From positions 64,070,950 through 64,134,949 of the forward strand of contig NC_090381.1 in NCBI RefSeq assembly GCF_036365525.1: DNA of 64,000 nt, given 5' to 3'. Shown one piece after another: positions 1 to 64,000 of the stretch. Under the pieces are notes generated by a model. That model saw only the letters and a program-made list of their open reading frames with translations. It was not told the origin of the DNA and made no database searches. Source of the DNA: Heterodontus francisci. Taxonomy: Eukaryota. The position numbers and the translations under genes are program-made. Position 1 is the stretch's first letter, and each line of letters opens with the position of its first letter.

Positions 1-2
1 CC

Positions 3-130
3 TTGGGAAAAGGAGGAAGGAGGAGGAGGAGGAGGAAGGAGGAGGAGGAGGAGGAAGGGAGGAGGCACCAGGACCCCTTCACTCTAGACAGGCTGTCAGT
101 GAGCAGCTACTCAGACTCCAGTTCCCCTGA
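3..130 (+). pseudogene. C-terminal relic of a PIF/Harbinger (HARBI1-like) transposase
   Basis: A (GGA)n acidic tract is followed by CAG GCT GTC AGT GAG CAG CTA CTC AGA CTC CAG TTC CCC TGA (QAVSEQLLRLQFP*), which resembles the poly-E...R-x-x-LI-x-x-x-F* end of Harbinger transposases. It converges on the Myb/SANT relic at 1395-1601. Confidence 0.45.
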
Positions 131-224
131 AAATTCATCCCCACATCACTGTTGCTCTACAATTCCCCACCTTTCCATCCATCTGCTACGTATTGGTGGT
201 CATCTTCCAAGATTCTATAGACTC

Positions 225-1386
225 TGGAACATTTCCTACAGATTGGAGGGTAGCTAATGTAACCCCACCATTTAAAAAGGGAGGTAGAGAGAAAGCAGAA
301 ATTATAGACCAGTCAGCCTGACGTTGGTAGTGTGGAAAATTCTAGAGTCCATTATCAAAGATTTTATATCAGTGCACTTGGAGGACAGTGGTAGAATCGG
401 GCAGAGTCAGCATGGATTTACGAAAGGGAAATCATGCTTGACAAATCTACTAGAATTCTTCGAGGATGTAACTAGTAAAGTTGAGGGGGAGCCAGTGGAT
501 GTGGTTTATTTGGACTTCCAGAAGGCTTTCGACAAAGTCCCACATAAGAGATTAGCGTGTAAAATTAAAGTGCATGGTGGTAGTGTATTGCGATGGATAG
601 AAAATTGGTTGGTGGACTGGAAAAAAGAGTAGGGATAAATGGGTCTTTTTCTGAATGGCAGGCAGTGACTAGTGGGGTACCGCAGGGATCGGTGCTAGGA
701 TCCCAGCTATTCACAATATGCATTAATGATTTAGATGAGGGAACTAAATATAATATCTCCAAATTTGCATATGACACAAAACTGGGTAGGAGGGGGAGTT
801 CTGAAGAGGATGCAGAGAGGCTTCAGGGTGATTTGGACAGGTTGAGCGAGTGGGCTAATGCATGGCAGATGCAGTATAATGTGGATAAATGTGAGGTTAT
901 CCACTTTGGTAGCAAAAACAGGTAGACAGATTATTATCTGAATGGCTATAAACTGAGAGAGGGGAATATGCAACGAGACCTGGGTGTTCTCGTACACCAG
1001 TCACTGAAGTTAAGCATGCAGGCGCAACAGGTGGTAAAAAAGGCAAATGGTATGTTGGCCTTCATAGCGAGAGGATTCAAATACAGAAGTAGGGATGCCT
1101 TGCTGCAATTATACAGGGCCTTGGTGAGGCCACACCTGGAATATTGTGCAATTTTGGTCTCCTTATCTGAGGAAGGATGTTCTTGCTGTAGAGGGAGTGC
1201 AGCAAAGGTTTCCCAGACTGATTCCTGAGATGGTGGGACTGACGTATGAGGAGAGCTTGAGTCAGTTAGGATTATATTTGCTGGAGTTCAGAAGAGTGAG
1301 GGGGGATCTCATAGAAACCTATAAAATTCTAACAGGACTTGACAGGGTAGATGCAGGAATGATGTTCCTGATGGTGGGGGAGTCCA
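225..1386 (+). mobile_element. CR1 LINE fragment (RT region, frameshifted, truncated at both ends)
   Basis: ORF pieces QHGFTKGKSCLTNLLEFF, YLDFQKAFDKVPH, SGVPQGSVLG, KFAYDTK and LYRALVRPHLEYC. Confidence 0.95.
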
Positions 1387-1394
1387 CCTGTACG

Positions 1395-1601
1395 AGGTCA
1401 CTGCAACCAAGTTCTTGGAGCCAGTCTGAGAATTCACCTCCCTGACCACCTGCTCCCATTCCCTTCACTGGATACTCCTTGAGGTCCTTCTGGCCCCCTG
1501 TGCAAACATGGCCTCTTTCCTCCACTCAACCTCCTGATCTAAGCCCTCCAGTGCTGCAGCTGAGAATCTGGGAGCCTCCTATCTGTGGTCTGTAGCTCCA
1601 T
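1395..1601 (-). pseudogene. Myb/SANT-like (trihelix) ORF relic of a PIF/Harbinger transposon
   Basis: The minus strand reads APRFSAAALEGLDQEVEWRKEAMF...*REWEQVVREVN...PRTWLQ with a stop and frameshifts, matching the Harbinger second-ORF pattern. Confidence 0.6.
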
Positions 1602-1890
1602 TACCAGTCTACTTTCGTGCAGCAAAGTCATCTGAGACAGTTCCATCAGCTGCTATAAACTGCGTATACCTCTCCTTTAAGATGGGGCAGGCTGGCTTTA
1701 AGAAGTGCAGACTAACTGTACATCACATCAGCCACAGCCACAGCCACAAAGTTAGTGTCCTGCCTACCTCAAGCACCGGGCATGAGGTAATCGCACATTG
1801 CGATCCCTGTGTCCGCTGATCGCAGGGAAGAGAAGCAAACTGACTCCTTTCACAAATTGTTAAATGGTGAAAGGACTCATGCATAGTATT

Positions 1891-2530
1891 ACATATAGGA
1901 ACAGAAATGTTCCATTCAGCTCTCAAGTCAGTTTCACTATTCAATTTGATGACTTGTAGCTTAAGTCCATTTACCCACCTGGGTTCCATACATTTACTGA
2001 ACAAAAATCTCTCAATCTCATTATTGAAAATTTCAATTGACAAAGCCTCAATAGCATTTTGGAGTAGAGAATCCCAGATTACCACTATCCTTGGTGTGAA
2101 GATGTGCTTCCAGACATCACTCTTGAACGGACTAACCCTAATTTTAAAATTATGTCTCCTTAATCTGGACTCCCCCACCAGGAGAAATAGTTTCTCCCTG
2201 TTTACCCAATCATATGCTTAAATCATCTTCGAAACTGCAATTAGACCACCCCTTGATCGTCTATACACAAGGGAATGCAAACCTCGTCTATGCAACCTGT
2301 TCTCAAAATTTAACCCCCTAAATCCCAGTATCATTCTGGTGAATCTGTGCTGCAGCCGCTCATAAGCCAATTTATCCTTCCTCGGGTGTGGTGTCCAGAA
2401 CTGAACTCAGTACTCCAGATGCAGTCTAACTGGAGCACTATACAAATGTAGCCTAACTTTGTATTACAGCTCCCTTGAGATGAAGACTAACATTCCATTA
2501 GCATTGAAGTTTATTTGTCACCTGTCCACT
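1891..2530 (-). mobile_element. CR1 LINE 3' fragment
   Basis: Minus ORF GESRLRRHNFKIRVSPFKSDVWKHIFTPRIVVIWDSL plus a HLEY-VQFW motif upstream. Confidence 0.85.
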
Positions 2531-5500
2531 AGTTTTTGGTGTTTATTTACCAGTAGGATTCTATATAGGGCGATTCCATGTAAGAGCTGCTGTTCCATGT
2601 TTGCAGATGGCCTTGGGTATTTGCCTACTGATTCTCCCTCCCTTGATGAGGGAGCTTTGGGCTTTTGCTTTGTGCTTTCTGACAGCACTGTTGAGACTGG
2701 AATAAAGGATGAAATATTGTGGGAAGAGAAGCCTTGTCTTACCATTCACAGCATTTCCACAGAATACTTGTTCTTTTACCATAGAGTAGACCATCCACAC
2801 TAGTGAAATTGTAACTGTACTTCATAGATCTCCTCCACCTGGCAGAAGAGTAGGAGCAGAATTCTGCCCACCATCCGGAAGAAGAATTGATACATGGCAC
2901 AGAAGAATCTAGAAGAAGGGAGAACAAACTTGAAGTAAAGTTATAGCCCAGACTTTCCTGGGGACTTGCAGCCTTGTAATAGGGCATTTATGGCACAGGG
3001 ACCCTTGATTGGCATTGAAAAGACATTTTGGAATAAGTAATTTGAAACATTAGTATTTTCATGTGCATTTGTACCATTCAGCTCTTACCCTCACTGAAAA
3101 CGGTTAGAAGGTAATTGTCAAAGGCTTATTGAAATCAATGATGATCACCATTTCCTGCATTGAAGCCAGATTTCATGCCTTTGCCACGTAGACTTAAGAA
3201 AAATAGAGCCAAAGGCCTGACAACAGCATAATATTGACTTTACATTGCTTTGACGAAATCAGTCTTTTACTTTGAAATGATTTTTACATAACGCTGAAAA
3301 TAATTTTGAGCTCCTAAAGAATTTCCTTACGGAATACAAATGACAATGAACCAAAGACAGAGCAAAGATGTTTCAGCAAATAAAAATAAACATCCATTAA
3401 AATGATGAGTTCCACCAACTAGTGTACGTTTGTCAGTTCTTTTAAAGCTCAAACTAAAACTAGCTTCAGAGAACATTTAATGACCGTTCTGTGGAAGCTT
3501 TTTCAAACATCGGTATTTGAATAAACCTTACAGCTCAAATGAAATGCATAATTGCGCAATGAAAATAAGACCAAATAAATGAATTGCAGCATTTTCAACA
3601 TTTTGACATTCATATGAAGCAAATGAAAATTTTAATGAAAATCAAAATTCAAAGTAGCAGTTCTCGAAGAATGAAGCTGGCGATTAATTCGTTCAACCTA
3701 AAGTGTCAACCTGTAGATTCGGGTTCTGCTTTAATACAATTCAGCATATGTTTTTTTTAAATCAAATCCAACTGTGGAAAAATTAAGATAGCCTAAGATT
3801 GGTTCTTCTCCATAAAACTGAATCCCTTTAATAGCCTTTGGCTGCACCGCTTCTGATTTATCACGATTCTCGCTGTGGCGGATTCAAATCACATGTCCAG
3901 GAAAATTTAGCGTCAATTTGCCACCAGGGTATGGCATTTGTCACCAAAATCATAGATGTGAGAAGATCTGGACCAATAATCATGCAGTGGTGGCAGCAAA
4001 GCATACCCACAAAACTGAATCTCACTGGTGGAGCTGTTACCCCCAAGTTTCTTTCATGGAAAGCTGCTGGAGCGGCATTTTGAAGCAGGAGGGACAAATA
4101 AAATTCAGATTGTCAGTGTTTGTTATCCGGTCTTGCACTGTCATTGTAAATACAGCCATACTCGCTGATCACTGAGCCTTGCAGTCATCATTACCTCATG
4201 CTCACTGTTCTTGTACTAACAGTTGGCGATTTAAACTTTCGGTGGACTGCGGTAGATAGTATAATTGCACCATCCGACTGCTATCAGCAGTGAGAGGCCC
4301 GAGCCGTTTTAATGGCCAGACCTGATTTAAATGGAATTGGCGAGCTGTGAGCACTCACAAGCAACTCATTGATCCATGGGTGGAGTGGGGTTGGGTTGGG
4401 TTGGTTGGAGGGGGAGGGAGGAATCTGGCAGCACTTCTGCAGAGTTGAGCTGGACAATTAGGGGTTAAAGGGGGAGACATTATGGAGAGGAAGAATTTCC
4501 ATACTCTTTCTAGCCACACAAAATTCTTTTTAAAAAAACTTGTCTTTATTGTTTTGTGAGCAGCCTTTAAGGACGGGTGGTGGAGCCACTTTATGGCTAG
4601 TATCAGTGTGTGCAGCCTGCCGATTGGCATCTGACATTATACACATCGTTCCCTAATTTACATCACTTCATCAGGCACCCACCTGAAACAAGCGGGCACT
4701 TTGGCTGCCCAGGATCGTATGGAAACAATGGCAGGCGTAGGAACAAGGTTCAGCACCGTAATTTTCGGAGTGTTGCTGCCCTGTTCTCACCTGGTGGAGA
4801 CAGTAAAATTCTGCCCCACTTTCTCGACAATGAGGGAGCACAAGAAGTTTTATTTCTAATCAATTTCTATAGGGAGAAATTGTTCCCAAAGAATTTCTGC
4901 AAGATTTTGGCAGCGTAAATAACATCTGATATTTCATTGGTATGACGTCAGGACCTCCTGTGTAAATCCCAGTACTCTGACTTGCACTTGTTCTGTTAAA
5001 CTAGTCTATCTGTGCAGCTGTTACATTTCTTCAGAAAGCTCCGCCCTCTGTTTGAAAGGGCCTGTGAATAAACTGGTTTATGCCTGTCACTGCCTTACAA
5101 TTCACGAAGATTGACTGGGCGAGAACTAGTTCTACTCATCCACGTATTACAGGGGAGAACATTTTTGTTCCAAATATCTGTAACCCTTTCAAAAGCAATT
5201 GTACATTTAAGCATAAACAGAAACTACGAGTGCTCTCCACTCTGTATTGTTCGCTATGGGGTCATGCTGATAAATGGAGACACAGTGATCCTAGAGTTTT
5301 TATTGTTTCTTCAGTGTTCCAATGTTTCTGTCAATTTGTCGATTTTAATCTTTCACACCACCTAGTGGAATTTGGAAAAAGATTATTTCAGTTTTAAAAC
5401 TAGAGCCCATCATGCAGTGCTTTCTTTTGAACTTGGAATCCATTGACATGCTGCGTTTTACTTCACGTTATCAGCGACATTACAATACTCTATAGGCAGA

Positions 5501-6799
5501 TTCTAACTCTGAACATTATTTTATATAACAATGTGAATAATGACGATGACTTTCTCCATACCAGACTTTGTAGTGTCAGAGCGATATTACAACTGGGCTG
5601 TCGGATTATCTGCAACAGAGTTAGTTCCTAGTGCTTAATCTATACCTCCCCATTTATGGTCGAAATGCCAGTGCTTTTGTAACTGTGCCTCAATACCCTT
5701 TATCAATCTAAAAAAAAATCTCCCCGAATACCAGCAGTGAAGCTTCACAGTTTCTCTTGCTGTGGAACTCTTTCCCACGCAGTGTGGAGTTAACCTATTG
5801 AAGCAGAATTTCTGAAGCATAGGTTAGGCCATGGGAAGGACAGCGGACTTGACTATAGTTCTCCGATCTGGAATATAAACTTTCACAAATTAGCAAAAAA
5901 AAAGTCTTCCAGCATAGATTTATCATTGTTCTGGTCTCATTAATCACCAGGATCAAATTTGTGAAATATGTGTCCTAAAACAATCATCTTTGTTGGCAAC
6001 TTGCTTAATGCCACTTGATGTGAATAAAAACTAATTATTCTCAAGTTGTGCCTGTACAATGAGGTCAAAGTAAACTAAATTCATTTACAAGACATACTTA
6101 TAAGAAATGTTTCCTGCAATGCTTTTTCATTACAAACAACGCCTTTTAATATTTGCTGTATGAAACAAGTTCCTCTAATAATGCATTCACAGCAAACAAC
6201 TTCACCGCAATGCTAAGCATGATGTGTAAATTGGGTGTGAAAGCTCAAGCTGACTGTGAAGTGAAGTGGAATTAGACTTCCTCTGCAAGGCTGCATTTGC
6301 ACTGTAATTGCAGGGTCAGTGTGAAGTGAAACCACTGAGTACCCATGCTAAAACTGTAGTGTAAATGTTCCCTTAAAGTGTCTAAATAAAATGAAAGTTA
6401 AGCTGTTCAGTTGTGGCTCTCTGTATTGAGTTGTGCATTTTCTGTCATTTTTACATGCAGTTCTTTTAAGTGTTTCCAATTCATATGCATGTTTGTACAG
6501 TGTGAAGACATGAAAAGACATAAACCCATCAGTTGGTTGCCAGGCTTCCTTTGAAATAGTTTCAAAAGTAAATGATTTTATCCAAACTTTCTATTATTTT
6601 CCATGTTGTTGGGAAGATGTTCTGGAAGCATTCTCTATCACATTGAGATTTGAGCAATATCTGTGAATCTAGCAAGCAATGCCAGGAATGCTTATATGGC
6701 ACCTTCTGCCTGAGAAGAGTTCCTCAGGATTTACTGCTTGTTAATCAGGAATATGACAATAAAAGCAACTTATTTATCTTGCAACTTTTAGAAATTAAT

Positions 6800-7130
6800 T
6801 CTCAGGATGTGGCAAGATGGCCATTTAATGCCCATTTCTAGTTGTCCTGAGTTTGATACAACTGAATGGCTGGTTAGGCCACTTCAGAGTCAACCAATTT
6901 AGTGTCAGGTTGAAGTCACACATAGGTCAGACTGGGTAAGGATGACAGGCTTACTTCTGTAAAGATCATTAATGAACCAGTTGGATTTTTGACAGTAATC
7001 CAGCAGCTTCATGGTCACATGCTGATATCAGCTTTTTATTTATAATTTCCTGATTTTTCCATGGTGGGATTTGAACTCACCTTCTCTAGACTATCAGTCC
7101 AGGAACATGACCTTTACACTGGCATACCCC
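6800..7130 (-). mobile_element. Degenerate copy of the tRNA-headed bipartite SINE
   Basis: Same blocks as 7630-8050: agagtcaacca, gtcaca, gaaccag, gggatttgaactc. Confidence 0.7.
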
Positions 7131-7629
7131 AATAATTATTAATAAGATTTCAAATAGTTTAAATTCTATTAAAATGTGCACCTTGCATTAAAAGAGAGCG
7201 ATCCCTATGAAAGACTTTTTATGTTCTTAAATAGAGTTGAAAAGAATGGAAAATAAATTGCATTTCTTCTATCACATCTGGTAACTTCTGTCTGGCTCCC
7301 ATCTGGTGATTGTACTAAACACTTGAGGTTAGGTATGTGTGGATGAACATCAATAATAGGCATTCATGGTATTCCACATACAATGTTGTATTAGCCTCAA
7401 GCTCCATACCACCATCCACTCTTCATCTTCTCCATATTCTGTCCAGCTGGGTAAAGTTCTTGTAATATTATTAAAACTTGTGATAGGCAGCAGCTGGAGC
7501 ACTTTCTCAGCTTTCACTGCCAACTTTTAAGTCCTTGAGCTATATTGTCTCATTTATTGTTGTGATACATAAGGATATTAATCGGTTTCCCTTCCTCTCT
7601 GTAATATTGTAATCTGGACAATTGCAGTG

Positions 7630-8050
7630 TTTTTTTTTATTCTTTCATGGGACATGGGTGTTGCTGGCAAGGTCAGCATTTGTTGTCCATCCTAATTGCC
7701 CTTAAGAACTGAATAGTTTGCAAGGCCATTTCAGAGGACAGTTTAAGAGTCAACCACATTGCTGTGGGTCTGGAGTCACATGTAGGGCAGACCAGATAAG
7801 GACAGCAGATTTCCCTCTCTAAAGGACATTAGTGAACCAGATGGGTTTTTATGACACTCGATGATAGTTTTATGGCACAATTACTGAGACTAGCTTTCAA
7901 TTCCAGATTTTTATTTAATTTATTAATTAATCAAATTAAATTCCACCAGCTGCTGTAGTGGGATTTGAATTTGAGCCCCTGTGCATGGGCATTAGCCTCA
8001 GTCTCTAAATTAAAAGGCTGTGACATGACCACTATGCCACCATCTCCCCT
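7630..8050 (-). mobile_element. tRNA-headed SINE whose body and tail match the 5' UTR and 3' end of the single-ORF LINE at 59740-62945
   Basis: On the minus strand there is an A-box TGGCATAGTGG, a B-box-like TTCAAATCC, a body TTCACTAATGTCCTTTAG...GACTCCAGACCCACAGCAATGTGGTT (cf. 59827-59911), a tail AAGGGCAATTAGGATGG...CCCATGAAAGAATAAAA (cf. 62870-62945), and poly(A). Confidence 0.85.
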
Positions 8051-8234
8051 CAGCTTAAATTATGTAAAGAAAAAGTCAACTTAGACTTAGATCAAGAAAC
8101 TCTTGCCTGTCAGCCCTTCTTGATTTCTTTGAGGAAAAGAAAATAGTTTCTATGTTTGGCATTGGATTCCTGTGGCTTTAGTTAATTACGATAAATTAGA
8201 ACCTTGTAATATCTTTGGACAGGGAATATTAGTG

Positions 8235-8562
8235 GCAGTGAATCATACAAACCAAAAGGTACCAGGTTTGACTTCTGATCTATGCTAAGTTAGCTGATCT
8301 TGATGAGTGCAGCAATTGGAGTGCTATGATTGGATTCATTATGCCAGACTTAGATGAAAAGTCAGCTAGGATTCCTGTCCTAGATGACTGTTTACTGACT
8401 TCTTCTGGAATATTTGCACATGTGAACATTGGATAAAATTGGGATCTCAATGGGCTGTGATTCCATCACTGAACAACTGATCTGCGAGTTCTCATTATCC
8501 AGGCTCACAAATGAAGAATGGTCACTTGGGCAAAGTAGCAGAAGCTGTTGGTGCCCAAAGAT
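8235..8562 (+). mobile_element. Old SINE-like element, 5' part; hosts the 25-bp array, with its tail at 16785-16832
   Basis: Colinear similarity with 18400-18740: ctatgct(a/g)agtta..tgatc, gcacatgtgaa, agg(c/t)tca...aatgg...cttg. Confidence 0.6.
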
Positions 8563-11500
8563 GTGTACCCCAGCGAGAGTAAAAACGGTGTACCCCCACG
8601 AGAGTAAACACGGTGTACCTCCGCTAGAGAAAACACGGTGTACCCCAGCTAGAGTAAACATGGTGTACACCAGCTAGATTGAACACAGTGTACCCCAGCT
8701 AGAAAAACAGTGTACCACCGTTAGAGTAAACATGGAGTACCCCAGCAAGAGTAAACAGGGTGTACCCCCGTGAGAGTAAACACGGGGTACCCCAGCTGCA
8801 GTAAACATGGTGTATCCCAGCTACAGTAAACACGGTGCATCCCAGCGACAGTAAACACAGCGTACCCCAGCCAGAGTAAACATGGTGTATCCCAGCTACA
8901 GTAAACACAGTGTACCCCAGCGAGAGTAAACAGGTTGAACCCCAGCTAGAGTAAACAAGGTGTACCCCAGCTACAATTAACACAGTGTACCCCAGCTAGA
9001 GTAAACATGGTGTACCCCAGCAATAGTAAACACGGGGTATCCCAGCGACAGTAAACACAGTGTACCCCAGCTAGAGTAAACATGGTGTATCCCAGCTACA
9101 GTAAACACAGTGTACCCCAGCTAGAGTAAACATGGTGTATCCCAGCCAGAGTAAACAGATTGTACCCCAGCTAGAGTAAACATGGTGTATCCGAGCGAGA
9201 GTAAACAGATTGTACCCCAGTTAGAGTAAACAAGGTGTACCCCAGCAACAGTAAACACGGTGTATCCCAGCGAGAATAAACACAGTGTACCCCAGTTAGA
9301 GTAAACATGGTGTATCCCAGCTAGAGTAAACACAGTGTACCCCAGTTAGAGGAAACAAGGTGCACCCCAGCTAGAGTAAACACATTGCACCCCAGCTACA
9401 ATAAACACGGTGTACCCTATCTGGAGTAAACACGGTGAACCCCAGCTAGAGTAAACACAGTGTATCCCAGCTAGAGTAAACACAGTGTACCCCAGCTAGA
9501 GTAAACACATTGTACCCAGCTACCATAAACACGGTGTACCCCAGCTCAAGTAAACACATCTAACCCAGCTAGAGGAATCACATTGTACCCCAGCTGCAAT
9601 AAACACGGTGTACCCCAGCTAGAGTAAACACGGTGTACCCCAGCTAGAGTAAACACGGTGTACCCCAGCTAGAGTAAACACAGTGTATCCCAGCTAGAGT
9701 AAACACAGTGTACCCCAGCTAGAGTAAACACATTGCACCCCAGCTACAATAAACACGGTGTACCCCATCTGGAGTAAACACGGTGAACCCCAGCTAGAGT
9801 AAACACAGTGTATCCCAGCTAGAGTAAACACAGTGTACCCCAGCTCGAGTAAACACATTGTACCCCAGCTACAATAAACACGGTGTACCCCAGCTAGAGT
9901 AAACACGGTGTACCACAGCTAGAGTAAACACAGTGTATCCCAGCTAGAGTAAACACAGTGTACCCCAGCTAGAGTAAACACATTGTACCCCAGCTGCAAT
10001 AAGCACGGTGTACCACAGCTCAAGTAAACACATCTAACCCAGCTAGAGGAAACACATTGTACCCCAGCTGCAATAAACACGGTGTACCCCAGCTAGAGTA
10101 AACACGGTGTACCCCAGCGAGAGTAAACGCATTGTACCCCAGCTAGGGGAAACACGCTGTACCCCAGCTTCCGTAAACACGGTGTGCCCCAGCTAGAGTA
10201 AACATATTGTACCCCAGCTAGAGTAAACACATTGTACCCCAGCTAGAGTAAACACGGTGTATCCCAGCTATAGTAAACACGGTGTACCCCAGCTAGAGTA
10301 AACACGATGTATCCCAGCTACAGTAAACACAGTGTACCCCAGCTACAGTAAACACGGTGTACCCCATCTAGAGTAAACGCATTGTACCCCAGCTAGAGTA
10401 AACACATTGTACCCCAGCCAGAGTAAGCAATTTGTACCCCAGCTAGAGTAAACATGGTGTACCCCAGCTACAGTCAACACGGTGTACCCCAGCTAGAGTA
10501 AACATATTGTACCCCAGCTCAAGTAAACACATTGTACCCCAGCTAGAGTCAACACAGTGTATCCCAACTACAGTAAACACATTGTACCCCAGCTACAATA
10601 GACACATTGTACCCCAGCTACAATAAACCCAGTGTACCCCAGCTAGAGTAAACACATTGTACCCCAGCTAGAGTCAACACAGTGTATCCCAGCTACAGTA
10701 AACACGGTGTACGCCAGTGAGAGTATGCACGGTGTATCCCAGCCAGAGTAAACAGATTGTACCCCAGCTAGAGTAAACATGGTGTATCCGAGCGAGAGTA
10801 AACAGATTGTACCCCAGTTAGAGTAAACAAGGTGTACCCCAGCAACAGTAAACACGGTGTATCCCAGCGAGAATAAACACAGTGTACCCCAGTTAGAGTA
10901 AACATGGTGTATCCCAGCTAGAGTAAACACAGTGTACCCCAGTTAGAGGAAACAAGGTGCACCCCAGCTAGAGTAAACACATTGCACCCCAGCTACAATA
11001 AACACGGTGTACCCCAGCTAGAGTAAACACAGTGTATCCCGGCTAGAGTAAACACAGTGTACCCCAGCTTGAGTAAACACATTGTACCCAGCTTCCATAA
11101 ACACGGTGTACCCCAGCTAGAGTAAACACAGTGTATCCCAGCTAGAGTAAACACAGTGTACCCCAGCTAGAGTAAACACATTGTACCCCAGCTGCAATAA
11201 GCACGGTGTACCCCAGCTCAAGTAAACACATCTAACCCAGCTAGAGGAATCACATTGTACCCCAGCTGCAATAAACACGGTGTACCCCAGCTAGAGTAAA
11301 CACAGTGTATCCCGGCTAGAGTAAACACAGTGTACCCCAGCTTGAGTAAACACATTGTACCCAGCTTCCATAAACACGGTGTACCCCAGCTAGAGTAAAC
11401 ACAGTGTATCCCAGCTAGAGTAAACACAGTGTACCCCAGCTAGAGTAAACACATTGTACCCCAGCTGCAATAAGCACGGTGTACCCCAGCTCAAGTAAAC

Positions 11501-14500
11501 ACATCTAACCCAGCTAGAGGAATCACATTGTACCCCAGCTGCAATAAACACGGTGTACCCCAGCTAGAGTAAACACGGTGTACCCCAGCTAGAGTAAACA
11601 CGGTGTACCCCAGCTAGAGTAAACACAGTGTATCCCAGCTAGAGTAAACACAGTGTACCCCAGCTAGAGTAAACACATTGCACCCCAGCTACAATAAACA
11701 CGGTGTACCCCATCTGGAGTAAACACGGTGAACCCCAGCTAGAGTAAACACAGTGTATCCCAGCTAGAGTAAACACAATGTACCCCAGCTCGAGTAAACA
11801 CATTGTACCCCAGCTACAATAAACACGGTGTACCCCAGCTAGAGTAAACACGGTGTACCCCAGCTAGAGTAAACACAGTGTATCCCAGCTAGAGTAAACA
11901 CAGTGTACCCCAGCTAGAGTAAACACATTGTACCCCAGCTGCAATAAGCACGGTGTACCACAGCTCAAGTAAACACATCTAACCCAGCTAGAGGAAACAC
12001 ATTGTACCCCAGCTGCAATAAACACGGTGTACCCCAGCTAGAGTAAACACGGTGTACCCCAGCGAGAGTAAACGCATTGTACCCCAGCTAGGGGAAACAC
12101 GCTGTACCCCAGCTTCCGTAAACACGGTGTGCCCCAGCTAGAGTAAACATATTGTACCCCAGCTAGAGTAAACACATTGTACCCCAGCTAGAGTAAACAC
12201 GGTGTATCCCAGCTATAGTAAACACGGTGTACCCCAGCTAGAGTAAACACGATGTATCCCAGCTACAGTAAACACAGTGTACCCCAGCTACAGTAAACAC
12301 GGTGTACCCCATCTAGAGTAAACGCATTGTACCCCAGCTAGAGTAAACACATTGTACCCCAGCCAGAGTAAGCAATTTGTACCCCAGCTAGAGTAAACAT
12401 GGTGTACCCCAGCTAGAGTCAACACAGTGTATCCCAACTACAGTAAACACATTGTACCCCAGCTACAATAGACACATTGTACCCCAGCTACAATAAACCC
12501 AGTGTACCCCAGCTAGAGTAAACACATTGTACCCCAGCTAGAGTCAACACAGTGTATCCCAGGTACAGTAAACACGGTGTACGCTAGTGAGAGTATGCAC
12601 GGTGTACCCCAGCTACAGTAAACACATTGTACCCCAGCTGGAGTCAACACAGTGTATCCCAACGACAGTAAACACATTGTACCCCAGCTACATAGACACA
12701 TTGTACCCCAGCTACAATAAACACATTGTACCCCAGCTACAATAAACACGGTGTATCCCAGCTACAGTAAACACGGTGTATCCCAGCTAGAATCAACACA
12801 GTGTATCCCAACTACAGTAAACACATTGTACCCCAGCTACAATAGACACATTGTACCCCAGCTACAATAAACACATTGTACCCCAGCTACAATAAACACG
12901 GTGTATCCCAGCTAGAGTAAACACATTGTACCCCAGCTACAATAAACACGGTGTATCCCAGCTAGAGTAAACACAGTGTACCACAGCTAGAGTAAACACA
13001 GTGTACCCCAGCTAGAGTAAACACATTGCACCCCAGCTACAATAAACACGGTGTACCCCAGCTAGAGTAAACACAGTGTATCCCATCTAGAGTAAACACA
13101 GTGTACCCCAGCTCGAGTAAACACATTGTACCCCAGCTACCATAAACACGGTGTACCCCAGCTAGAGTAAACACGGTGTACCCCAGCTAGAGTAAACACA
13201 GTGTACCCCAGCTAGAGTAAACACATTGTACCCCAGCTGCAATAAACACGGTGTACCCCAGCTAGAGTAAACACGGTGTAACCCAGCTAGAGTAAACACG
13301 GTGTACCCCAGCTAGAGTAAACACATTGCACCCCAGCTACAATAAACACGGTGTACCCCATCTGGAGTAAACACGGTGAACCCCATCTAGAGTAAACACA
13401 GTGTATCCCAGCTAGAGTAAACACAGTGTACCCCAGCTCGAGTAAACACATTGTACCCCAGCTACAATAAACACTGTGTACCCCAGCTAGAGTAAACACG
13501 GTGTACCCCAGCTAGAGTAAACACAGTGTATCCCAGCTAGAGTAAACACAGTGTACCCCAGCTAGAGTAAACACATTGTACCCCAGCTGCAATAAACACA
13601 GTGTACCCCAGCTAGTGTAAACACAGTGTATCCCAGCTGCAATAAACACGGTGTACCCCAGCTAGAGTAAACACGGTGTAACCCAGCTAGAGTAAATACG
13701 GTGTACCCCAGCTAGAGTAAACACAGTGTATCCCTGCTAGAGTAAACACAGTGTACCCCAGCTAGAGTAAACACAGTGTACCCCAGCTCGAATAAACACA
13801 TTGTACCCCAGCTACAATAAACACGGTGTACCCCAGCTGGAGTAAACACGGTGTAACCCAGCTAGAGTAAACACAGTGTATCCCAGCTCGAGTAAACACA
13901 TTGTACCCCAGCTACAATAAACACGGTGTACCCCAGCTAGAGTAAACACGGTGTACCCCAGCTAGAGTAAACACATTGTACCCCAGCTAGAGTAAACACA
14001 GTGTACCCCAGCTCGAGTAAACACATTGTACCCCAGCTACAATAAAGACGGTGTACCCCAGCTAGAGTAAACACAGTGTACCCCAGCTAGAGTAAACACA
14101 GTGTATCCCAGCTAGAGTAAACACAGTGTATCCCAGCTAGAGTAAACACAGTGTACCCCAGCTAGAGTAAACACATTGCACCCCAGCTACAATAAACACG
14201 GTGTACCCCATCTGGAGTAAACACGGTGTACCCCAGCTAGAGTAAACACAGTGTACCCCAGCTCGAGTAAACACATTGTACCCCAGCTACAATAAACACA
14301 TTGTACCCCAGCTAGAGTAAACACGGTGTACCCCAGCTAGAGTAAACACAGTGTATCCCAGCTAGAGTAAACACAGTGTACCCCAGCTAGAGTAAACACA
14401 TTGTACCCCAGCTGCAATAAGCACGGTGTACCACAGCTCAAGTAAACACATCTAACCCAGCTAGAGGAAACACATTGTACCCCAGCTGCAATAAACACGG

Positions 14501-16784
14501 TGTACCCCAGCTAGTGTAAACACAGTGTATCCCAGCTGCAGTAAACACATTGTACCCCAGCTACAGTAAACACGGTGTACCCCAGCTAGAGTAAACACAT
14601 TGCACCCCAGATACAATAAACATGGTGTACCCCATCTGGAGTAAACACAGTGTATCCCAGCTAGAGTAAACACAGTGTATCCCAGCTACAATAAACACAG
14701 TGTACCCCAGCTAGAGTAAACACATTGCACCCCAGATACAATAAACATGGTGTACCCCATCTGGAGTAAACACGGTGAACCCCAGCTGGAGTAAACACAG
14801 TGTATCCCAGCTAGAGTAAACACAGTGGACCCCAGCTAGAGTAAACACATTGTACCCCAGCTGCAATAAACACAGTGTACCCCAGCTAGTGTAAACACAG
14901 TGTATCCCAGCTGCAATAAACACGGTGTACCCCAGCTAGAGTAAACACGGTGTAACCCAGCTAGAGTAAACACGGTGTACCCCAGCTAGAGTAAACACAG
15001 TGTATCCCTGCTAGAGTAAACACAGTGTACCCCAGCTAGAGTAAACACAGTGTACCCCAGCTCGAATAAACACATTGTACCCCAGCTACAATAAACACGG
15101 TGTACCCCAGCTGGAGTAAACACGGTGTAACCCAGCTAGAGTAAACACAGTGTATCCCAGCTACAGTAAACACATTGTACCCCAGCTACAGTAAACATAG
15201 TGTACCCCAGCTAGAGTAAACACATTGCACCCCAGCTACAATAAACACGGTGTACCCCATCTGGAGAAAACACGGTGAACCCCAGCTCGAGTAAACACAG
15301 TGTATCCCAGCTAGAGTAAACACAGTGTGCCCCAGCTCGAGTAAACACATTGTACCCCAACTACAATAAACACGGTGTACCCCAGCTAGAGTAAACACGG
15401 TGTACCCCAGCTAGAGTAAACACATTGTACCCCAGCTAGAGTAAACACAGTGTACCCCAGCTCGAGTAAACACATTGTACCCCAGCTACAATAAAGACGG
15501 TGTACCCCAGCTAGAGTAAACACAGTGTACCCCAGCTAGAGTAAACACAGTGTATCCCAGCTAGAGTAAACACAGTGTACCCCAGCTAGAGTAAACACAT
15601 TGCACCCCAGCTACAATAAACACGGTGTACCCCATCTGGAGTAAACACGGTGTACCCCAGCTCGAGTAAACACAGTGTATCCCAGCTAGAGTAAACACAG
15701 TGTACCCCAGCTCGAGTAAACACATTGTACCCCAGCTACAATAAACACATTGTACCCCAGCTAGAGTAAACACGGTGTACCCCAGCTAGAGTAAACACAG
15801 TGTATCCCAGCTAGAGTAAACACAGTGTACCCCAGCTAGAGTAAACACAGTGTACCCCAGCTAGAGTAAACACATTGTACCCCAGCTGCAATAAGCACGG
15901 TGTACCACAGCTCAAGTAAACACATCTAACCCAGCTAGAGGAAACACATTGTACCCCAGCTGCAATAAACACGGTGTACCCCAGCTAGTGTAAACACAGT
16001 GTATCCCAGCTGCAGTAAACACATTGTACCCCAGCTACAGTAAACACGGTGTACCCCAGCTAGAGTAAACACATTGCACCCCAGATACAATAAACATGGT
16101 GTACCCCATCTGGAGTAAACACGGTGAACCCCAGCTGGAGTAAACACAGTGTATCCCAGCTAGAGTAAACACAGTGTATCCCAGCTACAATAAACACAGT
16201 GTACCCCAGCTAGAGTAAACACATTGCACCCCAGATACAATAAACATGGTGTACCCCATCTGGAGTAAACACGGTGAACCCCAGCTGGAGTAAACACAGT
16301 GTATCCCAGCTAGAGTAAACACAGTGTACCCCAGCTAGAGTAAACACAGTGTATCCCAGCTAGAGTAAACACAGTGTACCCCAGCTAGAGTAAACACATT
16401 GTACCCCAGCTGCAATAAGCACGGTGTACCCCAGCCCAAGTAAACACATCTAACCCAGCTAGAGGAAACACATTGTACCCCAGCTGCAATAAACACGGTG
16501 TACCCCAGCTAGAGTAAACACAGTGTACCCCAGCTAAAGTAAACACATTGTACCCCAGCTACAGTAAACACGGTGTACCCCAGCTAGAGTAAACACGGTG
16601 TGCCCCAGCTACAATGAACACGGTGTACCCCAGCTAGAGTAAACACTGTGTACCCCAGCTAGAGTAAACACATTGTACCCCAGCTACAATAAACACGGTG
16701 TACCCCAGCTAGAGTTAACACACTGTGCCCCAGCTAGAGTTAACACATTGTACCCCCGCTTCAGTAAGCTTGGTGTACCCCAGC
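8563..16784. repeat. 25-bp tandem minisatellite/satellite array, about 330 units, consensus AGAGTAAACAC(A/G)(G/T)TGTA(C/T)CCCAGCT
   Basis: A 25-bp period is directly visible over 8.2 kb. Variant units (ctacaat, ctgcaat, ctggagt, ctcgagt, 23-24-bp deletion units) recur in blocks, and the edges are more diverged than the centre. Confidence 0.99.
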
Positions 16785-16857
16785 ATGAATCAGAATCTTC
16801 ACGGAACAAGGGAGAAAAATGAAAAACAAAAGATGTTTTTCCTATTTATGTCACATT

Positions 16858-17150
16858 GGGCTAAAAATTTGTGTGCCCTGGTTTGTGGGCGCTGGGGTCT
16901 GAATTTGCAACCTGCCCACTCCGGTTCTGATTGAAGTGGACAGCATGCAAATTTGGTACATCCACCTCATCTGAATGATTATACAGCATGGCCGAGCAGG
17001 TTCTGCACTGCTTTCTTCTTTGTGCTGCCAGCTGCCTCTGCACTCTGCAGGGGGCTGAGCAGCATTGTGCAGATACCACGTGCTGCAGCCAACCTGCTCT
17101 TTTTAAAGGCAGGCTGTCTCTCTTAAGGGGAAGCTGCACTGAATAGTATT
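16858..17150. mobile_element. Harbinger-related non-autonomous element end (MITE-like)
   Basis: Begins GGGCTAAAAATTT. The internal ttaaaggcaggctg..tctcttaagggga block is the reverse complement of a similar block at ~1672-1710 next to the Myb relic. Confidence 0.4.
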
Positions 17151-17159
17151 GGTGAAATT

Positions 17160-18130
17160 CATCCATTCCCTTTTGAAAGTTATTCCACCATTCTTTCAGG
17201 CAGTGCATTCCAGATCATAACAACTTACTGCATAAAAAATGTTTCTACATGTCATCCCTGATACAAGGTCCTTAAAATTTAAATCCTCTGGTTACTGGCT
17301 CTCTGCCACAGGAAAAAGCAGCTCCTTATTTACTCGAGGAAAACTTTTCAAGATTTTGAAAACCTCTAACAAATCTTCTCCTAATCTGTTCCTATAGCAC
17401 TTTAAAATTGTACCATTCATTTTATATTGCTCTCCTCATTCTTCCTCACAAAATGCATCACGTCACACTTCTCTGTGTTAAATTTCATGTGTCATGTGTC
17501 TGCCCATTTCACTAGTCTGTTTATTTCCTCCTGAAGTCTATTACTATCCCCCTCACTGTATACTACATTTCCAAGTTTTGTGTCATCTGCAAACTTTGAA
17601 ATTATGCCCTGCATACACAAATCCAGGTCATTAATATATATCAAAAAGAGCAGTAGTCCCAACTCTGAGGGATGCCACTGCACACATCCCTCCAGTCTGA
17701 AAAAACTGTTCACCACTACTCTCTGCTTTTTGTCAGTTAGCCAAGTTTATATCCATGTAGCTACAGCCTCCTTAATCCCATGGGTTTCAATTCTGGAAAC
17801 AAGCCTATTATGTCAGGGGAAGGTTCTTTACCCAGAGAGTGGTCGGGGCATGGAATGCCTTGCCTGGGGAAGTTGTTGAGTCAGAAACTTTAGGGACTTT
17901 CAAACGGCTTTTAGATAGGTATATGGATAAAGGAGAATGATGGGGTATAGATTAAATTGTCCTTGACAGAGGACAAAGGATCGGCACAACATCGTGGGCC
18001 GAAGGGCCTGTTCTGTGCTGTATTTTTCTATGTTCTATGTTCTATGTGGTACTTTATCAAGTGCCTTTTGAAAGTCTATATACACAAAATCAACCACTCT
18101 ACTCTCATCAACTCTCTCCATTACTTCATC
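17160..18130 (-). mobile_element. CR1 LINE fragment, interrupted by the insertion at 17814-18047
   Basis: Minus ORFs FLIYINDLD...SKFADDTKLG and VDFVYIDFQKALDKVPH. Confidence 0.9.
17814..18047 (+). mobile_element. Short 5'-truncated CR1 3' end with (TTCTATG)n tail, nested antisense in an older CR1
   Basis: FFTQRVVGAWNALP coding, the GGGCCGAAGGGCCTGTT 3' motif, and TATGT duplicated at 17809-17813 and 18043-18047. Confidence 0.9.
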
Positions 18131-18399
18131 ATAGAAGTACGTGGAAACCTTTCCTTTGTGGGGCCAGAAGGTACCTTCTATCTGGCGAGCCTTTCTTTGG
18201 TGCCAGCTAGTGGTCTCCAGCAGCCCAAACTTCTGTTGCTGCTTGCTAGCCAGCTGCTGCCTGCCGCCTCTTTTGTACGGCCAACTGACTGGCAGGATGC
18301 AGATGAGGCCTGGAGGGTGAAACACCCTGGGTCTAGATCCAGGACTATGAGTATGTTTTGCCCTTCACCAGCCCAAAATTTGCTGGGAGCTAAAATTGA

Positions 18400-18740
18400 C
18401 CTTGTTGTCTATGCTGAGTTATTTGATCACAGCCAGCATGGTGGGAGAAGAGCTGAAGTTGGTCTCAATGCCCCTGAGCTAGTAAGAAAATCAGTAAGGT
18501 TTTCATTCATGATTATTATCCTGTGACCCCTGCTGGAAGTGCACATGTGAATATGAGAATGGGTTTGGGCTTGCAACGTTCAAATAGCGTGGCAACATTC
18601 AGGACCTAGGTTCATCCCAAGAAAATGGCTTCTTGCTGGGTTACCAGAGGGCATCCAGTACCCATAGAACCTTACTCAGCGAGCAGTCAACAGTTTCAAT
18701 GGAAGGCAAGAGGTAGGGACAAGGAAGAATAGAAAGAAAT
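18400..18740 (+). mobile_element. Second, unexpanded copy of the old SINE-like family that hosts the 25-bp array
   Basis: Colinear anchors with 8280-8575, and a single CAGCGAGCAGTCAACA at 18677-18692 where the other copy has the array. Confidence 0.6.
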
Positions 18741-18871
18741 TTAAGAATTGATTTGCACTTTTTACATTGTTCTACAGTAACAAATAAAAGGGTGAAGTGT
18801 TGTCCTAGACTCCTGTACAGTACACAGTGCAAGAAAGGTAACGTTTTACTGCTGTTGCATTCTCTAACATC

Positions 18872-19216
18872 TCGGGTTGCTAACCTGCCAGATTATCCTG
18901 GAATCTCCCGCACAGTGCTGCAAGCTACCCGGGAGAAGAATATTTTTTTTTTAATTGGATGTTCTTCAATTTTCTTTGAAGACTTTTGTTTATTTGTTAT
19001 AAAAACACTTGGGGAAAGGGGGGAGGGGGTGGGAAAGGCTGTTTGATTGACAGTTAATCATCTGTTCACTTTCCAATTGGGCTGGGAAGGTGGTGCATTG
19101 CGAGGATGGATGTGTCAGGGTGACCAATGCCGGGACCATGATGGTGAGGCGGTTAAAGGTGGGAGGTCATGCAATGAAGTCTCCGAGAATATGTCCAAAC
19201 AGAGTTGGCAACTCCA
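18872..19216. mobile_element. Non-autonomous DNA transposon relic (hAT-like termini)
   Basis: Imperfect terminal inverted repeats GGGTTGCTAACC...AGTTGGCAACTCC. No clean TSD seen. Confidence 0.4.
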
Positions 19217-19350
19217 CAACTGAACGTTTAGTCCACTGTTCTGGAAACTTACCTCTCAGGCTTTGCAGCAAAATCTGGAAGCATTCCACAGAGAAGCAGT
19301 TTATCTGGTCAAAATGGCACATAGTGATTCCTTAAGACAGCTCTTTCATA

Positions 19351-20091
19351 GGCGGGAATTTTTTGCCCTCCCACCCCCACCCAGGAGCAGGCTGGGAGTC
19401 GGGGGAGTATGGTAAAATCGAGTGGGAGGTGGCGGTGCCATTCCCGTTGCCTACCTGACCCCCCTGCTATTGTACCAGTGGCGGGGGAGGTGGAAAATTG
19501 CCTGCTCACCCCAGGCCATTTGAAACCCTTAAGTGGCCAATTAGTTGCCACTTAAGGGCCTCCGCCCATCACCACACGGTCACTTCAGCACCTGAGGAGG
19601 CTGTGCAATAATACCTAGTGGCCTCATTATGGGCTGGGGGGGGTCCTCCTTATGGGGCACTCTGTGCCCCATGGAGGGCACCCCCAGCAGCACGGGCCAC
19701 CCCCACTAAAAGTAACCCTCATGCTCTACAGTCCGACCCCACCCTCCCTCACGGAGGCCCAGCCAATTGTCCCTGAGGAGGCTCGATCCTCACTTCCTTT
19801 TTGGAGGCTGGCATCAAGGTCCTCTTCTGGCTGGGTGCAGTCCCAGCAGTGGCCACTGTTCCCGGTGACGCTGCTTGGACTGAGGAGCTGCTGGCCCTCT
19901 GATTGGCCAGCAGCTCTTGGAGGTGGGACTTCCTGCCTCTGGCTGGGGGTGGGGTGTAGTCCCGAATGAGGCCAATTAAGGGCCTGGACCACGCAAGATT
20001 GCTGAATGGCTTCCAGGCCTGGTGGAGAAGGGCTCTCCCTGGACTTTTCAGCTGGTGGGTGGGGCCACCGCCACAACATAAAATTCCGGCC
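19351..20091. mobile_element. GC-rich MITE with Harbinger-like termini
   Basis: TIRs GGCGGGAATTTT...AAAATTCCGGCC, a 3-bp flanking duplication ATA (19348-50 and 20092-94), and an internal palindrome CCCTTAAGTGGC...GCCACTTAAGGG. Confidence 0.75.
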
Positions 20092-20094
20092 ATA

Positions 20095-20786
20095 GGTGAT
20101 TATCCCGTCTCCGCCTGGCCTGGGGATCCAGGTCACATTTTATGGTTCCTAGGCCCTTAATTGGTCTGAGGCGGGGCTTCCACCTCATTGATGCAGGAAG
20201 TCCCACCTAATGGAGCTGCTGGCCAATCAGCGAGCCGGCAGCTCTTAGTCCCAGCAGAGTCACTGGGAGTGTTGGCCACTACTGGGACTGCAACCCAACA
20301 TCAACAAGAAGAGGAAGGACACCCTGGGAAAAGGTAAGTTTTTGTGGCCTAGCCGGGGATGATCGGTCAGATCCTGGCGAGGCAAAGGTGGTCAATTGGG
20401 TGGATGGTGGGGGGGGGGTGCGTGTTGGGGGTGTTTGGGACATTGGGGGCAGCCCACTGTTGGGCTCCTGGTACCTGATGATGAGGGCCCCCCACCAGAC
20501 CGTCAGAAAGTCGCCTGCTTTTGTCAGGAGGCTTTTCTCAGGTCTTGGCTGCCCGACCAGCCAAGAGTAAAATCACTGTGGTGGCAGGTGGAGGCCCTTA
20601 AGTGGCTGTTAACGGGCCACTTAAGGACCTCGATTGGCCTGGGGCGGGCGGGCCAGTCTTGGCCGTCACTGCCCCATGTAAAATGGCAGCAGAGGTGGGA
20701 GCAGGTCGGGAAAGGCCCCCCGAGCCTCCCAGTCCATTTTACGCCCCCCACCACCCCGCTGTTTTGGGGGGCATAAAATTCTGGCC
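20095..20786. mobile_element. Second MITE of the same family, in opposite orientation
   Basis: Ends AAAATTCTGGCC. Internal blocks are reverse complements of those in 19351-20091. Confidence 0.7.
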
Positions 20787-22952
20787 ATCGTGTCAAAAAT
20801 ATCACACTATGTTCAGGTACTGAACCCAAAACATGTTTCGTTCACATGTACAGCACTGGAGCAAGATGAAACTTTTGTCCCAAGTGTTTGCTTGATGGAT
20901 CAGAAATCCGCCAACAAAAAAAAGGCTTGTCGTTCTCTGAAATCTTTATTCATGTTTGTAATGTTAACTTGGTTGTTGTTCAGCCAGGACAGGCACAATT
21001 ATCTGTTTTCTGAATAAAATGTAATATTGCTTTACTTTTTCTTCTTATGCTATGACAAAAACACATTTTCTTATGATTTAATTATTATTTAATTGCATTC
21101 TGCTAAAATTAAAAATAATTAAATTGCAGAATCACAGCTTTAATGCATGTTTTTGTTTTGCAATGTTTTCCAATTGCTCCCCTCCTCCCTCTTAGTAAGT
21201 AGAATTATAAGGGTAAATTTAACTATTGGCGATGATGTAACGGATGATATTGGATTGGTCACCTCTTATATAGGCTGCCTATTTTTTCTTTCCATTAAAG
21301 TCAATCCCATTGTGCACTTCAAGTTAAAATCACGTCTCTTATGTAGGAAGCTAGGTGAAAGCCCGAATCCTACTATTCTGGAGTGCAGCATGTTGAAGCT
21401 ACAAGAAACTGGCAACTGTTAGGAAAATATAAGCCCTGGATGCCCAGTCATGAATATAACAAGGATTATTGAAAACCTGATAAGGGCACTAAAAGTAAAT
21501 CCCTGTATTTTTATAAAGCAATCTGTCAAGACCCTCAGTACAGAACACATTCTACAATCTCCTAAAATCGCAATAAAAATGGAGGTGAGAATGACAGCTG
21601 CCCTTATAAAGTATATGAAGAGACAGGCACTAGAACATGGTGAACTTTACAGAACAGGGTTATAGTTATAGCATTCTCTGATTGTCATGAGTAACCATTC
21701 TGCAATAATTAATCAACTGATTTCTATCAAATCATTGTAAGGCAGTTGACGCCATGATACCAATGGCAGGGTTCCATTGCATTTTTCTAGCAGATTATGA
21801 AATATTTTCTATTTTACTGTAAATTTGAAGATATGTTACCAATGCAGAAATGTACTGTACTCAATTAGTCTAGACATGCAACCAACAGATGTGTATCCAG
21901 ACATATACCCAAGAACAACCATGTCTTATTTCTTTTGTGCAAAGCTTATTTCAACATTTTGAGGTAAAAGCAACTCAAAGAATTGTAATAATGTCTATTG
22001 CCACAATAAGTGGTTTCATTTCACTATTGTTTTTGTCATGACACTATGGGGTAGATTTTTGTTGGCATTCTGGATTGATCATCCATTATCGAAACTGCCC
22101 AATTTTATTTTCCCTTCATTTCAAAGAAAGTGAAAATCAGCCAGTTTCTATCATAGGCCGCTGATCCACAAAACCAGTTTTATGCCAGGTGGCAAGTTTG
22201 AAATTGATCCCTACAGATCGCTACAGGCCATAGAATAGAATAAAATAGTGAATAATTTTGATCAATATCAGAAATATTGGGGAAAAAGTTTCCTCTGGCC
22301 TCTGTAAATTAATAAAACTGTAAACAATGAACAAATTTACAATGTTCAGTATTTTTAGCAAAATCAGTATAGCATTCCAATAGAACATTTGGAGATTTTA
22401 CTAGAATCAGTGATCAGAGGAAATATTCCTAATGTATATTGTCCAGGGAAAATCGCCTCCCTTTGAATTCCAGCATCAATAATTCCCTAATTTTATGTGT
22501 ATTTGTGTGTTTGTGTTGATAGTTATATACATTTTTTTCTTAAAAGTTCATTATAGTTGATGGACATTATAACAGTGTGATTGGTGCTCTAAAAACCCAA
22601 GTACCACAAGAGCAGGCCATGTTTTCCAGCTGCAATTTTCTAAGTAGGATATTTCCTAGTGTCTGAAACATTGGAGGTCAGGCACTTTCCAATAAGTGAA
22701 GGGATTGGAATCAGCTAATAGTGACTGACTCAGAACAATATAAAATAAGTCTTTGAAGCAGATTATTTCATGGCCTGCTATGTTCCGACACAATTTACTG
22801 TTAGGAGGCATTACTGCATGTTGGAATAGCACCGAGCTAATCTTAGTATTGTGATCATAGTCCTGATGACACATGTTAATTTACAGACAACCCATTTTAT
22901 AGAAATATTGATCTCACTCTCCATTTGGATGGATATAGCTGACATAAACAAT

Positions 22953-23293
22953 CTTTCTTTCTTCTTTTGGGCCTCCTTATCTCGAGAGACAATGGATACG
23001 CGCCTGGAGGTGGTCAGTGGTTTGTGAAGCAGCGCCTGGAGTGGCTATAAAGGCCAATTCTGGAGTGACAGGCTCTTCCACAGGTGCTGCAGAGAAATTT
23101 GTTTGTTGGGGCTGTTGCACAGTTGGCTCTCCCCTTGCGCCTCTGTCTTTTTTCCTGCCAACTACTAAGTCTCTTCGACTCGCCACAATTTAGCCCTGTC
23201 TTTATGGCTGCCCGCCAGCTCTGGCGAATGCTGGCAACTGACTCCCACGACTTGTGATCAATGTCACACGATTTCATGTCGCGTTTGCAGACG
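22953..23293 (-). mobile_element. 5'-truncated RTE-clade LINE (3' end)
   Basis: Uninterrupted C-terminus ...FLCSTCGRACHSRIGLYSHSRRC, a short 3' UTR, a (GAA/GAAA)n tail, and TSD TAAACAAT at 22945-52 and 23294-301. Confidence 0.85.
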
Positions 23294-24299
23294 TAAACAA
23301 TAAAATATGGAAAAGCTATATCAGAAATTATATATCACCAGCAATTTGTTTAATGGAAACAACATGGGCAGATGAGGAACAATCCAGTGTTCTGGAAGCA
23401 TCTCCAGATTATCCTATCAGAACATAAGATCAGACACTCTGGCTATCATACATGCCTGAAACAGCAGTTTAAAGTACACAATTTCTAGTTCTTGTGAAAC
23501 TTTATTTGACTGGTGATCACAAGCTCATTTCTCATTCACTCTTTGAACAACAGTCCCTGTCTGTACAGCAGAGTCAGTAACAACTGTTGTAAGACAATAA
23601 TTACACATTCAAATTTAATAACGTCACTTACAAAATGAAAACATCAACATCCAAGTTAGAGTTAGATTTTATGAGACGGTAAATGGTTTCGACATACTGA
23701 ACACAATTGAAGTTGCAGGCCATTCTAACATATCTTGCTATTGTACCATACAATTTTGATATGAGGTTTTCAAATATTTAATTTTTGAAGTGACTACTGG
23801 AATAGGAATAGTTATCTAATGGAATTCATATTGTTCTGTGTCTCCAGTACAGTGGTTTATAAGATAGCAATGATGGAAGAGTCATGAATATGTTGATATT
23901 ATATAATTAGATAATAAGTTGAGAGTAAATTAAGGTTCAATGGCACTGCCACCAGCAATTGCATTGCCAGCTGACACTTAGGACCTCACATGGTGGGCAG
24001 CATATCCTTATTTTCTATTCATTGATTTAAATAGATGGAAAATCATGGGCAGTGTATCTGCAATTTTCTAATAATTCACCCAACGCATGTGAAGTTCTGC
24101 TGGTGGAATACGGTTTCAGAAAACTTCACCCTGCTGTCTAGGCTCATACAAGAGAAATAGTCAGTTAGGGAAAGTAATAAAGGCCAGTTGGAAGTCATGA
24201 ACTTGCTTCAACATGAGAGATACTGCTTCTTTTGTAATTGTTTTATCATGTGTATCAGTATTTCCGGCGTATATGATACGCCCAGTAGGATTTTGAAAG

Positions 24300-24520
24300 G
24301 AGTACTGAGGGAGACACTGAGTTTAGATACTAAAACCAATACAGTGCAGGGAAACTGACTACAGAATTCTGAGGTAGAACACTGAGGAGGAATGCTGAAT
24401 AAGGATAATGAACAGGAATCTGAGGAGCAGGTATAAAGAACAGGGATACTGAATCTGAGAATCTAACAGGAATGTGGGGAGCAGAGATACTAAGGACTAA
24501 TACTGAGAAAACATGCTAAA
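24300..24520. repeat. Degenerate ~12-13-bp purine-rich tandem repeat (GA(A)TACTGAG-like)
   Basis: Recurring actgag/tctgag/gctgaa words at roughly 12-13-bp spacing. Confidence 0.45.
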
Positions 24521-26549
24521 TGTCTACAACATATTTGACTTTGAAAACTGACATACATTATAATTTATAACATAACAATAATAATTGATCTGAATGACTA
24601 GTTTTATTGTTCATCACTAACTTCATGGCAAACAATTAAACCCCTGGAAGGTTCTAATTACTAAAAACTACAATCAAGATTTTATGGCTAAAAGAATACT
24701 ATCCAGTTCACAAATTCATGTGTTTTTCAGGATAAATGTATAGATATGCTCAGAATGTATTGTACACATTAAATAAAACAGAGAAATAATAAAATCAATT
24801 AGACTCTAGCCCACATAACTGTCTTGTGTTTCCAGAGTCTAAAATGATGCCATGCATCACTGAAACAACAGCTTAAAGTATGCAGTGGTAAAATGGCATC
24901 ATGGGCTGATTAATATTTAAGACAGATTGTATTTCTACCACACTCTCCCACTAAAGCCATGCTTCTGATCTCGGCTATTCAGACGTTTTCCAACAGAGAG
25001 AAAGGGATTACCAGGGAAATCATCCCACGAAGCTCCCAGGCACCTCCTAGTGGTCTTTTTCAAGCAACACTGGTGGTGACGAGAAAACATATTGCTCTTC
25101 TGCATGCCGTGACTGGAAATGGTGCACAATATTGACAAGGAGAAATTAGGAAAATGCCTTCAAAATAGGATGGGTCCCCCTTGCCAATGAAAAGAAGGAA
25201 TCATTTGATTCCTTTACTATTCAGCAAAATACCACAGCAACTTAATTGCTTCCATACATTTCCTGGAATGTTTTCACTTATGGGTGTATTCAGGAAAACA
25301 GACATGAACACAATCAAAGACTACAGGAAAACTATTGGGAGTGACAGTGCAATATAAAGGAAAAACACGGTCATGATGTTGAAGCAATGCTAGGCCAGCA
25401 ATCAGGTGCAGGCTGCAAAAGTTTGGTTTTCTTGGAAGCCATTTGCCCCTTTTATTAGAAGTAAGAGGCAGTAGTAGTATTGTTAACCTAACACCTGGGC
25501 ACCAGTCACCACCAGGCTCGCAAATGCCTCCGAACCCGTAGTGACAAGCAGAGGAGTATGGCCGGGGGTGGGGTGTTAATGAGCAGTCACTGAGGGGTGG
25601 GTGGCTGGATGTTTTCATGACAGATTTTTGGTTGCTTGTTTTCACTTTTCCATTTTATTTTTACAGAACCTGCAGCAAGTTGTTTTGTTTATTTCTGGCA
25701 ATGCTCCAATTCTAGTAGGATCATAAGAAGAAATAGCTAGGGTTGTCTTTTTTACTATATAATTCCAAACAGTCTAGCTTCAGTCTTTGCAGCTGATAAA
25801 ATGTGACATTCTATAATTCTTTGATTATTGGAAGATTTTTCAACTCTAACCATCAGTGTGTTTCTTTCAAATGCTAGTTCTGTCTGGAAATTTCTACTTT
25901 ATTTTCCTGCAAGTTATTTTATAATTTCTCTTTCATCCATATCTCTCACTATTCAAAATACCAGTCCCTGGCTTACAGAGTTGACTGAGAGAAACCTGTT
26001 CAGGTAGACTCACTCTCCAAGTTTCCCAACGTCTCTGGAGAAAAAACCTGGCCTCTATTCTTTCCCTCTTTGAAGTATCTGGTCTCAAACTTAGTGCCTC
26101 CCATGTGGCCTGCAGTCCACACAATAAACTCTAGCTTTCATTTTTAGTCACAGTTCATCTGATTGTGTTGATCTGTAGGCTGGCATCAGTACACTAACCT
26201 CCTCGTTGCTGCTTGATTTGAATTGAAATGCCTAAATAAAGCCTACCATAGTGTAACATCTGGCCCTCATTCCCATGAGTGGATTTATATAATGGAAATG
26301 CAACAGCAGCAAAAGCTGTGTTTAACAGATGGTAGCCCATTGCTATAGCAATGCCGATTAATCATACATTGCTTTAGGAAAATAACGTGCACCTCTACAA
26401 TTAAAATTATTGTGTCTTACTGTAGTAAACTTGTTACATTGGTCATTGGTTCATGCTCACCTTGTGATACTACAAGATGCTTGCTCTTTGCTAACTCTTT
26501 TTGTTAATGGCCAATTAGGATGACAATTGTCATCAACAGTGATTGTTAA

Positions 26550-26850
26550 CAAGTGCCCCCCTTTTAGTGGGACACAAACAATAAACTGTAATTTATCAGT
26601 AAAACAAAAAAATGTAAAGTAAAATGTGGTTGGCTGTGTCCACTCTAATTCCTCCGGTGCTCACCAGTTGTAGAAGGCTTCAGGCGTACTCCCAGACACT
26701 GCGTACTCCCTCACCAGGCACAAATATAACCAGAGAAGAGAGGCAAGTTGCTCTTTGTTAACCATAAGACACCACAGGCAATCAAATCCCCACAAAAACA
26801 CCGTCAGCCATGTTGGGTTTGTACCTACATAATTAAACAAATAAAGCATT
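26550..26850 (-). mobile_element. Tx1/L1-clade LINE 3' relic
   Basis: The minus strand reads ...CLVREYAVSGSTPEAFYNW*APEELE, resembling Tx1-type ORF2 C-termini (REHAVSxGTxEAFxxRWAP), followed by a T-rich 3' UTR. Confidence 0.5.
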
Positions 26851-27602
26851 ACAGCTCCAACTGAATGCCTGACTTCAATATTTTTTGAATTCTGTGGTTA
26901 TGAAAATCCATAAAGCAGAACAGGATAGAAGTCATGTGAGAAGTGTAAGTATATGCAAATTAGGTGGTAAGAAAGCTCTGGAGTGGAAAGGAATAACTAT
27001 AAACTAGAGTAATAGTATCTGAGAGAGAAACAGAAAAGGAGCTTATAGAGGAAGAAGAAAGGCTTGGAAGCTGGGAGAAAGTGCTTCCAATCATGACCTG
27101 CTGAGCTGCAGCTGTAGGGAGAGATTAGAGGCTAATGCACACAAATGTGGAGCAATGTCACAGGAGATCAGCTGGTATAATTTATAAGTGTTTGCATGTG
27201 CTACTGTTGCTATACAGCAGTAAATATAATTGATGCACAACAAATGCTTCCACTAAGGCAAACTAAGTCTGTAGTATTTGTTGCGTGTATGAGTAACATG
27301 AACAGTGGTTTACCCTACACCATAACCTGCATGTATGTTAGGCATTGATACAGGATGCAGGGGAGCTTGCATTTGAAATAGGAATGAAAACTTGTTCCAA
27401 ACATGTCTTTTTCATGAGACCACAATGTACAGGTAGAACCACATTACAAGTGAATGCCTGTAAATGACTCAGATAGAACTATGAAAATAATAAGAGATAT
27501 ATGTTAGCTATCAGGAACTGACAGTTTGATTGGGATGTGACATTATTTTAGAGAGCGTTAGCTTCTATTTATAAACATATACTATACTTTTTTGCAGTTA
27601 CA

Positions 27603-29430
27603 TTGCGGGTGGTGTATCATAACTGTAGCATATGGGAGTTTGTGGAGAGCATTGCAATCCTGGACAACCACATCTGCTGTAAGTGTCTGCATCTCGAGGA
27701 ACTTCAGCTCAGAGTTGTTCAGCTTGAGTCTGTCATAGGGAAAATGTTAGAAGCTATAATTAAAGACGTTATAGCAGGACATTTCGAAAAATTCAAGGTA
27801 ACCAGGCAGAGTCAACATGGTTTTTTGAAAGGGAATCCTGTTTAACCATTTTATTGGAGTTCTTTGAAGAAGTATCATGTGCTGTGGATAAAGGGGAACC
27901 GGTGGATGTTCTGTACTTAGATTTCCAAAAGGCATTTGATAAGGTGCCACATCAAAGGTTATTGCGGAAAATAAAAGCTCATGGTGTAGGGGGTAACATA
28001 TTGGCATGGATAGAAAATTGGCTAGCTAACAGGAAACAGAGAGTAAGCATAAATGGGTCATTTTCCGGTTGGCAAGATGTAACGAGTGGTGTGTCACAGG
28101 GATCAGTGCTGGGGCCTCAACATTTTACGATTTATATAAATGACTTGGATGAAGGGACTGAAGATATGGTTGCTAAATTTGTTGATGACACAACAATAGG
28201 TAGGAAAGTAAGTTGTGAATAAAGAGCGATATAGATAGGTTAAGTGAATGGGCAAAGATCTGGCAAATGGAGTATAATGTGGGAAAATGTGAAGTTGTTC
28301 ATTTTGCTGGAAGACTAAAAATGAATCATATTATCTAAGTGGTGAGAGATTGCAGAGCTCTAAGATGCAGAGGGATCTGGGTATCCTAGTGCATGAATCA
28401 CAAAAGGTTAGCATGCAGGTCCAGCAAGTAATTAGGAAAGCTAGTAGAATGTTATTGTTTATTGTGAGGAGAATTAAACACAAAAGTAGGGAGATTATGC
28501 TTCAGTTATACAGGGCATTGGTGAGACCACATCTGGAGTACTGTGTACAGTATTTGTCTCCTTATTTAAGGATGTAAATGCATTGGAAGCAGTTCAGAGA
28601 CGGGTGGGTTGTCTAATGAGGAAAGATTGGACAGGCTAGGCTTGAATCTGCTGGAGTTTAGAAGAGTAAGAGGTGACTTGATTGAAACATATAAGATTCT
28701 GAGGGGTCTTGACAGGGTGAATGTGGAAAAGATGTTTCCTCTTGTGGGAGAATCTAGAACTAGGGGTCACTGTTTAAAAATAAGAGATCGCCCATTTAAG
28801 ACAGAGAGGAGGAGAAATTTTTTTCTCTCAGAGAGTTGTGAGTCTTTGGAATTCTCTTCCTTAAAAGGCAGTGGAAGCAGAGTCTTTGAATATTTTTAAG
28901 GCAGAGGTAGATAAATTCTTGATAAGCAAGGGGGTGAAAGGTGGTTGGGGGTAGGTGGGAATGTGGAGTTAAGGTTACAATCAGATCAGCCATGATCTTG
29001 TTGAATGGCAGAGCAGGCTCGAGGGGCCGAGTGGACTACTCCTGCTCCTAATTCGTATGTTCCTATGAGTTGGAGGTGCAGACATTTCGGGGCATCAGGG
29101 AGGAGAAGAGTTACCTGGACACTTTGATTCAGGACGTAGTCACACCCCTTAGGTTAGGGAATGGTACAAGTCTGGTTAGTGGTCAGGGACAAGAAGGCGT
29201 GATTGAGCATCAGGCAGGTAAGGAAACCTCAGATGCCATACTGGAGGAGTCTCAGCCTGTGTGGTGACGGCAAAGTCTGCAGTTGGATGACAAAACTGTC
29301 CATGGCAGCATGGTGCAGAAGATCATTCAAGTGAGGGGGGTAGTGAAAGGAATGTGGTAATGATATGGGAGCAGAGTCGGGGAATAGATACTGTTCTCTG
29401 TAGCCATAACCTGGAGTTCCAAAGATGTAA
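27603..29430 (+). mobile_element. Old CR1 ORF1 relic, split by a nested CR1
   Basis: CSIWEF...HICCKCLHLEELQLRVVQLE (27603-27729) resumes as LEVQTFRGIREEKSYLDTL after 29070, followed by an esterase-like GIDTVLC. Confidence 0.75.
27730..29065 (+). mobile_element. 5'-truncated CR1 LINE with intact 3' end
   Basis: RT motifs YLDFQKAFDKVPH and GVSQGSVLGP, a 3' end ...CTACTCCTGCTCCTAATTCGTATGTTCCTATG, and TGAGT duplicated at both junctions. Confidence 0.95.
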
Positions 29431-30950
29431 CTTTGATGATGATTGAGAATAGACTGATGGAGCAGTAAATGGCCGGATTGGATTGTCCTCCTTTTTGTGA
29501 ACAGGACATACCTAGGCAATTTTCTGTTGTTGGGTAGTGTTGTAGCTCTAGTGGAATAGCTTGGCTAGGGGTGCAGCTAGTTCTGGAACACGTCTTCAGT
29601 GTTACAGCTAGGATGTTGTCAGGGCCCATTGCCTTTGCTGTATCCAGTGCCTTCAGTCGCTTCTTGCTATCACGTGGAGTGAATCGGATTGGCTGAAGAC
29701 TGGCATCTGTGATGCTGGAACCTCAGAAGGAGGCCAAGATGGATCCGCAACTTGGCATTTCTGGCTGAAGATTGTTGCAAATGATTCAGCCTTGTGTTTT
29801 GCACTAATGCGCTGGGCTCCCCCATCATTGAGGATGAGGATGTTTGTGGAGCCTCCTCCTCTGGTTAGTTGTTTAATTGTCCACCACCATTCACGACTGG
29901 ATGTGACAAGACTGCAGAGCTTTGATCCGATTCATTGCTTTTGGGATCACTTAGCTCTATCGCATGCTGCTTCTGCTGTTTAGCATGTGTATAGTCCTGT
30001 GTTATAGCTTCACCAGGTTGGCACCTCATTTTTAGGTATGCCTGGTGCTGCTCCAGGCATGCTCTCCCACCTTCCTCATTGAACCAGAGTTGGTCGCCTG
30101 GCTTGATGGTAATGATAGATTGAGGGATATGCTGGGTCATGAGGTTACAGATTGTGGTTGAATACATTCCTGCTGCTGCTGATGGCCCACCGCACCTCAT
30201 GGATGCCCAGTTTTGACCCACTAGATCTGTTCTGAATCCATCCTATTTAGCACGGTGGTACTGTCCTCAGTACGAAGACAGGACTTTCTCTCTACAAGGA
30301 CAGTGCGGTGGTCATTTCATCCAATACTATCATGGATTGACGTATCTACAAGTAGACTCGTGAGGACAAGGTCAAGTAGGCTTTTCCTCCTTGTTGGCAG
30401 ATATGTCCTTCAGGACTTGGCCAGCTAGGTCTGTAGTGGTGCTATCGAGCCACTCTTGGTGATGGACATTGCAATCCCAGAGTACATTCTGTGTCCTTGC
30501 TACCCTCAGTGCTTATTCCAAGTGGTGTTCAACATGGAGGAGTACTGATTTATCAGGTGAGGGAGGGCAGTAGGTGGTAATCAGCAAGTTTCTTTGCCGA
30601 TGTTTGACCTGATGCCATGAGACTTCATCAGATCCAGAGTCACTGTTGAGGACCCCCAGGGAAACTTGGTCCCGACTGTATACCACTGTGCCACCACTGG
30701 TGGGTCTGTCCTGCAGGTGGAACAGGACATGCCCAAGAATGGTGATGGAGGAGTCTAAGCCTTAAGGTATGGTTTGGTGAGTCTGACTGTTCAGGCTGTT
30801 GCTTGACTAGTTTGTGGGACAGCTCTCCCAATTTTGGCATGTCTCCCCAGATGTTAGTGACAACATTTCAGGGTGACTGGGCAGTATGTGCCTTTGTTGT
30901 TTCCAGTTCCTAGGTGGATGCCAGGTGGTCTGTCTTATTTTATTTTTATT
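29431..30950 (-). mobile_element. Single-ORF CR1-group LINE, 5' (endonuclease) half, degenerate
   Basis: Minus ORFs MPKLGELSHKLVKQQP, KPGDQLWFNEE and MGPDNILAV; homologous to 60050-61650. Confidence 0.9.
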
Positions 30951-30977
30951 CAAGTTTTCTATAGGGTGTGATAGTTC

Positions 30978-32615
30978 CTATATAGTTCCTGGAGCATATC
31001 AACATTACAAAGGAGGAGGTGTTGGAGGTTTTGAAGCGCATTAAGGTTGCTAAATCCCCAGGGCCCGACCAGGTGTATCCTAGGATGCTATGGGAAGCAA
31101 GGGAGGAGATTGCTGGGGCCCTGGCAGAGATTTTTGTATCATCGTTAGCCACGGGGTACCGGAAGACTGGAGGATAGCTAATGTTGTGCCTTTATTTAAG
31201 AAGGGCAGCAGGGATAAGCCAGGGAGCTACAGGCCGGTGAGCCTTACATCAGTGGTGGGAAAGTTATTGGAAGGGATTCTGAGAGACAGGATTTATATGC
31301 ATTTGGAAAGGCAAGGTCTGATTAGGTATAGTCAGCATGGCTTTGTGCGTGGGAAATCAAGTCTCACGAATTTAATTGAGTTTTTCAAGGAGGTGACCAA
31401 GAGTATTGACGAGGGCAGGGCAATGGACGTTGTCTACATGAACTTTAGCAAGGCCTTTGACAAGGTCCCGCATGGTAGGCTGGTCCAGAAGGTTCGAACA
31501 CATGGGATCCCGGGTGAGCTAGCAAATTGGATACAAAATTGGCTTGGTGATAGGAGGCAGAGAGTGGTAGTGGAGGGATGTTTTTCAGATTGGAGGTCGG
31601 TGACCAGTGGTGTGCCGCAGGGATCGGTGCTGGGCCCTCTGTTGTTTGTCATATATATTAATGACTTGGATGTGAATGTAAGGGGCATGATTAGTAAGTT
31701 TGCAGGTGACACCAAAATTGGTGGTATAGTGGACAGTGAAGAAGGTTGTCTAAGGTTACAACAAGATATAGATCAACTGGGAAAGTGGGCAAGGGAGTGA
31801 CAAATGGAATTTAACGCAGACAAGTGTGAAGTGATGCATTTTGGGATGTTAAACCAGGGCAGGACATATACAGTGAATGGCAGGGCCCTGGGGAATGTTG
31901 TTGAGCAGAGAGACCTTGGGGTGCAAGTACATAGTTCCCTGAAAGTGGCAACACAGGTAGGCAGGGTGGTGAAGAAGGCGTATGGCATGCTTGCCTTCAT
32001 CGGCCGAGGCATTGAGTACAAGAGTTGGGACGTCATGTTACAGTTGTACATAACGTTGGTTAGGCCGCATTTGGAGTACTGTGTGCAGTTCTGGTCGCAG
32101 CACTACAGGAAAGATGTGATTAAGCTAGAGAGGGTGCAGAAAAGATTCACAAGGATGTTGCCTGGTTTGGTGGGCTTGAGTTATAGAGAGATTGGATAGG
32201 CTGGGTCTGTTTTCCCTGGAGCGAAGGAGGCTGAGATGGGGCATGATAGAGGTATATTAAATTATGAGAGGCATAGATAGGGTAGATAACCAGAGTCTGT
32301 TTCCCATGGTAGGGGTGACTAAAACTAGAGGGCATAGATTTAAGGTGAGAGGGAGGAGGTTTAAAGGGGATCAAAGAGGTAAATTTTTCACACAAAGCAT
32401 AATGGGTATCTGGAATGAGCTGCCTGAGGAGGTGGTGGAAGGCAGGAACAGTAGCGACATTTAAGAGGCATCTGGACAGGTACTTGAATGAGCAAGGCAG
32501 AGAGGGATATGGAATTAATGCAGGTAGGTGGGATTAGTATAGATAGGCATTATGGTCGGCATGGACGTGGTGGGCCGAAGGGCCTGTTTCTATGCTGTAC
32601 CACTCAATGACTCTG
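30978..32615 (+). mobile_element. Relatively young 5'-truncated CR1 LINE
   Basis: A 236-aa and a 131-aa RT ORF (WRIANVVPLFKKG...GVPQGSVLGP...FAGDTK) and an intact 3' end GGGCCGAAGGGCCTGTTTCTATGCTGTA. Confidence 0.97.
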
Positions 32616-32629
32616 TATCTCACTCTCAC

Positions 32630-33070
32630 AATTGCTAATTTATCTCGGCTTTTGGCTGAACCAAAATTTTCGTGTCCAGCTTGCCTCCTTCCCATCCGTA
32701 AACAACAAGGTGTCCAAAGCTCAGCTGACCCATTCTGTTCCACTACATCCCACTTGCCCATCATTTCTGTCCTCACTGATTTACAATGACTCCCTACCAC
32801 CAAAGCACTGAATTCAAAATTCCAATTCTAATCTTTAAGTCATTCCACCGCATCACCGCACTAAATCTTTGAATTTGCCTTCATATTTTTGCACGTCAGT
32901 CCTCAAACTCTGGCCTTAGTGCGTCTCTTCTTCATTTGACTACCATTTGTGGCTGAGCCTTCAGCTGCCTTTGCCCTACTATCTAGAACCACCTCCCTAT
33001 TTTTTTTTCTGCCTATGTACTTCTCTCTTTTCCTTTAAAAGCCTCCTAAAACCCAAACCAAGCTTTTAGT
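32630..33070 (+). mobile_element. Degenerate L2 LINE 3' fragment
   Basis: Reads approximately QGVQSSA...PIISVLTDLQ*LP, the L2 QNSAAR...PITPVL..LHWLP pattern. Confidence 0.6.
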
Positions 33071-33128
33071 TCACTTCGCCATGGCTCGACACACATTCCT
33101 TGCATGAGACATAAATGTTGTTCTTGAA

Positions 33129-33372
33129 ATGCTTAGCAGGTCAGGCAACATCTGTGGAGAGAGAAGCAGAGTTAACATTTCAGGACTGTGACCTTTCATC
33201 AGAACTGGCAAAAGTTAGAAAAATATTAGGTTTTAAGTGGGTGGTGATGGGGAAGAGAACAAAAGGGAAAGTGTTTAATAAGGCAGAGGGCAGGAGAGAT
33301 TAAATAACACAAATGTCTTGGGACAAAGTCAAAGATAGTTTTCCACCATCTGCAGTATCTTGCTTTTATTTT
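33129..33372 (-). mobile_element. Short Penelope-like (pLTR) insertion with inverted tip
   Basis: Homologous to 58200-58350. The right end (ccatctgcagtatcttgctttt) is the inverted pLTR terminus, and the exact 15-bp TSD AATGTTGTTCTTGAA is at 33114-128 and 33373-387. Confidence 0.85.
33170..33206 (-). ncRNA. Minimal type I hammerhead-ribozyme motif (Penelope-associated)
   Basis: The minus strand reads AGTT-CTGATGA-A-AGG(TCACAGT)CCT-GAAA-TG-TT-AACT, giving canonical CUGAUGA and GAAA boxes, stem I AGTT/AACT and a short stem II. Confidence 0.65.
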
Positions 33373-33389
33373 AATGTTGTTCTTGAACT

Positions 33390-34130
<741 letters not shown>

Positions 34131-36739
34131 CAAATAATGGGGCTGATCATCTCCAGCCAATGGCTAGTTATTGCAAGATTATTCCACCAATTTTTATATA
34201 TGTTATGTATTTTAATGTGAAGTGGGGAAAGACGCAGTTCACTTTTTATTTTTAACGTAACAAAAAGTTCAAATTGTTTCATAGTTGGCGGTCGGGTATA
34301 AGCCGGGATGGAAGGTTTTTGATCTTGAGAAACGATGTAACAACACAGATGGAGTTTAAGGTGGAAGTTCTTGTATATTGGGGTGGGGTGGGGTGGTGGT
34401 GGTACTAGGGGTTAGTGGCTGAAGGATGCTATACAAACTAAAGCAGGGGGGAAGGAAATGCTCACCAGACAGAGATTAAAGCATGGAGGATCCGAGCTGG
34501 AGAATGTTTAAAATTAAGAGCAATGAGAGTTATGTATGTAGAGGAAGTTTATGAAGTCAATGCATCAAAGGAAAGGGTACCAATAGAGCTGGGGAGGGAT
34601 GGGTTGTAGGAGACAGTTGGAATCCGGGTGGTGGAGTTGACAGAATGTGCTCAGATGGAGGGCCTTAGAAAAATTGAATTTGGAGGTGACAAAGACATGA
34701 ATGAGGATTGCAGTGGGATAAGGTTCTGATGAAAATTGTGACATTTCAGTGGTTGTAGTTTTGAGATGGGCTGGATGTGTTCAGCTTTGCTCAGGGTTGA
34801 GTGAGACACCAGTTACAAGCTGTGATTGAGCTTAAGTAGGCATCCAGGAAGGGAATTGGATCCATTGCAAGGGCAGAGGGTTTCTGATAATGGCTTTAAT
34901 CTTTTCTAATATAGGGCTGTAAAAAGCTGCCTATGACTTAATGTTAATTATATAATACACCGTGACAGTCAAATTTGGAGTTGTAATGAAGAAGTATCAC
35001 TGGGTGTCATTGGCACCCACATGAATGTTGACCCCATGTTTACATAGATCAGCACGGTTCAACAGAATTGCTGCCTAGTCACAAATGTAGCTATTTTGAC
35101 ATCATTTTAGCTGTGTACTAATTTTAGTAGAGAATGGCATACATATATTTGCAATGCAGGTAAATGTACTTAATATGAACATTTGCTTAACAAACATCTA
35201 CCACCTTTCTAACCTAACTAGGGAAGTAAAGCACTCTGATCAAAAAACTCTCTGCTTTTCATATTTTTACCAACAAATGCACAGAAAGGTTAAAGTATGC
35301 ATAGAAAAGTATGCAAATGAGTGTTGAGATCACATGCCCAACGATGGTGTCTATGACTCAGTTTTTATTTATTACTCAGAAATGCAATATCCACAACTAT
35401 ATTCCCAATTAGCCATATGTGGATAATGTATTGGACAACACTGATGTAGATGAATAGGAGGAGGTTAAGTAAAGTATCTTGGAGTGCATGTGGGCATGAG
35501 TGGAGAAGCCATTGTTGAGATGTTCTGGCTATGTTGGAACAAATAGAAATGATGAAAGTACCAAAGCAGCATGGCTAAGATGGAGGAGGAAAGTGTCTAA
35601 AGTGGGAGAAGGTAAGGGATCAATTCTGTGGTGTGTGAATTTCATCAGAAGTCTTGTTCTGAGCATGTTTTACTTACATTAAAATTTTAAACTTAAAAAA
35701 AAAATTGACATTTGTTGCTTTTTGATTTCATCATATGAGTAGAGGGTATGCCAGTGTTCTATTTCTTAGCAATAGATCTGTTTTAATCAATGATTGTTCT
35801 CACATTTCTGTGAGCTCCATTGACATTTGATTGAGTTTTTTGAGGAGGTGACCAAGAGGATTGACGAGGGCAGGGCGATGGACGTTGTCTACATGGGCTT
35901 TAGCAAGGCCTTTGACAAGGTCCTGCATGGTAGGCTGGTCCAGAAGGTTCGAACACATAGGATCCCGGGTGAGCTAGCAAATTGGATACAAAATTGGCTT
36001 GGTGATAGGAGGCAGCGGGTGGTAGTGGAGGGTTGTTTTTCAGATTGGAGGCCGGTGACCAGTGGTGTGCCACAGGGCTGGGTGCTGGGCCCTCTGTTGT
36101 TTGTCATATATATTAATGACTTGGATGTGAATGTAAGGGGCATGATTAGTAAGTTTGCAGGTGACACCAAAATTGGTGGTATAGTGGACAGTGAAGAAGG
36201 TTGTCCAAGGTTACAACAAGATATAGATCAACTGGGAAGGTGGGTAAGGGAGTGACAAATGGAATTTAATGCAGACAAGTGTGAAGTGATGCATTTTGGG
36301 AAGTTAAACCAGGGCAGGACATATACAGTGAATGGCAGGGCCCTGGGGAGTGTTGTTGAGCAGAGAGACCTTGGGGTGCAAGTACATTGTTCCCTGAAAG
36401 TGGCAACACAGGTAGACAGGGTGGTGAAGAAGGTGTATGGCATGCTTGCTTTCATTGGCCAAGGCATTGAGTACAAGAGTTGGGACGTCATGTTACAGTT
36501 GTACATAACGTTGCTTCGGCCGCATCTGTGTGCAGTTCTGGTCACCGCACTACAGGAAAGATGTGATTAAGCTAGAGAGGGTGCAGAAAAGATTCACAAG
36601 GATGTTGCCTGGTTTGGAGGGCTTGAGTTATAAAGAGAGATTGGATAGGCTGGGTCTGTTTTTCCCAGAGCGAAGGAGGCTGAGAGGGGACATGATAGAG
36701 GTATATAAAATTATGAGAGGCATAGATAGGGTAGATAAC

Positions 36740-37238
36740 ATCTTGCATGCTCCAACAATCTGCAGAATGGGCATATAATTGGAAAATGAATTTCAACTTC
36801 CATAAGTATTACATTTTGGTAAGAAAAGTCACATATTACTAAGAAAATAAGAATCTAAGAGGAGCAAAGGAATTTGGGAATATAAATACACAAATCAAAG
36901 TTGTGGCACAAGTCACCAAGACCATACAAAAGCAAATCAAGCACTGGCGTTTAGTTCTAGAGGGATAGAATTGAAACAGAGACACTATGCTGAACATGTA
37001 TAGGACCTTGGTTAGACTACACAGAGTACTGCGCACAGTTCTGGTAACTATATTGTAAAATGGAAAAAGGGCACTGGAGAGGGTTCAAAGATGATTTACA
37101 AGGATGATACCAGAATGGAGAGATAATAACTATCGGGAAAGGATACACAGTCTGGATTGCTTATCTCTAGAAAAGAGAAGGCTGAGAGGTGAACTAATAG
37201 GGATCTTTAAAATTATAAAAGGTTCTGATAGAGTAGTC
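36740..37238 (+). mobile_element. Highly degenerate CR1 fragment inside the younger CR1
   Basis: LNMYRTLVRL..EYCAQFW and LEKRRLRGELI motifs, with many lesions. Confidence 0.8.
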
Positions 37239-37239
37239 A

Positions 37240-37586
37240 GGGCGGCACAGTTGCGCAGTGGTTAGCACCGCAGCCTCTCAGCTCCAGCAACCCGGGTTCG
37301 ATTCTGGGTCTTGCCTGTGCGGAGTTAGCAAGTTCTCCATGTGACCGCGTGGGTTTTCGCCGGGTGCTCCGGTTTCCTCCCACAGCCAAAGACTTGCAGG
37401 TTGATAGGTAAATTGGCCATTATAAATTTCTCCTAGTATAGGTAGGTGGTAGGGGAATTGAGGGAAGGTGAGGATGTGAGCGGGTAATGGGATTAATGTA
37501 GGGCTAGTATAAATGGGTGGTTGATGGTCGGCACAGACTCGGTGGGCCGAAGGGCCTGTATCTCTAAAATAAAAATAAAAAATAAA
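37240..37586 (+). mobile_element. HE1-type V-SINE, full length
   Basis: tRNA head (GCGCAGTGGTTAGC, GGTTCGATTC), V-domain GGGTGCTCCGGTTTCCTCCCAC, CR1-type tail GGGCCGAAGGGCCTG and (TAAAA)n. Confidence 0.9.
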
Positions 37587-39012
37587 ATAACCAGAGTCTG
37601 TTTTCCATGGTAGGGGTGACTGAAATTAGAGGGTATAGATTTAAGGTGAGAGGGAGGAGGTTTAAAGGGGATCAAAGGGGTAAATTTTTCACACAAAGCA
37701 TAATGGGTATCTGGAATGAGCTGCCTGAGGAGGTGGTGGAGGCAGGAGCAGTAGCGACATTTAAGAGGCATCTGGACAAGTACTTGAATGAGCAAGGTAT
37801 AGAGGGATATGGAATTAATGCAGGCAGGTGGGATTAGTATAGATAGGCATTATGGTCGGTATGGACGCGGTGGGCCGAAGGGCCTGTTTCTATGCTGTAT
37901 GACTCTATGACATCACATCTACAAGCAGTATGAGAATCAATGTATTTTAAGTGGCTACTAGGCTGCAGAGATTCAGTGCTATTTCTAAATAAGGTATTAA
38001 AGATTGTGATTCTTTTAATCATGTGAATTTGGTTAAATTTTTATCGGGAGGAAATGCAAGTTAGTGAGTTACAAATATTGAAAGTTTGGAGCTGGTGACT
38101 TTTGCTTTTGAGTTCTTTCTTCATGTAGGATTAGTATAAATGGCAGACTCGGTGGGCTGAAGGGCCTGTTTCAGTGCTGTATCTCTCTATGACTCTATGA
38201 CTATGGGCTTTCTACTTCAGGTGAACCTATTTTCTGTGAATTCATTTGTCACTCATATCTGACATGTGAAGTGTTGCAGTATTTAAAATTTATTTGATAT
38301 GCACTGGCTCCATTATCAATCAAACTGTCATTTCATAAGTATTAAGGGTAGCATTATTGTAAAGCTTTGGAAATATTGATTATTTTTTTGAGTAATCTGT
38401 TCCATTTAGCACTTTCAGATTGCCAGTATACAAAATATTCATCAGTTTTGCTGTTGCTTTGTCAGGATCCGCTTTTATGGGATTCCTTTGGTGGATCCAT
38501 ACATGTTTATGCAAATGTTTGTAGAATTCAAACATTTTTCTAAGAATACCATTTTTGCAGTACAAATAAACTTGTACCATTTCCCTTTCCTCAGGTCCCC
38601 CAAATGTAGATATAGATGAGTAAAGATCAGTGAAGTCTTTGTTTTGGAATTATGCTTATTATGAGACTTACTCACAGAACTTTGTGTTAGTATTAATAAA
38701 CATCTCATCAGAAATTTTACACTTGCGTTTTTGGAGCAGTGGACTTTAAAGTTAAAACTTTAGCTTCTAAACTCTTTTTGGACTTTTTAATTCTAAATTA
38801 AGCTTGATCTAACTCGAAAAATTAGTTGAAAAAGGATTTTGACTATTTCCTCAAAGTGAGGAGGAATGTTAATTTTCACTCTTTCAGGGCAGTCTTTGTG
38901 AGAATACTGATGCAAGACCAAAGTGTTTAAAATACCTATTTATTGTAAGTGGAGTTGAAATTCTGAATCTATTGCCTTTTCTTCACTGCTGTAAGTCAGT
39001 TCCTGCTGATGA

Positions 39013-39189
<177 letters not shown>

Positions 39190-39277
39190 TAAGTAATTTC
39201 TAGATAAATATTATTTGTATAATTGTATGGATGATGTTCTGGAGCGTCACATTGTTAACAGAGATTCGTATTTCTAG

Positions 39278-39376
39278 GGTGGCACAAAAGAGAGAAGATG
39301 CAGTTTCTAAGGAGGTCACTCGGAAACTGTCAGAGGCTGACAATAGGAAGATGTCTCGCAAAGAAAAGGATGAAAG
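39278..39376 (+). CDS. SSR3: SSR3 coding exon 3
   Basis: [32 protein letters not shown](R); preceded by an 89-bp intron, with AG/GT boundaries in frame. Confidence 0.99.
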
Positions 39377-40662
39377 GTGTGTTTTTTTAAGTTTTTAAAG
39401 TTATAGTAGACACTGTCTTAAAAGTTGAGACCAGCAAAATATGCAAAAGTTAATTTGTATGTAAGATTGTAATGTGTGCAAAGTTGGGTTGTATGTTACA
39501 CTTCTGAGTTTTTTTTTAAGCAAACACAGCGAGTAGCCAGCTAGTAACAAGGTTGAGCTGTTTATTCCACGTTTGTGGCTGTCTGTTGTGTTTAAGTGGA
39601 CGCCAGTACCAAAATGATTCTGCTATTCTGTCCTAAATTTTGTTCTCAGAATTCTAAAGCTGAGTAACATTCGGTCTCTCGTCTGAAGGTGCATCACCAT
39701 TTATGTAAAAATTATACCTCCAGCCCCACAAATCTGATTCTAAACCGAACTCTTATGAATCTCTGTACCATTTTGGTGTTCTATGCTTTAATACATAGCT
39801 ACTAGTCTGTGAATGTTCAAGGGATTTAAGGGCAGTAACCCTTGTTTTATAACTCCAACAGTCATGGAGAAAGCCCTACTTAGAAATGATATCCGAGAGG
39901 ATTGATTTTTGTTACTTTATCGAGTGGCTTGGAGCCTGAATGGTGCAGTGAGTTGTTCTATTCCTTTATCCTTCTAGCTCTTGGCTTTCAATGCAGTCTA
40001 GGCTCACAGACGAACTCCAAATAAATTTGACACTGTCAGTTTGGTTTCTAAAGGACATTATCACACTTGACAAAATGCCAATATCACCCAGAGAAGATGT
40101 AAAATGGCTGGTGTGAGAAGTGCAAAAAATTGGCAGTTGTGCAGTTGTTGGTCTATAGAAGATGAAACTTTAGTTTCCAGCATCAACTGCATTCAGGAAA
40201 GCGAGATCTACATGTGACCCAGCAGGCAGTCCTTAAGGGTCTGCTGCAGATTGCTACCAAAAAGTTAAGTTTGTTTTTAAAAACAAAAACACTTACTTGA
40301 ATGTGCAGCCAGGAGCACTTCCTAATCCTAGCCACTGCTACCTTCCCTCCTGAATGCCCTCCTCTCCTGGTCCCTTTAAGAACTTACAGAAGTGGAGCAA
40401 TCTTCGAGGCCACTTTAGCAAACTGTCTGGGGATGCCCAATAGTTGTCGGCAGCTCAGCCAGTTCGCTGATGATGAGGCTTAAGGCCCAATATTCGGTGT
40501 GTTTCTGGCCTATCTATTTAGGCACAAGGGTCAATTCCAGTGGCTCATACACCTGTTTTTGGATGCAAACAAAATTTTACCCTTTGTGTAGCATTTGCAC
40601 AGAATGTGTGGTACTTTTTCCTAGGCATGTATCTATGGCTTTAGCAAGCCATGCTTAATTAA

Positions 40663-41673
<1,011 letters not shown>

Positions 41674-41740
41674 AAACTACATCCTGTCCATTTGTGCTTC
41701 ATCTGGGTTGATTGCTCTTCTTTCTACAGGCTCAAAGTAA
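41674..41740 (+). CDS. SSR3: SSR3 coding exon 5 (last)
   Basis: NYILSICASSGLIALLSTGSK*. Total CDS is 133+127+99+132+67 = 558 nt, or 185 aa plus stop. Confidence 0.99.
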
Positions 41741-41945
41741 TTGCCTCTGGCTTTCTTAGTGAGCTGGTGTCAAGAATGGAATGGTCTGTGTTCTTAAGGA
41801 TAAGGTCATTTAGATTTTAAAGGTCTGTAAAGTTGAGACCTGAAACCACAGAATTGGCCACAACTGAGACAACTACAGTTCTATGAACTGTATTTTTTAA
41901 AAATAATATACCTGCATTCCATGTTATCAGTTATGGATGTACTGT

Positions 41946-41951
41946 AATAAA
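41946..41951 (+). terminator. Candidate SSR3 polyadenylation signal AATAAA
   Basis: First AATAAA after the stop codon, followed by a U/GU-rich tract (gagtttttgtttgg). Confidence 0.55.
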
Positions 41952-42360
41952 GTGAATGCATTTTGCAACCAGAGTTTTTGTTTGGAAGTCTATTATTAGA
42001 AGTTTGCAATTTTGCTATATTTATAAATTTTATATTTATAACACACGCACACACTGGATTTATCAATGTTTCAGATACTGTAAAATTTGATAAGTTAAAC
42101 TACTGGTGTCAAACCCAGACATTGAGAATTGGGCTCAAGTGTATGTGGTGTATTGTGTTGATACTTTATATATGTTAAGTGAATTAATTACAAATAGCTG
42201 CACAAATAATTTCATATTTCACTTTTTTGTATATGCTATGCATAGACTCATACTAATTATGAAAATCTGTACACTTGACACACAAGAAATAATTACTAAT
42301 TTTCAGAAGTATCTGAATATATCTGACTGCACACAGTTCAGAATGATCAGAATGCAAATG

Positions 42361-44636
42361 TTTCTTTTATTCGCTCATGGGATGTGGGCGACGCTGGCTT
42401 GGCCAGCATTTATTGCCCAACCCTAATTGCCCTTGAGAAGGTGGTGGTGAGCTTCCTTCTTGAACTGCTGCAGTCTGTGGGTGTAGATACACCCGCAGTG
42501 CTGTTCTGAAGGGAGTTCCAGGATTTTGACCAAGCAACAGTGAAGGAACAGCAATATAGTTCCAAGTCAGGATGGTGTGCTGCTTGGAGGGGAACTTGCA
42601 GATGGTGGTGTTCCTATGCATCAGCTGCCCTTGGCCTTCTAGATGGTAGAGTTCTGGGTTTGGAAGATGCTGTCTAAGGAGGTTTGGTGAGTTGCTGCAG
42701 TGCATTCTGTAGATGGTACACACTGTGCGTCGATGGTGAAGATGGTGGATGGGTTGCCAATCAAGCGGGCTGCTTTGTCCTGGATGGTGTCGAGCTTCTT
42801 GAGTGTTGGAGTTGCAGCCATCCAGGCAAGTGGAGCATGTTCCAGCACACTCCTGGCTTGTGCCTTGTAGATGGTGGACAGGCATTGGGGAGTCAGAGTT
42901 CAGCTCTTTTGTCCATGTTTGGACAAAGGCTGTAATGAGGTCAGGAGCTGAGTGGCCCTGGCAGAACCCAAACTGAGCATCAGTGAACAAGTTATTGCTG
43001 AGCAAGTACCGCTTGATAGCACTGTCAATGACCGCTTCCATCATTTTGCTGCTGATCGAGAGTAGACTGATTGGGCTGAAATTGGCTGGGTTGCATTTGT
43101 CCTGCTTTTTGTGTACAGGACATACTTGGGATGTTTTGCAGGTAGATGCCAGTGTTGTAGCTGTATTGGAACAACTTGGCTAGGAGCGTGGCTAGTTCTG
43201 GACCACAAGTCTTCAGTTCTATTGCCGGGATGTCGGGACCCGTAGCATTTGCAGTATCCAGTGCCTTCAGCCTTTCATGATATCACGTGGAGTGAATCGG
43301 ATTGGCTGATGCTGGGGACCTCAGGAGGAGGCCGAGATGGATCACCCACTTGGCACTTCTGGCTGAAGATGAATGCAAATGCTTCAGCCTTGTCTTTTTT
43401 CACTGATGTGCTGGACTTCCCCATTGTTGATTCTGGGGATATTTGTGGAGTCTCCTCCTCCTGTTAGTTGTTTAATTGTCCACCACTGTTCACGATTGGA
43501 TGTGGCAGGACTGCAGAGCATGGATCTGATGCATTGGTTGTGGAATCGCTTAACCCTGTCCATCACATGTTGCTTCTGCTGTTTGGTATGAAAGTAGTCC
43601 TGTGTTGTAGCTTCATCAGGCTGTCACCTAATTTTTAAATATGCCTAGTGCTGCTCCTGGCATGCTCTCCTGCAGTCTTCATTGAACCAGGGTTGATCCC
43701 TTAGCTTGATGGTATTGGTAGAGTGGGGGATATGCCGAGCCATGCGGTTACAGATTGTGGTTGAATACAATGCTGCTGCTGATGGCCCACTGCGCCTCAT
43801 GGATGCCCAGTTTTGCATTGCTAGATCTGTTCAAAATTTATCCCATTTAGCACGGTGGTAGTACCACACAACATGATGGTGGGTATCCTCAATGTGAAGA
43901 TGGGACTTGGTCTCCACAAGGACTGTGCAGTGGTCACTCCTACCAATACTGTCATGGATAGATGCATCTGCGGCAGGTAGATTGGTGAGGGCGAGGGCAA
44001 GTAGATTTTTCCCTCTTGGTTCCCTCACCACCTGCTGCAGACCCAGTCCAGCAGCTATGTCCTTTAGGACTCGGTCAGTAGTGGTGCTACTGAGCCACTC
44101 TTAGTGATAGATATTGAAGTTCCCCACCCAGAGTACATTCTGTGCCATTGCTACCCTCAGTGCTTCTTCCAATTGGTGTTCAACATGGAGAAGCACTGAT
44201 TCATCAGCCGAGGGGTGCGGTAGATGGTGATCAGGAGGCTTCCTTGCCCGTGTTTGACTTGATGCCATGAGAATTCATGGGGTCTGGAGTCAATGTTGAC
44301 GACTCCCTGGGCAACTCCCTCTACTGTATACCACTCTGCCACCACCTCTGGTGGGTCTGTGCTGCCGTTGGGACAGAACATACCCAGGGATGGTGATGGT
44401 GGTGTCAGGGACATTACCTGTAAGGCATGGTTCTTTGAGTATGAATATGTTAGGCTGTTGCTTGACTAGTCTGTGGGACAGCTCTCCCAATTTTGGCAAA
44501 AACCCCCATATGTTAGTAAGAAGGACTTTGCGGGGCCGACAGGGCTGGGTATGCCGTTGTCATTTCCAGTGCCAAGGTCGATGCCGCGTGGTCTGTCCAG
44601 TTTCATTCCTTTTCTTACACTTTGTAGTGGTTTTAT
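42361..44636 (-). mobile_element. Single-ORF CR1-group LINE, internally deleted
   Basis: Minus ORFs MPKLGELSHRLVKQQP, QFGFCQGHSAPDLITA and LKKLDTIQDKAARLIG; 3' tail at 42361-42440. Confidence 0.95.
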
Positions 44637-44785
44637 GAAGAATTTCAGTTGGAATAATGATTGTTGGGGATTTCTAAAAGAATATTACACCTCATTGCAA
44701 TTTGAGGATAGTGCTTAGAATCAGTGCGTTACTTTTAAGCATTGTGTTATTTTTAGGAGGGGTAGAATAGGAGTTGCAATAGTGT

Positions 44786-45380
44786 TGACATAAGGACATA
44801 AGAAATAGGAGCAGGAGTAGGCCATTCGGCTTCTCAAGCCTGCCCCGCCATTCCATAAGATCATGGCTGATCTGCCCCAGACTTCAACTCCTCTTTCGTG
44901 CCATCTCCTCCTAGCCCTCAACTCCCTGATATTTCTAAAATCTGTCTACCTCCTCTTTAAATACTTGCAGTGATCTAGCCTCCACAACTCTGGGATAGAA
45001 AATTCCAGATATTCACTACCCTCTGAGAGAAGAAATTCCTTCGCATCTCAGTTTTAAATGAGTGACCTCTTATTCTGTAACTATGTCCCCTAGTTTGAGA
45101 TTCCTCCACAAGTGGAAACATCATCTCAACATCTACCTGTAAAGCCCCCTCAGAATCTTGTACGTTTCAGTGAGATCACCCCTCATTCTTTTAAACTCTA
45201 ATGAATAAAGGCCTAACCTGTTTAGCCGTTCTTGATAAGTCAACCCCTTCATCAGCCTAGTGAATCTCTTTTGAACTGCCTCCAATACAGGGAACAACAT
45301 TGTACACCGTACTCCAGGTGCGGCCTTACCAACACCCTGTACAGTTGTAACAAGACTTCTCTTTTTAAACTCCAAAGAGT
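44786..45380 (-). mobile_element. CR1 LINE 3' fragment
   Basis: LGLYSLEFKRMRGDLTETYKIL and a (CTTATGT)-type tail. Confidence 0.9.
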
Positions 45381-45574
45381 AATCCAAAGATTAAACGGGA
45401 TGGTTATTACTGGGATTATAATTGTAGGAGGGAAATGGAAGAGGAAATCTCAACAGATATGGGATAAGAATGGGAATGATAAAAGTATGAGGCTATTAGC
45501 ATTGTTGCTTATAAGGAGGTAGCAACAGAAGATAGAAATTGAGTACTTCCAGTGATTGAGGGGACAACACAACA

Positions 45575-46560
45575 AAACACCTTTTATTTATATAGCACCT
45601 TTCACATAATAACGTGTCCCAAGTTGCTTCATAGGAGCATTATAAAGCAAAATAAGACATTGAGCTACATCGGGTGATATTAGATGGCCAAAAGCTTGGT
45701 CAAAGAGATTTAGATTTTAGATTTTTAGATTTAGAGATACAGCACTGAAACAGGCCCACCGAGACCTTGCCGACCATTAACCACCAATTTATACTAATCC
45801 TACACTAATCCCATATCCCTACCACATCCTCACCTGTCCCTATATTCCCCTACCACCTACCTATACTAGGGGCACTTTATAATGTCATTTTACCTATCAA
45901 CCTGCAAGTCTTTTGGCTGTGGGAGGAAACCGGAGCACACGGCGAAAACCCACGCAGACACAGGGAGTACCCAGAATTGAACCCGGGTCGCTGGAGCTGT
46001 GAGGCTGCGGTGCTAACCACTGTGCCATTGATTTTACGAAGCATCTTAAAGGAAGAAAGGCAGGGAAGTTTATAGCAATCCAGAGCTTAGTGCCTAGACA
46101 ACTGAAGGCACGGAAATGGTGGAGCAATTAAAATCAGAGATGCTCAAGTGGTCAGCATTAGATGAATGCAAATATCTGAGGTTTGTGGGGCTGCAGGAGA
46201 TTACAGAGATAGAGGGGTCAGGTAATGGAGGGATTTGAAAACACAGATAGTTTTAAAATTGTGGCATTGCTTGACAGGGAGCCTTGTGGGTCAGCAAGCA
46301 CAAGGGTGATAGGTGAATGGGACTTGGTGCAAGTAAGGACATGAGCAGAAGAGTTTTGGAAGACCTCAAGTTTATGGAGAGTATAATGTGGAAGACCAGC
46401 CAGGAGTGTGTTGGAATAGTCATGTCTAGAGGTAACAAAAGCATGATTGAGGTTTTCAGCAGAAAATGAGACTGGCCGAAGTTGGGTGATACGGCGGTGG
46501 AAATAGGTGGTCTTAGTGATGGTTTGTCTTTGTGGTCAGGAGTTCATCTCTGGGTCAAAT
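45575..46560 (-). mobile_element. L2 LINE 3' fragment, interrupted by an HE1-type SINE
   Basis: L2 3' end (tttatatagcacctttt...cccaagttgcttca) and SPIHLSPLCLL-like coding. Confidence 0.7.
45708..46027 (-). mobile_element. HE1-type V-SINE
   Basis: Reverse-complement similarity to 37240-37586, with a (TCTAAA)n tail. Confidence 0.9.
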
Positions 46561-46741
46561 GTGAAGTAAATGTTTATAGATTTAACACTTTAGCATCCTT
46601 CAATACAAGTTTTGATATTTCTGTTATTGACATGCTAAGGAATAATATAATAGCATTAAATTCTTCAGAACTGCAAATGAGGGTACTGCTCAGAATGGAA
46701 ACTTTAAGCTCTGCGATGTACAAGATTTTGTGCTAAAGAAG

Positions 46742-47349
46742 AAATAGAACATAGAACATTACAGCGCAGTACAGGCCCTTCGGCCCTCGATGTTGCGCCG
46801 ACCTGTGAAACCATCTGACCTACACTATTCCATTTTCATCCATATGTCTATCCAATGACCACTTAAATGCCCTTAAAGTTGGCGAGTCTACTACTGTTGC
46901 AGGCAGGGCGTTCCACGCCCCTAATACTCTCTGAGTAAAGAAACTACCTCTGACATCTGTCCTATATCTATCACCCCTCAACTTAAAGCTATGTCCCCTC
47001 GTGTTTGCCATCACTATCCAAGGAAAAAGACTCTCACTATCCACCCTACCTAACCCTCTGATTATCTTATATGTCTCTATTAAGTCACCTCTCCTCCTCC
47101 TCCTAACGAAAACAACCTCAAGTCCCTCAGCCTTTCCTCGTAAGACCTTCCCTCCATACCAGGCAACATCCTAGTAAATCTCTGCACCCTTTCCAAAGCT
47201 TCCACATCCTCCCTATAATGCGGTGACCAGAACTGCACGCAATACTCCAGGTGCGGCCACACCAGAGTTTTGTCCAGCTGCAGCATGACCTCGTGGCTCC
47301 GAAACTCGATCCTCCTACTAATAAAAGCTAACACACCATATGCCTTCTA
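46742..47349 (-). mobile_element. Young CR1 3' fragment
   Basis: PHLEYCVQFWSPHY, FFTQRVLGAWNALP and a (TTCTATG)n tail. Confidence 0.95.
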
Positions 47350-47610
47350 TACAAGATGTATGTTAGAATTAGAGCAACTTGCTGTCTATATCCTAACTTG
47401 TGCAAGTCCATTCCCCCATTATCTCTGCTCAATGGCCTACTTTGGCTTCTGATTCACCAATGCCTTGATTTTTTAAAAACTCTATGTTCAGGTCTCTGTG
47501 ACCTTGCCCCCGCCATATCTCAAACATCTTGCAGGCCTCAACCCTCCGAGAACTCTGGCATGTACAAGTGATTTGATGTTGCATTTCAGTGTGATTGTTG
47601 GGTTTGTAAC

Positions 47611-47975
47611 TTTTTTTTTAATGTTCATTCATGGGATGTGGGCGTTGCTGGCTAGGCCACCATTTATTGCCCATCCCTAATTACCCTTGAGAAGGTGGTG
47701 GTGAGCTGCCTTCTTGAACCGCTGCAGTCCATGTGAGGTAGGTACACCCACAGTGCTGTTAGGAAGGGAGTTCCAGGATTTTGACCCAGCAACAGTGAAG
47801 GAACGGCGATTATAGTTCCAAGTCAGGATGGTGTGTGACTTGGAGGGGAACTTGCAGGTGGTGGTGTTCCCATGCATTTGTTGCCCTTGTCCTTCTCGTT
47901 GGTAGAGGTCGCGGGTTTGGTAGGTGCGGACTAAGGAGCCTTGGTGCTTTGCTGCAGTGCATCTTGTCGATGGTA
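47611..47975 (-). mobile_element. 3' end of the single-ORF CR1-group LINE
   Basis: Reverse complement of 62585-62945. Confidence 0.9.
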
Positions 47976-48562
47976 TTCATTAATACCGTGCCTTTTTAAC
48001 AGCTTGTTTTCCTGTTCAGTTCTGTTCTTGTGCAGCAGCTCATGAATTTGCCACCATATGTGCTGTTATAATTAAGTCTTCTGATTAGTCCTGGTTTCTC
48101 ATTAAACTTGCAGCAGTGATGCAGCAACAAGTAGCTTAAGTTAGTAATACTTCGTGCAGAACAGAACAAATTAACTGACACAATCTTATGCCTGTACCTA
48201 ATCAATTTTATTTTCTATATATGCATATTTTAATCAAATCAGATACAGCTATAACAGTTTTTACCATTGAGCAAAAGATATATGAACTGTAATTTAAATC
48301 TGGTAACTAGCCAGAGTGCATAGTACTCAGATGTGTTTAATTATGTGACAGTATTAAAGTAAGTGAGAGTGTACTACCTGATCATCCTACAATTAATGCA
48401 ACTTTCTCTTTTACCTCTCATGGTTAACTTTCCACTTCTGCACTGTTACTGTGCTAGCTTTCAGTAACAAATGTCATGTTTTCTGCAAGGGAAACTGTAT
48501 AACAGATTTTATTAACTGGTTTCTTAAATAATTAAAACCATCTCAACTTGTTTTAATATATA

Positions 48563-49545
48563 TGAACAAAGGAACAGTAGTATGTCATTCAGCCCCTTGA
48601 GTCTGTTCCACCATTCAATCAGATCATGGCTGATCTATACCTTAGTTACATACACATGCCATTGATTCATTTCTCTCTATACCCTTACCTAATAAATTTG
48701 TCGACCTTAGTCGTGAAAATTTCAATTGACCTAGTATCCACATCCTTTTCGGGAAAGAGAATTCCATGTTTCCATTGTCCTTTGTGTGGAAAAAGTGCAT
48801 CCTGATTTGACTCCTAAGGGCCTGGCTCTCATTTTAAGATTGTGCCCCTTGTTCTGGATTCCCCTCACCAGAGGAAATAGCTTCTCTATATCTAAAATTG
48901 AATCCTTCATCATTTTAAATAACTGAATCTTCATAATTCAAGGGATTGCAACCCATTTATGTAACCTGCTGTTACAATTTAATTCTTCAAGGCTTGTATC
49001 ATTTTGGTAAATATGCACTGTACCCTCTTGAGGCCAAATAACCTTCCTCAGGTGTAGTGCCTAAAAGTGAACCAAGGGCTTTGTACAGCTTAAATATAGC
49101 TTTCCCGCCCCCTTTGTATTTCAACCCCCATGAGATAAAGACCAACGTTCCTTTAGCCTTTTTGAGTACGTTCTGTACCTGTGCACTAGTTTTTAATGAT
49201 TTATGTACCTGTACCCTTTGTTCTGCCAGAGTTTCTCTTGTCTCAGCAGTAAGTAAGTATTCCGATTTGTCTGTCTTGGATCCAAAGTGGATTACCTCAC
49301 ACTTCCCCACGTTCCACTGGTTCTGTCATTGTTTTGCCCACTCACTTAATCTGTCTATGTAATTTTAAACTTTCAGCTCGCTTCTACACAACTTAGCGTT
49401 TTGTAAATTAGTGTCATCTGCAAACATGGATATGCTGCTCTCTCTTCCTTCACCCAAGTTTGACATATGGTGAAAAGCTGAGACCCCAGTATGGATCCCT
49501 AGGGAACACCATTTGTCACATTCAGCCAAAGTACATTTCCTTTAT
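48563..49545 (-). mobile_element. Degenerate CR1 LINE
   Basis: GKCEVIHFGSK and FADDT-like motifs, with the CR1 3' end near 48570. Confidence 0.85.
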
Positions 49546-50288
49546 CCCTACTCTCTCTCCCAATCAATTAAAGCATTAAAAATTGGACATTTATCTAACA
49601 GGAGGCGGGTTAGGTTCATGGACCTTTTATACAGTGACTGTTGCTTTCTGAAAAAGGCACTCAGCAGTTGTGTGTGTCAAAGAAAGCTATGTGGTTTAAT
49701 GTGTGTTTGTAATACATTTACAGTGCAGTTTACGCTTTTACCATTGCATACTGATTCATTAGTGACATATCTGCTTATTTAGTCTGGAATAGGTTAAAAC
49801 GAGCATTTGTTTTCAGTATATTTTACTGAAATATAAATATCTGAAATGCATCTTTGGGTTTCAATTGACTGATGTAAACACTTTTAGACTCTTGTCCTAA
49901 AAAGAAATTGTAAATTCCAGCATAAAGCAAACATGTACATGCCTATGATCTGTAATTCACTGGGGAAGGTTCCGATGGGAGGAAGAAAATTGCTTAAACT
50001 TGGTACTAGAATTGAGAATCCAAAGATAAACAAGCTGTGAACTTGCTTCTGTTTTTTTTTACATTATAAGCAAAGAGATAAATATATAACTCAGTTTTGG
50101 TGAGTAGAAAACTCCAGGAACCAACTTAATCTGAGAGATTATAAATGTGCTTCTCTCATTGCATGGGCATGCGCCTGTGGGAATTCAGCAGGAAACAGCT
50201 TTAGATTCACATTAGCCAGACAGTGGTCCAGCAAGTAAAGAGTACCACTTTCATCATGCAGTCCCAGTCGTTATCATGCATCTTTAAA

Positions 50289-50378
50289 TTAGGATCTGTA
50301 GTCCTTCTTGTTTAATGGTTTGTTGCCAAGAATGTTGTCGATCTCATTCACAATCTGTGTTGTCAACTTTGAGAGAAC
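50289..50378 (-). CDS. KCNAB1: Voltage-gated K+ channel beta subunit, last coding exon
   Basis: [29 protein letters not shown]; acceptor tttgcag. The paralog is assigned from the known KCNAB1-SSR3 convergent synteny. Confidence 0.93.
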
Positions 50379-50464
50379 CTGCAAATTTTAGAAATGTTTC
50401 AGTAAGTAACTGAGGAAAGAAGTCCTGAAAGTATTTTGACAATACAGACCAGACAAAAAAGGAT

Positions 50465-51218
50465 TTGCAACTTGCATTTATATAGCATCTGTCAGGAACT
50501 CGGGACATTCCTAAGTGCTTTGCATTCAATGAAATACCTTTTGAAGAGTAGTCGCTGTTGTAATATGGGAATCACAGCAGCCAATTTGTACACAGCGAGA
50601 CCCATAACAATGTGAAAAAGAGCACATTTTTTGTTGGGTGATCTTGGTTGAGGGATAAATACTGGCCAGGACCGGGGGGGAACTCCCTATGGTATTATTT
50701 TGAAGAAGAGCTAAAGATCTTTTATGTCCACCTCGGAGGACAGATGGGTCCTTGGTTTAATGTCTCATCCAATAGAGGGCACCTCAAACAGTGCTGAACC
50801 CCCTCATAACTATGCACTGGAATGTTTGGCTTCGGTTGTAGGCTCAAGTCTCTGGACTGGTACTGTGAACCTAAAACCTCTGACTCTGAGGCAAGAGTGC
50901 TACAAACCAGCGACCCGGGTTCGATTCTGGGTACTGCCTGTGCGGAGTTTGCAAGTTCTCCCTGTGACCGCGTGGGTTTCCAGCGGGTGCTCCAATTTCC
51001 TCCCACAGCCAAAGAGTTGCAGGTTGATAGGTTAAATTGGCCATTGTAAATTGCACCTAGTGTTGGTAGGGGAATTGAGGGGATGTGGTAGGAATATGGG
51101 ATTAATGTAGGATTAGTATAAATGGGTGGTTGATGGTCGGCACAGGCTCGGGCCGAAGGGCCTGTTTCAGTGCTGTATCTCTAAATAAATAAATAAATAA
51201 ACCGAGTCACAGCTGACT
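50465..51218 (-). mobile_element. Deu-domain SINE (SacSINE1/AmnSINE1-like) with L2 tail, split by an HE1 insertion
   Basis: Deu-like blocks (ggtttaatgtctcatcc, ggttgagggataaata.tggccagga), an L2 tail (acttgcatttatatagc), and a head that resumes at 51204 (gagtcacagctgac). Confidence 0.75.
50909..51198 (+). mobile_element. 5'-truncated HE1-type V-SINE
   Basis: V-domain, CR1-type tail and (TAAA)n; AAACC duplicated at 50904-08 and 51199-203. Confidence 0.9.
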
Positions 51219-52376
51219 CTAGATTAGGAGAAAGCACAGGCCTGATGTAAAGTCCGTAGAGTTTCATGTATTGCTACTTTGCATTTATAACGGTAATGGA
51301 TAAACGTGTACCAGATTTGAGTGGCTGGACTGAAGCAGTTAATTTTGTGTAGCTTGCCCCACATGAATCCTCCTTATTCAAACTGACTTGTTGGTACCCC
51401 TCTCCCTTGAAATGGCAACAACTGATGAAATAAGGGTTGCATTGTAAAGTAGAACTAATGCAACCTGTTCTTACTTATATTATAAAAGCAATATTTTTAA
51501 TTGGTGGAAAAATAAACAATTTTATAAAACATACCACCGTATGGAATTGTATTTCCTATTTGCAGAAATTAACTATGCTAAGTTACAGGGGAGGGAATGG
51601 TTTTTGATTTGGACATACTTTGGCAGTCGGTGAGCAGGGTTTCCATTCTGCCCAAAGCAATTGTGGGGGGTGCGGGGCAATAATTCTGTGGTTGAATCAG
51701 CGAGCTGCCAGTGAGTTGGGGGTGGACAATCTTGTTGGGCCCGCAGTAACATTTTAAAGGAGCAGCAGTTTATGGTGGTAGGGAAATTATTTGTAGCGCT
51801 TACAGCAGAAAGGAAATCACACGTTGGAAGTCTTTAGGCCTCAAAACACAGGCAACTGCCAGACCTTTTTCCAACTTTCCCTAATGCAACTAAGGATCTC
51901 TTTAAATATTGATGAAAATGGCCACCTCCCACATTGAACTGCCCACAGTTTGTGCCAGGTTAAGGAACTGGTGGTAGTCAAAAATGGTGTTGGATCTTAA
52001 CTGGGCAATTTTATTCCAACATGAACAATTTTCACATAGGAAGAATAAGGAATAAACAATATATTTGTTTGAAGCAACACTGGAGAACCAAGAGAGAATT
52101 AGAGCATTACTGAACAAGTGTTTAGTATTAAGATTGTAAAATGTAACAGATTAGAATGAACACAATTTATTTCCCCTGTAACAGTTTTTTGATCTGCATT
52201 GTTCCTTTCTCTTCATTAAGTTTATCAGAGTACTAGTACTCCAATTTCTAAAGGGAGAGCTTTGATTCTGTTGATAGATTTCTCTTCCCTGCATTTTTTT
52301 TGTGTGGATTCCATTGTAAATATCAGAAGGTTTGTTTCAATGAATGAGTTGGTCAGAGTTTTCAATAATAACTTGC

Positions 52377-52465
52377 CTGTATGGCGCCTAGGTTTTCTGT
52401 AAGCTGTTCTGCACTAGAAGCTCCCAGGAGAACTGAACTTACACCCTCATTGCGCAGACACCAAG
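52377..52465 (-). CDS. KCNAB1: Kv beta subunit, penultimate coding exon
   Basis: (A)[29 protein letters not shown]; acceptor ctttcag and donor GCAAGT; 89 nt. Confidence 0.95.
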
Positions 52466-52909
52466 CTGAAAGAGTTCGAGAAATGCTAAGGGTTAAAAAC
52501 TGAACACTAAGTTCACCAACATTTTTGCTAAAATACCACTGTGCATTGCACAATAGGACGACAAACATAATTTTATAATAGTAAAACATAAGTTAAGATT
52601 TTTCTCATATGCAAGATATTGTATTGATAGTGTTAATGGGTGGTCTGATTGTTATATCATTAGTGAGTTTCAATTCTCCAGTATTTGAATTTACTTCTCA
52701 ATTTGAACATTTTGCACGCTTTCAGTGTAGCCACTAGATGGAGCACTTTGTCACAGGTCCTTGAGCTTGAAAAACTAGAAGCAAGACCACTTCCTATTTG
52801 CTAAGCAAGTAGCACAAATGTTAGTGGCCTTGGAGAAGCACATAGTTTAAGCCTCCAATTTATAATTGTTGGTCTAAAGAAGTTGGAGAGAGAATTTGAG
52901 TCCAGGGAT

Positions 52910-53700
52910 ACATAGAAATACATAAGTTACAACTTAGAAACAGGCCATTCAGTCCATCCAGTTCTGTTGGCAATTACCCTCCAAATAGTACTAACCATAT
53001 TTGCCCACCCTTTATCCAATCCTTTTATCTCATTATCCTTCATCCACCAATTCCATCTAATCTTGAATGTAATATTGCTTCAGCCTCAACTCTGGTAGTG
53101 AAGTTCAAAGGCTCATAACTTTATGTAGCAAAGATTCTCCTGTTCTTTGTTCCAAATCTCTCACATTTAATATTGCACTTCTGGTCTTTCATTAGCCTTT
53201 CTAACTGCCTTATCTGTTTGAGGAGTTGCCTTTAATGGCTGTGAACCTGCATGCCCAATCCTTCTGCTCTTCCACAGCACCAAACATACTGCCATTCTGT
53301 GTATAGTCTTGTTATTCTTTAACCAAAATCTAACATCTCACACTTAGACATTGATTTCCACATTTAAGATTTAGCCCATTTCCCCATCTTATCAATATCC
53401 TATTGCAGCTTCCTTTGAACTTCTAAAAAATAAGCTATCTATTTTAATGCCAGCTGCAAATTTCAACACCATTCCCTCGGGCTGATTTCCAAATCACTGA
53501 TCTACATAGTGAACAGAGGTGGCCCAGAACTGAATTCTGAGACATTACTAGCTACTTTACACGACACTGAAAAACTGCCCTTAACTTCAACTCTTTATTC
53601 TCATCCTTTATAATCAATTTTCATTCCAGTTTGTTATACTCCCATTAGTTTCATGTCCTTAATTGTCTCTAATAATCTCCCATGTGGTACCATGTTAATG
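52910..53700 (-). mobile_element. Old degenerate CR1
   Basis: VPHGRLL and KFAA motifs, with a CR1-like 3' end near 52915-52950. Confidence 0.6.
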
Positions 53701-53884
53701 AGTATATACTGATCCCTGGCAGTCCAGGGCTGGGTGTACATTGATTTTCTCCCCCCACTGCCCTCCCCACCCTCACAGTCCAGGGCTGGGTGGACACTGA
53801 TTTCTGCCCCGCAGTCTTCTGCTCCTATATCTATGTTCAAAAAAGTTGACATAACCTCCAGTATTCGCCTTGATATGAAAAATC

Positions 53885-55920
53885 AGTAAGACATGAGGAA
53901 CAGGAGGCGGTGTAGACCATACAGCCCCTCGAGTCTGTTCCATCATTCAATACCATCCTGGCTGATCTTTGACCTCAACACACTTTCCCGCCCGAACCGC
54001 ATGTCCCCTGATTTCCCTCGAGTCCAGAAATCTAACCATGCATGTCAGCTTTGAATATACTCAATGACTGAGCATCCAGTCCTCTGGGGTAGAAAATACC
54101 AAAGATTCACGACCCTCTGAGTGAAGAAATTTCTCCTCATCTCTGTCCTAAATGATCAACCCCTTATCCTAAGACTATACCCATAGTTCTAGACTCTCCA
54201 GCCAGGGGAAACAATCTTTCAGCAACTACCCTGTCAAAATCTTGTGGAAAATTAAGAAGCAAAGAGATCACCTCTCATTCTTTTTAACTCCAGAGAGTAT
54301 AGACCCATTCTACTCAAGCTCTCATCATGGGACAATCCTCTCATCCCAGGAATCAATCTAGTGAACCCTCGCTGCACTGCCTCCAAAGCAAGTATATCCT
54401 TCCTTAGAAAAGGAAACCAAAACAGTGCACAATACTCCAGGTGTGGTCTCATCAAAGACCTGTCCAACTGCAGCAAGGCTTCCTTAATCTTGTACTCCAA
54501 CCCCTTGCAATAAAGACAACATATAATTTGCTTTCCCAATTGCTTGTTCTATCTGCATGCTAACTTTCTATTTCTTGTACGAGGGCACCCAAATCTCAGC
54601 ACCAAAATTTAAATGTTTCTCACCATGTAAATATTCTGTTTTTCTATTTTGCCTACCAAACTGGATAACCTTGTATTTCCCCACATTATAATCCATCTGG
54701 CACCTTATTGCCCACTTACTTAACCTATCTGTATCCCTATGCAGCCTATTTCTGTCCTTCATGTAAGTCATTAAATTCGGTTGTAAATAACTGAGACTGT
54801 AGCACTGATCCATGTGGCATCCCACTAGTTACAGCCTGACAACTTGAAAATGCCCCATTTATCCCTGCTCTCTGCTTTCTGGCTGTTAACCAATCCTCTA
54901 TCCATGCTAATATATTACCTCTAACCCCATGAACCTTCATCATGTGTAATAGTGTAATTTTATGTGGCTCCTTATCAAGTGCCTTTTGGAAATCCAAATA
55001 TACTACATCCACTGGTTCCCCTTTATCTACCCTGCTACTTACATCCTCAAAAAACACTTTTTCCGTTTAATAAAACCATGCCCAAACATATTATGATTTC
55101 TCTCTTACCCTGTATGTACCACACTCTCATTTCTCTTACCTCCTCAACACTTCCTTTAATAGTGGATGCCAGCATTCTCGCGATGACTGATGTCAGGCTA
55201 ACTGGCCTATAGTTCCCTGTTTTCTCTCTCCCTCCTTTCTTGAATAGCAGTTTTGCATTTGCTACCTTCTAGTCTGCTGGGATCATTCTCGAACCTAGGG
55301 AATTTCGGAAGATCACACCCAACACATGCACTATCCCTTTTAAAACCCTAGGAAGTAGGTGATCAGGTCCAGGGGATTTGTCAGCTTTAGTCCCATTCTC
55401 TAACACTTCTTCTCTACTGATAAAATCCTCATTCTCATTAACCCCTTAGTTCCCCACAATTTTTGATATCCTTTTTATGTCTTCTACTGTAAAGACAGAT
55501 ACAAAATATTTGTTTACTGTCTCCTTATTCATTATAATTTCTCCTGTCTCCACCTCTAAGGGACCAACTTTTGCTGCTACTCATTCTTTTTACATACTTG
55601 TAGAAGCTTTTACAATCCGTTTTGATATTTCTTGCTAGCTCTATTTTTTCCTTTTAATCAATATTTTGCTTGTCTTTTGCTGTTTTCTAAAACTCTCCCA
55701 ATCCTTAGGCTTACTACCATTTCTCACAATATTATAAGCCTCTTCTTTTAACCCAATACTATCCTTAACTTTAGTCAGCCATGGATGGCTCACTTTTCCC
55801 ATGGAGTTTTTGTTTCTCAGTGGAATGTATTTTTGTTGAGAACTTTGAATTATTTCTTTGAATGTTTGCCACTGATTAATCTATTTTTCCAATCAACCTC
55901 CGTCAACTTGTCCCTGCTTT
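53885..55920 (-). mobile_element. CR1 LINE fragment
   Basis: VDVVYLDFQKALDK, RPHLEYCALFW and LGLYSLE-like ORFs on the minus strand. Confidence 0.9.
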
Positions 55921-57103
55921 GTACCTTAAGTGGTAGCTACACATAACTTACTTTCAGTTATATTAGAGGGGAAAGAAGAATGTCTACATGGTAGTTTGAA
56001 AAAGAAATTTAAATGTTGCAAGTACAAAATTTATGAAGCCACTATAGAAAATATTTGATTTTGACATTAAAATTGTTGCATTCTGATTCATTCTAAGTAC
56101 TCTGCAATTAATATATTCCTAATCCAAAAAAAGGAATAGCAAAGTGACATTTGGATGTTCCCATAAGTTACCTTAACTTGCACTCTTCCATGTTCAACCC
56201 TGCACCACTTAGTTCACAAAGTCACTCTACCCCTTCCAGGTTCAGTTCACAAAGACACTCTACTCCATCCTTTTATGGAGATGCTCTCCTGCAGCCCTCA
56301 CTGTCCATGCTGGCATTCTTCTCCTATCCCCACTAATTCAATTCCAGACCAGTTAAGATGATGCTCTTCACTCCCCCAGTTCAGACTGGCGTTTTCCCTC
56401 TCACCTACTCTAAGAGATTAGCCTGATGCTTTCTTCCCCACTTCCTCTCATTTAATGCTGACATTCTTTTTCCTTCCACACCCAAAGTGCCATTCCCAGC
56501 TTCTCTCTCATTTCTGTCCCAAAGCACCAATCCAAGCTTCTGCTTCCTTTCCTCTCCCATTCATTTACCCCTTCCCTCCATTGTCATCTATTGCCATCTC
56601 ATTCAGTATGTCCCCCTTTGATTGCCATCCATTTGTTTCCTCCTCACCACTCCTGCCTGAGTCCAGCTGGTAGTGTATCAGACACACTGTTATATGTTGC
56701 GGCTAGTACTAGGGTGGGGATTCTGTATATGGTAGGTATGAACTCCCACTTGCAAGTCCTCCTGCTTACAATGTACAGAGGTTAATCAATCCTTGTCCTA
56801 ACACTAGCAGCAACATAGAGTGATCCAGTCTAGTACTTAGAAGTGGCATTCGGAGAGCCAATTTTTGTTAACACTGGACACCTGGGACACTGAACCCTCA
56901 CAGCTGACATACATAAAGCTAATAGAAGGTGTATGCCAGTCAATAATGGTCAACCTGAGGCTTGGGATTCAGCCCTAGGTACTCAGTTTTGGCATCAAAC
57001 AAGCTAGTTCAGATTTCACTCAATGCTATTGATTAAAGTTTACCATTTTGATTCAGAGTGGTAGTCAACATGTTATTTTTGAATCATCTGGAACTGTTCT
57101 CAC

Positions 57104-57224
57104 CTATCGCTAACTGGGGTAGCGTGCAGTTTAGTCGCTCCACAATCGGAGTGAGATCCTTCAGTTTTGCCTGCTGTCTCCTTCCTTCTTCACTGATAAT
57201 TTTGTCCTTCAGCCACTGGTAACA
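57104..57224 (-). CDS. KCNAB1: Kv beta subunit, antepenultimate coding exon
   Basis: [40 protein letters not shown](A); acceptor tttcag and donor GTGAG; 121 nt, phase compatible with the next exon. Upstream exons were not found in the window. Confidence 0.95.
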
Positions 57225-58249
57225 CTGAAATCAGAGTGCAATCTGAGCATAACTATGATTTCATTGAATATTTTTGATAATTTATTTCATTACAATAGTG
57301 GTTACATATCAAAAGTAATCCATTGGTCATGAAGCTGTTCTGGACACCCCGAGAAGGTGATAAAGCATTATATAAATGCAAGTTCTTATCTAGATGATTT
57401 AATCAAGATATTCTTTGCATATTATTTGGAACTGGGATAATGTGTATCTGAATGTCAGCTAAAGATCTTTTAAGTATTTTAATGGTTCATGAGGTGTCAA
57501 GTGTTTGTGATGCCAAATTCTACAGAACGCAAGTGGCAATTTTATATAGTACTGTTTAAAATATTATGTACATTTTTTTTTTACAAACTTCTGTTTTTAA
57601 ACTCTTGCCAGTATACTGAACACAAACATTGCTCTCTGTAACATTACAATGTACAAGTGATGTAACATTTCATCATATTCCAGCAAATCTTCATTGGCTG
57701 TGACATATTTGCATATTTAGTCATAAATTCTGTTGTGCCTGATATTTGACAGAAAAACTCCTGTTGGCTAAAGAGACTGTAATGGTGAACATTCCAGATA
57801 ACAGTGGTTTCCACAACTCCGTCCCATTTAACGGTATTGTCAGTGTAATAGGGACTTATCTGAAGATTGCCAGAATCTGAGTTTGGGCCTTCAATCAGGA
57901 CTTCAGGTATATGAAAGGACAAGTGCCCTGGGCTAGCTGCAGCAGTTGTCAGCTGAAGTATTAGCCACACAGCAGCCTATAGGAGAAGTTGATGGCTAGG
58001 ACTTTGAGGGATGGGGGCCTCTGGGAGCAAAAACAATAGGGCAGTAATAGGGGATTTTAACTACCTCAAAATTAACTGGGATAGTTTTAGTATGAAAGGC
58101 ATGGAAAGGACAGAATTCGTAAGGTGCATTCAGGAGAACATAGATTTAAAGTAAAAGCAAAATACTGCGGATGCTGGAAATCTGAAATAAAAACAAGAAA
58201 TGCTGGAATCACTCAGCAGGTCTGGCAGCATCTGTGGAAAGAGAAGCAG

Positions 58250-58286
58250 AGTTAACGTTTCGGGTCAGTGACCCTTCTTCGGAACT
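58250..58286 (-). ncRNA. Minimal hammerhead-ribozyme-like motif (pLTR copy 1)
   Basis: Reverse complement of 58955-58991. Confidence 0.6.
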
Positions 58287-58954
58287 GACAAATATTAGAA
58301 AAGTCACAGATTATAAACAAGTGAGGTGGGGGTGGGGCAAGAGATAACAAAGGAGAAGGTGCAGATTGGACCAGGCCACATAGCTGACCAAAAGGTCACG
58401 GAGCAAAGGCAAACAATATGTTAATGGTGTGTTGAAAGACAAAGCATTAGTACAGATTAGGTGTGAATACACTGAACAGTGAACATCAACGCAAGCTCGA
58501 GGAACAGCATCTCATCTACCGATTAGGCACACTACAGCCTGCCGGACTGAACATTGAGTTCAATAATTTCAGAGCATGACAGCTCCCCCCCCCCATTTTA
58601 CTTTCATTTTTAGTTATTTTTTCTTCCTTTTTTTACATTCCTTCTTACATTTTTTACAATCTTTTTTTGCATTTATTTCATTTCATCTTAGTTTGTTCAG
58701 TTTGCTTACCCACTGTTTTTTTCGGGTTGTTTTTCTTCAGGTTTGCACTTGCTGCTGTTCAATATTCAGTGTATTCACACCTAATCTGTACTAATGCTTT
58801 GTCTTTCAACACACCATTAACATATTATTTGCCTTTGCTCCGTGACCTTTTGGTCAGCTATGTGGCCTGGTCCAATCTGCACCTTCTCCTTTGTTATCTC
58901 TTGCCCCACACCCACCTCACTTGTTTATAATCTGTGACTTTTCCAATATTTGTC

Positions 58955-58991
58955 AGTTCCGAAGAAGGGTCACTGACCCGAAACGTTAACT
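58955..58991 (+). ncRNA. Minimal hammerhead-ribozyme-like motif (pLTR copy 2)
   Basis: AGTT-CCGAAGA-A-GGGTC(ACT)GACCC-GAAA-CG-TT-AACT, with a perfect stem II, a palindromic AACGTT helix-III region and a U4C core variant. Confidence 0.6.
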
Positions 58992-59739
58992 CTGCTTCTC
59001 TTTCCACAGATGCTGCCAGACCTGCTGAGTGATTCCAACATTTCTTGTTTTTATTATAGATTTAAAGTAATTGGTTGAAGGATTAGAGGGGAGATGAGAA
59101 AAATCTTTTTCACCCAGAGGGTGGTGGGGTTCTGGAACTCACTGGCTGAAAGGCTGGTAGAGGCAGAAAATCTCATCTCATTTAAAAGGTGCCTGGATGT
59201 GCACCTAAAGTGTTGTAACCTGCAGGGCTACAGACCAAATGCTGGAAAGTGGGATGAGGTTGGATGGCTTGTCTTTTTCCGGCTGGTGTAGACATGATGG
59301 GCTGAAGAGATAGAAGCTGATAGTTGCCTCCAGTGCCCAAAGAAATCAAGAAGGACATTGCTCTTCATTACTAGAATAGCTGTGGGGGAGAGAGAGACTA
59401 TCAAGGGAGTTACAGTTGAAGAATAGAACTAGTGCTTTCAGTACAGTTATGATAGAGTAAGAAAAGGGATTAAAGTCAATATAGGATCTGAGTCTGACTG
59501 AGATTAAGGGAATCAGATCACAGAACTCTGTTGCACAGCCCAAAAGAAAGAGCACAAAGCTAATAAGCAGTTGTAACCGAACACTGATATCAACAGCTGT
59601 GGTTCAGTTTGAATACAGAACGATGAACAGGCCAAGGAAGGATTGGTGCTGGTACCTGTACTTGTATTGATTGCAACTTTTGGTTGGTACTAGGATAGTT
59701 GTGTCAAATGGTGGCAACTAAGTGTTATCTTAATTTACA

Positions 59740-62700
59740 GTTGAATTAGGCCAATAAATCTGGAATTAAAAGCTAGTCTAATGATGACAATGAAACCATT
59801 GTCGATTGTTGTAAAAACCCATTTGGTTCACTAATGTCCTTTAGGGAAGGAAATCTGCTGTCCTTACCTGGTCTGGCCTATATGTGACTCCAGACCCACA
59901 GCAATGTGGTTAACTCTTACATGCCCTCTGAAATGGCCTAGCAAGCCACTCAGTTGTACCTAACCGCCACGAAGTTAATAAAAAGGAATGAAATTGGACG
60001 GACCACCCGGAAACGACAACGGCAAACCCAGCCCTGTCGACCCTGCAAAGTCCTCCTTACTAACATCTGGGGGCTTGTGCCAAAGTTGGGAGAGCTGTCC
60101 CCCAGACTAGTCAAGCAACAGCCTGACATAGTCATACTCACGGAATCATAACCTTACAGACAATGTCCCAGACACTGCCATCACCATCCCCTGGTATGTC
60201 CTGCCCCACCAGCAGGACAGACCCACCAGAGGTGGTGGCACAGTGGTATACAGTAGGGAGGGAGTTGCCCTGGGAGTCCTCAGCATTGACCCCGGACCCC
60301 ATGAAGTCTCACGGCATCAGGTCAAACATGGGCAATGTAACCTCCTACTGATTACCACCTACCCTTCTCCCTCAGCTGATGACTCAGTACTCCATGTTGA
60401 ACACAACTTGGAGGAAGCACTGAGGGTGGCAAGGGCACAAAATGTACTCTGGGTGGGGGACGTCAATGTCCATCACCAAGAGTGGCTCGGTAGCACCACA
60501 GCTGGCCGAGTCCTAAAGGACATAGCTGCTAGACTGGGTCTGCGGCAGGTGGTGAGGGAACCAACACGAGGGAAAAACATACTTGACCTCATCCTCACCA
60601 ATCTGCCTGCCGCAGATGCTTCTGTCCATGACTATATTGGTAGGAGTGACCACCGCACAGTCCTTGTGGAGACGAAGTCCCGCCTTCACATTGAGGATAC
60701 CGTCTATCGTGTTGTGTGGCACTACCACTGTGCTAAATGGGATAGATTTCGAACAGATCTAACAATGCAAAACTGGGCATCCATGAGGTGCTGTGGGCCA
60801 TCAGCAGCAGCAGAATTGTACTCGACTACAATCTGTAACCTCATAGCCCGGCATATCCCCCACTCTACCATTACCATTAAGCGAGGAGACCAACCCTGGT
60901 TCAATGAAGAGTGCAGGAGGGCATGCCAGGAGCAGCACCAGGCATACCTCAACATGAGGTGTCAACCTGGTGAATCTACAACACAGGACTATCTGCGTGC
61001 CAAACTGCGTAAACAGCATGCAATAGAGCTAAGCGATCCCATAACCAACGGATCAGATCTAAGCTCTGCAGTCCTGCTCCAGCCGTGAATGGTGGTGGAC
61101 AATTAAATAACTGGAGGAGGTGACTCCACAAATATCCCCATCCTCAATGATGGGGGAGCCCAGCACATCAGTGCGAAAGGTAAGGCTGAAGCATTTACAA
61201 CAATCTTCAGCCAGAGGTGCCGAGTTGATGATCCATCTCGGCCTCCTCCTGAAGTCCCCAGCATCAGAGATGCAATCTTCAGCCAGAGGTGCCGAGTTGA
61301 TGATCCATCTCGGTCTCCTCCTGAAGTCCCCAGCATCACAGATGCCAGACTTCAGCAAATTCGATTCACTCTGCGTGATATCAAAAGACTACTGAAGACA
61401 CTGGATACAGCAAAAGCTATGGGCCCTGACAAGATTCCGGCAATAGTACTGAATACCTGTGCTCCAGAACTTGCCGCGCCCCTATCCAAGCTGTTCCAGT
61501 ACAGCTACAACACTGGCATCTACCCTGCAATATGGAAAATTGCCCAGGTATGTCCTGTACACAAAAAGCAGGACAAGTCCAACCCGGCCAATTACCGCCT
61601 CATCAGTAAAGTGATGGAAGGTGTCATCAACAGTGCCATCAAGTGGCACTTGCTCAGCAATAACCTGCTCAGTGACGCTCAGTTTGGGTTCCGCCAGGGC
61701 CACTCAGCTCCTGACCTCATTACAGCCTTGGTTCAAACATGGACAAAAGAGCTGAACTCAAGAGGTGAGGTGAGAGAGTCTGCCCTTGACATCAAGGCAG
61801 CATTTGACCGAGTATGTCCTCAAGGAGCCTAGCAAAACTGAGGTCAATGGGAATCACGGGGGAAACCCTCCGCTGGCTGGAGTCATACCAAGCGCAAAGG
61901 AAGATGGTTGTGGTTGTTGGAGGTCAATCATCTGAGCTCCAGGACATCACTGCAGGAGTTCCTCAGGGTAGTGTCCTAGGCCCTACCATCTTCAGCTGCT
62001 TCATCAAGGACCTTCCTGCAATCATAAGGTCAGAAGTGGGGATGTTCGCTGATGATTGCACAATGTTCAGCACCATTCGTGACTCCTCAGATACTGAAGC
62101 AGTCCGTGTAGAAATGCAGCAAGACTTGGACAATATCCAGGCTTGGGCTGATAAGTGGCAAGTAACATTCGTGCCACACAAGTGCCAGGCAATGACCATC
62201 TCCAACAAGAGAGAATCTCACCATCTCCCCTTGACATTCAACGGCATTACCATCGCTGAATCCCCCACTATCAACATCCTAGGGGCTACCATTGACCAGA
62301 AACTGAACTGGAGTAGCCATATAAATACCGTGGCTACAAGAGCAGGTCAGAGGCTAGGAATCCTGAGGCGAGTAACTCACCTCCTGACTCCCCAAAGCCT
62401 GTCCACCATCTACAAGGCACAAGCCAAGAGTATGATGGAATACTCTCCACTTGCCTGGATGGGTGCAGCTCCAACAACACTCAAGAAGCTCGACACCATC
62501 CAGGACAAAGCAGCCCGCTTGATTGGCACCCCATCTATAAACATTCACTCCCTCCACCACCGACGCACAGTGGCAGCAGTGTGTACCATCTACAAGATGC
62601 ACTGCAGCAATGCATCAAGGCTCCTTAGACAGCACCTTCCAAACCCGTGACCTCTACCAACTAGAAGGACAAGGGCAGAAAATGCATGGGAACACCACCA

Positions 62701-62945
62701 ACTGCAAGTTCCCCTCCAAGTCACACACCATATTGACTTGGAATTATATCGCCGTTCCTTCACTGTCGCTGGGTCAAAATCCTGGAACTCCCTTCCTAAC
62801 AGCACTGTGGGTATACCTACCCCAAATGGACTGCAGCGGTTCAAGCAGGCAGCTCACCACCACCTTCTCAAGGGCAATTAGGGATGGGCAATAAATGCTG
62901 TCCTAGCCAGTGACGCCCACATCCCTGAATGAATAAATAAAAAAT
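59740..62945 (+). mobile_element. Near full-length single-ORF CR1-group LINE (APE endonuclease + RT), frameshifted
   Basis: EN motifs LTNIWGL, DIVILTE, GDVNVH, LDLILT and SDH; RT motifs QFGFR, LDIKAAFD, GVPQGSVLGP and MFADD; tail GAATGAATAAATAAAAAA. Confidence 0.97.
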
Positions 62946-63157
62946 GCACTTCTGTAAATAGTAGTAAAAGACTGGTTGCCAGCGAGTAGGAACATACTCT
63001 TACTTTAGATAACATAATTATACTTATTTGTAACAGGTGAATTGGGGTGGGTAATGTGCAATCTTAGGGATGAGTTAATATCATAAATTGCAAGAGCAAA
63101 ATGTAATAAAGTTTGTACAAGGCATGTCACATGCTTGTCTCATTCAATGAAATAAAA

Positions 63158-63870
63158 GTGGCTCAAATGCAGATGGTGCAGTGGACTGGGGCAGAATGAA
63201 GGCATCGGGACTGCTGCTAGGATACTGGGCTTTGACTGGCATGAATATGGTCACACACTAGCTGGACACTGAGTGAATGGAATCCCTTTTGGTTGTGCTG
63301 CATCTCAGGATTGGCATGTGGCACTTGAAAAGTGACGTGTGTCGTCAGTGGCACTCTGCACCATGGGGTAGCTCGCTATCCTGGTGAAGCTGCGTGCTCG
63401 CTCTGGCTGCTTCTTTCTGACAAGAGAGAATGAAATATATTCAGCTCTCTTTGCACACTGAGCCCCAGTGACCTCCTTTATGAAACAATGGATGGCAAAC
63501 AGCAAGATTTTGCCTGCACCAGCTGAGAAGGAGCCCAACACACAAAACTGGCAATATCATCCTGACCTTTCTCTGAGCTGCAGTTCTTGTTGCAACTGGT
63601 GGCAGATTTAATGAGGACATCCTGAGTGAAGCGGAGACGTCTGACACTGTTTCTTGCTGAGTTTGCATCAGGAGAATTGTTCCCTGAACACCCTGGCTGG
63701 CTATGGCCTGGCAATTCGTCCTCCTCAATGTTGCCTCTGCTCATTTTCCTGTCATGCTACAGGCCAAGGGGATAGAAGCTACTGCTCTTATGTCTGGGGG
63801 TAAGTGGTCTAAGCCGAATCCTTGAAGTAAGGACAAATTCCTTCATATGCTACAGTGCCAGAGACCCACA
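63158..63870 (-). pseudogene. PIF/Harbinger (HARBI1-like) transposase relic
   Basis: Minus-strand pieces RVFREQFS, RRLRFT, GSFSAGAG, FAIHCFIKEVT, YPMVQSATDDT, FHSLSVQLVCDH and YPSSSPDAFIL, with stops and frameshifts. Confidence 0.85.
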
Positions 63871-64000
63871 GGTGAAAGCGATGGCAGGGAGTCAGAGAAA
63901 GCACTGGGAACAAATCAACAAAAACAAAATTAAGGAGTGGCATCACAAGACAGCCAATTAGTGACTGGTTGTTTGGAGAGCCCTGACTTGAGGAGCACAT

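Follow-up and report, generated by a model that had tools for sequence, protein, structure and literature searches.

A 25-bp minisatellite of about 330 units within a SINE-like element of Heterodontus francisci, and its probable birth in place

How does an old copy of a dispersed element come to be split by several kilobases of tandem repeat, and did the repeat grow where it now lies or reach its site from another copy? The question is raised by a locus in a stretch of DNA from Heterodontus francisci, 64,000 nucleotides (64 kb) long, the whole of which is called the window here. An earlier note on this DNA had described an 8.2-kb array of about 330 copies of a 25-bp unit, and Tandem Repeats Finder recovers exactly such an array as the sole long one in the window:

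8563-16784, + strand: 25-bp minisatellite of 329 units plus a half unit (Tandem Repeats Finder).

The program reports 329.5 copies with 83% matches and 0% indels. Split into its units, the array gives 329 of them (316 of 25 bp, 12 of 24 bp and one of 22 bp), followed by a terminal half unit of 12 bases. Most units read CAGCTAGAG, the commonest unit can be seen for example at 9658-9682, and CAGCTAGAGTAAACA was counted 130 times; the motif previously proposed for the repeat, CAGCGAGAGTAAA(C/A)A, which was said to recur about 330 times, has an exact count of 2. There are 112 distinct units, 49 units are identical to the consensus, and the mean pairwise difference among units is 15.6% (~84% pairwise identity). 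Positions 12-13 of the unit are CT, not CG, in 292/329 units. An RNA gene or a coding role for the array was considered and rejected on the 0 matches in Rfam, the 0 genes returned by ARAGORN and the closure of all six frames within 99 codons. The array is likely neutral, length-variable DNA without function, and it may serve as a good VNTR marker.

Directly to the left of the array, and sharing 12 bases with it, lies the body of a short element, and relatives of this element are found further along the window:

8232-8574, + strand: 5' part and body of the SINE-like element, the last 12 bases of which are the first 12 of the array.
18396-18733, + strand: second, unexpanded old copy of the family, delimited by alignment and with no tandem repeat within it.
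24133-24228, + strand: probable but weak third fragment, more worn, from the 3' part of the family, unexpanded, placed by three-way alignment.

Without the array, the host element is about 391 bp long. Its 5' part and body match 18396-18683 at about 62-67% identity (nhmmer E 2.4e-9), the end coordinate 18733 of the downstream copy being derived from a profile that contains this same copy. The left flank of the array aligns with the downstream copy at 61.6% over 164 nt in blastn and with a global score of 180, above every control (maximum 131 for 400 random window segments and 123 for 400 shuffles), which bears out the earlier claim that this flank is colinear with 18400-18740. Two of the anchors on which that claim had been built are sound (8280-8299 against 18409-18428, 17/20 matches; 8416-8426 against 18541-18551, 11/11), and the remaining one, 8501-8529 against 18607-18635, agrees at only 9/29 positions as it was given and at 16/29 after a shift of one base. 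For the third fragment, blastn aligns 24137-24191 at 70.9% (E 0.004) and nhmmer 24133-24191 with E 0.13. The distance from the end of the array to the aligned start of the downstream copy is 1612 bp, in line with the 1.6 kb noted before. This copy had been called a sister; it does belong to the same family and is colinear and unexpanded, but since about one-third of it has diverged (237/356 columns identical) it is an ordinary old family member, distant from the host element and neither its parent nor a near twin. Between the array and the downstream copy, at 17810-18043, there is the 3' end of a LINE with a short (TTCTATG)n tail, apparently inserted in an older LINE piece, the parts of which at 17413-17817 and 18040-18095 match other LINE pieces of the window.

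The distribution of the family beyond the window was approached with public contigs aligned to 7915-8612 at 80% likeness, from four sequencing runs. One of these (X1) comes from the same organism, and as it may be the sample from which the window itself was obtained it does not count as independent evidence; X14, X10 and X15 represent three other sources. Contigs pile up on 8251-8322 and 8491-8562 in 4/4 runs, and the element can therefore be regarded as one old copy of a dispersed family common to relatives. Two contig pieces, among the 32 of 7548 that were listed, start at 8232. In X1, loose ends are concentrated at two points, with 35 contigs at 8491 and 32 at 8537, so that at least 32-35 other contigs of this run match 8491-8537 and then continue with family sequence; the consensus of these loose ends, compared by eye, agrees with the downstream copy at 19/30 letters. 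Another and much more abundant repeat, at 7915-7986 and 8011-8058, lies directly upstream of the element and is represented in all four runs.

The host family is likely a SINE, as judged by its size, its A-rich end and the absence of a coding frame. The element is interspersed, multi-copy, short and non-coding, with 2-3 copies in 64 kb; an A-rich tail is present at its end, and no frame of 150 codons crosses it. The label 'SINE-like' used before is to this extent appropriate, but a tRNA head went undetected, with 0 genes from ARAGORN and 0 Rfam matches at E up to 10 on 8150-8600. The Pol III A and B boxes were sought by their consensus motifs, which gave a single feature:

8265-8275, + strand: weak B-box-like 11-mer with 2 mismatches, both C to T, against the Pol III B-box consensus.

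The background of such matches is 0.06 per 115 nt; the 11-mer is absent from the downstream copy, and no A box was found in the element. The search for a target-site duplication gave only two 6-bp flank matches, 70-80 bp from the 5' edge, which is about the chance expectation. The element has no match to the LINE pieces inside the window that would indicate a shared 3' end, presumably does not resemble the Deu domain, and could not be given a family name from motif searches of papers and supplements, which returned nothing relevant.

The same window holds several other repeats. Broken LINE coding pieces were observed at 27764-28219, 31084-31797, 42370-43179 and 60132-62647, Pfam RVT_1 being found in 4/6 of the LINE frames tested (once with a score under the curated cut-off) and an endonuclease domain at 60132-61085; the element at 60132-62647 also contains a 72-bp tandem duplication at 61201-61345. 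A local LINE-derived duplication joins 31370-32611 and 35825-37911 (923 bp at 94.7% and 326 bp at 95.1%), its two parts being far more alike than other LINE pairs of the window. Finally, 58178-58495 and 58748-59063 form an inverted pair of 318 bp with 96.5% identity, about 250 bp apart and also related to 33132-33374, which may represent a MITE-like element or else a duplication in inverted orientation.

If the array grew inside the element, the element should continue on both of its sides. The earlier note had read a purine/A-rich tail resuming where the array ends, and the tail is present in the sequence at that point:

16785-16832, + strand: resumed 3' tail, purine/A-rich, with 36/52 aligned columns matching the tail of the downstream copy.

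A single 12-mer, also present in other copies of the family, forms both the beginning and the end of the array. One contig of the same-organism run (record 8, 544 nt) matches 8511-8574, passing through the boundary 12-mer before it departs, and the 12-mer is therefore family sequence; the boundary 10-mer, with at most one mismatch, was found once outside the array, on the opposite strand. Three contigs of the same run tile 7944-8049, 8021-8532 and 8504-8612 with 0 differences, the last of them spanning the junction of element and array, and this tiling indicates that the junction is real. When the flanks were joined without the array they aligned with the downstream copy from end to end, as one element would, over 237/356 columns with a score of 206, most of which is owed to the left side; the control maxima were 148 and 153 (400 + 400). 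For the tail taken by itself, the score was equalled by 11/2000 random window segments and by 142/2000 composition shuffles, and the score of its first 18 nt against both other copies by 200 and 234 of 20000 controls (~1%). The whole 52-nt tail compared with the third fragment, which stops early, was matched in score by 1549/2000 random segments, and the unit compared with the same fragment was at chance level, the comparison window being out of register. The commonest unit agrees with the colinear stretch of the downstream copy in 17/23 columns, a result equalled by 44/5000 random segments. Taken from these alignments, continuity of the element appears to have good support on the left flank and moderate support on the right (p about 0.005-0.07). 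As in minisatellites derived from transposable elements (TEs), a short unit is arranged head to tail and, by alignment, overlaps part of a dispersed repeat or is homologous to it.

The order of the units along the array gives some access to its history. Two regions are of particular relevance:

8563-9434, + strand: first 35 units, the oldest-looking, with many one-off variants and many units that carry, like the unexpanded copies, a purine at position 13.
9509-10522 and again 11454-12467, + strand: block of about 40 units, repeated at an offset of 1945 bp with 18 mismatches in 1014 bp.

A purine follows the 12-mer in all three unexpanded versions of the family. Units with a purine at position 13 make up 11/35 of the first units vs 8/294 of those beyond (Fisher p 1.7e-7), and the bias persists when only distinct units are counted (11/31 vs 4/81, p 1e-4). 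None of them is found past unit 165, and several of those in the interior were copied in blocks from 5' units. One-off units account for 16/20 of the first, 5/9 of the last and 31/300 of the middle units. The least homogenised and most element-like units thus adjoin the body of the element. Edges that lag behind a homogenised interior are a general expectation for tandem arrays, and the pattern is as expected of long residence at the site, with unequal exchange or conversion turning over the interior faster than the edges; a literature search on minisatellite polarity returned nothing. The growth history appears to be readable along the array, which makes it a tidy case of array polarity in a slowly evolving genome.

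The same units bear on the possibility that the 25-mer satellite originated within a different family copy, from which recombination or gene conversion, acting at the 12-mer common to both, brought it here. The second half of the unit fits the tail of its own host copy at 5/12 bases and the downstream copy at 10/11 with one gap (in the alignment of unit 15), as an import would have it; the 12 bases compared are few, though, and old copies of this family differ by about a third anyway. Unhomogenised, element-like units lying right at the element body are what long residence predicts and an import need not give, and an origin elsewhere is accordingly considered unlikely. In view of the 5/12 match to its own tail, an early date for the first duplication is likely, descent of the unit from another copy being the less probable alternative. 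The seven bases before the conserved core, 8557-8563, resemble the ends of some 5' units (6/7) more than they do other copies of the family, a likeness that could reflect either a microhomology at which the duplication started or conversion that reached beyond the edge of the array.

Block repeats are not limited to the 40-unit block: others were found at offsets of 273, 1274, 1474 and 1597, and the longest exact repeated run in the array measures 555 bp. Blocks of 400-1000 bp that recur at 96-98% identity might also be produced by an assembler, in which case the array would be real, with its length inflated and its kilobase block repeats artefactual; the figure of 8.2 kb does rest on the assembly, the contigs being too short to confirm it. 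The repeated blocks nevertheless differ by scattered substitutions, as the 18 in 1014 bp and the limited length of the exact run indicate, and they occur at many offsets and are interleaved with one-off units, so that inflation of this kind seems highly improbable.

The best reading of the locus, with a probability of roughly 0.8, is that the array arose in place, a segment of 25 bases in the 3' end of the element having been duplicated and then amplified. The reading follows from the shared 12-mer, the resumed tail, the element-like units beside the element body and the block growth of the interior; the boundary 12-mer, the tail and the 5' polarity are also the points on which the in-situ amplification proposed in the earlier note holds good. 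The putative sequence of events begins with a ~390-bp element of a multi-copy family, which is now split by an array bounded on both sides by one family 12-mer. Growth would have proceeded by unequal exchange or gene conversion, to which the repeats of blocks of 11 to 78 units point, and such block growth would have homogenised the interior and left the edges, the 5' edge above all, as relics. The T at position 13 carried by most units is predicted to improve fold-back of the minus strand and may have aided growth.

This last step can be extended into a model in which the change of position 13 to T created a quasi-palindrome that folds about twice as strongly on the minus strand. This hairpin-prone variant would have driven the growth of a short, until then dormant duplication to 330 units, and any copy of the family would have, in the same 3' segment, a site with the potential to expand. 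The predicted minus-strand fold of four units is -19.7 kcal/mol with T at position 13, compared with -9.2 with G, -12.9 with A and -15.3 with C, and the mean predicted fold of natural windows is -12.2 in the interior, where windows are not independent, and -8.7 in the first 35 units. The minus strand reaches a z of -4.21 against dinucleotide shuffles, a control that is unfair for a tandem repeat. Fair, tandemised controls weaken the signal: 67/1000 tetramers of shuffled units and 76/1000 tetramers of natural 25-mers fold as well, which places the unit no higher than the top 7%, and there is no correlation between the abundance of a unit type and its folding energy (rho -0.11, p 0.25). Hairpin-driven growth was for this reason set aside as an explanation and kept only as a lead, and the extended model is improbable. 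If it were true, structure-driven drive in an abundant shark retroposon could be read from the array; the case gains weight only if many copies expand at this one segment or if expansion is driven by the position-13 variant.

A wider proposal of the earlier note concerned the family as a whole, which was suggested to act as a genome-wide seeder of minisatellites, the same 3' segment expanding at many insertion sites. Hotspots of tandem duplication inside TEs have been described (PMC3389668, section 3.3), and the idea is plausible to that extent. Against it, an array is present in 0/2 of the window's other copies, and the 32 same-organism contigs that leave the alignment at 8537 continue for a median of 255 letters, from which most of those copies would appear to be without a long array at this point; the contig of the locus itself ends ~105 letters into the array. 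Record 8 departs at 8574, and its 325 further letters do not match units 1-2. This evidence of loose ends comes from 24 of 505 rows and from 32 of 7548 pieces listed, and short or diverged arrays would escape it. The proposal is thus not supported, and a seeder role for the family is very unlikely. The pattern of the 25-bp unit was found 0 times in metagenome contigs. The family motif at 5 metagenome loci was dismissed as chance, with no similarity past the motif, and viral loci numbered 0. Depth on units 1-2 was rejected as a test for other arrays. It is insensitive, since the interior of this very array gave no pile-up on that stretch, to which 214 of its 50-mers are identical at 40/50 positions or more. 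The three runs from other sources matched repeated parts only. They left the unique flank 8155-8226, most of 8347-8442 and the two array units uncovered and are uninformative on the presence or absence of the array.

Minisatellites born inside SINEs, among them those of Alu, B1 and the squamate sSats, are well described, and this locus appears to work like them and to fall within the definition of TE-derived minisatellites. In the human genome, 7,276 TE-derived tandem repeats make up 23% of minisatellites, 2,663 of them from Alu (Ahmed and Liang 2012, PMC3389668), and 5,747/5,932 clusters occur at a single locus (PMC3389668). The present array resembles this set, as described in the sections drawn on here, in having a unit of more than 20 bp that derives from a portion of a TE and in its probable local expansion after insertion. 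Human Alu-derived arrays average ~2.3-2.4 units under a 95% identity filter, whereas 329 units with ~84% pairwise identity are found here, and a substructure of blocks sets the array apart from the human set as presented in those sections (PMC3389668). Alu- and B1-derived minisatellites are summarised, together with the Haber-Louis slippage model, in PMC6947457; like them, the array has a short SINE-derived unit that would stem from slippage or unequal crossing-over and have been amplified likewise. The model, as summarised there, requires flanking direct repeats of 5-10 bp, of which there is only a hint here, the 6/7 likeness of 8557-8563 to the ends of some 5' units, with a spacing of 24 rather than 25.

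The sSats of squamates are arrays formed from part of a SINE, with a few to hundreds of units and up to 1000 (Vassetzky, Kosushkin and Ryskov 2023, PMC10702118), and an uncommon variant in which both SINE termini surround the tandem repeats has the layout apparently seen here. According to the text used, sSat units are ~70-290 nt long, multi-locus and often subtelomeric (PMC10702118), compared with 25 nt and one known locus in the present case; by its unit length, the array lies outside the sSats as strictly defined. Among sharks, the SINEs named in the sources used are SacSINE1 and HE1 (PMC5499810, PMC10468316). SacSINE1 is old and abundant, with copies of up to 463 bp that are ~75% identical to the consensus in the whale shark (PMC5499810), and the host element is similar to it in size and age class, a likeness by description and not by sequence. 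No paper on SINE-derived satellites in sharks was found, in a search that was thin on subscription journals and did not include Repbase. What is unusual here is only the copy number reached by so short a unit with both ends of the element apparently intact, and the locus is best regarded as a clear instance of a known process in which a dead retroposon, here with both ends apparently in place, seeds a long minisatellite.
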